In this document: one piece after another, positions 1 to 64,000 of the stretch
How the letters are laid out: each line of letters starts with the position of its first letter
Position numbering within the stretch: the stretch's first letter is position 1
NCBI GenBank assembly: GCA_963575745.1
Contig: CAUYUJ010000003.1
Location: 1 to 64,000 of the forward strand
Source: Prorocentrum cordatum
Lineage: Eukaryota
Direction of reading: 5' to 3'
Length of the DNA stretch: 64,000 bases
The notes under the pieces: generated by a model
Databases searched by the model: none
Told to the model about the DNA's origin: nothing
The model's input: the letters and a program-made list of their open reading frames with translations, nothing else
Translations under genes and position numbers: made by a program

Positions 1-271
1 GTTCGCCTGAAGCCACATTACTACATAATTTGGGCCGATGATGCCCATTTGTCGCATGCCACGCCGAACCGTCACAGAAGAATTACGCACATATTCAACC
101 ATCACATATGTAGGAAACGTCGGGAATTCATCGCATAAAAATTGCATCGTATTTTCCAACCGTGCGATCACCCCAGCTACCCAGTAGATCGGCACATTGA
201 ATGCAGACTTGAATGCAGACCATTGGCGTTGTTCTATGTAAGTGTCGACAATTGCGACGTCAGCCCCCTTT

Positions 272-744
272 GGTATGAGAGGGAAGAGGAGGAAGGAGGA
301 GGAGGAGGAGGAGGCGGAAGAGGAGGAGGAGGAAAAGGAGGAGGAGAGGCAGAAAGGGGGGGAGGGGGAGAGGCGGCGGACAAAGAGGAGGAGAAGGAAG
401 AGAAGAGGGGAGGAAGAGAAGGACGGAACGAGGAGAGGGGGAGGAGGAAGAGAGAAACAGAAACGGAGACGGAGACGGAAAAGGCTAGGAGAGGAAACGG
501 AGACGGAGGCGGAAGGAGGAGGAGGAGGAGGAGAGGAAGGCGAGGGAGGAAGAGAGGGTGAGGAGGAGGAGGAGAGGAGGAGGAGGAGAGGAGGAGGAGG
601 GAGAAGAGGAAGGAGGAGGAGGAGGATGAGGAAGAGGAGGAGATGGTGGAGGAGGAGGAGGAGGAGGGGGAGGAGGAGGAGGAGGAGGAGGAGGAGGAGG
701 AGGAGGAGGAAAAAGAGGAGGACGAGGAGGAGGAAGAGGAGGAG
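272..744. repeat. (GGA)n/(TCC)n purine-rich microsatellite
   Basis: Near-continuous GGA/GAG triplets. Explains the poly-E/G/R ORFs in the track. Confidence 0.95.
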
Positions 745-2104
745 CACTATATCTCTAGGCTACTAGGTCAGCCAGACCAAGCGCCGCCTCCAACGACGTC
801 TGTTGCAAATCGGCTTCGTCGTGTAGAACTGCGCGCGCTACGGCGGAATGCAGGGTAATGCCAAGCAGCCCCCACCATCTATGCAGCAAACCTAAGGCAA
901 CCTCTTCCAAACGCGCGCGTGCAACCCCCGCTTGTGCTCATGTACCAAGGTCGGGACCAACCGCGCAAATTGTTTCCCCCACCTGCCGTGCACCTCGTGT
1001 CCAATAAACGCCCGCCCTGGTTGCTCGTCCCTGCCCGGGGGCAGCCGTTCCGAAACAAAGGGGAAATAATGCATACATCACAGAAGAGCGGCACGCCATG
1101 AGCAATTGACAGCCCTGGGGCTCTGAGGTCCAACCGTCGCAGGTCCCCAGCTGGTACTGGGACACGGGCGTCCCGTAGAAGACATTCCACGCTACGGTCA
1201 AATATTGCACCGCCCGCTCCTGTTAGTACTTGCCTTCACGCTGCGACCGTGGCGGTATGTCGCGCGTTAAGGAGAGCCCCTTCGTTGTCCGCAAATCTGA
1301 GGGAACCATGCGGGTCAGGCCCATCACAAGCCACAGCCAGCCCCAAACGCCGGCGAACTGCACATCTGAAGTAATCGTCGGTGCAAATTGTACCCAGAAG
1401 TGTTGGACACACTGTCAGCCACACACTCGCGTACGGCCCCATGCACGATTGAAGCCGTGCCCTCCCCCGGGATGCTGCATTTACCCTGTTGTGTTGCGCT
1501 AGGAACTCCCTTTGGAGTTGTTGTTGCGCAGCTGTTTCCAAACCGTTGGACGCGTGAAATTGCCACCCATGGGACCATTTCCCTAAAGCCAAAAGATTTT
1601 CATATGGATCTGGACAGTCAGGAGGCCGTGCCCCAGCAACAATATCGTGCCACGTAGGCCGATCGTTCCACCCATTATTATCGCATGTCCTCCCGGCTTT
1701 TTCCGCATCCACAAGACACGCAAGGCCACGTGGTGGTTGCCCTGCCGGCATATCTTGAATAGTCGTAAGTTGGAAGAGCATGTTCCGACCTATGCCTGGG
1801 GATCGCTGCAGTAGGTCAGGAGCGAATCCGCCCAACTCGCCCAGGATGCCGCTGGAACAGTCCGCGTAAAGTCGCGCAGGCCCATGCCCCCAAGCCGCAA
1901 CGGGAGCGTTGCTGGTGCAACCCTTTTGTCGTACGTGACACCGTGCAAATCGAAACTCCAACCGTCAGGCGTGGAGATGCCAAATAATTGTCGGAATGCT
2001 TCCAGAATGCTGTGGTCGTGTCACGCCGTAGCGATGCGCGCCATGTGCGGTGGTAGCCGTAATGTGTGTGTGTGTTGTCGCAGTCGGTACTGTCGTATTC
2101 AGTG

Positions 2105-2365
2105 GGCGCCGCCGTTGGAGCCGTTGTCGGAACTGCAATGGAGGTCGCCGCCGGAGCCGTTGTCGGACCGGCTACCGGGCCTGTCGTCGCGAGAGCAATT
2201 ACGAGAGCTGCCTTAGAGGCAAACGTCGGAGCCCCAAGCTTCGCAGCCGCTGTCGCAACCACCGTCGGAGCTGCTGTCGGATATGCTGAAACTGCCGAGG
2301 GCGCCGCCGTCGGAGCCGCAGTCGGAGATGCCGCAGGAGCAACCGTCGGAGCCCTCGGGGCTGCC
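2105..2365. repeat. Degenerate 12-bp tandem repeat (gccgtcggagcc-like; PTAA on minus strand)
   Basis: Repeated cgtcggagc/tgtcggaac units at about 12-nt spacing. Confidence 0.75.
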
Positions 2366-2519
2366 GTGGAGCCTCTCCCAGAGCTGCTGCCGGAATGGTT
2401 GAGATTATTGAAAGCATGACCGTAAATAAAAGTACTGGTGCAATAATTGACGCCCCCGGCGGAACCACAAACGGTGGTGTTGGTGCGGGGGGCGCATGCC
2501 GGGCTTTGGGCCCACCTAG

Positions 2520-3144
2520 CTAGTAAGGAGCAAATCCCCTCCCTAGCCTCTGCCTTTCCCCAAGAAGCCCAGCGGGAACTCTCGGCACTAGCCCAACCAG
2601 TCTGCGGAGAAATTCGTGGTCCGATACCCCCACATTCTGGGCCATGTCGGCTAATGCTGGCGCCCCCCGCCGCTCGATGTGATGAATGACTTCGAGCTTC
2701 GCGGCATCTTCCTGATTCACCTGCGGCTGGAGGGCCGGTGGCATGGGAGCCAGGCCCGGGGGGTACCGTATGTGATCCAAAGGGTATGGATGTATTCCAG
2801 ATTTTGGCCATCTGGAATACCCTACGCATGTCATGATCCCGATTGTCAGTAGCACCCCCGTCAACAATCCGACCACCAACCACCCCCAAGATATTGAGAT
2901 ATGCGCGAACCCCGGCGTTGTGGAGTACTGTGGATTCTCGCCGTTGTACACCGCAGCGACGTGTAGCCAAGTGGCATTGGCGCGGAAGCCCTGCAAGGTG
3001 CACCGTCGTCGCTGTGGATGTGTAACTGATCCAGCCGCCCGTCCCCCGCACCACGGAGGAGCCCCATTCCCACAATGAGGAGCGGACGGAACCCCAATCC
3101 ACCGCAGCGAACGCCCCAATAGCCATCACCCCCAGCCATTCCAT
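2520..3144 (-). pseudogene. Frameshifted small ORF with a hydrophobic transmembrane-like segment, upstream of the CRE-like ORF
   Basis: MEWLGVMAIGAFAAVDWGS.. then, after a frame change, ..ISWGWLVVGLLTGVLLTIGIMTCVGYSRWPK..LEVIHHIERRGAPALADMAQNVGVSDHEFLRRLVG. It is preceded by a pyrimidine-rich UTR-like stretch. Confidence 0.4.
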
Positions 3145-3334
3145 TTGTCTGCTGATCGTCCGTCGCAGGCACCCGTCGGTCACACGCGTGGTCGCAAACA
3201 AGAAAAGAATATCGAATGATATGTGTAGACAGTGAGTGAGAGTAGGATGGGGAGATGTAGCAGGTAAGTGGAAAAGGAAGTAGGTTGTGGAGCAGGACCA
3301 GCAGGACCGTTTGATGTTGAAACGCATTTTCGAT

Positions 3335-3697
3335 TACTGAATGGTAGATTATTGGAAAATGCCGAATACGAAAACATAAATACATCTAGGGAAGTGGTGG
3401 ATTCTGGACTTGGGGCTCTGCTGTGCTTGGGATCAGAGGTGCACGGGCGATGGGGTGATCAATGTATTGCAATAGTGCCCGCTTTTGCTCGAGAAAAGTG
3501 CCGATTTCTCCCAGCAAGGGTACGACGAGGGACCGAACTAGGGTTATTGCACCGCTGGTGGGGGTTGGAATTGCCTTACAGCGATCTGTGGTTCGCCTGG
3601 TCCTACGCGACCCCGGAGACCTACCAACGACCTCCCTTGAGCCGGCCCCCGGCCTGGCTGATTTGAAAATCCTCTGATCCTCCTCCTCATCCTCCTT
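3335..3697 (+). mobile_element. 5'-truncated 3' end of a second CRE-like element of the same family
   Basis: NGRLLENAEYEN..GLGALLCLGSEVHGRWG..LGLLHRWWG / GIALQRSVVRLVLRDPGDLPTTSLEPAPGLADLKIL* is colinear with the C-terminus at 755-1000. It is followed directly by tcctcctcctcatcctcct. Confidence 0.8.
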
Positions 3698-3799
3698 TCT
3701 CGCTGCTTTGCCGCCGCGCTGCCGCCGCCCTTCGTCCTAGACGATTTCGGGCGCCGCTATCTGTTTCACCCGCCGCCTTCGTTGTCACCTGTTGGAGCG

Positions 3800-4894
3800 C
3801 GTTTCTTTATGTTCGGCGATGATGGGCGTCATGGGGGGGGGGGGGCGGGAGGGAAAATATGACGTAACGCTTCCCCCCGCCGTGTGGCTCCGGTACCGCA
3901 GCCGCGCCCGCGCGCGCGCGACGCGACGAGCGATGAGCGACGATGACGACGATGACGACGACCACGACTATCACAAAGACGACGACCGACGACGACGACG
4001 ACGATCTCGACGACGCGATCAGCATAAAGGTGTCGATCGGCCCTGTGCGCCTGTGTACACCACAACGCTCGCGTGCACCACAGCGCGCGTGTATACCACA
4101 GCGCCTGCGTGCACCGCGACAACCGTGTGCAACGCAGCGCTTGTGTACACTACAATGCTTGCGTACACTACAGCGCCGGCGTACAATTGCACACCGCAGC
4201 TACCATGTGCAACACAGCGCCTGTGTACACAACAATGCTTGCGTGCACCGCAGCGCCTGTGCACGCCACGCCGCGTGTCTACACCACAGCATCCACGTGC
4301 AACGCAATGCTGGTGTACACCACAATGCCTGCGTGCATAGGACAGGTGGATGGAACATGTACGTGAGGATCTGCTGCGGACAACTAGACGCCACGCCATG
4401 AAATTGCTGATAATCGAATGCGACGTTCTTCCCTCCTCCTCCCTCCTCCTCCTCCTCCTCCTCCTCAGGAAATGTGGTGAAAATCGCCACCTACATGCTG
4501 GCGCTACCCGTCCTCCGTCATTCCCAGGCATTCCCAATCGCCGCCGGCGCGAAACGTGACGTCATCGACCCCCTCCGTCCCCCTCCTAGATGATTACCGT
4601 CATCGGCCCGGAATCAAAAGCAGGCTTCAGCCGCGTCCGCGCGCACGACGACTATGAGCGACGAGCGACAAGCCACGAGCGACGACGACGACGACGACGA
4701 CGACTGCGGACCAGACTCCTATGCGGATTCCTACGCGAACACCTACGCGGATCCCAATGCGCACAGCGGCAATGTTCGGAACGCACTGGGGGGCAGTGCC
4801 CGGAGCGCACTGGAGGGGGGAGCGTTACGTCATAGGGGGGGCGGTGGGGGTGGGGTCCACGACGCCCGTCATGCCCCAAACATGAAAAGAAACG
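3800..4894. mobile_element. MITE/foldback-like element with ~95-bp imperfect terminal inverted repeats
   Basis: tatgacgtaacgct (3858-3871) is the exact reverse complement of agcgttacgtcata (4821-4834). atgatgggcgtc/gacgcccgtcat and cgtttctttatgtt/aacatgaaaagaaacg pair further out. The interior is non-coding. Confidence 0.6.
4045..4340. repeat. Degenerate ~18-bp tandem repeat (gtgtacaccacagcgcct-like)
   Basis: Recurrent tgtacac/tgcac..cagcgc units. Confidence 0.8.
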
Positions 4895-5159
4895 GGCCTT
4901 TGCTGTCTGGAAAGAAGCTGGGGGGAAAAATACTCTAGAGAGGCAGCGCTAATATACGAACCCCCCTCTTTGGTAGACCTCCTTCAAGATGGCCCGAAGA
5001 GCGCCCCGAAGGCTCCCAAGAGCGCCCCAAAACTTGAAGAACATCAGTGTTTGTGCTTTTTCGCTTTTTCGCTCTTGGAGCCGTCTTGCGCCATCTTGGA
5101 CGGATCGGGAAGCATCGAACCCCGGGCCCGACAGTCCTTTCGATCCCCCATCAATTCTT

Positions 5160-5420
5160 ATTGTTCCGACTCCCGCTCCCGGTCCGATTCCGGCTCCATT
5201 TTCCAACTCCGGCTCTTGGTCCGATTGCGGCTCCAACTCTATCCTACGTTTCCGGCTCCGACTCTGGCGCTTCCGACTCCGATTCCGGTTCCGACCCCCC
5301 CTCCCGTGTCCGACTCCCGCGTTAGTCTCGGAAGCCCGGGCCACTCCAGGTCCGATTGCGGTACTTTTCCCCAAATGGAATTCAAATTGCACGTTTACAA
5401 TTCCGACTTCGGGTCCCGCC
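5160..5420. repeat. Degenerate hexamer repeat (tccgac/tccggc/tccgat)
   Basis: Direct reading of the sequence. Confidence 0.75.
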
Positions 5421-6149
5421 CTAATTGCAATTCCTTTTCCCATCTTCTGATTTTGGATTCAGGCAAATCTACGACGGCCATTATGGACATTGGACGGATT
5501 ACAGTAGGCATATCATTGCGATCTTGTGCGTAACGAAATCTCCGACGTCGTTCGCACAACGTGATTGGGTCCATTGTTGGTTGTTTCCGAATGCATTCAC
5601 ATCCATATTACCGTACTGGTACCCTACTCGGGAACGGTCGGAAAGGCAACCTCCAATATCACCACCTGATTGCAAGGTTTGGATACCGTAGGCACGTTCG
5701 GACTCCGAGCGGATGGTCTTATCGGCTATGGTTGGTTTATCGTCTGAGGTAATACAACCCTCCCCGACAAATCCCAACGGTGGCGTCGGACTTACACGGG
5801 TAACTGCAACAAATGGTTCGTGACATGGAGCTATGAGTGATTCAGACAAAGACTACGAAGATGAACTACTATCTCCAGGGAGGATGGAATACGAACCACC
5901 GCTGCATCGTCCTGCCTACGCACTGTCAACACCACAACCACCTAATGCACAACTCTCCTTAGAAACACAACCAAAATTTGCAACAGGAACGTTGCAACAT
6001 CGATATGCGATTGTTCTACTCAGAAGGTGTGACTGATCCAAACCAAACAAAACGCTACCGTTCCAAATGGAAACTGTGACCCCCCTAAAAAATTATCCAG
6101 GCGAAGGACCCAACCATAAGCCACTGTTCGTGACGCGTCGTGGGTGCCG

Positions 6150-7266
6150 CTTTCGGTGGGGCTCCCTATGGGGCCACGAAACGCTGCCTTGGGTGGGGGA
6201 ACCGCATGCGAACTGCGCCACTGGGGCGGGCCTTCGGTGGAGCTCCCTATGGGGCCACGAAGCGCTGCCCTGGGCGGGGGAACCGCATGCGAATTGCGCC
6301 ACTGGGGCCTTCGGTGGAGCTCCCTATGGGGCCACGAAGCGCTGCCCTGGGTGGGGGGACCGCATGCGAACTGCGCCACGGGGGCCTTCGGTGGAGCTCC
6401 CTATGGGGCCACGAAGCGCTGCCCTGGGTGGGGGAACCGCATGCGAACACCCCCCACTGGGGCCTTCGGTGGAGCTCCCCATGGGGCCACGAAGTGCTGC
6501 CCTGGGTGGGGGAACTGCATGCGAACACCCCCACTGGGGCCTTCGGTGGAGCTCCCTATGGGGCCACGAAGCGCTGCCTTGGGTCAGGGAACCGCATGCG
6601 AACACCCCCCACTGGGGCCTTCGGTGGAGCTCCCTATGGGGCCACGAAACGCTGCCCTGGGTGGGGGAACCGCATGCGAACACCCCCACTGGGGCCTTCG
6701 GTGGAGCTCCCTATGGGGCACGAAACGCTGCCCTGGGTGGGGGAACCGCATGCGAACACCCCACTGGGGCCTTCGGTGGAGCTCCCTATGGGGCCACGAA
6801 ACGCTGCCCTGGGTGGGGGAACCGCATGCGAACACCCCCACTGGGGCCTTCGGTGGAGCTCCTCATGGGGCCACGAAGCGCTGCCTTGGGCGGGGGAACC
6901 GCATGCGAGAGCAGCCACAGTGGGGCCTTCGGTGGAGCTCCCCATGGGGCCACGAAACGCTGCACTGGGTGGGGGAACCGCATGCGAACACCCCCACTGG
7001 GGCCTTCGGTGGAGCTCCCTATGGGGCCACGAAGTGCTGCCCTGGGTGGGGGAACCGCACGCGAACACCCCCAGTGGGGCCTTCGGTGGAGCTCCCTATG
7101 GGGCCACGAAGCGCTGCCTTGGGCCGGGGAACCGCATGCGAACACCCCCAGTGGGGCCTTCGGTGGAGCTCCCTATGTGGCCATGAAGCGCTGCCCTGGG
7201 TGGGGGAACCGCATGCGAACACCCCCACTGGGGCCTTCGGTGGAGCTCCCTATGGGTCTACGAAAC
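6150..7266 (+). repeat. Tandem satellite, ~77-bp unit, ~15 copies
   Basis: Unit ggggccttcggtggagctccctatggggccacgaagcgctgccctgggtgggggaaccgcatgcgaacacccccact repeats head-to-tail with no unique spacers. Confidence 0.97.
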
Positions 7267-8084
7267 GTGCGAGAGGTGTGCCGAGAACAGAGGCAAGGAG
7301 GGGGAGGAAGGAGGAGGGATGGGGGCAGCGGGAGGAGGAGACGCGGGGCACCGTCTCTTCAAAACGAGGACCCAACACCACAAGATGGTTGGGAATCAAG
7401 TGGAACCGCAAGGAACTCAGTTCCCGGTAGACACCTTTATCCCAGCAGGCAAGCGTACATGCCACGACATGCCACGCACGCTTGAAGAGCGTGCGGATGC
7501 CCTGGGGGCCTGGGTCGACATGCTAGAGGGAAGGGAAGAAGAAGAGGAAGACAAAGGAGGAGGAAGAGTTGGCACCAACAATATAGGTGGGGAGGAAGAG
7601 CCGGCAACAGTGTGGGTGGATGCGCACTGTCAGTAATGAGGTGGGGCGGGATATTGGTTTGGTGCGGCGTGGCATCCGCTCCAAATTTCTATCATGGCAC
7701 ATCCTGCTTGCTTCAATATCATTTGCCTCCACTGTGCAAGCATGCTTATGCCTAGAGCCCCCGCTCCCATCACCCCCCGATCACACAGCACGCCAAAGCC
7801 CATGGGGGCCTGGCCCGTCCCAAGAGCCCCCAACCGCCCGCGAGAGGCCTCCCACGAGATCCCAACGAACATCCAATAGGCTTCATTCATACCCACCACC
7901 CAGGAACGGTGGCGGGATGCGCCGAAGGCCACTGGATCCGCCGCGACCTATTGATTTATCACAAGGATGCCTGGCGTGCTGAAGATCTTAGAAGTGTTAA
8001 ATTATTTTGGAACTCCCCCTGGGTCTTCGGCCGCTGCCGCCGGCCATCCGGCAGGGCCGGGAAAAAGTGGACTCAGTCGATATT

Positions 8085-8710
8085 CTCCTCCAAGATGGCC
8101 CCAACATGGCCTCCAAGACGGCTAAGATTAAGATGGCCCTGTAGACGGCCCAGGTCGCCCCAAAAGAGCCCAAGATAGCCCCAAGCTGGCTTCCAATATG
8201 GTGCCAAGATGCTGCCAAGATGGTCTTCGAAAACTCGAGATGGTGAAAGGAACGCCCAAGAGGCCCCCCAAACGGCTCAAGAGTCCTCCAAGAAGTCTTC
8301 TAGGTGGGTCCGAAGAGGCCAAATCATTCAATTCCCTTAGGCTTTTGAATGACTTTGGCATTTGCTTCTTTCATGCCTCCGAGATGGTTCCAGAACGGCG
8401 CAAAAGGCTCCCCAAACGGCCCCGAGACGCCCAAGAGGCCTCCCAAAAGCCCAAGATGGGCTCCAAGACGACCCTGAAGTGCTCCAGGAGAGCCTCAAGA
8501 CAACTCAGAAAGGCACCCAGGATGGCTTCCGACGGCGTCAGTCGGGCCAGGAACGCTGCAAGACGGCCAAAGGGCCCCCAAGAAGCCCCAAAGGCTCCCA
8601 AGTGGACCCATGAAGCCCAAAAAGGCCCCCAAGAGGCCTCCGAGAGGCCCCCAGGAAGCAACTTAAGAGGCCCCAGTAATGACCCAAGAAGCTCCCAAGA
8701 GGTCTCCTCA
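8085..8710 (+). repeat. Dispersed low-complexity ccaagatggc/ccaagaggcc repeat family
   Basis: Degenerate ~10-11-nt units. Similar tracts occur at ~4985-5035 and ~32330-32920. Confidence 0.75.
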
Positions 8711-9339
8711 TCCTTCTCCTCATGCTCCTTTTCCTTCCCTCTCCTCATCTTCCGCTTCGTCCCCCACCTGTTCCCCGAAGGGCTTCCACAACGGCTGTGG
8801 GAACGCATGTTTCAATAGCGTTGACCACATAGGCAGATCCTGAAGGGCAGGGGGCGGCGGTGATTCGCCGATTACATTATCTGCGTCCTGTTTCTGCCCC
8901 CTCTCTCCCACTTTCTTTGCAAAGCTGCTCTCTACTATGATATTTGCTCTTCACTTCCATTGTTTAGTCTCTTATTCTGACCGTGGTCGAGACGACACGT
9001 GCACTTGGCCGCAATCAAGATTGCGGAAACCAGGAACCTTCTAGCGCCGGGAACTCTGGACCGGGAGCTGGGAACCGAAAGATCCGGCCGCCCGCCGACA
9101 TCGTCCCGGAAACCAAAACGGGAACCAAAAACACGGAACTGGAAACCCAAGAACCCGGCCGCCTACCCAAACCCTGGCCTGATACCTGAATCGAGTCTTT
9201 CAGTTTCTGCCAGGACCCATTCGGTGCAGGCGCTGATCGAGGAACAGTGCCACATACCATGACGGTGCTACAATACAATGTTCAAGCAGTGTGGACCCCA
9301 ATAAAGAAGTTCAGGCACTGTCGATGTGTGAGATATATG

Positions 9340-9630
9340 GAGCAAGCGAGGAAAGCTATGTGGTGCAATGCATGTACAAAATATGCGGTGCAAGCTAATT
9401 ACGTGGTGCAAACTTTGTTGTGTTTCACATTGCCCACGAACCTCACTTCAAAGCCGTGAGGCTAACCTAACGGTTATTACGTGGTGCGAGCTGTGTGGCG
9501 TAAGCTATGTGGTGTAAGCTATGTGGTGCAAGCTGTGTGGTGTAGGCTATGTGGTGCAATCTATGTGGGGCAATCTGTGTGGAGCAAGCTGGCTGGTTAA
9601 AAGAGCTATGCAGCGTATTGCAGTGTATGC
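9340..9630 (+). repeat. Degenerate 15-bp repeat (ctatgtggtgcaag-like)
   Basis: The same motif recurs at ~42410-42460 and ~59600-59890. Confidence 0.75.
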
Positions 9631-9955
9631 GGCCGCCCAGCCCACGAGGCGCCCACGAAGCGGCTATGGGCGGGCACCGGGCGAAATCTCGGCACATCCG
9701 CCCAGCCCACTGGGCGCCCACGGGCGGCCACTGAAGGACACCAGGCGAATGCTCAGCACACCCACCTGGCGCACGAGGCGCCCACGAGGCGGCGACGGGC
9801 GGGCACCAGGCGAAGCTCTGGCACACCCATCCAGCGCACGAGGCGCCCACTGTGCGCCCACGGGCGAGCACCAGGCAAAACTTCGGCACATCCACCCAAC
9901 CCGAGGCGCATGCGAGGCGCCCACGGGCGGTCGCCTGGCGACGCCTCGGCACAGC
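9630..9955 (+). repeat. ~60-65-bp tandem repeat, ~5 copies
   Basis: Recurrent cgaggcgcccac..gggcgggcaccaggcgaa..cggcacatcc units. Confidence 0.8.
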
Positions 9956-10056
9956 CATCAACTTCCTTAGGCAAGGCAGGTCAGAACCCGTCAGTGCAAG
10001 CACTGCTGGGGGAGTGAGGTACTGAAGTACTCTATCAAATGCTGCGGTCATCATTC

Positions 10057-11181
10057 TCATGTGTCGGTTTGAAGCTTTGTGCACTTGCTCAGCAGCCGCC
10101 GCATAACCAAGAATGTGCTGCATCCCATCAGCGCACAGAAACCCTGCTTGCCACTCCATCCCGTGTACAAGGGTTCGAGCAAGGGAATAAACCCTCCAGC
10201 CAATAATCCCCCTAAAGCGAAGCTCAAAGATGACGGAAACATCTCGAATGATGCCATACCTACAAATGAACCAACTGCGTAACCATTCATAGCCACGTCT
10301 GCAGAGCTCCAACTGCTGACTGAAAATATGACAAAGCAAAGCAGCGATCCGGACGTCGCTCCAACAACTGGATTCTCTAATGCGTTCCCAAGTTGGCGAA
10401 GGAACCTTGAGTTGACAGCGCCCAGGACGCAGAAACCTAGAGAAATCAAATGCACATCCCAGCGACAATATTCGTACGACCAAGTCTCTTGGCGCCCGAA
10501 GAATATGATCTTGACCAGCATGTTATGATCACTGTTTTCCACGACCCCCAAAGGCATGAGCACAGCAATCTGCACAAAGTGGCATGAGCAAAAAGCTGTG
10601 AAGCCGAGACGACCACCCAAACCAACAAATATTTTAAAGTGGGACACCAGTCGCCAAACTATGCAGGTCACCAAACAAAGAAAAGCAAACCATGACATCT
10701 CAGGGGCGAGCAACTCGGAAACAATCCCAGTGTAGGCGCCCACCGCACAAGGCGCTGCGTACTCAGGCATAGCCAAGCCGCAGAGACAGACTACGGTGGC
10801 TTGTGCCAAGTTGCCACCAACCTTCGGACCTTGGTAGGCGTAGGAATGTGTCAGAAATGCTGAAGCCCAAAGTGCAATGCACTGCATGGTCCAGTGACCT
10901 TCACGCATCCAAGCTCTCAATTTCAATTGCCAGGGGTCAACGTTCATATCCATGCTGCTCACCACATGTATCAAGTCATCGTTCTGCAGATCCGTGTAAT
11001 CCTCAATAACATACGAATCTCTGCTGTTCGCATTGCTTGTGCGCACAATCGTCACTCTGCTGTTTTCGCGTGCTCCGAACACTTCCATCGTGCTACTATC
11101 TAGGGGCTGAATACTGCTGGTTTCATCACCCTCAGTCTCCTCGAAAGATTCGAAGGACTCGTTGCCCGAATTGTCCAGCAT
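10057..11181 (-). CDS. Intronless 374-aa multi-pass membrane protein with two internal repeats (putative channel/transporter, family unassigned)
   Basis: Uninterrupted ORF from ATG 11181 to TGA 10057 with non-repetitive composition. An acidic N-tail is followed by many hydrophobic helices. Duplicated motif pair: GAYTGIVS..VGLGGRLGFTAF and GSFVGMAS..TGWSGKQGFCAL. SL relics lie just upstream. Confidence 0.9.
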   Translation of the reverse strand: MLDNSGNESFESFEETEGDETSSIQPLDSSTMEVFGARENSRVTIVRTSNANSRDSYVIEDYTDLQNDDLIHVVSSMDMNVDPWQLKLRAWMREGHWTMQCIALWASAFLTHSYAYQGPKVGGNLAQATVVCLCGLAMPEYAAPCAVGAYTGIVSELLAPEMSWFAFLCLVTCIVWRLVSHFKIFVGLGGRLGFTAFCSCHFVQIAVLMPLGVVENSDHNMLVKIIFFGRQETWSYEYCRWDVHLISLGFCVLGAVNSRFLRQLGNALENPVVGATSGSLLCFVIFSVSSWSSADVAMNGYAVGSFVGMASFEMFPSSLSFALGGLLAGGFIPLLEPLYTGWSGKQGFCALMGCSTFLVMRRLLSKCTKLQTDT

Positions 11182-11202
11182 CGTCAACTGCAGCGGTTTG
11201 CT

Positions 11203-11258
11203 ATTGAATCAGGTCGCTGCTTGAATCATCAGACTGCTTGAGCAGAGACGGCTACGAA
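11203..11258 (-). other. Dinoflagellate spliced-leader relic plus two possible older tandem relics
   Basis: 11258-11237 reads TTCGTAGCCGTCTCTGCTCAAG (17/22 to TCCGTAGCCATTTTGGCTCAAG). It is followed by cagtctgatgattcaag and cagcgacctgattcaat, ending ~20 nt before the ATG. Confidence 0.7.
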
Positions 11259-11394
11259 GGCACACAATACATAGAAAGGCAGAGGGGGTCGATAAGAGGG
11301 AAGAAGGAGTCAACCAGGAATAGTCGAACATTGGGCAGAAGCAGCGCAAGTTCCCCTGCGTGCGATGGGAACTTGCGTCAGGGGTGTTCACCGA

Positions 11395-11615
11395 ACATGT
11401 GTGTATGTGTATGCGCATGTGTGCGTGCATGCATGGGTATGTGTACATGTTTGCGTATGGGTGTGTGCGCTCAGCATTCCTTACTATCATTCGCAATGGT
11501 GTCATCACTTCGTCAGAGCAGGAACCATCGCGTGTGTGTATGTGTGTGTGTGTGCGTGTGTGCGCGTGTGTGAGAGAGTGTGTGTGTGTGTGTGTTTGTT
11601 TGTTTGCGTGTGCTC
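11395..11615. repeat. (GT)n-rich microsatellite
   Basis: Direct reading of the sequence. Confidence 0.9.
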
Positions 11616-11620
11616 GTTTG

Positions 11621-11642
11621 TCCGTAGCCATGTCGGCTCAAA
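11621..11642 (+). other. Dinoflagellate spliced-leader relic
   Basis: TCCGTAGCCATGTCGGCTCAAA, 19/22 identical to the dinoflagellate SL, immediately after a (GT)n tract. Confidence 0.8.
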
Positions 11643-11777
11643 CACGTCCGTCTCAATATAACTACGGCCCGGGCCTGCACAGGGGGTCTAGAGCGCCGGC
11701 CGCCGCCGTCGCATGGATGGAGCTGGTTCGAGGCGTGAGACGGTGGCGACTCATCGGCGCCGGCTGCGCGATGCGGC

Positions 11778-11890
11778 CAGTTGTCCTCATGGTTGTCCCG
11801 ACGGCTATCCCGATGGATGTCCCGATAGTTGTCTCGATGGTTGCCCCGATAGTTGTCCTGATGATTGTCCCGATGGCTGTCCCGATCATA
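11778..11890. repeat. 12-bp tandem repeat (gttgtcccgata-like)
   Basis: About nine degenerate units. Confidence 0.85.
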
Positions 11891-12174
11891 TTCACTTTTA
11901 CATGCCAGCGAGTGTATGATTCCGACAGCATCAATGAGCCAGATAAAACTCAAGTCAACTCAAGGCGGCTGTCTTAGATCAGCCACAAAGGCGGACGAGA
12001 GAAATGACGATAACGACTCCAACCAACAAATATGATAATCATAAAAGAATAATAAGACACACAATATCATGAACATCCCGATGGCTCGAACACGCACCAA
12101 GTCGGAAGACCATAGCTGCCAGGCTAACAAAAAGCTGCGAAGTGCGTGGGGCAGGGGAGAAGAAAGGGAAGAAC

Positions 12175-12212
<38 letters not shown>

Positions 12213-12224
12213 AAAAAAAAGGGA

Positions 12225-12734
12225 AGGACCAGGAACACATGGCCATAAGAGAGGGAGGAGAAGCGAGTGGGGAGGCCCAAGAGCAGGGCCTGTCTGCAAA
12301 GCTCGATGAGATCGACAAGATATAATGCCCGCCACGGAAGCATCTGCAGCGCAGTGGAGAAGAAGCCTTCCTAGAGGCAACACGTGGCTTCCCTTCGCGG
12401 ATGAATCCTGATCTCACGCGTCAGCTGGGGAAGCTCCGCAGGAAAAGCTACGAGCTCGAAAAGGCGGTCAAGAAGTCTCCGGAGGCCGAGAGTGGCAGAG
12501 GGCCGCGAAGGAACAGCTGAGAAAAGTGCCAAGTATGTGGAGAAGGAGACCGCGCTCTTGATCGCCGAGCTCGAGGGGATTGCGGGGCATACGCCAGAGG
12601 AAGGCTGCGACAAACCGGCGAAAACCGCGCGTTACGCGCGCGCCGCGCAAGGAAGCAACACGGAAACGTTCAAGCACTTGCGCCAACACGAAGAGGAACG
12701 CGGTTGGACGCCTGTGGCAGCGCTGCAAGACTGA
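12225..12734 (+). pseudogene. Decayed coiled-coil-like coding fragment (possibly retroelement ORF1)
   Basis: GLSAKLDEIDKI*, DLTRQLGKLRRKSYELEKAVKK and EKSAKYVEKETALLIAELEG in broken frames. No family recognised. Confidence 0.3.
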
Positions 12735-14052
12735 AGGCCCGAGCTCACTGCCACCCGCCCTGCGTCAGGCTGCTGCTTTAGGAGGGCTGCTGCAGGGGGC
12801 TGCCGGAGGGGTCACTGGAGAGACGCGCCCGCGGGAACCGCATACGCCGCGGGACAGCACCGCAGGGGCAGCTGGAGACCTCCGTTGGAGGGCCCCTAAA
12901 GGATGCCGTCAGAGTGGCCGCTGAAGAAGGCCGCAGGAGGGGTCGCTGGAGGATGCCAGTGGACAACGCCGCTGGAGGAGGCCGCTGGACAACCTCCCTC
13001 CGAGGTTCCATGGCTTCCACCCGCTGCGCTACCCCCCCTCCCCCCCTCCCCAAGCTGCAGGTCCGCTATGACTCGCGTCCGTGGGTGGAGAAAAAGTCAG
13101 CGCAGTGCAAAGGGATGGGCTGGAGGGGCAGGGTGTCAGACATGCCGCGAACGCACCTGCTCCCCTGCTCCCTGCCTTGCTCCCGTGATGTGGGGACACG
13201 CCGCCCCCGCGCCATGCCCTGACGGGCACGAAAGGGCCCCCGAGCGGGGCACGGGCGACTCCGGTGCGTCTCGTCTCGTCTCGTCTCCTCCCCCGGAAGA
13301 GGGCCAAGTGCGACAACGGCGGTCCTCGGCAGGGGTCCATCCTGGCCAGTTTTTTGGGGCGGAGCGAAAGCGGTCGCGACGAGAGGCCTCCCCGGGAGGC
13401 CCAAAGAGGGCGAAGACCGCCATGAAGGGCCGACGTTGCCTCGACTGGAAAACAAAGGCGACCGCGGTGACGTCGAAGAGCACGGTGCAGACGAAGGCGA
13501 CGACGGTTGCCACCAAAAAGCGAACCGTGGTGGAAACGGGTCCTGTACCCTGGGCTTTCCCCCTCGGGCCAATTCACCCCGAGCACTCTTTGACGGCCCC
13601 CGTGCCCTGGGACGGTGCTCGAAGGCCGAAGACGGCTACAAACCACGGGGCCCACTGAAACGATCGGTTGCGCTGACGAGGTGCGCCATTCAGCGCGTAA
13701 AGATCGCATCATGGCCCGAAGCCCGAAGCACGTGTGCGGACGGGGGGGGCGCAGGGGGCACACCGAAATAAAAAGAACAACAATAATCCGCTGGTCCTTC
13801 GGCGTGTGCGAAACAATTCTCCGTTTGAGTGGTCGTCGTCGTCGTTGTCGTCGTCGTCGTCGTCGCCAGTCCCAAAAGAACTTTAAAGACAAAAGAAGAA
13901 AACGTCGTAATTCAGTGGGTTGCCTTCTCTTTATCCTTTCCCTGTTGTGGGGTGGCGGGGGTGGGGTGTGTGGGTGGGTGGGCGGGGGGTTCCTGGGTCA
14001 GAATGCCGCCCCCCCTGGGTCCCACCGGGTCTCTGGGGGGGGGGCGGCGGAG

Positions 14053-14356
14053 TGAAAAGCGAGGGTCAGGAGGGTGTAAGCCGAGACCCCGCTGCTTAGG
14101 ATGACGTCGCAAACGTATCACGGTACCCCATAGCTTATCCCATATTGAAGAGCAAAATGGTTGGCGAGAGACAACATATGATATGAGAGGATGCAAGATC
14201 GAAGAATGTAGATGCCCCCTTTATCCGTTACTCCGGTGCAATAATAACTCGCTGACGCGAGGTAGTCGTATAGGACAACGCTGTCTTGAGCCAGACAGCG
14301 GCGGACGTGGGCAAGACGCTCGCTATGCTCACCTTTGTCCCGTTGGTCGTCCTTCA
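14053..14356 (-). repeat. 3' LTR
   Basis: tgaaaagcgagggtc...ggtcgtccttca, alignable along its length to 30987-31283. Confidence 0.92.
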
Positions 14357-14782
14357 CAATCAGAAGGGGATGAGCCGAGCGTCGAGCCACGTCAGAATTA
14401 AGTAATCCAGTATATAGCAGCAAGATACGGGGTAGAGGATGGCGTTTTTTTTTCGAATGCCCAAGCGAAGCAAGTACAATAACCAAAGCAGACAGAGCCA
14501 GCCGTGGGAAATCTCACCGCGGCCGGCAGCGTATTAGGGTTGGCCATGGCAAACACGACCAACCACGGTTGAAAAGAAGGGTCAACCCACTGCTTCGAGC
14601 CGTGGGTCGACGCAAATTAGAATGGATGCCTGAACAAACCTTCAGGCACCAAAGCGTGCGATGCAAGTATAGAAGAAGCCCGTGTCCGAGCAGATGCTGA
14701 CAAGATGCCCGTGCCCGAGCGCGCGCGGGCTGTCCGTCGGCTGCGCATGTGCAGTATCCGCTAGCCTAGGGCAAGGCTAAAA

Positions 14783-15490
14783 TCATGTCTTGTTTCCTCT
14801 GGATGGTGTATACCGCGTTGCCTCATACTTGAATGGCGGTATTCCGCTCATTGCTTGTTGTCCTAGCTCACGATCAATATAGCGCTTGGTATGACCGTCG
14901 GTCGTCCTATCACGTGTATCACACCACTGTGCGCAATCAGCGGTTCCTCGGTTCATCATATGTTGGATCCAGCTGGTCTGTCTGGACAAGGGGCGTCTGT
15001 GTGGCTTCGTCAGGTCCTTATTCGGTAGGGACTTGCATGCCGACTTGGCGAGGATCTCTTTTACATTTACAGCACCTGTTTCTAAAATGTTCTTGAGTTG
15101 TGTCGGTGTAAATGGCCCGGCCTCCAGCTCGTGTAGCGTCACAATGGTAGGATGCCAGTCTTCCAAGTTATGGGCTGCTGCTGGTGTTTCGGGGGGGCAG
15201 CTGGAACGTGCGCGCAGGCGGTGCGACTTGCAGTGCGCGTCGATCAGGCGTGCTGCTGCTTTGCCGCGTGGCGCGCGCCCGTGCAATGAGAGGTTGGATC
15301 CTCGGGCGCCGTGCCTCTCGACTTCGTCGTCGGCGTCGCCGTTGAGGCGGCGACGACCAGAGTCGCTATGTAGGTCCACTTCTCCTGTCGGAGCCACTGC
15401 GTGATCTATTATTGCATTTGGGCCCTGTTGTAGTGTTGCGGCATTGACTCGTCGCGATCGTGCGTTGGTTGCTCCTTGGACGCGTTGCAA
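14783..15490 (-). pseudogene. Copia-type RNase H remnant
   Basis: VDLHSDSG..CKSHRLRARSS..ETPAAAHNLED..QWCDTRDRTTDGHTK (copia W-x-D-T-x-D-x-x-A-D-x-x-T-K end motif). Confidence 0.8.
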
Positions 15491-15499
15491 GGGAATTTC

Positions 15500-16380
15500 A
15501 CATGCTACTCGCTGCGCCTAAGTGATCAGTTCATATGCTAGCGCACAACGTAGGTGGATGAACATGCCCTATGCATTGTTCGTCGCCTCCTCGTCGGCAT
15601 CAGCGCCAGTGAGCTCTGGGTGTTGCGCGGGGCGAAATGTTTTGATCTATTCATTGTGATCAAGCTGAACGTGGCCGTCCTAGGCCATGGGGTGGCGCGC
15701 GGCGCAGTGTGCGCAGCTGCGTTCATTGAATTTGCATCCCCGTGCTTTTTGTTCTACGCGCTTGACGCATTGCCAACAATGTCCTCGGCTCCTGCCAGAT
15801 CTATATCATCTGCGTGCCTGGCGCTTCGGATGTTGTGGGCCCGTCTCGAACTCCTCGTCTTAGGGAGTGGGTTTGAACCCGGAGCCTTGCGTGTTGATCC
15901 GGTGCTTCAGTGAGCGTGCTCAAGTGGCATATTGGGTGCCTGTGCCCAGGCTCAGACACTGGAAACAATGCCTGGATTCGTCATGATGCGCAAAGCCTGG
16001 CAACGTACGCGACGCCGATGCTGAGCCAGGTGGGAGAGTGAAACATGCCGTGCGTTCGTTCTCCCCTGTTGCCTCAGCATGTTCGCGGTGTGTCAGACCT
16101 TTCAGGGGGGCCTTGTCGATGCCCGTGGGAGCTATGACTCATGACTTCTTGCGCGCGGCCGCGCTTGCAAACGGTCTCTGACTTGCCCGGCGAGCTGTGC
16201 CCGAGAAATTCTTTGCGCCGACGGCGTCGACATCCACGCGGTCCATCTCGCCTTTTTTTGTTCTTCGCGACTTTCCGCGCGCGCGTGTCTCGACGCGGTG
16301 ATGTTCGCGGCGTTCTTGATGTCCCGCATTTTGAAACAGTTATTGTAGTGCCAGGTTTTGAATTATGCGTGTAAGGGTTT
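15500..16380 (-). pseudogene. Copia-type reverse transcriptase remnant
   Basis: IDKAPLKGLTHRE..CFTLPPGS..HCFQCLSLGTGTQYA and ARHADDIDLAG (catalytic YxDD-like motif at 15805-15816). Confidence 0.8.
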
Positions 16381-17399
16381 GTATCGATTGGCCGTGTTTA
16401 ACTGCATCTCTGACTCTTTTGGAAGATTGTCTTCCATGGCGACTGCAGCTCTTCTGGGCGCGGCTAGTGCGTGCGAGCGCACGGTGTTTATCTGGCCGTC
16501 GTGGAGTGGTTTATGTTCTTGCTCGGCCAGAACAATTTTAGCCATGCCAGTAACAAAGCGCAGCTCTACATGCTTACCATGTTCGTCCACATCCAGATCA
16601 CATGCTTCGTCATATTCAGTGGTGCAGGGGGCGAGGCACGTGTCGTCTGTGTTGTCATGGCCACAACCGGCTTCATTTAAGTGTCCTTGCTCTTCACTGG
16701 CCAAAACTACGAACGCATGGTTTGCGGTGCGCATGTCTGCGGGTACCGTGTATGGTTCTAATGTAACTATTCCAATCAAATCCTGTCTTCTTGTGGACCA
16801 AAGCACCGTGCTTCAATGCAATGATGTGCGCTTAGAAGTCCATTTCAGATTCCTCGGTGATACTCGAAGGTCGCCCATCAAGTGCGGCTGGGGCTGAGGC
16901 TGGTTATTCCTCTTGAGCGTGGCCACCCGATGATGTCGAGTCCGCGAGTTCCTCAAACTTGGATGGGTCGTCGTCGACGCCTGCTAAGAGGTTTTGAGGA
17001 TTGGAGGCGTTGGATGATGAGGGCATGTGTGGTTCCAATGGCGTCGTGAAAATTGAAGGCCGCGCCTTCGGATTCGTAGTCGTGAAATCCTGGTGGAGCG
17101 TCGTTGTCGTAGTATACCAGGGTACATCTATCAGCAAATGGTGCCGCTGGTAACCTGTGGATGCTATTCGCCAATCGTACTGTTAGCACGTCTTGAAATT
17201 CGGGAGTCAATTATGATGAGAAGCTGCAAGGCGAAGGATACCTTAGGCAAGACTCTACTCGCCGTGGTTATCTGCAGGTTTCTGTGCTCGGTCGGCAGGT
17301 AGCCGGATGCAAATGCAAGTTTCCCCGCTGGTAGGCTGCGATGAACGCCGGCACTGCGCGCGCGGCCGTGTCTTCGGAACCGAACCCGCGGACGATGAG

Positions 17400-18300
17400 T
17401 ACTACCAAGTACAATGCATGACGTAAGTCGGGATACTGGACAAGGGCCTCGCGACGGCCGACCTGACCTGCGGCCTGACCTCGGTCCGGGTAGTTTCGTG
17501 CGGTGGGGCATGGGCCGTTCCATCCACCCCAGCCGTCCATAGTAGTTGTCGGGGATGGTAGTCAACGAGATTACCAGGCTGATAGGCGTGATGTCCTGCC
17601 GCTGCGGTTTTAGTGCGCGCGGTTCGGTTCGCCATAGCTACTTCCGCGGCCTGTGTTATAGCCGCAGTGCTCACCTCCTTCTATGAGCGTGGGGACACTA
17701 GTGGAATGCTGTGACGTTTGTGTTCCTCTCTCATGGCATGTGTGCTGAGTCTGGGGATGCCGCTGCGTGCCTCAATGGTGGCGGCGTGCTGGCCTCTGGC
17801 ATGGATGCGAAATTCCGCGCCCCTGCCTTCAGGATAACGTTCGCGGCGTTAATGTTTAAGGCGCCTTCTCCGTCTGAGCGCGTCGCAGTCGCTGGGCCGC
17901 GTTGCGTCCAGCGCCGGTGATAAGCGTCTAAGATGGCGTGCGTCGCCTTGTCGGCTATCTGTTGGCCAGCTGCCCTGCGCGTGCATCGGTCGATGATATG
18001 GGGCACGATGTACTGTTCATAATGCATCAGATCGCATTCGGCCTCCTCGTTGAATGTACCTGGGAGGCTGACTGATGGCATGACTGTGTTTCCTGGTTTC
18101 TCCCAAGCTCTTCACTCGGGGCATGAGTTAACCGCGCCCCAGCCCGCCATTAGATATAATCACGCACATCTTCGGCTTCGGTTCGGAGGTGCGGAACCAC
18201 CATTGGTGGAGTTTGCGCAGTTCTTTTCGTGGCAGGGATGTGATCGACACTGCGCATGTTGGGAACTTATTGGGTGTCAAACCTAATCCTGCCGGACAGT
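17400..18300 (-). pseudogene. Integrase remnant (HHCC + DDE core)
   Basis: KELRKLHQWW..SCPE*RAWEKPG..FNEEAECDLMHY..HIIDRCTR..RSDGEGAL; downstream YQPGNLVDY..GW.GP. Confidence 0.85.
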
Positions 18301-19059
18301 CTTGCTCGTGGCCGTGCTTCGGCCTGGGGCGGGAGCGGATGCGATGCGGCGCCACCTTGTTCGCGCCCGCGCCGTCCTGCGACGCGCGGTGGGTCGGTGG
18401 AGCTGCCGGCGCGAGAAGTGCTAGCGCTACTGCCGTCAGGTCCGTGGGCACCTCGTGTCATATCGTAGGTGCTTGCGCCCGCAGTCGGGTCTCCAGGGTT
18501 TCTACGCGTAAGTAGAGGTGCGCGTGGCCGCGCATCGCTCCGCGGCCTCTGTCGTGCAGGCGGCAGTTCTGGAGCAGGCCCTGCTGGTGCAGATGCATCA
18601 TCGAACAGTTCGTCTGCCGGTGCTGGTGCCGCTGCTGACGCAGCGGCTGCTGGTGCCAATGCGCCGTCCGCTGGCGCTAGTGCAGCTAGCGGGGCTCGCC
18701 GGAAGTTAACTGGTGGTTGCCGAGTTCTCGTGGATCAAAATTTGCCAGGTGTTCGCATGTAGCCCCGCTTGTTTTTGCTATTGTCCTTTTTGCAGCTTGG
18801 ACATCCTCAGTCGTGGGGCGCTTTGTCGAACCACCGACATAGTCGTGGATGGCGGTTGTGCCGTGATGAGTTCATGCGTGCGTTATCAACGCCTGCTGGA
18901 CAACCCAGCCCGCTCGACGGTGGTCGGCGGATTGGCCCATGAACTTCTCGAGGTAAGGTGGGATCGTTAAGATCGTAACCGGCACTGTTTATCACCAGAG
19001 TGTTTGCCTATTTCCGATATGCGAATGGGTTTCAAGCTCGAGCAGAAGGGCCCCGTGCA

Positions 19060-19716
19060 ATCTTGACCGCACCATCGATCAAGGACCGCACGTTCGGTGT
19101 ATATCGGGCCGCCTGTGCTAATTCTCGGTTGCGTGCCTGGGCATGTTTGTGATGGCCAGATCATCCTTCGTTTTCGAAAAGGGTTAAGAACTGCTCTGTG
19201 GTTAAACATAATGATGGCGGGTTTTCTGATAAGTGCGCCGTGGGGGTCTCGTAGCCCTGTCGAGTATTAGTCAATGACCTTGCGATTGGCCAGTGTCGAC
19301 CATGTAATAATCTCATCTGCCCACGTGCCAACCAGCTGTTCCCGAAAGGATAGGCGTGTTTGGTCGTCTTGCGTGGCGGCGATCTTGCAGCATAGCGTGA
19401 TGTGGGGAAGGTCTCCCTTGTGGTGTTCATACAAAGTGTCGCGGTTCATCTATGCGTTGCAGTGTGGGTGGGTGGGGTGGGGGGCGGGGTTGGGCGGGGG
19501 GTGGGGTGGGGGGGGGGGCAAGCCTGTGGATCTGCAGTTGGGTTGAAATATTTGAACTGTGACGAAGCAGTTGTGCTGATCGTGTTTCACAGCTTGCTGT
19601 GCCCATGGGTTTTAGGTTTCCTAATCAAGATTGATGAATATGTCAAGGCTACCTCTAGAAATTAATATTCTTGTGAGAGCCAATTGGGATATGCCTCCCG
19701 TGCCCCCATGGCACGG
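19060..19716 (-). pseudogene. C5 cytosine-methyltransferase-like domain remnant inside the LTR element
   Basis: Motif I-like PCHGGTGGISQLALTRILISRGSLD (19716-19640). Motif IV-like QIFQPNCRSTG (QPNC 19534-19545). Motif VI-like SFREQLVGTW. Motif VIII-like VID*YSTGLRD..IRKP. Motif X-like ELAQAARYTP. Confidence 0.6.
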
Positions 19717-21559
19717 GGTAGGTATAATCGAAAATACTTCGGCGTGCATGTCCGCCACGATAGGTAGTGTTAAGGAGAGAGTATCGTCTTCTGATTGAAG
19801 CTACTGTTGGAACGTCGGAATATAACGTGGCACGCCCCAGGCCTCTGAGGTCATCGCCGCAGTCGTCAGTGCCGTCTGCGAGCTTTTTGGGTATCTTCTT
19901 TGGCTTGATGCCGGCTTCCTTACAACATTTTAACTTTTCTGCTTGTTTCAGCCGGGCGTCAGTTGGTAATGCTGCGTGTGTTTGCAGCGCGTCATCCTCA
20001 AGTGCAGAGAACGGTGCAATGTTTGGGAGGCCCCCGTTGGGCCCGATCGAGAGGGGGAGAGAGATCGACAATCTACGATGAACGTAACTCGTTTTCTCAG
20101 GCATGTCGTTCGCCCGCGGCCGAGCATGGCATAGGCCGCGGGTTCCCAAATGCAATCGTGCACGTGCGTTGCCAACGCCTGGTGGCGACGGCGCGTTCCA
20201 ATCGCATCCTGTCGGTTGGTATTTTACTCGGATATCTTGGGCCGCCAATTTGGCGCTAGATCCAGGGTGACGCGACGGACTGCGTCGTCCCGTCGGCCCG
20301 CTTGCATTCGATTGTACATGGTTCTTCGCGTTCATGTCTGCGCGGGTGAACGCGCCTAGCTATGTGTGCTTATTGTCCTCTCTGTGGACATGTGTTTGTC
20401 CAGTTTGTCCAACGCTTGTGCGATCAGGGATTCAATAGTTTTGTCGCCACTCGGCGTGTTGTTGTTCGTGTCCATGCTAACGCAGTTGGTGTTCAGTTGC
20501 TGATGTACACGTGCATGTCCCACTGGTTTATCGGGGTCCTTGGGCGCGAGGTACATATCTGTATATATGAGCCGCTCGGTATCTGACTGCCGCGGTCGCA
20601 CTTGATGCCGAAGTGGCAGAGGCGCGCCCGGATATCTCTGTGGTCTAAACTCACATGAACTTCTCATTGGTCCCAATTTCCAGGAATAGCCCGGAGGTCC
20701 ATCATGCTAATTACTTGCGCCCTGAGGGCGCGCGCTTTGGTTGGGGAGTTCCGCATTCCCTCGCAATGCGGCCCGGCGCGCCCCCCCGGCAGTCGCGCGC
20801 GCCAGTCGGCGGGCGTGGTCGCCAAGAGCAGTGCGTAATCTCCCGCCAACGAGCCGCCTAAGTATTGGGTTTCCATGTGGCGGCAGACATCAGAATATCC
20901 TCTGTGACAAGCGCTCTAGAATGAAAGGGCTCATCGTCAATTTTATAGCGAGTGGCCGTGCGCTCTGGTACTGCATAGCACGCGTTCGCGCGCTTGGCCT
21001 CGTCGGAATCGGGCCCGGCTGCCCCCGTCAAGGAGCGTCGACGCGGGGCGCGGAGCTCGGGGGATCGCTGCTCGTAAACGCCCGCCCCCCCCATCGCGGC
21101 TCGCGCCGCCCTGCTCTGCGGCATTGCGCTGCGACGAGCATAGGTCGCAGATGAAACGCCTGCGGCAAGTCCCCCCTTCCGAGCGGAACAGCGCCCCACT
21201 ACTCTCTGGGCGTTTGCGCCCTGGACACGTGGGTGGAAGCGGTGCGTCAGCGCATCCAGCTCCCACTTCTCCACATATGTCTTCGCCTTAATATGGATTC
21301 CTGCAAGCGGCCCGCGGGTCATCTCACGGGGGCGGTCCGAACGATGCCAACGGTCCAGCGCTGTGCTGACCGTCGTATTCGCGGCGTCGTTTACCGCCCT
21401 ATCCATGGAAACGATGCAGGTTCTCGTCGTTGCATGCGCCAGTGGCCTGGCTTGCCTGGGACACCTGTCCGCGACTATCTTTTGTCTCGGTACCATGGCG
21501 GGCGCATCCGCCGTCGCTGACGCGCGCGATGGCGCTTTCCAGCGCGGCGCTGCTAAAGC

Positions 21560-22050
21560 CGGGAATGGCCGCCCCAGAATTGAAATGCGGGGTGGCCGGG
21601 TGGCTCGATGGCGTCGTCTCAAGCATGAGCACCTTCGCGCCTCTTCCCAGCATCGCCATGTGGGCGGCGCTGCCAGGACATATGATGCGCTCGCGGCCTG
21701 CCTGCAATATCAAGATCGCCCTCTGCTGCTGCGCGGAGGTCTGGCCGGGGATGGCGGGCGCGCCCTCGACAGAACCCTCGGCGACGTTGCCGACGAAGCG
21801 ACCCATCCTGGTAACTGCAGGCTTGTCATGATTATGTACTGGCACGCGATAGATAAGGCCCCAAGCTCGCGGCACGCTACTGCTCCGCTCCCGACGCCGT
21901 CGACGTGCAACGACAGTTAATGGTCCTCGATGCGCGGCGCGTGTCTGCGCTGTCTCTGGCTGTCAAACTCTCTGACGGCGCTTATGCCACTGGTGCTGAT
22001 GTTGCCCAAACAATGCTTCCACGTAAGGGTTCGTGCTTGGCCTATCCATC
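21560..22050 (-). pseudogene. Retropepsin-like aspartic protease remnant
   Basis: LGNISTSGISAVREF..LHVDGVGSGAVAC (flap)..AEGSVEGAPAIPG..RAILILQAG..CPG..LETTPSSHP. Confidence 0.65.
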
Positions 22051-22244
22051 TCGGGGCCATGTGCCGCCCGTCGCCGTCTGTCGCCGCCGCTCGTCTCGGG
22101 GCCGCGGGCGGCTGTCGCCGTCCGCGCCGCCCGTCGCCGCCGTCGCCGCCGCCGTCGCCGCCGCCGTCGCCGCGCCGTCGCAGCCGACGTCGCCGCCGCG
22201 CACAGCGCTGCTTGCACCGCGTATATAATGGGAATAATACTAGA

Positions 22245-22282
22245 ATTAGTAGTCGTAGTAGTAGTAGTAGTAGTAGTAGTAA

Positions 22283-22313
<31 letters not shown>

Positions 22314-22323
22314 CGTAGTAGTC

Positions 22324-22362
<39 letters not shown>

Positions 22363-22476
22363 ATCGTAGTCGTAGTCGTAGTAGTAGTAGTGGTAGTAGT
22401 AGTAGTAGTAGTAGTAGTCGTAGTCGTAGTACTCGTCGTGGTAGTGGTTGAAGTAGTAGAAGTAGTAGTCGTAGTA

Positions 22477-22528
<52 letters not shown>

Positions 22529-22728
22529 CAGTAGTAGTAGTATCAGTAGTAGTAGTGGTAGTGGTAGTAGTAGTAGGTGGCATAGTAGTAGTGGTAGTAG
22601 TCGTAGCAATTGTAGTAGTAGTACCGTGGCAGTAGTTGGAGTAGTCGTAGTAGGAGTAGTCGTAGTAGTCATAGAAGAAGTAGTAGTGATAGTACTAGTG
22701 GTAGTAGTAGTAGTCGTAGTAGTAGTAA

Positions 22729-22762
<34 letters not shown>

Positions 22763-23060
22763 CGTAGTAGTCGTAGTAGTAGTAGTACTCGTGGCAGAAA
22801 TTGCAATACTGATTTTACTAGCCGTACCGAGAGTACAAATACTATTGGTAGGAGTAGTAGTAGTCGTAGAAGTTGCGGTCGTAGTAGTAGCAGTAGTACG
22901 AGTAGCAGTATGAGTTGTAGTAGTAGGAATCGTACGCAGTAGATGCAGTAGTAGTTGAGAAGTAACAATAGCGATAGATTCGTGGTAGTCAGTGGTAGTA
23001 GGAATGGTCCCAGTCTTGGTCGTAGTAGGAACAGTAGTCGTAGTAGTCGTAGTAGTAGTC

Positions 23061-23103
<43 letters not shown>

Positions 23104-23106
23104 CAA

Positions 23107-23161
<55 letters not shown>

Positions 23162-23222
23162 CGTAGAAGTCTTCGTCGTCGTAGTAGTCATGGTAGTAGT
23201 AGTAAAAGTAATAGCAGTAGTC

Positions 23223-23272
<50 letters not shown>

Positions 23273-23352
23273 CGTAGTAGCAGTAGTAGTAGTAGTGGTA
23301 GTAGTAGTAGTAGTAGTAGTCGTAGTAGTAGTAATAGTAGTAGTAATAGTAA

Positions 23353-23394
<42 letters not shown>

Positions 23395-23458
23395 AAGTAG
23401 TACTAGTAATCGAATGGGTGGTAGTAGTAGTACTGGTAAGGAGGTAGCACTCGTGGTC

Positions 23459-23500
<42 letters not shown>

Positions 23501-23533
23501 ATCGTCGTCGTCGTAGCTTCAGAAGTAGTAGTC

Positions 23534-23590
<57 letters not shown>

Positions 23591-23621
23591 CTAGTAGTAG
23601 TAGTAGTAGTAGTAGTAGTAG

Positions 23622-23670
<49 letters not shown>

Positions 23671-23686
23671 CGTAGTAGTAGTAGTA

Positions 23687-23721
<35 letters not shown>

Positions 23722-23751
23722 AAACGTGTTATTATTAGTATTAGTAATAGT

Positions 23752-23843
<92 letters not shown>

Positions 23844-23896
23844 ATAGTAGTAGTAGTAGAAATAATACTAGGAGTAGTAGTCGTCGTAGTAGTAGC

Positions 23897-23933
<37 letters not shown>

Positions 23934-24050
23934 ATAATAGTAGTAGTGGAAGTAGTGGTAGTAGTAGTACTACTACTACGACTACTAACCGAAATATTAA
24001 TGAAAGTAATCGTAGGTAGTAGGAGTAGTAGTAATAATAATAATAATAAT
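22245..24050. repeat. ~1.8-kb (TAG)n/(CTA)n microsatellite
   Basis: Direct reading. Source of the poly-S/V/T/L ORFs. Confidence 0.98.
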
Positions 24051-24759
24051 GAATGTTTCTGGGTCCACGCTGGCTAACCTTTGAGCCAATGTCTTAAAGC
24101 AAGCTCAATTCTTCGGGGATCTGCCTCTTGTGCGTGCCCGATGCGCACGCATGCTGGATGCCAGTCGGCGTCGCTATAGGAGCCTAAGCCACCTATGGTG
24201 GACGGCCCATTTGTTCCTCGTGAGGCGTAGGGTTGCAGGGCCCCAGTTCAAAAGGGGCGACTGCAACTCCTCATGGGTGCTGGGCTCCTTCTCTACAGCC
24301 CAGCTGGTATAACTGACGTTGTTGAGCGTCTCTGGCAGGAGGTCCTGGACCTGGCCAGTCGCCGATGCATGTCTCGTGGCAACCTGCAACATGAACGCCG
24401 TCGTCTGATCATGCATGGATGGCCCCTTCCGTCTCCGCGGCTTGGCCCACGTCGACGTCGTAGCTGCGGGCGTGGGATCCAGTCGGAGAGTCGACGCGGC
24501 CCCCGCGGCTCGCGACCGAGCTGGGCCGGGTGCCTCGCGCCCGTTGCCGCCTGTTGTTGTTCGAAGCGGTCCAGCCGGCATTGGCGGCGTCGGTATGGCA
24601 TTGCTCGCGGCCGTGCTATTGGCGGGGGTCACTGCTAGGACGTCATCCAGCCTCCTGCGCAGGTCCGGGATCTCCTGGGCCTGCTGGGTTGACGCAGCTG
24701 CTGAGGTGCCTGGCGCGTCGATGTGGCCCGCGTGCGTTTACTCCGCCACGATAATGCCC

Positions 24760-24897
24760 TGTCCACGGCAGATGTCGCATGGTGCCACGACAACGGCCCC
24801 CGCACTGCCACTCGCGACGCACGTGCACGGCGTCCGCATTGCAGCCCCCGCACCTTCCCGCGGGATGCGAAGGCTTCCAGACACACTGCGTAGTTCG
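24760..24897 (-). pseudogene. Degenerate RING-H2 finger
   Basis: TNYAVCLEAFASRGKVRGLQCGRRARAS then APCDICRG in another frame. Spacing fits C-x2-C-LEAF..L-x-CGH-x-FH..C..C-x2-C, and the Y/R/R substitutions are single transitions from C/H/H codons. Confidence 0.6.
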
Positions 24898-26239
24898 TGG
24901 ACGAGGTATTTGAGACAACTGGTGGGTCTGTGTAAGGATGTGTCCGCCATTGGCGCTGCAACGTTGTCTCGGATGGCCCGTATGGTGATGGTGGAGGTCC
25001 CTCGCGGGTAGCTGACCTCGGCGTGGACCTCGCAGTAGGCGCGTGGCCGCGCTGGGCGTTGTTGATAATGCGATGCATGCGCCTCGCTGCGCGCTCACGC
25101 GCCGCCCGCCTTGCGTCCTCCACCGCCTGCATGTTCGCCTGCGTCGTCGGATGAATGTCGAATGTCGTGCAGGCACGGAGGAAGGTGACCCACGGGTGCA
25201 AGCACCTCAAGGGCAACTGACTGCGCCTCTGTATCGGGTCACCTGGTGGAGGATGGTAGCGAAGCAATTATACGCTGTCTGGTACGCGCGCCGCTTGAAG
25301 ACGATCGAATTCGTTTGCCATTCTTCGTCGCCTAGTTCTGGGTCAGTTGTCCAAAGAAATCATGGGCGTGCCAGTGACCTCCGCGTGGTGCTCGGGAAGG
25401 AGTGGATGGTCTATTGGCGGTGCGGCCAACGCTTGAAGCGGCGGGAAATTTAGGCGTGCTGCGAAGGCAGGGATGAACGGCAACCGATCAGGATGATCTG
25501 CGGAGGGGCTCGCATCTGGAACCCATTCCCAAGGCGGATCCCAACTCGTTCTGTCGGTTACGTCCACGCCCAGCAGGCGCATCTCAGACATTGCTGCCTG
25601 GTGCTGCTGTTGCACAACCACTGCTGCTCAAGAGCCGATTGCCTGTGTCCAGGCTGTTGTGACGGTGGTGCCATGATCGGAGAGCCCATGGGCTGCCAGT
25701 GGCCTGGCTCTGCTGCCGCGACTTGCCGGGGGGCGTCGCGGCCCTTGCTGCAGCCGCCAAGTCCTTAGCTCGAGCGCCGAGGCTATCCGCTGCATCAAGT
25801 CCTCATGGCTCGTCCCCAGAGTCTGCTGCCCACCGGGCGTGTCCGCCCCTGAGGCGATCGGCATGCCTCCTAGGGCTGTCGCCCAGGGGTCCTGCTGCGT
25901 GAATATGTCGGACAGCGTAGAGATGTCGTATGATGGCTGAGACGGTGGTGTCATTCACGATGCCGACAACCCGGTATCCGTTGGCAAGATAGCCGGTGGT
26001 CCAGCGTTCGTTGGGGCGTTGGTCCCGGCAGGCGCCCCCGCATCCACCATGAGGCACGCGCGCGAGTCACTGCGTGGAGGTCCCATCGGTCGTCTGAGCA
26101 CCGATGGCGTCGGCGGTCTGAGGGGCGGACCAGCCGTGGAGGAGGTCGGCTGCCTTCAATGGAGTCTGGGCCCCTGTGCGCGAGCCGAAGTACTGGGGAT
26201 CGTGCCAGACCCCCCCCCCCTACATGCTGCACCCTTTGA

Positions 26240-26945
26240 TCGGCCAAGTGGATAATATCGCGGTTCGGTATGATTCCATCCCAGCTCTCGGTCATGATGG
26301 CATCGTTTTCCGAGCGCCCAATCTTGGTGCCATCGCGCGTCATAATTGGCATGGGCATTTAAATCGACTTCTGAATCTGCGCGCAGGCCAGATTTGATCC
26401 GCGGGCCCCGCGGCAAATATTGACAACCATGAGCATATTGGCGGGACCAGCGCCCAAATTTGGGATTGCGCTGTTGCAGGCAGGAGAAATCATTGCGAAA
26501 TCTGTTCAAGGTAAACCCACTTGTGGTGCCATGGGTGATAAACTTGGGGTCGCCATCTTGTCCCATCGATGTCGCTCGCTTGTGCGACGGCTCTAGGCGC
26601 AGGAGATGCCGGGCCTCGCGTGTCCGATCGCGGCCTGGATCCACAACATGTTTTTTTCCTGTGATGGTCGATGTATATTTCAACTGGAAGCCGCCCTTCT
26701 TGGCGCCCGACAGGCCCGTCATGTTTCTGGTCTTCAGTGGCGACCGTGCTTGATAGTCGCTTGCGTGGCCGCGCATCCACTTCATAACTTCCACTGCGCC
26801 CCTGATGTTGTTTACGGCGTCGTTGGCCATGGCCCAGCTGTAGCACGTGTCCCAAGTCACGCACGTCCTCTCATAGTTCGGGTCGATGGCGCCGTCATTG
26901 CACGGCCGGCGCCTGCAAGTGGTGGGCCGCCGCTCCGACGTCGCG
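26240..26945 (-). pseudogene. Tpt1/KptA RNA 2'-phosphotransferase (ADP-ribosyltransferase fold) remnant inside the LTR element
   Basis: Ordered motifs KKGGFQL, MLWIQAAIGHA (26650-26615), PKFITHGTT (~26550-26523), SRQYAHGCQYLPRGPRIKSGLRADSEV and RDGTKIGRSENDAIMTESWDGIIP. They match the Tpt1 pattern KxRFxL..WIRAxQGHS..HGT..RxHIH..ISGMR..DGIxFYRSxNGVILTxGxxGxIP. Confidence 0.8.
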
Positions 26946-29299
26946 GTCATCTCGTTGCGGGCGGGCTCTGGGAATAACAGGACGTACTCCTCCTTCGTGT
27001 TCGCCTCGAGTAGGGAAATTTCCTCCTCGTTCTTCAATGGTCGCGTTGCAAGGGGGCTGTCGCGCATGAGCTGCATGTGCCTTGCGTGGGCGTCGCTCAG
27101 ATCGTGAAGAATACATTGAAAGCTCGCGATATCATCGCTCACGGGCGTGTCCGCCCAGTTCGGAACCGCGGCGGCAGACAGGCTGGCCTTCGGTTGATCT
27201 GCTGCTGGCGTCGGTGGCGCCGCCCTTGCTGGTGGTGCTAATGATGCCGGTGATGAAGCCGGTGGCGCTCCTATGTACTTGGAGGTTGCGCTCGTCCAAA
27301 GCGTAATCTGGGGGCCGACCGGCTCTGGTTGAGGTATGCCGGCGTCTTGGCTGCCCGCTTCCTTCCCTGCGCGGCGTCCATGATCGCTCGGCCGAGGCGA
27401 GCCGGCGCCCTGGCTGCTCGGGACTTCCTTCTCTGCGCGGCGCCCGAGGTCGCGCGAGACAGCGTCTCCTGCGTGAAGGCGGCAAGTCGCGCGTCATATT
27501 CAACCTGCGCGTGGCCTCTGAATCATGGGAGCTGAATCAGCTGGCGGTGAAGCTCTTTGCCCGTGGCCGAGCCGGTTCTGTTTCTTCCTGCGTAGCTGTC
27601 CAGGCCGGCGGCGCGTCGGGCAGGGGCCCGATCTGCGCGATGCATTTGGCCTGATTGTGATGCTTCTGAGCGCGCGGCCACAGGTTGCTTCGGAAGAGCC
27701 GTGGGAACGTCCTGGTCGCTGGCGGCGCGCTCTGATATGCTGGCTGAACGCCGTCGTCGTTTTGTTGCTTGCGTCCAACATGTGACTCCGCCAGCGTCGC
27801 CTCTTCTTCTGGGGTGAGTTTCTCATTGCCTTGAGCCGCGGTGTAGTTATTGGATTGCCCATGCCATCTGGCGCAGTAATAGGGACATGCCCTTCTTCTG
27901 GCTCAAGTTCTCCTGGCGGGGTCGATTCCTCGTCGGATTCCGAAAGGCTCGCCGCCTGTTCTGGGCGAAGCTCCTTTCCTGGCGTGCGTCTTTCGGGGTG
28001 TCCTGGGCGTGGCCGCCCGCGTCGTGGGCGGGCCCGCCCTTGTCCTGGGCGCGTCCGCCCTCGTCTGCCGGCTCGGCGGGTGCGAGTGGCGACTCCTCCT
28101 CGCCCCCTTCTGCCTCCTCCTCGCCTGGCGATGATTGCGGAGGGGGCGCCCGAGGGAGGGGCGGCGCTGGAACTGCCGACGGTCTGTTTCGTCGTGTTCA
28201 GCTCCCGATGTCGAGGAGCGCTCGCGTCGCTGTCCTCGCCCGTCGGAGCGTCGCCGCGCGTGGCGCGCCAGTCCCGCTGGTAGGCTTTAAGACGCTGGTT
28301 CTCGGGATGCAGCCTCCGGCTCTACTTGGCGTCCGTGATCTGCGCATCGCTCCGGGGAAAATGCCCGGCCTCGGCGTCGGCCTTGCCCCCGAGGCCGTCG
28401 CCGTGATCAGGGCGCCGAGGCGTGGCGTCGCGACGCGGGCTGCGCGATGGCCGTTTGATCTGGCGCCCGGGGCATTGCTTGCTGGGGCGAGGGCCCCCGC
28501 GCATGCGGCATGTCTTGCGGTCTTCAAAGAGGCCGCGCTTCCGCCGCTGTCTCCGCGGCGCGGCGACGAGACGTCTTGATGATGTGGCCAGAGTCGCCCC
28601 GAAGCACGTTCATTTGAGACCGCCGATGGCGAGTTTCTGGCTCGCTCCAGCCCTTGTCGAGATGCCGCTGCATGTTCGCCCCGAGAAAAGCACGCCCCTT
28701 CCTTGAACCGTGGCCCATGCTCGACGAGGGGCCTGCGGCTCGAGAGTGACTGCGGCCTCGGCTGACGTTGCCCGGGGCCAGGCGCGACCCTGCGGCTCCT
28801 GCTCCCGAACTGCGGCAGCGGCGACTGCTGCCCTGCCCTTGTCAGGGCCCGTTTAGTCGGACCTGTGCCGATGGGGGCTTGGCGGCCCCGCGCCAGGAAC
28901 GCAGCGGCGCCCGATTGGCCACGGAGGCCGAGGCCAATGGCCGTCGGCGCTGGAAGTTGGGTGCGATGGCCCTGCTCGCGTCCGAATTGGAGCAGTTGTA
29001 CTCTTCTTCAGCGGCAGGAGCGGTCTCAACATCAGACATGCAATCATAATCAGCATTTTGAACGTGCCCGTGCTCGTCTTCATTTTACGCGTGTCCGTGC
29101 CGTGGGAATCCCGCGAATACCTCGAACGGCGCATCGAATGGCTCCTCGAAGCCGTCGTACATGTACTCGGTGTAGCGTTCGACCGCCATGGCTGCCTCGG
29201 CGTGCCTAGCAATCAGGGGCTAGGTGGTTCTAGATTGCACCTGGGAGGGATGATCGAGACCCGGGAAATCAACGTATCCGAATACGTCGTCCTCCTGTT

Positions 29300-30600
29300 G
29301 CTCTGAGCGGATCCATCCCCTCTTCTTTTGTCCATGGGACGCTGTGCCTGATTTTTGTCGTTACCGCGAGAATTGCATGTCATGCGTTGGCCATTATTGT
29401 CCATGGGGTTTAGCTTGCGCCCCTTGCCTCCCCTCGCGGTGTTTCCGCGACCTTTACCTCTGCCTTTGCCACCGAAAATCAGCTCCTCGAAGTAGTGGTC
29501 GGTTAGACTGGCAAATGAAGTGGCCACCCCTTTTTCGTGTGCAAACCCCGGGTCGGTCTACCACCTTACCTGCGCCACGACCATTATTTGACCCCCCTCT
29601 ATGTAAGCCGTCTCCACCTTCTTTTAGCATGCTGATCGCCTAGATATAAGTAGTGTGCTGGAGTGTCGCCGCCAGCAGGCAGATCTGACCAGCCAGTGGC
29701 TTTAACACCTGTTGATGAGCAGGTGTCGGTGTCTGTCTGAGAGTCGAAGGGGTCGTCATCGTGTTGGCCTGACGAACCCCGAAGGGCCGTCTCTGCGCGT
29801 GGTGTGTAGCTGGCAGCTGCTGGCCAACCGTTCTTTGAACCAGAGGTCTTGGCGCTGCCAATCTCTTGGCCTAAGAAGTGTCGTGTGTACGGTAGGCTCT
29901 TGATGGCCCCAGATCCTGCCAGACGTTGCCGCCGGCATATCGCTTGTTTCGGCATGGTAGGTGCTAGCGTTGCGGCCACCGAGAATGCCCCCGATGTTTC
30001 CAGGAACGCGCCCAGCTAGGTGTCCATAGCTGCGCATGCGCTCCAGTAGTTGATCGTGCTGTTGTTGGGTACGGGGCGCTTGGTAGTTTGCTGGTTGCAG
30101 TAATGGTGGCGCTCGGGGGGTGCCTACTCCCAGAGCGCGGAACAATAAGAACGTCAGGATCGGGAAGTTGGGCATGTTGAAGCCGGCCAAGTCCGCCTCG
30201 AGTCTGGCCATCTCGAATCGGGCCAAAGCTGAATCGATGCGTTCGCCCTTATCGACCCTGATGTCGACAAGGGTGGTTCTCGAGGTGAACTGCCGCTCAA
30301 CGTCGAGGCTTGCGAACTTGGTACTAAGTAGGCACATGAAGTTTGTAATCCCGTCGGTGCGTTTACCGTGTGAATTTACACCGTAATTGATGATGGTCGA
30401 CCGCACGCTCGCGGCCAGGGTTCTGCCTAGACCCCCGATACTGCGCTGGAGCGCGGCGGCCTGTTGTGGTGGAGTCATGGCTCCAGCTATGGCGTTGAGC
30501 CATGCATGTACTTCGCGAGCGAACTCGCGGAATGGTGCGTTGTCTGCGGAGTCCCAGTGGGGGCCCCGAATGCGTGTTTCATCTTTTCCTCCTCGCATGT
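29300..30600 (-). pseudogene. Gag remnant
   Basis: PFREFAREVHAW..PQQAAALQRSIGGLGRTLA..ERIDSALARFEMAR..LERMRSYGHL; DTDTCSS; QHAKRRWRR; GKG-rich linker and decayed knuckle LNPMDNNGQRMTC. Confidence 0.8.
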
Positions 30601-30960
30601 ATCCCGCTGCCAAACCAAGGGACACCCATACAATTCCCAAACTAGGAACGTTGACATAGTGCATGTTCATACTGTAGTTGATGATGTCAAGGTCTGTGCG
30701 TTTGGTGACTGGCGTATCCGTCAGGTCACGTATACGGGTATGGTCTGACGTGGCCGTCAGTTTGTGGATGGGTGTAAGGGTTAAACTTGCACGTGGCGTG
30801 TGAGCCACGCGGTGGGGAGCTGGAGGAACAAGATACTAGGTTACCAGTTGGGTGAAGGGTATTGGGAATGTAATGGCTGATAGCTGGCGCAATTGGAAGT
30901 CCCACTGTGCCGTGGTAAGTCGTTTTGTACATCACACATGATGTAATAACCAGCCACGAA

Positions 30961-30986
30961 CATATGATACCAACTTAATTACCAAG
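30961..30986 (-). promoter_or_regulatory. Possible primer-binding site
   Basis: After the 5' LTR the minus strand reads cttggtaattaagtTGGTATCAtatg. TGGTATCA matches the first 8 nt of the common initiator-Met PBS but lies 14 nt from the LTR. Confidence 0.4.
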
Positions 30987-31283
30987 TGAAAAAGCGAAGG
31001 TCGGAAGGGTGCAAGCCGGAACCCCGCTGCTTAGGATGACGTCGTAGACGTACCACGGTATCCCATAGCTTATCCTAAGAGCAAAACGGAAGGCAAGAGA
31101 CAAAATAATATGGGAGGATGCACCATCGAAGAATGTGAACGTGTCTTTTATCCGTTACTCTGATGCAATAGTACCTCGCTGACGCGAGGTGGTCGTATAG
31201 TACACCGGTGTCTTGAGCCAGACAGCGGCGGACGTGGGCAAGACGCTCGCTATGCTCACCTTTGCCCCTGTGGTCTTCCTTCA
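30987..31283 (-). repeat. 5' LTR
   Basis: tgaaaaagcgaaggtc...ggtcttccttca. Diverged copy of 14053-14356 with a 56-bp identical core. Confidence 0.92.
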
Positions 31284-32329
31284 AAGTGGCGGCGCCAGCG
31301 GGGTTCCTCGGGGGTCCTGGCGGGGCTTGGGTGTCCCGGGTCAAAATGCCGCCCCCCTGGGGTCCTGGGGGGTCCTGGGAGGGGGGGGTCCTGGAGGAGG
31401 TGGAGGGGGTTGTTGGGGTGGGGATCCCCGGTCAGCGGGGGCCCCCGGGAAGGTCCCGCCTTCAAGGTCTGTGGCGCCAGTCGCAAGACCTTCGCAATAA
31501 AAAGGATCAGAAGAATAATCAGACCAACAAGTATGAACAACATGAGCATCATATTCATCCGCATGAGCAAGTCACACTTCATGATGACAGTAAAAGTGCA
31601 AATGCGAATGGCAAGAAGCAGAAGACATGTGACAGGGGTGCGTGCTCCAGGGCCCCGGTATCCACCTCTCCCCAGCCCCCCCCCCCTCGCCAACGCCTGG
31701 AGTGTTCTGGGTCATGACTCGGGCCTCTGGCGGCCGGTCGGGACGACCCTGGCACCCCCGGAAAGCTCTCGACGAGGCGCAGCTGCTGGAGAGCATCCCG
31801 ATGCAAGGAACCATCGAAAGTCGGCGGCGAGCCCAGGGGGGAGGTGAGGAGGCCTGCCCCTCTCGCCTCCCCGTTGGGCTCGCCACCGAAACGAGCAGCC
31901 CCTTCGAGAGCCAACGAGGGTGTCCGACGCCCCCGCACGAAGACGGCGGCGATGGAGTGGGGCCAGGCGCGGGGCCGCAAAACGGCAGCGGGCGGCGATG
32001 GAGGACGAGGGCCGCGATGAGAGTGGGAGAAGGGACGCGAAGGACGGCGAGGACTTCCCGGCGTGACGCGTATCCCTACGAATCCCTATGTTTGGCATCA
32101 CCTTATCTCGCTGCCGATCTTAAATGTTCCCACATCTTCTGAGGGCACACCCCTGAGATTGCCCTCGCCTCTGGGCTTGCCGGTCTTGGGGATGGGGATC
32201 CGCCGACCCCCGCTTGCCGGGGGTGAAAAGGCGTGTGAAACATTCGGCTGTTCTCCTCCCCCTTTCCCCCTCTCCTGGGGCCCAACATGCTTGTAAGGGG
32301 GGGCAGAGCTTGTCAAAGCACACCCGGGG

Positions 32330-32920
32330 TCTCCAAAAAGCCCCAAGACGGCCCAAGAGGGCCCAGACAGAGCGCCAAGACAGTCCAAGAGAGCGTCGAG
32401 ACAGCGCAGGGTCACCCCAAGACGATCAATATGGCTTCGAGACGGTCCACGCGCCTCTAAGACGGCCTGATAATGCTCCCAGAGGACCGCCGAGAGGGCA
32501 CCAAGAGGCATGCATTGTCCCATCCCCCTTGGGAAGCGTACACTTTTAGCATACTCGCCCTTTTCGACTCGGCAGCGTCCAAGACGGCCCAAGGGGCCCC
32601 AAGATCGCCCCCAAATCGCCCATGAGGCCTCCAAGGGGCACCCAAGGCAGCCCGAGAGGGTCCCGAAACGGCTGCAGAGGCCCCCGAAAAAGGCCCAAGA
32701 TAGCCCCAAGAGGGCCCTAAGGCGGGCCGAGATACGAACTGACATTTCGAGCCCTTCTCTCCAAAATGACCCCAAGAGCTCCCCCGACGCCTCCGAAGCG
32801 CTCACAAGAGGCCCAAAGAGGTTCCCAAGGGGTCCCCAAGACGCGCCGGGGAGGCCCCCAAGAATGCCCAAAGGCCCCCCGGATGCCTCCAAGAGCCCTC
32901 CAAGAGGCCCATGAGAGGCA
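32330..32920 (+). repeat. ccaagaggcc/ccaagacggc low-complexity repeat family
   Basis: Same motif family as 8085-8710. Confidence 0.75.
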
Positions 32921-33544
32921 TCCCACTAGCCTCTCAAATACATCCAAGAAGCTCCTGACCCACGAGATCATTTCCAAGATCGTCGCAAGCATTCGCTCCT
33001 CTGGGATTCGGCGGCATGGCGTAAGACATTTGGATAAGCTCGAGGCTGGAGAAGGACGGCGAGGACGACGGCGAGGGCGACGCTTGCCCCGAAGGCGACG
33101 ACGGCGGCGACGACGACGGCGACGACGGCGGCGGCGACACCTGAATTGGGGCGCGGGGCGCGGGGCGTCGGTCACTGGGCGCCGGCGCCGAGCGGCCCAG
33201 GGGCTGCGGGGGCTGCACACCTGGGCGCTCTCTCGAGTTGTTTCGCTTGAAGGAACAGCGATGGACAAAAACATTATATTTTGATCTTGATCACCCGCCC
33301 GACAGATTGGGGTCGGTAGATTATAGGAACAGACCTCCCAGCCCGCCCGCCCTGCATACACGCGGCCGCTAGATCCCCAGGCTCCCGATCATCCCTGGTG
33401 GTCCCGCCCCTCGTGCCGACTCGCCCACTCTGCATACTGCGGCCACCAAATCCCCAGGTCCCCCGATAATCCCTGAGGGTCCCACCCCCCGCGCCGACTC
33501 GCACACTCTGCATACGGCGGCCGCCAGATGCCCAGGCCCCCCAC

Positions 33545-34085
33545 AGAACAGAGCATAACACCACACCACCGAACACAACCTATCCGAGCATCAAATACCA
33601 TATCATGGCAGACCATATCGTAACATAACACACCATGACAGAGCAGTGCATACCGTAGCACAGCATCACTGCACATATCATCCCATAACATGCCAATTTA
33701 AGCATAACCTAACAAATCAACGCAGAGGTGAACATACCAAAACACACCAAGTCACAACATCATATAACATGGCATATCATACCATAACACAACACAGCAT
33801 AACAACGCATGCTAGGACAGACTGGAGCATGCGTACCATAACATGGCATGTCACACCATAGCATTGCCTACCATAGCATCACATGATAAATGGCATTGCC
33901 AGCCACAAGCTAGTACATAATCACAGCACATATCATCACGCACCATGCCAAATCATACCACCACAAAACGCAGCATAATATTTATATATATATATACCAT
34001 TATAATAACAGGCCACCATAAGCTACGACATATTCTGCCACACGGAACATAGCATAACACCACACCTCACAACACAACCTGCGAC
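33545..34085. repeat. Degenerate (ACATA/CATAA)n pentamer tract
   Basis: AC-rich 5-nt periodicity. Confidence 0.75.
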
Positions 34086-35039
34086 ATGGCCCGACAGCAG
34101 CAGTGGCCGAGACCACCGCGCCCCGCGCACATCGTTCCAATGAGCGCGCGCACCTTCGGGATCAAACGCCAAAGGTTTCGGTGGGGAACGCTCGATGCAA
34201 CATGCTTGGTTTTCTTCAGTGTTTTTTATTCCCTGGCATCGGGCTGCTGCGACGACTGCGCTGGCGTCTGCCCAGGGGCTGCTCCGACTGCTCCAGGCGG
34301 TCGTTGGCGTGTTGAAGCCAGAGATGCAGTCAAAACTCATAACAAAGATGCGCAATAAGGATGCAGGACCCTTGGGCGCCCGTGTTGACGTTTTTTTTCG
34401 GGCGCGGCTGGTAAGGACGGACCGAGGAGGCAAGGATGCAAGGGTACTCCAGTCTTCACAAAATAAGGGTGGTGGTTTGATGTGGGAGGGTGTCTGATTT
34501 GAGCTGTCTTGGAGAGTTCCAGGAGGATCTGGGCAGAAGGCCGCCCTTTCATGGCCAGTCTGGGGGGGTATAAAATTGCTCGTCTGGGAGGGTTGTGACC
34601 CCCCCCCTTCATACAAAATCGGGGGTACCCTTGGAAAGGCGCTCATCTTTACTATCATTGTTGGTTGTAGCGCCAACCAGGAGGGCGGGACAGGACTGCA
34701 CCAGGGCCCGAGAGGGGATGAGCGAAATCCACGCTTCCCCCCGCCAGGCTGTCACGCGCGGCAGAAGTCCAAGGCAACTGCCTGCTCCAGGGCCTTCGAA
34801 GGACCGGGCTCGTCGCGGCCGTCGTCGACGTCGTCGTCGCCGCCGCCGTCGGTGGGAGAAGGGGACGGAATGATAACGACCAGTCGAGATAGTGGCGGGC
34901 GACCCCCCCTGAAAGTGCCTCGCCCTCGTTGGGGCTCACAGGAGGCTGCTCCTCGCGACGACTGGACCCGCCTCGCAAAGCAAGTCAGGACGGCGAGGGA
35001 TGGGCCCAGCGACCAATTCTGAGTGGATTTGGGGCTCTC

Positions 35040-35182
35040 ATCCTGCTCCTCCTCCTCCTCCTCCTGCTCCTCCTGCTCCTCCTGCTCCTCCTGCTCCTCC
35101 TGCTCCTCCTCCTCCTCCTCCTCCTCCTCCTCCTCCTCCCTTCTCCTCCTCCTACTCCTCCTCCTACTCCTCCTCCTCCTCC
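35040..35182. repeat. (TCC)n microsatellite
   Basis: Direct reading of the sequence. Confidence 0.95.
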
Positions 35183-35560
35183 GACCTCGGGGCGCCCGCC
35201 TCTATGGCCTGGCCAGAGGGGCGAAGGATGGGGGAAGGATGATAATATCGGCCAACATCGGATCGGCACATCAGATCGGGTCGGGACGCGGATCGGATCG
35301 GGGCGCGCCGGGGCGCAGCCACAATCGGATCGGATCGGCTGCGCCAGGACCCGAACACCGCCATGCAAGCACCAGGCCGTGTCGGAGGGTGGCGGAAAAC
35401 CGATCCTCATCTTCCCCCTTCTTCGCTTTCCTCCTCGTCCAATGGCGCGGGTGCCGCACGCATGGCCCTTGGGGCGGCATCGCGGTCATCGTCATCGCGC
35501 GGAAGAGGAAAAAGGAGGGAGGAGGAGGAAGAGGAGGAGGAGAAGGAGGAGGAGGAGGAA

Positions 35561-38500
35561 GCATTGGCAGTTATGTGACCTCTGCCTGTACTGAGGTTCT
35601 GCTCGACTGAACTTCGAACTGGTAACTGCTGGCTGAAGCATTCGGCTTTTCAGAAGGAAGCCTGCGGGAACCATGGCCTATGGAGCCTCTCGGGCCCGCT
35701 TCGACACTGGGCCGAATCCCTCCGACGTTGTTTGCGTGGAACGGGTGAGGGTTTATCGCGCTGTGGTGCACCCCCTCCCGCGCTCGGGAGAGGCTTCAAG
35801 TGTTTTCTTCCTCGAGACCCCTACGATCTGTAGCCGTTGCAGGTGGCTCTGTCTCCGCCCCCCAGCCCCCCTCAACCTCACCTCGCCCGCCCCAATGGTC
35901 ATGGAGGTAACGCCTACGGATGCAAAGTGATACAGACCTATCTGCCACAACAGCCGATGCCTCAAACCCAATACGGACCATCTGAAACACCTCTGGACAC
36001 CAGGCCAGGAAGCCAGGGAGGGGAGGCAAGGACAGAGGGGAACGAAACCAGGCGCCAGGGGCATCCAGCGGGGTAGTGGCGAAGAAGGCGGAATGTTGGC
36101 AAAGCCTGAGCCGTATAGCGACAATACCTCCAGTCAAATGATACCGTGTAGCAAAATTTTGCTGCATGTCCGCTGGGCCCCTTGGCCCGACTAAAGGTCA
36201 GCACGCTGCGCGCAGTGCAGAGAACCCGGCCCTTACCACCTCCCTCCCTCCGCGCGATCAGTCGGCGCCCAAGCGCCGAAGTAATTCTGCTGCTCTCACT
36301 GCCCAGCTGCGCCTGACGACGATTCCTCCATGTTCACGCCGCGGCTCCTTGGCGCTGCCCGGCAAATTTCTGAACCTGTCTCTCGAGCGCCGCGGGGGGA
36401 GGCGCTCCGACTATTGCTGCTCCGCGTGTCGCCTTCAGTGACGCGTAGATCATCGTGCGCACCTGTGGGATGCTGATTGGGTCGGGCTTGATCGGTTCCT
36501 TCTCGTTGCCCTGGCAGATCTTGTCTGTATCGGCTTCCATCTTGACGTTGAACGGGCTCTCTCCCATGGGGTTCAGCATCGCATGTACTTTCCAGCGCTA
36601 GTGCTGGCCGTGCTCCGCGGGGGGATTTCTGCGCCCTCGCGTAGCGGACTAGATCCGCCAGCTCGTTGTACTCGATAAAGTCTATGATGAGGCTAGGCTT
36701 CTTCATGTCTGCCTGGATGTGATGCGGGAGCTCTGGCATGTTGTCCAGCGCCACCAGAAAGTCCGCTGCCGAGTGCGCGCGTGGGTTCTCCTGGCCCGTC
36801 TCCCCGTTCTGGCTGCGCTCCGCATGCATCTGCTCCGCGCTGGCCCAGGCCTGCGTCGCCGAGTGGTCTCTTTTGTCCACCGGAACAAAAAACCCACAAT
36901 CTGTCTGAGATTGCCCTGATCACTTGGGCGCTGTTGAGCGTGAATTTTTCCATGTTGAATGCTTCCTCTCCGCTCGCCTGGTTGCCATCGGACTTGCCCG
37001 CTTGCTTCTTCGGGTCGTCGCGCGCGTGCGTCTTCGGCGGCTGAGGCCCTCCCCCCGCCTCTGAAAGACCGCGTGCCCTCCTGCCGTCTGCCGTCGCCCT
37101 CCTCGCCATGTGGGCCCTCGCCGCGACTGCAGACGCGGTCCGAGTGCTCGTGTAGTTCACTAAGCTAAGCGGAGCAGTCTCCGCGCGTGTAAGAAGGAGA
37201 CTCGATGGGCCGGACTGCAAAGGACGTGGGACGAGTGGGGAAGGCATGGGGCACGCGCTTGTCCATTGCGAGGCAATGTCGCATGCGCGAGGCACATGGG
37301 GTACATGTGCAAACGTTCGTGGTGATAAGCATGGAGTGCGTTTTTCTCATCCGATGTGCAGGTGTGCTGCGCGCTGTTTTTGCATGTCTGGAGCTTGCTT
37401 ACACGAAGTATACCATCTTCGAACTCATGTGTACAGGGTAGATCCATTCGTATACGATCGTGCTGTGCTCGCTGTTCGTGTTGCTTCGCACAGCTGCTCT
37501 GCGTCGTGCTGGCCGCCCCCCCCCCAATGCCCCCCCCCGTCTTCGGTAAGCCCCGCCAATCTCCTGTATCGCTCCAGTTTATCTCCTCCTGCAGGCCAAA
37601 GTGAATATCTGTTCGAGGCGACATCGCATTTGGAACAGGTGAGGGCGAGGGGGCGGTCGTTGAAGACGCTGGGGATGTTTTCCAGGTCGTGCCAACCGCG
37701 GCCAAGAGAACTATCCACTCGGGCCAGCGCCCGTAAGTCCTGCATGCGCTGACGCGCCCACGGAGTGCTGCACTTCACAAGGTGGCCTCTCAAAGCGAGA
37801 CGTGACCGGCAAAGCTGACGGTCGAGCTCGGTGGTGCCGAACATGGCCATTAGCACCTGACCATTGTTCCCTGGGGGCCGCACCATGGCCTGGTACCAAC
37901 GGAACCTCTGCACTCGAAGTTCTGTCGCAATGTGACCCAAGATTCCAAATATTGCTTGTTGACGGGCGTTCGAATACGAGTCTCATACTGCTGTTTAGCT
38001 TTTCCGTGCATGCGGCAACGTGCGAGTTTAATGATAGTCAAGTCCGGCGCCTACGTGGACTCTACTGGCAAGACAAACGCCGTCACCCCTGTGCTGGCAG
38101 CGCTGTGCACGAAACAGAGGAACAACGTGCAGTGATGCCGATGACCAAGAGGCTGGTGCCAAACGTCGCCTACGGATCTCCATGTTGCCCGGGCTCCCTC
38201 GAATCCTGTTTTCAATTCCGTGCGAAACGTTCCATCAAAACTCAAGATGGTTCCGAGTACCCTGCTTTCTCTGCAAATCTCACCATGAAGAAACTTGTGT
38301 TTTGATAGCGTCTTGGCAGTCTGAAGCGAAATGTCCCCCGAGAAAGAGGTGAAGTGGTTGATCTTGTCAGCATTCAGATACTATCCATCTACATTTGTAT
38401 GATCTTGTGGGTTGCTGACTGCCTGTTCAAATTGCTGTGTGATATACCTTGTATGTGCTGGATAGCCATGTACATGGAGCCTTGCGGCATCGTCGATAAA

Positions 38501-39575
38501 AAGCCTGGTGCCCATGTCAACGAAGTCCTCCCCACCAGTTACAGCCAGCCGCCGAAGCCACGTATAACTGATGTCTGTGTTTGCTAGCTCGTCGTTCCAT
38601 CTAGCTACTGAGGGGGAACACGCGTCTACGAAGCCCCCAGCCGCCATCGAATGCCCCATCGTGGTGCCGATGCCAGGGTGCATGTCTAACTCACGGTCTG
38701 CTCCCGTAGCGTGCATGGAAACCATGTGCCATGTCTACATCATGGTCCAGAAGCTCAACGTTACCTCTGCGGCCGTGCTGTACGCTTGGTGCAGGCAAGC
38801 GCGTTCGTGCCGTCGAAGTTCGAAATCGTGTGGCTAACTTTTTCATCTCGGCATCTCCAGCGAGCAACAGCAATACTAAGGCTACCCCCTCCCTATTTCT
38901 CCCACGTGGCCCTCCATGCGCGACATCTGGGGGGGGGGGGCAGGGCAATTACTTACTCTTTGAAGGTGTCCATAATACGACATGCAAAACGCATCGAAGC
39001 AGTATAGGATGCGCTGAGTCCTAATGCCCATATTGCCATTGTTCTTCGCCTGTGCGAGCGACTGTGAGCGCAGCGTCGAAAGCGGGGGGAGTCCGACGAT
39101 CCGAATGAACGCAAGCAAGTCGTCATATCTCCTCGAGAGAACTTCACGGGTGTACGTGCGCCGCCGAGAAAAAAAACGATACAGGTGGAAATCGATGCAC
39201 ATGCTGAGGGCCTCTGCAACTACTCCTCAAGAAGGCCCCGCCCGTCGTTTAGGTGCACGGCGTAAGTTCCCTATATGAGAGTTCTGTCGCTGCGCACTAA
39301 CTTGGTGAGGTCCTGAAGCTGGTGTATGTGTGGCAAGAGACTCCGATCCAATATCCAGTCTTGCAAATTTCTTGCGGGTCACGAGCCATGCCGCTTCCCA
39401 CTGTGTCGTCGTCATCGCCTGCATGACGGAGAAAAGAAAGCGATTTTAGGGTCCTTCACCCGTGCAAGCAAGTTTAACCCTCAGCATTTGGATCTCTGCC
39501 ATGCGTCCATTGCGCCATGCTTTCCAAATCTCCTCAACCAAGATGCTCGTTTTCTCCGACTTCTGTTGGTGTGAG
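35561..39575 (-). mobile_element. Decayed 5'-truncated LINE-like element (RT + C-terminal Cys/His region + downstream ORF)
   Basis: RILYCFDAF..AHGGPRGRNREG..NFDGTNA; GTTMGHSMAAGGF; DMGTRLFIDDAAR (FIDD 38489-38500); IATELRVQRFRWYQAMVRPPGNNGQVLMAMFG..TPWARQRMQDL. GGA tracts flank both sides. Confidence 0.75.
36334..37109 (-). pseudogene. Frameshifted ORF located 3' of the LINE RT
   Basis: MARRATADGRR..MEKFTLNSAQVIRAISD..GQENPRAHSAADFLVALD..ELADLVRYAR..RTMIYASLKATRGAAIVGAPPPAALERQVQKF across three frames. Confidence 0.55.
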
Positions 39576-39969
39576 GTGAAGGAGGAGGAGCAGGAGGAGG
39601 AGAAGGAGTGCGGGTACCCTCAGGAGGAGGAGAAGGAGGAGGAGGAGGATTCGGGGGAAACTGTTGATAGTACAGGTGTCCCCAGCTTTTCGCGCCATTG
39701 CTGGAGCCTCTGAGGCCCTGTGGGCCTCGTGATGGGTGCTCTGTAGGCCGTGGGGGCCTCCCTGAAAATCCATGGGGCAACTTGGGCCAGGGACACCTTT
39801 GGCAACACCCGAAGGCTGCGGGAGGAAGGCTGGTCACCACCTTCCCGTCCCCTCGCTCTCCTTCTCGCCTGGTGCTGCGGAGACCCTAATGCTCCTCCTC
39901 CTCGTCCTCCTCGTCGATGGCCCGATGGCTCTGGAAATCCTAAGCCTCCTCCCCCGCCGCCTCCCCCTA

Positions 39970-40442
39970 CAGTCGGACATAGGACAGAAACATATCTTTC
40001 AAGAACATGAGACCCTGCGCCAATGAAACGAAGATCAATCGAGGGTGCCCTCCCCAGGATGCGCCAGAACATCCAACCAACACGAAGAACATTAGGGCGC
40101 CCTCCCCGAACCGACCTCGAACTTAACACATCGGTCCGATTATACCCCCCTCCCCCTGCTCTTCCCCCCGATCCTTTCCTGCTGCAATGACCTCGGCGCG
40201 CCGGCGTGGGCGTCGCCCGCGGCACCGGCACGGAGCTCTGCGACCTGCCGTGGCGCCGCTTGCACGCCGACGACGTTGCCGCAGGTACAGTCGGACCCAG
40301 GCCAGAAGAACATCCCTCAAGCACATGAGACCCTCCGTCGGCCAAAACATACAGAACATCTAAGGGTACCCTTCCCAGGATGCGGAATAATATCCGACAA
40401 ACACGAAGAACACTAGGGTACCCTCCCAGAGGCGACCTCGGG
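39970..40442 (+). repeat. Two diverged ~150-bp direct repeats (~39970-40120 and ~40290-40442)
   Basis: Shared cagtcggac..catgagaccct..cccaggatgcg..aacacgaagaaca.taggg..cgacctcg blocks. Confidence 0.75.
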
Positions 40443-41220
40443 AAATGTTCCAGTCTGTTCGTGCCTGGGACAGACAAACTCATCTCACAGGCAACGGCGC
40501 AGCAACAACATTCAAGCGTCAAGCGTGTTCGGCGTGGCTCCACAAACCGCACGAACATGCTTGCATCACGGCATCAGGGAAGCAGGCGCGAGAGAAGGAC
40601 ACATAACTTCAGGATACTGTGGTCCTGGATGGCACTGTGCATGGTCCGACGTGCACCTATCACTCCCCTCCCAGAAGTATCGCGCCAGATCTTCAGATTT
40701 CCGAGCATGTCCGAGCCACCAGTGAGGCGCCCTGCGACAGGCCAAACCTAAGACCCCAACCGAACAGGGAAACTAAAAGCTGCTTGGCTTCAAGAAGAGG
40801 AACATCTGTGGACGAACGCGTTTGCTCACGACACCATGCACACTGTGGTGGTTTTGGCACGAGGAGCGAGAAGGGAGGACGAAACAGAGGGCATGGGAGG
40901 GAGGAGGAAGGAGTGCAGAACGGGCAGGGAGTGATAAGACGGACCACAATAAACCTAGTACACATCGCTGATTATGAAACACGCCTTCCCGTCCCAAGCT
41001 TCCCCCTTGATATAGCCATGCAGCTACCACGAGGAACGCTATGAAAATAATCACATCCCTTTTTGGACCCACGGGTCCTGGGCGCAGGAGGAGCGCCAGA
41101 GGAGCAGCCCTGGAAGGACTCGAGGAACAACGAGCGCCTTCCGAACCAGATGAGCTGTCCCTGACGGCAACTTGATGTCGTGACAACTTGGGCGTTGGTT
41201 CCTGACACCGCGTGGATCGT

Positions 41221-42331
41221 TCAACATTCAATGATCGGCTGCCTTTCGATGGCCAGATCGTTCCATATTTGCAGGTTCTGGGCCACTGGCGGCGTTCGAC
41301 TTTGAACGCCTGCGGCGGGGCCGCTGCTGCGTCGACACGACGCGAAGCTGCAACATCTCTGATGAACGGACAACGCACGCACACACACGCACACACCCAT
41401 ACTTACAGAGGGTCTGACCCGCGTTTCGTGATTGTGCGGGTTGTCGGACACCGAAAAGGAACCCCCGTTTGAGCGGGGACTACCATCCGACAACACGCAC
41501 CCACAGCCCTTCCAGAAATCAATCCCAACACAAACGGTGAGGTCTGGGGGTCACATATTTACGGAGGCTGGTTGACAACTCGTGAATCTCGGCGTCTTGA
41601 CCGCGGGAGTCCCCAGAGACGGGGCGGGCGGCTGCTGGCTAGAGCGCGGCGCGAGATGGGTGCTGGGACCCCAGAGGCGGTGGACATGGACATACGTATT
41701 TTGGCCCCCTGGACAGTGGCAAGTGCAATAACGCTAAGTACTTGCAGCACGGCGCGCGCGCGGCAGCATTCCCTCAGGGTTCAGCGGTCGGCGTCGACAC
41801 GGCCCGAACCTGAGGGTGCTGAGTACGTGCAGCGCGGCGCGCGCGCGGTAGCCTTGCCTCAGGGCCTCAACGATCGGCGTCGACACGGTGCGAACCTGCC
41901 GTGCTTCAGCGTCTTGGCCGCAGGCCTGCCCCGGGCGTCGCCGCAGCGCTGCGGCGACCGCCAGCATGGAAGAGAAACTGGGGCGCCGCACGCCTGCCGC
42001 CGTGGCTAATCCCGCGCGCGCCCTGGGCGCGCCCGCCGACGCGCAAGAATGACCACGGGGTACGGTCGGGGACTTTTTGCTTAGCTTGTCGCAGCGGCGC
42101 CCCAACGACACGCTATCCCCTGCAAGCCGTGTCGCTTCAATCCGCGGGGCGGGGGACTGGGAGCTGCTGGGGGGCTGGGAAGCGGGAGGCGTGTCGCGCC
42201 AAAGCGTTTTGTACCAGAACTCGCGACGCGACACGCTGAGCCAACGTTCCTGACCGTATGGGCGGGGGGAAAAGAGTAGAGAAGTAGCACTGCCAGGAAT
42301 CCGTAGGACATAGGCCACATATTCGTTCTCG
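41221..42331 (-). CDS. Candidate spliced gene segment with seven micro-exons, product unknown
   Basis: Exons 42331-42294, 42249-42200, 42119-42086, 41912-41853, 41740-41696, 41595-41563 and 41309-41221, all with AG acceptors and GC/GT donors. They join in frame: ENEYVAYVLRIPGTLAQRVASRVLVQNALGIACRWGAAATNAEARQVRTVSTPIVEALRQVLSVIALATVQGAKIHAEIHELSTSLRVQSRTPPVAQNLQIWNDLAIERQPIIEC*. The model is hand-fitted and the last exon may be internal. Confidence 0.45.
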
Positions 42332-42409
42332 CTTGGTAAACAAAGGTGCTCGTGCTTATATGTATAAGCGTGTGTGCGTTGGCCACTGTGGGCCCCAAAC
42401 AATGTGTCC

Positions 42410-43125
42410 TAGCATGCTACGAGGTGCAATCCATGTGGCGTGGACTAAAGGGTGCAATTCATACTGCCGGGTTTGAAGTTGTCAGCACCACTTCTCGCGC
42501 AATTTTCCCACCCACCCACCCGCAACTCGGTTTGCAAAACCCATGCGGCAGCAATTGCGATGGGTGTTTGGTGTTGGCAGGTGCATCTCTGCGGCCGCGC
42601 CAGCCCGCGCATGCTCGCGCGCACAGCGGCCAGCTAGTTTGGCGCGACCGACGTGGCCGCGGTGGCGCTGACCGCTGGGCACTAGCACGGTATCCTGGCA
42701 ACGTCGACAACGGTAGACACGATGATGATAGTAGCGATGCTGGTGGCGATGGTGACAACGACGACGGCAAGGCCAGTGACGGCGCAAATGCTGATCACGC
42801 CGGCGACGATGAAGACCCCCTTGCGTCGGTGATGAAGTTTTGGAAGGAGTTTGACCTGCGCGCGCCGCCGACGCGCGATAGTGGTCCGCGCTGTATTATT
42901 TTACACGGGCCGTGCCTCCCCCCAGCACGCGCGCAAGGGCGTTCGAATGATTTCGACGTGCTGCGCGGGAGGCCTGTTTGGCTGAATTTACTAAACATGT
43001 GGAACAACCGATGGTTCGCTTAAGAATTCGCAAGAGCGCGAGCGCAGGCTTTCTCTTTTATGAACTGATGTTGTCAAACCGTGTGAATGTATATGTTTTC
43101 GGGGCACTCGACTTTGAATGCTTCA
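42410..43125 (+). repeat. Dispersed repeat copy homologous to ~59860-60585
   Basis: Shared cccacccacccacccgcaac, tgcatctctgcggccgcgccagc, ggcgcgaccgac..ggtggcgctgaccgct and gcgtcggtgatgaag blocks in the same order. Confidence 0.9.
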
Positions 43126-43134
43126 CGCAACCTA

Positions 43135-46100
43135 CGGCTTTTGAAAGAGATTTGCCGCCGCTGGGGGAGGCGCGACTCGCAGGCCCGAGCAACTCAGTGA
43201 GCTAAAGAACCCTGGTGTGGGAAGGCGCTCCAACTCCAGGGGGGTCACGTCGTCGGCCCCGCGCCCTGCTTTGACCTCCGTGCAGTTCAGAGCCCACTGA
43301 ACGCGCTCAGGTCGTAGCGGCCCGAGCTGCTCCGCGGCGGCCGCGCCCCCGATCCCCCCGAAAACGCGGGCGATCCCGTCGAGTTCGAGAGGTCGGGGGC
43401 CCCGCGGGGCATGCCATTCGAAAGCATCTCTGTCAAGGATGTCGATCGGGCGGTAGAGCGTTCGAGCCTCCACCCGAAGCTCATCAGAAACAGAGGGAAC
43501 CTTCTTCGAAGCCTTGTCGAGTACCCCTGGGGCCCTGGGCGCGGCAGCCCAGTCTCTGAACTTCTCGAGTGACCCTCCCGCGTCTCGACGACGGGCGCGG
43601 GCGGCCGCTCTCTTGGCCGCCGCGGCCATCTCATGCGCCGAGGCGCCAAACATCGTAGACAGATGCAACGGCTGAGCCTGCCAGTCGCTCCACGTTGGGG
43701 CGCTCGCCCCGTCGTCGCCGTCGCCGCCGGGCGAATTAACTGGCGGCGCGCGCGCCGGGCGGCTGGTCGCTGGCATGGGCGCAAAGTGCCGCGCAGAGCG
43801 AAATTGCCGCGCTTCATCGTTGCCTCGGCTTCGATGCCCGCCTGGCCCGGGCAATACTGAATCCATGAACTGCCGAGGTTGGCGCCGGCGGCCTCTGCCT
43901 GCTCCCCCGCGCCATTTTCCGCGAGGCTCTGAACGCGCTGGCTGTCCGTCGCCCGGGCCGCTTCAGGCCTGGGCTGAGGGGGGGCGGGGGCGGCGTCGGC
44001 CGTCTCTTCGCAGAAGGAACGCGCCTCGTCTAACTCGGCGTCGCATTCGCCATCAGAAGCAACTCCCCAAAATGGCGTGGAGGCCCCCTCAGAAACCTCT
44101 AGATCCCCGAACGTGGCCTTAGCAGCCCCAGGCGCGCGCTCCCTGTCAAGTTGCCGTTGCGCCCTGCGACCCCACTCGGCAACGCTGGACTTGGACCGGG
44201 GCGCGGGGGCGACTCCTGGCCGAGGCGTCTGGGGGAGTCGAACTAGAAGCGCTAACTCGCGGCGAAGTAACGGACTGCCCGGCCCCCGCAGACGCAACTC
44301 GGGAGCGACATGGGGCTGCCATGGCGCTGCGAGGACAGCCGCGACGCTCGCGATGGACATGGCACAGGGACGACGGGCAACAACGTAATCTAGAAGCGCG
44401 CACTTCCCAGACTCACAGGTAGGGTTAATGCTGGGCGTGCAGATGTCTCCGCCAACCTGGTGGGCGGAGCCTCGGACGGTCGAGACTTCGGGCGGGAGAT
44501 CGCCGTCACTCGCCAGATACCAAAGATCTCCAACATGTGAAACAACAACTACCAACCGCACATATCACCGCAAGTTCCGTTCTCCGAAGCCATCCGAACA
44601 GAAACGCGCAAAGCAATCGCGACGGCCGAACGTCCATGCTGATGTCTTTTCGCAGCCGCAAAGCCGTCCACTGCGGGCGAAACCTCAGAGATCAGATCGC
44701 GCGCAGCAGTATCGTCGGCTCCGAGATGTTGGGCCTGGAAGTGCTGGCGGCTGAACCAGATCTCGCCGCCCTCGTTGGCCCCCTCACGCGCGGCGTCGGT
44801 CTGCCCCCGCCCTGTGGAGCGAGCAGGGTTGACCAAGTTTGGCCCCCTTGGCCTCGCGGCGCGAGTGCGACCAGTCCATGCTGAAAGAAACGCACGGCTC
44901 CACTGGGCGGAAGCGGCGGTGGGGCAGGCGACTGGATCTGGCGATGTAGTTCCAGGCCTTCCTGCTCAGAGCCGCCACGTGGGCCGCCATGGTGAAAGCG
45001 TCGGTTCCACTCTTGGAGGGCGAGGGCCGCCCCCCTGCATCTTGCGCCGACGACCGCGCGCGCCCGTCAGAAAATGCCGAGCCCCTAGTGCTCGTGGAGG
45101 CGTCCCGAGCCATCTTGGCTGCCCGCGCGGCCTCCTCCCTGGCGGCCGCGTCCTCCGCGGGGGCTGGCGGACTGGCCTGCTCACCCGTGCCGCCAACGCC
45201 CTTGTTCTGGCGCCTGCGCTACGCGGCCATGCGCGTCTGGATATGCTGTTGCAGCTCCTCGGCCCTGGCGAGCCACGCCTGGCCTTGCGAATTCTCGGGC
45301 GAATGGAGCTGCTCGGCGGCCTCCAGGTCGGCCCTGGGCACTTGGGCGTCTCGACCTCAACCGGCCCCGCCTCGGGCTGGTCGAGCTGCCCGAAGGTCTC
45401 GTCCCACTGCGTGCCGAAGAGCGCCTGCGCGCCCTTGTCGGCGTCGGCGGTGTCGCGCTTCGCCGCGAGAGTCTGGGCCGCCATCCCCTTGGCCTCCTGG
45501 GCCGTGGCAAGCGCCTGCGCGATCTCGGCCTCGCCCTCCTTCGCCCGCGCGGGGTTCTCCCGGCGCCGCTGGGGCGCCGTGAAGGCTTGCTCGCGCTCGA
45601 GCTCCGCGCCCCTGACCGCCTCGACTGCCCTGCGGAGCTCCTCCTCGGGAGTCGAGGGGGCCCCGTGCGCGGCGGCCTTGGCGCTGGCGATCCTGGCCCG
45701 CAGCGCCCAATAGAGCGCGCCGTCGTCCGAGGTGGCCGCCAGCGCCTCCATCCAAGGCCGCCAGTGGCGACGAAGTGGAATCGGATGCCGCGGCGAGGGC
45801 GAACCGATTGGAGGCTGCATCTGCGCCGTCACCAGGCTGCTGACTGCTGCTGCTCTTCTTGAGGTGGTTGAGCTCGACGAGGCGCCCGCATCCAGAGCAA
45901 CATTGCGGTTTGCCTAGAACAAGACGATTATCCACTCGTGGCGCCCGCAGCCCTTGCATGTGCTCATGCACTCCATAAGCCCGCCGGGGCCGAGGCGGAA
46001 GCCGTTGCGATTCACCCTCTTAGCCACCGAAAAGGGCGGCCTTGTAGAAGTTGTTGCTACTGTGCCCCCCGAGCGCCTCGTGGCGGCGAGGGCCCGAATC

Positions 46101-46140
46101 GGAATAACAATGGTGTTCGGACCAAGTCTTGAGAGGAGGA
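43135..46140 (-). mobile_element. Decayed LINE with ORF1, apurinic-like endonuclease and the start of RT (3' part missing)
   Basis: ORF1-like CKGCGRHEW..QCCSGCG plus coiled coil (EEELRRAVEAVRGAELEREQ). APE-like GANEGGEIWFSRQH..WYLASDGDLPPE..PTCESGKCALLDYVV..APWQPH. RT-proximal LRPERVQWAL..AGRGADDVTPLELERLP. Confidence 0.7.
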
Positions 46141-48994
46141 ACGCACACATCTATACATATCTAGATGCTGATGATGACGATGATGATGGGGATGAAGAAG
46201 CACAGGCCCCTCAAACGCGGACTGGCAGGCGCAGAGCTCCTCTGATTCCGGGCAATGGCAGAAGGTCTAATGTACACTATGATCGCAGTCCTCTAACCAA
46301 ATGTTTACATCTAGCTTGCTGCTTGCCGCATCGCCAAGGGGGGAGCGCAGAGGGAACGGACCAACAAAGAGCTGAGTCAGTTTATATGCTGACGCGCGTA
46401 CAGCGCCATGGGCCCTTCCACCGCACCGCACACGAACGCTGAAGTAATTTCACGCAAAGTGCACGGCACCGGGAAGGACCGTGCCCGAAACAATTCAAAG
46501 TCGAAACGAAGAGTGGGCGGATGACAGGGCAGAAAGCAGTCATAAGCATAAAAGGCGCAGAGAAGACACGACGATCACAGCCACCAGGCCCCCCCCGTGC
46601 ACGAATGGAGATAGAACGGCTACGAAAGATGTCGCCTTTACACGAAAGGCAAAGGCGCGTTTCTTCCACATGGGGGCGCCATAGCGCCCTGGAGGGCCTT
46701 GAAACCCTCGGGACGGCGGAAAAAACAAGCCCGCGCGCCCTGAGAATAGGGGCGGGGGTCGGCAGTGCGCGGCCGCGAGGGTGCCCGATAGACATGCAAC
46801 TGACGATGATGCTGACACCGAGCATGCAGGGAGGGGGAAAGGATGAGGAGGAGGAGGAGGAGGGAAGAGGAAGGGGAGGAGGAGAGGATGCAGAGGAGAG
46901 GAGAGGAGAAGAGAGGAGGATGCGGGGCATCGTCTCTTCAAAATGAAGGCCCAACGCCACAGGTTGCTAGGGAAACAAACAAAGAATCCGAAGAGTTGGC
47001 GGCGTAATGCTTGAAGAAACCATTGGAACACGAAAACAACTTCCTCACATGCGGGGTTTCCCTTCGGGCGTTTCCCTTCGAACGGTTTCCCCTGGGATCT
47101 TCGTTTTTGTTTGTTTGTTTGATTTGGTTGTTTTCCCATGGCTTTCCTACATTCTGCCTCCTGCGCATCAGTTTCATTGTTTTTGTTGGCTGTTGTTTGA
47201 ATTTTTGGGGCGTCCCACCAAAAACATACGCAATGTGTGCGCATTTCGCCCACGAGACCACGACGACAACGAGCGGAACGCTTTCGGCCCGCACCTGTTT
47301 GGCCCATATGCCCATCTCCCTATACATATTTATGTATGTATGTTACTAGTTGTTGATATCTGTATGTGAATATACATGTATATATATACAACGGCATGTA
47401 CACATGTGTACATCTGCCAACAACTGGGCCGAAAAGGGCAGCGGACCAGGAGAGGGGGCTGGTAAGAGAACGTGCGCACAATGAGCGGGAACGACCTCTG
47501 GTGCGCCGCTTCCGCGAGCCGCCATAGGGGAAGGGGACCCGTGTGGGCTCGCACCAGAGGTCGCTCAGGCGGGTCACTGTTACGCCTCGCGCGCAGCCGA
47601 TCGTGGTCCCCCGCCCGCCATCCTCGGCGCTGCGGGCACCGTGCCCGCTGCGCTCCGGAGCGCGTGGCCTCCATAATTGGCCCTTGAGGCCGACTGTACG
47701 CGACTACCCCGGCCCCTTGCCCAAGATTTCAAGGTTTCGACTCGAGCGCATGCGACGGAACCTTGTTTGCGATGCATGTCGACGCTTCCCGTTGGCTTAC
47801 TGCGCGTTCGTGGCCCACAACGCCGGAGCGGGAACGCGTGAGTTTACCCGCCACGCTCTCGCCTTCCTACGTCCTGCTCAACCGCGCCCTCGCCGCTCGG
47901 CGGCTCCCAATGATCTGATCGTCGTTTCGCTCGTTGCGCCGCGCTCGAGTCGCGCACGAGCCAACATGGAAACATGGATCAGGGATCCGCAGATGGGGCA
48001 CGTGGGGCGCCAGATCCGCGGATCGGGGAGCGTCATCCTCGAAACTTGCCGCCAGTGCCACCTGATTTGGCGACGGAACGCGCCGATTCGGCATGGAAGC
48101 GGGGCCCGTCGCTCAGCCACGTGCCTTGACCCATGTTTGCGTTGCCTCGATGGGGGTGGGGCGTTCAGCCCTCTCCCCCCTCCCCCCCCCGTGGGCTCCT
48201 TTTGGTCGATGCGCGCTGCTGCCCCTTCCTCGCCAGCTGGGCCTGCAGAGCTACGCCCCCTCCCTGGCTGCGCGCCCCAGTGCCGCAGACGGCCTCGAGG
48301 CGCCCTCTGTTTGCTGGCGTTGGCCATTGGCCGTCGCAAGACGTCGCAATCTGTCTGCGCTCAGCCGGGCCGCGGAGGGCCGGAGGGAACCGTACCCGTG
48401 CAGTTTGCGTTTGGCCTTGTCATCAAGACCGCGCGGCAAGCCGAATCCTGAACGCTTCGGCTGCGGCGACAATGGCCCGTCGGGGGCGCGCGGCCTCCCT
48501 CGGCCCATCCTCCTCCTACCTGCTCCGTCCGGCCTCCTTCCTCGTGCCTCCCCCTTCTCCGTCCTCCCCCCTTCTCTGTCCTCCGCCCTCCCTCTTCCAA
48601 CTCCTGCCTCCAGCTCATTTCTCCTCCAACGCATCTCTCCTCCAACTCATCCCTCGTGCCGCCTCCCTCCTCCTCCTCCTCCTCCTTCTCCTCCTCCTCC
48701 ACCTCCTCATTGTCCTCATCCTCATCCCTCCTCCTTCTTGTGGCCCTCCTGGCCTCCTCCTCTTCCGCCGAGGAAGGCAGAGGAGGGAGACGGGGGAACG
48801 TGAGGGAGGGAGAGGAGGGAGGGGGCAGAGATAGGGAGGATGAGTTGGAGGAGGACGGGAAAAAGGCATTCCTCCTCAGAGGCCGCTCCGCTCCAAGCAA
48901 CGCCGAACACCTTTTTGCCGCCTCGGCCACGCACCTCGCTGGCGATCGCGGCCGCGCCCGCTCTGGAAGGAGGGGGGCGAGAGGGGGAGGAATG

Positions 48995-49381
48995 GGAACG
49001 GTGATGATGATGACGGTGGTGATGACGATTCTGATAATATGAAAAAGATGGTGGTGGTGATGCTGTTGATGGATGGTGATCGTGGCTGTAAAGATGGTGA
49101 TGATGATGACGACGGTGATGCTGTTGATGATGGTGAGCAAGAGGGTGGTGAATAAACGAAAAGGGGGAATTATGGAAAGACGGGGACAGGCGAATGAACG
49201 AAGATACGGACGATGATGTTGGTGATATTTGTGCTGGTGGTCATGCTATTGGCGATACAGGTGTTGATGGTGATGCTGACAGTGGCGACGACGATGGCGA
49301 TGGCGATGGTGATGATGGTAGCAATTCGTATGTCGATGGTGGATATAATGACGGTGAGGGTGATGGTGCTGATGATGATGG

Positions 49382-49436
<55 letters not shown>
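48995..49436. repeat. (GAT)n-rich microsatellite
   Basis: Direct reading of the sequence. Confidence 0.9.
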
Positions 49437-49437
<1 letters not shown>

Positions 49438-49446
49438 CTCCCGGTC

Positions 49447-49820
49447 GCGCGCGAGAGCGCGGTCTCCGTGAGGGCGCGCGGCAGTCCTGCCGGCGCCGGG
49501 GGCCGACTCGCGCGCGAACCGAACGGCATCGCTCAGGCAGACTAGGTCAACGCCCCGTCGCCCGAGTGGGCGAAATAACATCGCCGCAGGCCAATCAAGA
49601 AGGGGGAGAGGGAGGGGGGCCGAGAAGCTGCAGAGACCGCAGGGGCGCTGCGAGGGGAGAAGAAGAGGGACATGCGATCGCGCGCGAGAGAGCGGTCTCC
49701 ACGCGGGCGCGCGGCACGCGCGCGCGGCAGCCCCGGCGGCGCCAGTGGCCGACGTGCGCGCGAGACGAACGGCACCGCTCAGGCGGACAAGGTCAACGCC
49801 TGGTCGCCCGGGAGGGCGAA
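49447..49820 (+). repeat. Two diverged ~130-bp direct repeats
   Basis: gcgcgcgagag..gcggtctcc..cgaacggca.cgctcaggc..aggtcaacgcc..gtcgcccg..gggcgaa at ~49447-49575 and ~49680-49820. Confidence 0.75.
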
Positions 49821-51708
49821 CTAGCCGATCCTGGGCCGGATTGGTGGACGGCAGCAATAAGAATGGACCGCCGAAAAGAAGTCGCGCCCGCGTGCGTAGC
49901 GACAGGGCGGACGCTTGCAGCGGCGAGGAAAGCTATCCGGGCGCGCGCTGCCTCGGGGAGGGCGCCGGGGGCGACGGGGGCGGCGGCGCCCGAGCCTCGC
50001 GATCAGGCGGGCGTCGACGCGTCGCCGGCAGACCGCTGGGCGCCGGGCGCGCCCGCGCGAACTGGGACTGCGCTCGCCATGGCGAAGGGCGCGGCCACGA
50101 GCCGCGCTCTCCCTCGGCCGATGCCAATCGAAGGGGCCGAAAGGGGGGGTCGCCTGCGCGGCGGGCGCAGGGGCTGCGGCGGCGACGGCCGCGGGCGCCG
50201 AGCCCGCCGAGCATGCTTGCGGGGCGCGCACTTCCACCGAGGCGGGCGCGCCTGCGCCGGGGGCGGCCAGCGTGGCCTCCTCCGCCGCGGGCGCGCTGGC
50301 AACCCTGTTGGCGGCGCTGCTCTTTCCCCGCGGGGCCGTGGCAGCGTCGCTGGAAAAGGCGCGCGCAAAGCGACGTGGGCGTGGCGACCTGGGGGCGCGG
50401 GGCGGGGCGCCGTCCGCGACCTCCGCGCGGTCGGCTGAGTCCCAGGGGCGAGGGCGCTCTCTCGGCGTCTGGGCGCTGGGTTGGTTGGCGCGGGCCCGCG
50501 CCGTTCGTCGCGGGGCGCGGCGACCCCGCGGCGAGGGTGGGCATGCCAGCTTGCGCCCGGGACCTTGGCGAGAGCCGCCATGGGATCAGAGGTCCGTGCG
50601 AAGCGCAGCCGATCCCCCGCGACGCCCGCGCGGCTGCTCGCCCCGCCAGCGGCGGCGCAACGCGCCTCGGTTGCCGACTGCACCAGGGCGCCGCCGATGC
50701 GCGCGAGCACTGCCGTCGGCCAACCCCCAGCCGAACGGGCAGCTGCAGGGGCTGGGCCGGACGTCGCCGGGGCCTTGGCGGCGAGCTGGGCCGCCAGTTC
50801 CCCCCTGCCGCATGCTGCGGCGGCCCGCGGCTCTTCGGACTGTCGAACCGAGAGCTGGCCCTTGGCGGGGGCGGAAGTGCTCGCCGCAGGCGCGTCTGGC
50901 GCGCGCAGGGCGAGGCGCCCTCGCGGGTGGCTGAGGTCGGCCTCGGCATCGAGGGCGCGGGTCGACGCCGACTCGTTGCGCGACTGGCAGACTGTCGCCG
51001 TCTCGCGGCCCCTGCCCCCGCAACCGGCGCGCGAACGAATGCTTTGGCCGGGCCCCCCGCGCCCTTCGCGGCCGAGGGCTCCCCTGTCTGAGCGCGTGCC
51101 ATCAGGCGGTTGCAGAGCGCGGCCGCGGCGTCGCGCGGCGATTTCCACCGCGCTGCAGCGGCGGCGCGCGCGCGCCGGGAGGCGACGAGCGGCGCCGATC
51201 GGGGTGGCGTCGCCGCGCAAGTCTGCGAGGCGCCACTGGGCGGGCGACTGGTCGGCGCCGTCGCGCAACCTCGGTAGCCCATGGGCTGATGGGCTGCGCC
51301 CGCGCGCGACGCGCGCGCGCAAACTGCTGCCCCGTGCGCGCGACGTCGACGGGCGCGCCGTCGATCGGCCGAGCCCTCGCGGGCGGCGGGGCCCGCGGCT
51401 CGGCGGGGCCCCCGGCGGCGGCGGCAGGGCCCGCGGCCGGCGGAGGAGCTGCGGCGCGAGCTCCTCCGCCCGCGGCGAGGGCGGGCGCGGGCTCCGCCGG
51501 CGCTGGGGCGGCGCTGGAAGGCGCGCCGCAGAGGCCCCGCGGACCGACAAGGGCGCGGCGAGGCCCGGTGCGCGAGCGCAGCGGGGCCTCATGGGAGGCG
51601 GGCTCCGCAGCGCTAGCCGCGGCGCTCGGGGCGCGGGAAAGGCGCCGGGGCCAGCGGAAGGCCCTGGCTCGCAGCCGCGAGCGGGCCTCGAGCCAGACAA
51701 GTGGGGCC

Positions 51709-52258
<550 letters not shown>

Positions 52259-55200
52259 AACAAACTATATAACACAACGAATCACCCGCCTGGGCCGCAA
52301 TGTCGAAACGGGTGTAGCCCCCGCCCTCGACGTCGTCAAGCAACGCGGGGGTGGCCCGCGAGGGGGGGGGCGCGCTGGCCTGCCGCGCGCGGGGCCGTCG
52401 GCGCGATGGTCGTCCGCAGGGGCGCGCAATCCCCCCGTGCGCAAGTCCCCGCCGATCTCGCGGGGTGCAGGCGCGGGAAGAACGCGCGAGAGGCCAGGAT
52501 AACTGCCGTGCCCGCGCGCAGTGGCACTGGCGGGCACCGCGGAGTCCAGGAGCACGGGGGCCCTGGGGTTAGGGTGGCGGATGCATCAGTATTTGCGCGG
52601 GCTCTTGTAAAACTGTGGTTCGAGGATATAGCTGTGGCGAGGCATGGAGGGCTTCCATGCGTAGGGCAGGAATACAATTCGGCGACCCACCGAGGCGCGA
52701 GGGGGGGGGCGAGGGGCAACCGCCCCGAATCGCGCGACAGTTCGACAAGCACTGGGCCAACTGCCCCTCCCCCCCTGGCGGCTCAGCGCTTGCCGCGCGC
52801 GGCGGTCGGGCAGGGCCGCGCGCCGGCCGCCGCGCTCCGAGCGCCGCGAGAACTCCTGCGACAGCGGTGCGCCGACGGGAGAACGGACGACCCCTCCGCG
52901 GCTGAGGGGCGCGTCCGCGCCGAACACTTCCAGGCTGGGAGTGCCCCGAAAGTCGGCGATGACAGTGATGGCGAGCAAAATGCAAGCAAGCGACTCATCC
53001 CGCGCCGCTATCGGGAACTCGCAGTCGAGCCCGCCCTCTGTGGACAGGCTCGACAGGAAAATGTAAACGCAAGTGAAAATCAACGGCAGCGGCTGTTGGA
53101 ACGGGAGAATCTGCGCCCGACGCCCGACCGAGGACGCCAGAACGGCGCGGGTCGAATACACGAGGTGCACCTGGATCAAGGTGAGTCCTCAGAGGGCGGC
53201 CGCCCGCATCAATGGGGGCGCAGACGACGTCGATCCCGCCCTCGATTTCGGCCCCCGCGACGACAGTGCGAGTCGCCAGACGCGCCCGCCTCCCTGGATG
53301 CTGGGCGAGTCCCGCGCGCCAGCATCCGCGGTCGCGAGCGGCGAACGCCTCGCGACCCCGACGGGAAGGGTCGTTGAGCGAGGCGTTGCGCCAGACCGGG
53401 CAAGTCTTTGGAATCCCCCATGGTCGTCGACGTCCAGCGCGTCGACAATGTGGCTGCGGGGGAACGGGGCAGGCCCCGCGACCGCCCGCTGCAAAGGCGT
53501 TCGGGTGCGGTGAAACGCCGGGCCCCGCAAGCTCGGGTCGCCGCGCCCGAAGAGCCTTGAATCGGTCGGCAGGTGGGCGCGCCCACGAGGCATTCCGATT
53601 AGCGCGGGCAGGTGGCGCCTTGAAGGCTTTGTAGAACTCGCGCAGGTCGTCGCGCGACGCAACCGACCGCCCACCTGGGGCGGGGCCTACGCGACAGAGC
53701 AGAGAGCCCTGCAAGGCGCTGTGCGTTGGGGAAAAGGTCTAACAGCGACTGTGCACCGCCGTCGGGTTGAGGATGAGCTGGTCGACCTTGCTGTCCTCGG
53801 AATCCCTGAATGCCCCGCGCGCCTCGCCCCGAGAGAGGCTCGGAGAGGGTGTCAGATGCAGGGCGCCGCGGGGGCCTCCCTTCCGAGGGCGCCCCCGCGG
53901 CTCGGCGCGGTCTACGCGGGCTCGCGCCCCCCGCAGGCCCGCGGGCCAGTGCGCCGACGCGGGGCGCGCGACCTCGGGGTCGCGCAAGGCTTCGCGGGCC
54001 CCGGCGACAGGCAGATGGAAGGGGGGGGGTGGGAGGGCGGCGAATGATCCCGCTGCACGCGCGACGCCCTGATCTTGAAGTCGAAGAACTCAGGCGGGGC
54101 GGGGCCCGGCCCTCCGCGTCGGCCAGCGAACCAGATGCCGTGAAGGCGCTGGTCGGGCAAGCGCGCGCGGGGGCGGGGGCGCCGGGGGGTGAAGAGGAAG
54201 ACTCTCCGCGGCTGCGGCGTGGGTCGCCGGGCCCTGGCGCGAGACGTCCGCGGGGTCGAACTCGGTAAAAGCCCGGCCCGAGTCGCGCTTGCCGCCGCGG
54301 GCAAGGCGACGCGAGCCGACGCGCCTGCTCGGTGCGATTGCGCATGCCCTTCTGGCAATGCGAGGCCGTCGCGCGCGGTCGAGCTCCTGTGGGGGCGAAG
54401 CCGGGTTTGCTGAGGGTGGGCCAGTTGAACGCAATAATGGCGAGGCGCAGCAAGGCGGACGTATCAGCGACAAGCGGCGCGACCGATGGCGCGGCAGGAG
54501 AGCGGCGGCTGGGCGTCGAACCCCGCGAGGAGGGGCGCGCCCGCCACTGGCGCGCCCTGCAGGGCCACGGTGGCCAGCAAGGTCAGAGGCAGGGGCCCCG
54601 GGTCGAAGCAGGGGGGGCCGTAGCGGCGCGGGAAGAACCTGTCAGGACGTCGGCGCGTCCGCCTTGCCCCCCGGCGCCCGAGCCAGGCTCGCTCGCGCGA
54701 TGGCGCGCCGCTCGAGGCCGCGCTGAAACGACATCTGATGCCGCGGGTTGCGCCTCGCAGCGCCGGCCGCCGACGGGCCCGCTGCGATCGCGCCCGAAGG
54801 GGCGAGTATGGCCCGAGCGAGATCGCTCGGAGACCCCAGCGCGGGGCGCGCCCCCGCCCGCCGCGGCGGCCGCCGTCGCTGCGCGGGGCTCCCTGGCGCA
54901 GATCGGTGGGGTGGATTGCGCGCCGCTTCCCTGCCGCGGCGGGGCCTGCCCGTCGGCCGCCTCGAAAGGGTCGAGACCCTCGCCGGCGTCGAAGCCTGGC
55001 GGTGGCGCTCGAACCGCGGCCCCCGCCCTCGTCGGAAGGGCGCCCGGGGCTCGCTCGGGCCGGGGGCAGGCGGCGCGGCCCGTGCCGGGGCTCGCGCTGG
55101 AGGCGCGGGGGCCCGCGCTGACATGCCCGACGGCTGGGGCCGATGCGGCGCCGCGCCCCCGGAGGCTCCGCGCGCCGCCTGAGCAGACGCAGCTAGAGGC

Positions 55201-55389
55201 GGCCCCTCCGCCGCGCGCGCGCGCGGCCTGGGGGGGGGGGGGGAACGGGTGGGGGGCGGGCCGGCGGCGAGGGTCGCTGCTGATGGCGCTGGGCTAGCCA
55301 CGGGCGCGGCAGCCATGTTGACGGCGGCGTCAGCCAGCGCCGAGGCGGGGGCGCGCGGGGGCGCGAGGGCGCCCCCGCGCGCTCCGAGG

Positions 55390-56720
55390 AGGCAGGTCGC
55401 GATAGCTCGATTGAGCCACGCCGCTCACGGGGCGCCCTGCGCTTGCAGCAGGTGCCCCCAGGGTGGCCTCCGCCATCGCCGAGGCTAGACCTGGCTGGGG
55501 CGCGCGAAGGTTCCCGCGGCGCCTGGGCGGCCGCGGCGACGCGCGATGGTCTGGGCGAGCCGCGCCGGTCGCAGGTGGCCGCCCTGCGCTTGCGGCAGAT
55601 GGGCTTCAGGGGTAGCCTCCGCCATCGTCGCGCCCTAGCTTGGCGGCGGCGCGGGCGGGCCCCCGCGCGCCCCGAACGACTGCGGCAGGTCGCGACGTTT
55701 CGAGCGAGCCACGCCTCGCATGATACACTGCACTTGCAGCAGGATCTCTAAAGGTAGCCTCCGCCATCGCCGAGAGTTTGCCCGGCGGGGGCGCGGGGTG
55801 GCCCCCGCGCGCCCGGCCGCGGCAGGTCGTGATGGCTTGAACGAAGCGCGCCGCTCGCAAGATACCTTTGGACTTGGGCCCCCTCGCTCCTCGTCGGTCA
55901 AAAGCCGGGCGCTGAGAACGCCGAATCATTGGTCAACTGCCGCGACGAGGTACGTTTCCAGAAGAAGGCCCTGGCGAATGTCATACACAGCGTCAGCGGG
56001 TAAGTCGCGTTGCGCCCCCGGGCGTCTGGGCGGTTCCGTGATGGGGGGCGGTGACTCAGAAGGAACCGGATCCGAATCCACATCCATCGCGAGACAATCT
56101 GGCCGTCTGATTGTCTAACCTCGCGACGCAGGACACTTTTTGACCTGAGACGGCGAGCGATGGGGGCTCCGCGTGGACAAAGTTTGGGTGGGCGGTGGAG
56201 GCGGGGCGGCGAGCAACAGGCGGACGGCGGCTGGCCCGACCCAGGGAGACGAGCGAGCAGCGGGCCCCACTGCCCCGCCCAGAGAGGCGTTCGCGGCAGA
56301 CTCTCCTGGGGCACTCTCCGCCATCGCCGAAGCTACGCTGGGCGGGGGGGCGGGGGTGTCCCCGCGTGCCCAGAAAGACTATGGCAGGTCGCGATGGCTT
56401 GAACGAGTCACGCCGCTCGCAAGAGACCCCGCGCTTGCAGCGAGGGTTCCAAATGTAGCCTCCGTCATCTCCGAAGCCAATGCAGGCGGTGGCGCGGGAA
56501 GCCACCCGCGCGCCTCGAGCGACCGCGGCAGGTCGCAATGGCACGAGCGAGCCGCGCCGCTCACAAGGGCCCCTGCGCGCGCAACAGAGGCCCCCCAGGT
56601 AGCACCAGCAATCGCCGGAACTGAACCTGGCAGGGGCGCGGGGGGACCCCCACCATACCCAGAGCGATCATAGCAGGTCGCGATGGCCTGGGCGAGCCAC
56701 CGACGCGACTGCAGCATGCA
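55390..56720 (+). repeat. Degenerate ~145-bp repeat in two clusters (~55390-55880 and ~56290-56720)
   Basis: Recurrent gcctccgccatcgccga..ggcaggtcgcgatggcttgaacgag..cgccgctcgcaag. Confidence 0.7.
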
Positions 56721-58619
56721 GCGCAACAATCACTGCATCGTAGCTGGGCGGTGGCGGAAGGGGCGCGGGGCGATCCTCCCGCAACCCGAGCGGCCGCAGC
56801 AATCGCGAGGGCTCGAGAAAGCAGCGCTGCTCGCAGGAACACCCCTCGGGGGCGGAGGGGGGAGCTCCGCAAGAGCAGAAACGACGCGGACCCTGGGGGC
56901 GCGGCCCACAGCAGATTACCGCTGGTGTGCAGAACAAGCCCCGCTGCAGCAGGGGCCGCGCGGGGGTCGAACAGCGGCAGCGCCCGCCCGCCGCTCCAGG
57001 TGGCGAGGCGAGCCGGATGTTCCACGCGCCTGACCGCGGTGGCGCGGCTCGACGCAACTGCGCGCGTAACGCGGCTCGCTGGCTGGGCGTGATCGCGCTC
57101 GGGCGCAGATGAAGCGGCCGGGAAGCGTTCGCGTGCCCCCGGGCCGCGCGCGCGAGGCCGCGGCGCGGGGCGATTCCGGGTCGCTCCCACCCCTCTTCCG
57201 TTCCCGTGGGCGGTGCGCGCAGATCCCTGCGCGGCCAGAACAGCCTCGCTGGAACAGCACTTCCCGACCGAGGGATCGGGCGGAACGGCCGCCTCCTGTG
57301 ACGGCGGCTCCAACCCTGGATGGGGACCAGAAATCAGCGCGTGAGGGCGGGGCGACCCTTGGACTGGTCCGCGGCGGGGTGCCAAGCTTGTCAGCCACGG
57401 CGGCAGTTGAGAGAGCGGTGCGAACTTCTCCCTGCGGTGCCGTAGCAGCATCGCTGGAGCAGCGCATGCCAACCAACTACACACTGCCAGGGCCCGCCAC
57501 GTCCGCCAGCTGAATGGGCGGAGGAGGCCCCGCGCGAAACAATTTGGTCGGAGGCCGCCGACCTGGCAGGGCAGTTGAGCCAGGGCGAAGCGGCGCTGGA
57601 AGAGGAGGGAGTGGAGGGGCAGCGGAAGTAAGAAGGTTCCACAAACTCCGACTCCTCCATCCCGAACACAGTTGTCTTCGCGCCCGTGCAGTGGCCTCTT
57701 TGCACTCTGCGCGCGCGGCAGCGTGTCGTCTCTGGAGCGGCTGGCGGCGGGCTGTCTCCGAGAGCTGGTGGCGGGCGGCGGACGCTGGGCGCGAGGCGTG
57801 CTCGGCGGGAGGTCGCGGGCGATGCGTCGCTGCAATAAAGTTGTCCCTTCGCACGGCATGCTTAATGCGACACATGGCTTTTGAGCTCTTCGTGCTCATC
57901 CTCCTTGTCTTCCTCGAATGAAAGCCTCCGCCGCCCTGGAGTGCAGGGCGGGGGGGTCCAGGAGAGGGAGGAGGGGATTTGAGCAGCAGCGGAAGAGAGG
58001 CAGGCACCATTGGTCATCAACCTACAACATGATACCCACAAATCACAGCCGCCCGAGCGAACGACTGTCCTCTGTTGGCAGGCCAAAGAAACGCTGAGGC
58101 GCGCGGCAACGCCCAGCAAAACGGGCAAGCCAACCTGCAAGTAAAGGGTGGCGGAGGCGACCCGCCACCCTCCGCTCCGCCGGGAGCGAAGGGCAGCAGG
58201 CGGAGCCCGACGAGCCGCGGCTCACATAGCCAGGCTCCCAGGTGACCGCCGCCGGGAGGCGGCAACGATCACCTGCAGCGGGGGACCGGAACCCCCGCTC
58301 AAATCGACCGCCTGCTGGAGGCGGCTGGTCGTGCCCTACGCAAGCTCAAGACGTCCAGGGCGCAGACGCGCGCCCCGTCCGAGAGGAACCCGCGCGGGCC
58401 GTGCTTGAAGAAGACGGGCGACCGTACAGAGGGGCCAGGAACACCTGCGCTGCGATCGCCGGATCTCGCCCCCCTGCCGCGCGCCGCGGCGGCCGCGAAC
58501 GGACGCGGGGCCGCGCGCCGGCACCCACTGGCCGAGAAGCTGCCGGGACCTCCGAGGCGCAGCGAAGGGGACCATGAGAGAGGCACGATCATGAAGCTGA
58601 TGCTGATGCTGATGGTGCT

Positions 58620-59245
58620 GCGGATGATGATGACAGGGAGGATGAGGAAGCCACGTACGAGGGAGGGAGATGCGGAGCAGGGGAGAGGACGGGACGAAGG
58701 GAAAGGAGGAAGAGGAGGAAAGCGAGTGGAGGACAAGGAAGAGAAGGCGGAGGGAAAAGGAGGGAAGGGCTGGAAGGGGGGACACGAAGGAAACGGGGAA
58801 GCACATCGTGCGGCTGGGGAGGAAAAAGGGGGAGGGGATAACGAGGACGAGGCCTCACAGTCCTCTCAGGCCGGCCTGCTCCGCGGTCCTCTTCAGGCCC
58901 ATCCAGCTTGTCTGCGCCCCAGGCGCGGAGCTGGCAGCGGGGGGGGGCTGTGGCCAACTGCCCTTGCCGTCCTTGCCCTTGCCCTTTAAGTGGGCGCCCT
59001 GGACCTCGGGAGGGGCACCAGCAAGAGGACGACGAGGGAGAGGCAGGATGGAAGGAGGATGGACGGGAGGAAGGATGAGGGATGAAGGGTGGACGAGGAA
59101 AAGGGGGTGATGAATGGAGGAGGGAGGATGGAGGACGGAGGATGGAACATGGAGGAGGAAGAGGAAAAGGAGGAGGAGGAGGAGGAGAGGAAGAGGAGGA
59201 AAAGGAGGAGGAGGAGGAGGAAAAGGAGGAGGAGGAGGAGATCGA
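58620..59245. repeat. Purine-rich GGA low-complexity region
   Basis: Direct reading of the sequence. Confidence 0.8.
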
Positions 59246-59859
59246 GGATCGAAATTGTTGGACGCCTTCGGCTCCTCTTTGGCAGCCGGAAGTCTCCAGG
59301 GACCTCTGGAGGCCTCTGCGTGACTTTGGGCACCCCTTCGGGGATGGACGAACTCCCTTCAGCAAACAGCCCTTCGGTGAAAACGGCCTGGGGCCACACA
59401 CATCGGGCGCAGGCCCGCACAGCTGGCGCCCGCAACGCCTTCTCGAGGACCAAGACAGGCCAGTTTGCGAATCGAGTTGGCCAAGTGGGGGTCGTATCGA
59501 CGTTCTCAGAACCAAATAAAAAACGAGTGTTCGCCACCGTGGGCACCAAACAGCATGTTTCTAGCAATCGACATGTTGTCCAACATACGTGTAGCCATTC
59601 ATGTGGTGCAAACTGCGTGGTGCAATCTACATTGTGCAATGTACGCGGTGCAATCTAATTTATGCAGCATTCGTGGAAACATATATGTGGTGCAACCCAC
59701 CTGGTACAATCCATCTGGTGCAATAGATGTAGTGCGATCTATGTTGTACATACAATGCTGTGCACTGTGTGTGCTTGGTGCAATGTGTATGTGGTGAAGT
59801 CTTTGTGGTGGGCAATCTATGTGGTACAATCGACGTGGTGCAACCAGTGTGGTGCTATC

Positions 59860-62800
59860 TGCGTGGTGCAGTCTTTGCGGTGCAATCCAATGCTCGCGGT
59901 GAGTTGTCAAACCCACTGCTCGCCGAATCATCCCACCCACCCACCCGCAACTTGGCTTACAAAACGCATGCGGCAGCGCTTGCGATGACTGTTTGTTTGG
60001 CATTGGCTGTGCATCTCTGCGGCCGCGCCAGCACGCGCATGCCCGCGCGCGCAGCGGCCAGCTAGTGCGGCGCGACCGACGCGGCCGTGGTGGCGCTGAC
60101 CGCTCGGCACTTCCCAACGGGCACTTCAATGCGAGTCGGTGACTTGGGCGGGCATGGTATCATGGCGACGCCGGCAACGGTAGTCATTATGATAAGAGTA
60201 GCAATGATGGTGACGATGGTGGCGATAACGACGGCGAGGCCAACGACGTCGCCGATGCTGATCACGCCCGCCGATGATGATGACGATGTCCTCGCGTCGG
60301 TGATGAAGGTTTTGGAAGTTCGACATGCGCGCGCGGCCGACGCGCGAGAGTGGCCCGCGTGGTACTATTTGACACGAATCGTGCCGCCCCCCACCCAGCA
60401 AGCGCGCAAGGGCGTTCGGATTTGTTCGAAGTGCCGCGCGAGAGGCCCGTTTGAAAAATTTGATGACAACGTTGTAGAACCAATGGGCTTTAAAAGAATT
60501 CGCAAAACCGCGCATTTGTGTTTGAAAACGGATGTTGCAACATCGTTTGAGTGTATATATTTTCGGGGTACTCGGCTTTGAAATGCGTAAGAAACCCAAA
60601 GCATTCTGGCATGCGCGCGCGACGACGCGCTCGCGGGCACTTCGTCCCATCTGTTGCAGGGGACGGTTGAAACTGATGATTATTAATAAACGAAAGTGCG
60701 CGCTAGTATTTTTCCGGGAAGGATGAGGGGGGGAACCGTTGCCGGCTTGGCTGGGGTTGTGCGATTTTTGTCTCGGATGGGCAATGGGGCAGAATCGTAT
60801 GCAAATTTCAATACGAAAAAGGAACGGTTAAAACCGAGGGGGGGGAGGGGGGTAAATCTTAATGGTGTTGTAGAGCGGAGAATCGACGAGGTACAATCTA
60901 TGATGTGCAATTAATCTTGACCGTCTTGAAGCTGTCCACTCCACTGCTCGCGCAAACATCCCACCCACCCACCCGCAACTTGGTTTGCAAAATCTCTTAA
61001 GACCGTGACGGTGGGTACCACATGGCACTTGGCAACAACAGCGACGCCGACGACGACAGCGACAACGACGATGACGACGCCGCCGACAACGACTACGACG
61101 ACACCGACGACGTCTCCAACGATTTCGACGACGCCGACAACGACGACGACGACGACACCGACGACGACGACGACACCGACGCCGACGACGACGACGATGA
61201 CAACGACGACGACGATGACGACGCCGACGACGACGATAACGACGACACCGACGACGACGACGACGTCAACGACGCCGACGACGACGACGACGACGACGAC
61301 GACGGCGGCGACGACGACGACGCCGACGTCGACGACGACGAAGACGACAACGACGCCGACGCCGACGACGACGAAGACGACACGACGTCGCCAACGAAGA
61401 CAACGAGGAAGGAGGGAGGACGACGACGGCGACAACGACGACAACAAGGGAGGAGGGAGGACGGCGACGACGCGAACGGCGAAGAAGGAGGAAGGACGGC
61501 GACGCCGACGACGCAACGACGAGGGAGGAGGGAAGACGACGACGACGACAACGACGACGACGACGACGACGGCGACGAAATAGGAGGGACGACGACGAGA
61601 CGCCGACGACGGACGACGACGACGACGAGGGAGGAGGAGGAAGGACGACCACGGCGACAACGACGACGGAAACGACCACGACGCCAAAGAGGACGACGAC
61701 GACGAACACGAGGAAAGACACAGGACGACGTAGGCGACGACGACGACGACAACGACGCGGGAGGAGGGAGGACGGCGACGACGACGACGACGACGCTGCA
61801 AGAGCGCGCGCGCACGCTTTTGTTGAACATCCGTGTTGCGAAACCTTGTGTTTTTGTAGGTTTTTTGGGCACACGATTTTGAAATCCTTCTGAAACCGAT
61901 GGGTTTTGAAGGTTTTCGGCGTACGCGCGCGACGACGCGCGCGTCTGCACTTCGTCCCGTTTTTTGCAGGGGATTCTCGCGACGGCACACGCGCAAGGGC
62001 GTTCGACTGATTTCGACATGAGCGCGCGCGAAGCCCGTTTGGTAGCATTTCGTGAAAATCTAGAAAAACCTATGGTTTTCGTTTTCTTAAGATTTCGCAA
62101 GAGCTCTCGCGGAAGTTTTTGTTAGCAACTCTGTGTTGCGAAACCCGATGTTTTTGTATGATTTTTGGAAACTCGATTGCGAAATCCTTTCAGCACCGAG
62201 GGTTTTTGAAGGATTTCGGCATGCGCGCGCGACGACGCGCGCGTGTGCACTTCGTCATATTTTTTGCAAGGGATTCGCGAACAAGTGTTATGTTAGAGCA
62301 ACAAATGTCACCGCATAGTGTTTTTTGCAAGGGAACCTCAAGGGGGGGGGAACCGGCCTAGCTGGGATGATATGATTTCATATTTAAGATGGACGAGTGT
62401 GCAGAATGTATGTATATATATATGTATGTATATATATATATATGAAATTATACTATCCCAGGGGGACGCGTTAAATCCGGGGGGGGGGGGGTAGAGTCTA
62501 TTCTTTTTTTAGAAAGGAGAATTAATCACTTGCCGAGCTTGAAATTGTCAACTCCACTGCTCGCGCAATCATCCCACCCACCCACCCGCAAATGGGACCG
62601 AGCACAGATATCGCTCCGGGGTCGTCTTGGAGCCCTCGGGGGCGTCTCAAGAGCGCCCCAAGAAGGCTGGAGAAGCAAGACGGCCGACGACGACGACGAC
62701 GACGACGACGACGGCGGCGACGACGACGACGCCGACGTCGACGACGACGACGAAGACGACGACGCCGACGCCGACGACGACGAAGACGACAACGACGTCG

Positions 62801-63204
62801 CCAACGAAGACGACGACGAGGGAGGAGGGAGGACGACGACGGCGACAACGACGACAACGACGACAACGACGACAACAAGGGAGGAGGGAGGACGGCGAGG
62901 ACGCGAACGGCGAAGAAGGAGGAAGGACGGCGACGCCGACGACGACAACGACGAGGGAGGAGGGGAGACGACGACGAGACGACGACGACAACGACGACGA
63001 CGACGACGGCGACGAAATAGGAGGGACGACGACGAGACGCCGACGACGGACGACGACGACGACGACGAGGGAGGAGGAGGAAGGACGACCAAGGCGACAA
63101 CGACGACGGAAACGACCACGACGCCAAAGAGGACGACGACGACGAACACGAGGAAAGACACAGGACGACGTAGGCGACGACGACGACGATGCGGGAAGAG
63201 GGAG

Positions 63205-63235
<31 letters not shown>

Positions 63236-64000
63236 CTGCAAGAGCGCGCGCGCACGCTTTTGTTGAACATCCGTGCTGCGAAACCTTGTGTTTTTGTATG
63301 TTTTTTGGACGCGCGGTTTTGAAATCCTTCCGAAACCGATGGGTTTTGAAGGATTTCGTCGTACGGGCGCGACGACGCGCGCGTCTGCACTTCGTCCCGT
63401 TTTTTTGCAAGGGATTCTCGCGACGGCACACGCGCAAAGGCGTTCGACAGATTTCGACATGCGCGCGCGCGACACCCGTTTAGTAGCATGTTGTGAAAAT
63501 CTTGAAAACAACCTATGTTTTTTCACCAAGAGCTCGCGCGTAAGCTTTTTTAGCAAATCAGTGTTACGAAACCCTGTGTTTTTGTATGTTTTTGGAAGGG
63601 AGTTTCGGACATCCTTCCGGCATCGAGAGTTTTTGAAGGATTTCGGCATGCGCGCGCGACGACGCGCGCGTGTGCAGTTCGTCCCGTTGTTTGCAAGGGA
63701 TTCGTGGCAAAGTGCTATGTTCGAACAACAAATGTGACCGCATAATGTTTTTTTTTTTTTCCGCAAGGGAACCTCAGGGGGGGGATGCCGGTTGGCATGG
63801 GACATTGTGATTTCATATTTAGGATGGACATGTGGTTATAATCATATGTGATTTACATGCCCGAAAGGGGCCCCGATAACGCGGGGGGGGGTAGAATATA
63901 TTTTCTTTTAGAACGGAGAATCGATTTTTACAGACGGGCTGACGCATTGCATGTTCTTGCAGGCATCCCACCCACCCACCCGCAACGTGGTTTGCAGAAC
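59860..64000 (+). repeat. Tandem array of ~1.0-1.6-kb composite units containing (GAC)n tracts
   Basis: The motif atcccacccacccacccgcaa recurs at ~59930, ~60957, ~62571 and ~63965. The three junctions are preceded by poly-G..tagaacggagaat-like ends. 61300-62520 and 62700-63920 are closely similar. Confidence 0.9.

Follow-up and report, generated by a model that had tools for sequence, protein, structure and literature searches.

Cellular domains that long terminal repeat (LTR) retrotransposons have fixed include dUTPase and the chromodomain, and each of the known captures, with that of AlkB as a further case, has pointed to a step in the interaction between host and element. Extra enzymatic domains are rarely fixed by LTR retrotransposons (PMC9289625). 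One described case is that of large Ty3/gypsy LTR elements in orchids, which carry an AlkB m6A RNA demethylase, i.e., a cellular enzyme that erases an RNA mark (PMC9289625); Tpt1 terms do not occur in that paper. A literature search for Tpt1, KptA, PF01885 or TRPT1 in combination with retrotransposons, with subscription journals, Repbase-type transposable-element databases and supplementary tables outside its scope, yielded no description of a Tpt1-bearing retrotransposon in the accessible portions of the sources. Co-mentions of PF01885 and retrotransposons occurred there in unrelated tables, and no fusion was described.

For the Tpt1 family itself, two chemistries are established, namely, the two-step removal of an internal RNA 2'-phosphate and the one-step capping of 5'-phosphates with ADP-ribose (PMC6182162). 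The catalytic tetrad of CthTpt1 consists of Arg18, His19, Arg68 and Arg121, and two of the tetrad arginines have been linked to the second, phosphotransfer step (PMC6333775). Tpt1 is also widespread where the ligase that makes its only proven substrate is absent (PMC6182162).

The stretch of 64,000 nucleotides that we analyzed (here, the window) probably contains an old, dead copy (14051 to 31283 on the minus strand, approximately 17.2 kb) of a very large copia-like LTR retrotransposon, the Gag-Pol of which had captured a Tpt1/TRPT1 domain and a RING domain, the former with a likely role on the nucleic acid of the element itself. As judged from sequence comparison, both captured cellular domains appear to follow the nucleocapsid knuckle of the polyprotein and to precede its protease-like region.

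The Tpt1/KptA-like domain of the window is pseudogenized and covers 26245 to 26971 on the minus strand, close to the extent of 26240 to 26945 given in a preliminary description of this DNA. The five Tpt1 blocks listed in that description were all recovered in a three-frame translation of the minus strand and are colinear: KKGGFQL (26681 to 26701), WIQAAIGHA (26617 to 26643), THGTT (26522 to 26536), SRQYAH with KSGLRADSEV (26429 to 26446 and 26366 to 26395, respectively) and GRSENDAIMTESWDGIIP (26266 to 26319). A sixth, N-lobe block was found upstream on the same strand (CRRRP, 26903 to 26917, and YSWAMAND, 26819 to 26842). While the reported order of the blocks is therefore correct, they do not share one readable frame. 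Blocks 1, 3 and 4, with a remnant of the N-lobe, occupy the last 270 codons of a 445-codon stop-to-stop frame (26159 to 27493, minus strand), whereas blocks 2 and 5 are found in a second one. An uninterrupted reading of the domain requires three frameshifts, at an A7 run (26651 to 26657), around 26578 to 26595 and around 26344 to 26365, and a TAG stop is present at 26593 to 26595, a position occupied by Glu, Gly or Asp in relatives. The domain contains no introns, in line with the initial observation. When the domain was aligned with KptA of E. coli and with the relatives described below, two of the four catalytic residues proved to have been replaced, so that the earlier remark on mutated catalytic positions was justified: the first tetrad motif, CRRRP, reads RRR in place of LRH (His to Arg), KKGGF has lost the third residue (Arg to Gly), and the arginine in SRQYAH was kept. 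The KxRF motif indeed reads KGGF, its GGC codon differing by a single base from CGC. The window copy itself is unable to make a Tpt1 enzyme.

Direct profile searches with unbroken pieces of this decayed domain were negative. Pfam PF01885 matched none of the three pieces, phmmer against the PDB gave no Tpt1 match, and a narrow KptA hidden Markov model (98 E. coli-like proteins, filters off) placed the pieces among noise (E values of 39 and 76). A word-indexed protein search with the 445-amino-acid frame found no relative among 8000 candidates of 244 to 779 amino acids. When the same frame was compared by phmmer with 1.84 billion representative proteins, four matches were obtained at an E value of ≤0.001. 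Three of these, P0121 (E = 3.3e-06), P0122 (2.1e-05) and P0124 (1.9e-04), are 37 to 45% identical to the query over its residues 304 to 378 and exceed the PF01885 gathering score of 26 bits, with 28.3, 51.4 and 47.7 bits, respectively; the remaining match, P0123, is a repeat protein and unrelated. A second search, with P0122 as the query, returned five proteins, two of which are labeled Pyramimonas sp. in EukProt. P0125 scored 45.9 bits against PF01885, and the partial proteins P0126 (25.8 bits) and P0127 (25.1 bits) fell slightly under the gathering score. In the ESM Atlas, P0122 was placed among eukaryote Tpt1 clusters, with 29 of the 30 matches in that set. When the relatives were aligned back to the window by tblastn, they matched colinearly at 26971 to 26369, 26646 to 26581 and 26343 to 26245. 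Since relatives of the window frame pass PF01885, we rejected chance resemblance as an explanation; these comparisons confirm at the sequence level that the likeness to Tpt1 lies far beyond chance and that the domain is Tpt1/KptA-like, as first proposed.

Better-preserved members of the family were sought by scanning metagenome contigs with four aligned relatives; of 33 pattern matches, three (L002, L003 and L004) were confirmed. The most extensive information came from L002, a marine metagenome contig of 8780 bp with a stop-free frame of 2653 codons (820 to 8778) that is still open at the contig end. This single frame contains, in order, a gag-like part, a CCHC pattern, a full-length Tpt1 domain, a RING finger and a protease-like region. 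Its Tpt1 domain (residues 1387 to 1620) matches positions 5 to 177 of the 177-position PF01885 profile with 61.8 bits (E = 1.1e-16), and the Pfam comparison that failed for the window pieces thus succeeded for L002 as well as for the phmmer relatives. The CCHC pattern, CDICGSTQHFRREC, reached an E value of 0.014 against zf-CCHC (15.9 bits, with a cutoff of 20.8), and the RING finger (residues 2130 to 2183) scored 33.8 bits against zf-RING_11 and 29.5 bits against zf-RING_2. Pfam assigned no family to the gag-like core and gave no match in the protease-like region, which carries the pattern LMDIGSN and, later, AIMGRRQM and is retropepsin-like by our reading of that pattern. Ahead of the 2653-codon frame, L002 starts with the final 230 codons of a different frame, a pol tail. 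In the ESM Atlas, the cluster closest to this tail is named "Copia protein family protein" (score of 0.95, 206 shared features), which we treat as a lead; phmmer against the PDB found nothing relevant for it, and an AlphaFold model from a two-sequence alignment was unusable (pLDDT of 32). L004 has an intact Tpt1 domain in a frame of 495 codons that is open at either end, and L003 is frameshifted. In contrast to the window, where two of the four are lost, the Arg-His-Arg-Arg tetrad is complete in both L002 and L004, with LRHKP providing the first arginine and the histidine, QKHRL the third residue and GRQFIHG the fourth. The partial proteins P0126 and P0122 keep the tetrad at every position that they cover; P0125 has an isoleucine at the fourth position. 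No longer relatives were found in a viral contig collection with pol-tail, Tpt1 and gag queries, and in a genome contig collection the pol-tail query retrieved none and the gag query just a 629-bp contig in a bacterial metagenome-assembled genome.

The closest solved structures to the L002 domain are mammalian. By sequence, it matched chain A of 7yw3 (E = 6.7e-13) and of 7yw2 (E = 4.7e-11), the crystal structures of human and mouse tRNA 2'-phosphotransferase 1, respectively, whereas archaeal KptA was reached at E values of just 0.4 to 0.7. An AlphaFold model built from a 44-row alignment had a mean pLDDT of 66.9. In a fold search with this model, all 20 matches listed with an E value of <0.002 were Tpt1/KptA, the best being 7yw2 (E = 3.7e-08; TM scores of 0.46 and 0.53), and the two-lobe fold, with a winged-helix RNA lobe and an NAD+ lobe, was found in the predicted structure. 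Taken together, the sequence and fold matches to the mammalian enzymes point to the capture of a eukaryotic TRPT1-type gene that was later kept by selection. The latter part is based on the comparison of L002 with L004 (Nei-Gojobori method): over 234 codons of the Tpt1 domain, the dN/dS ratio is 0.116 (dN of 0.107, dS of 0.917), compared to 0.67 (dN of 0.231, dS of 0.345) for the 220 codons upstream of it. These values indicate that the domain is under strong purifying selection in the intact relatives, and with a ratio of about 0.12 between two of them, the domain is therefore likely to be used by active elements.

With L002 as a guide, the remains of the surrounding element could be traced through the window in 10 colinear tblastn segments on the minus strand, which begin in gag at 30661 and finish in the pol tail at 14786. 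At its ends, the element has a direct repeat of approximately 300 bp, the 5' LTR at 30985 to 31283 and the 3' LTR at 14051 to 14356 (both read on the minus strand), each of which starts with TGAAGG and ends with TTTTCACT; the two are 84.7% alike over 307 columns. In this old copy, the repeat borders have no matching 5-bp flanks that would represent a target site duplication, and no purine run that could serve as a polypurine tract was found ahead of the 3' repeat. Adjoining the 5' repeat is the primer-binding-site-like sequence TGGTAATTAAGTTGGTATCATATG (30961 to 30984, minus strand), which we take to resemble the copia-type tRNA-iMet primer site (TGGTATCA...). Because the sequence directly after the 5' repeat (TGGTA.../TGGTATCA) begins with TGG, as expected if the CCA end of an intact tRNA served as the primer, the suggestion that the element is primed from tRNA halves is not favored.

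Gag is represented by an unbroken gag-like open frame of 359 codons (29759 to 30835, minus strand), in which Pfam recognized no family and of which the part at 30661 to 29840 is 54% identical to L002 residues 199 to 471. It is followed, on the same strand, by a conserved polyprotein segment (28202 to 28588; 30% identity to L002 residues 955 to 1090, E = 3.6e-05), by Tpt1, which the L002 protein detects in two segments (26661 to 26360; residues 1494 to 1594, 43 to 49% identity), and by the linker after Tpt1 (25235 to 26122; 29% identity to residues 1705 to 2010, E = 9.5e-12). A RING finger remnant in two frames (24528 to 24979, minus strand; two segments within L002 residues 2102 to 2254, 31 to 35% identity) still shows VCLEAF at 24869 to 24886. 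Between this remnant and the protease-like one, the polyprotein is interrupted by a trinucleotide-type simple repeat of approximately 2.2 kb (21920 to 24100), which has no counterpart in L002 residues 2254 to 2530. The protease-like remnant (21600 to 21910, minus strand) is again split over two frames, matches L002 residues 2530 to 2653 in two segments (44 to 50% identity) and has no Pfam match. From 21600 to 15331, the pol region has stops throughout in all frames, and the element closes with the C-terminal end of pol (14786 to 15331, minus strand), which is 56% identical to residues 2 to 186 of the L002 pol-tail frame and presumably RNase H-like, going by its pattern. Approximately 2.4 kb upstream of this tail lies a possible integrase core remnant (17734 to 18111, minus strand; E = 0.11 against Pfam rve, with 13.3 bits for a cutoff of 32.6), the sole retroelement family signal in the Pfam scans of the window, for which phmmer found no match in the PDB. 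Reverse transcriptase was not detected by Pfam in 120 long open reading frames of the whole window, in 125 minus-strand pieces at an E value of ≤0.05 or in 58 pieces at an E value of ≤10, and phmmer against the PDB gave nothing relevant for a candidate piece (16366 to 16812); the pol region of the window is badly broken, and none of the contigs L002 to L005 extends over pol. In view of the frameshifts and stop in Tpt1, the decay of RING and pol and the LTRs, which are just 85% alike, we consider the window copy to be an old fossil.

Since L002 shows gag, Tpt1 and the protease-like region in a single frame and the window has these parts in the same order, the proposed placement of the domain between gag and protease is supported, with the protease given as a protease-like region. 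The label "protease" is tentative, being drawn from position and a motif pattern: Pfam gave no match, and the motif is D-I-G-S and not D-S/T-G. Similarly tentative, the label "copia" is drawn from the domain order, the weak rve match and the language-model lead for the pol tail, the undetected reverse transcriptase being the missing part. All in all, an LTR retrotransposon with an apparently copia-like order is well supported by the architecture, the reverse transcriptase itself being unverified. A processed host TPT1 mRNA present in this copy alone, which would have been another explanation for the absence of introns, does not fit, because the same placement recurs in L002, L004 and the window, even though the gag of the window is just 54% identical to that of L002.

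How does the locus compare with the described systems? With TRPT1/Tpt1 (mouse 7yw2, human 7yw3, PF01885), the family shares the tetrad, which is common to the intact relatives, the two-lobe fold as modeled for L002, the motifs GH[ST], HGT and R..[IV]H and a stretch, LPGD..I.SG.R, as in the mammalian enzymes. However, where TRPT1/Tpt1 is a free protein of 180 to 250 residues, the domain is here part of a polyprotein of >2650 residues, and the element family has inserts of approximately 11 and 23 residues in the RNA lobe and further ones around the fourth arginine; the copy in the window is, moreover, broken and without two of the four catalytic residues. With Ty1/copia elements (Pseudoviridae), there is agreement in the terminal repeats starting with TG, in the TGG... 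after the 5' repeat, in the CCHC pattern of gag (in L002), in the order of the protease-like part, integrase-like part and pol tail, and in the "Copia protein" cluster nearest to that tail. The differences are the size (approximately 17 kb for the window element, with >2650 residues ahead of the integrase), the extra Tpt1 and RING domains, a gag and a protease that Pfam does not recognize, the D-I-G-S motif and the undetected reverse transcriptase. Finally, like the orchid AlkB elements, this would be a large LTR element that fixed a cellular enzyme erasing an RNA mark, but the enzyme, the mark and the superfamily are different, and the AlkB enzyme is encoded by an additional open reading frame in angiosperms (PMC9289625), as opposed to an in-frame domain in marine algae.

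In active elements, Tpt1 would be made within the Gag-Pol polyprotein and, because it is made as part of that polyprotein, would enter the virus-like particle alongside the genomic RNA and the primer tRNA. Inside the particle, it would act, with NAD+, on the nucleic acid of the element itself. Our tentative preference is for the canonical reaction, removal of an internal RNA 2'-phosphate, since the intact relatives kept the full tetrad, among them the arginines associated with the phosphotransfer step. Such a 2'-phosphate would be the mark left by a plant- or fungal-type tRNA ligase that reseals cut RNA and, if not cleared, would impede copying by reverse transcriptase. A further reason for this preference is that cells of the green lineage use the ligase that leaves 2'-phosphate marks.

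The second option for the chemistry would be the addition of ADP-ribose caps to 5'-phosphate ends. The same element and the same domain are then assumed, with Tpt1 acting as a one-step ADP-ribosyltransferase that caps 5'-phosphates of cDNA or RNA, e.g., once the tRNA primer has been removed; the caps would shield the ends from 5'-phosphate-dependent exonucleases or from end joining into dead-end circles. A subset of Tpt1 enzymes do cap RNA or DNA 5'-phosphates (PMC6182162), 5'-end ADP-ribosylation is the outcome in mammals and bacteria (PMC12678800), and the nearest solved structures, 7yw2 and 7yw3, are mammalian. However, a pure capping enzyme would have no need for the two arginines linked to the second step (PMC6333775), which are retained with the rest of the tetrad. 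We regard capping as somewhat less likely than 2'-phosphate removal. A further alternative is that the Tpt1 and RING domains form a pair for host-directed counterdefense, modifying or marking host RNA or restriction proteins. This would account for the capture of two cellular domains as neighbors within one linker region of the polyprotein. However, the known targets of Tpt1 enzymes are phosphates of nucleic acids and not proteins (PMC6333775, PMC6182162), and we consider this reading unlikely.

It is more improbable still that Tpt1 is a passenger, i.e., a host gene fragment carried along by chance and without a role. The dead window copy, the loss of one tetrad arginine in P0125 and the frameshift in L003 might suggest as much, but the dN/dS ratio of 0.116 over 234 codons, at a dS of 0.92, is difficult to reconcile with it, as are the full-length profile match, the tetrads kept in L002 and L004 and the identical position of the domain in lineages with gag proteins that are just 54% identical. 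That a host TRPT1 pseudogene or processed copy landed here by chance, unrelated to the surrounding element, is scarcely credible: the segment does lack introns and is decayed, but in L002, an independent relative, gag, the domain and the protease-like region share one frame, and the sequences on either side of the segment in the window are homologous to those that flank the domain in L002, so that the L002 frame and the colinearity of the window contradict a stray pseudogene.

Returning to a captured Tpt1 that acts on the nucleic acid of its own element, we consider it close to an even call, falling slightly short of one, that a giant copia-like lineage in marine green algae has domesticated Tpt1 and a RING ligase as functional components of its Gag-Pol. 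If so, RNA 2'-phosphates or 5'-phospho-ADP-ribose caps matter to the replication of a retroelement or to its restriction by the host, Tpt1 would have a natural substrate beyond tRNA splicing, and a layer of RNA damage or RNA marking in the control of algal transposons would be suggested. A complete Tpt1 that is maintained by purifying selection within the particle-forming polyprotein of a retroelement also offers a defined setting for a substrate search, with genomic RNA, the tRNA primer and cDNA ends as the candidates. The window copy, as a fossil, derives its value from being a pointer to this family.

Some information on the window copy was also obtained from sequencing runs. Among the matches listed in a search of such runs were one DNA run, in which a fraction of 0.31 of the sequence words occurred, and no RNA run. 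Contigs of run X1 covered 26152 to 27127 at a depth of 0 to 1.4, too low for an independent confirmation of the frameshifts and not a measure of copy number. The gag-like segment at 30300 to 30543 is highly repeated in the same run.

The polyprotein's second captured cellular domain is a RING-H2 finger, which sits between Tpt1 and the protease-like region. In L002, the related marine metagenome contig, it covers residues 2130 to 2183 of the polyprotein (zf-RING_11, 33.8 bits), and a decayed copy lies on the reverse strand of the window at 24528-24979. Still within the window's element, between the remnants of the RING finger and those of the protease-like region, we found a trinucleotide-type simple repeat of about 2.2 kb (21920-24100); several of its frames are open and translate into homopolymeric stretches (T, S, V, L, and Y). 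Immediately upstream of the Tpt1 domain, a stretch of about 220 residues (L002:4315-4977) is conserved in two further related metagenome contigs, L003 and L004, and in P0126, a partial protein relative; its pattern includes NP.YDP..DG..RYR...Y...CVARC, and it is without a Pfam family. This stretch and the Tpt1 domain may belong to the same mature protein.

L002 also carries an 11-nucleotide word, GGGCAACCTGC, usually in the extended form TGC[GA]GGGCAACCTGC, with 10 exact copies on the coding strand (2140-7538, forward) and none on the opposite strand; the word is present in L003 as well. Nine copies encode A-G-Q-P-A, every time with the codons CAA and CCT (frame-wide usage, 50% and 34%, respectively), and the copy at 7056 lies in a different reading frame. 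When three AGNPA sites are counted, the AG[QN]PA sites of L002 total 13, and for AGQP the expectation based on composition is 0.08. The majority are located in the linkers that separate the gag-like, CCHC, Tpt1, RING, and protease-like parts, and one (residue 2559) falls within the protease-like region. The window copy of the element lacks the motif. The AG[QN]PA sites may be protease cut sites or, alternatively, a signal at the nucleic acid level.

Within the gag-like frame, window positions 30300-30543 reached a summed contig depth of 232 in sequencing run X1 (a depth that does not equal copy number), against about 1 to 17 over the rest of 24200-31500. Because of this depth, and because 81 of the 140 aligned contigs were less than 90% alike, the gag part seems to be a member of a large, diverged repeat family in the organism of run X1. 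A 629-bp contig (L005) from a metagenome-assembled genome labeled Gammaproteobacteria encodes a match with 78% identity to residues 199-330 of the L002 polyprotein, the opening 132 residues of the gag-like query, and is probably eukaryotic contamination of a bacterial bin.

The window has a G+C content of 60%. Among its 120 open reading frames of at least 90 codons and normal composition, no Pfam family was found at an E value of ≤0.01, save two weak, chance-level matches, and no cellular gene was recognizable. Two repeat pairs, 42477-43118 with 59902-60582 (74% identity) and 61274-62394 with 62683-63829 (87%), are dispersed or tandem and bear no relation to the element. In a tandem array at 6149-7303, a 77-bp unit is repeated about 13 times, and its copies are 62 to 92% alike.
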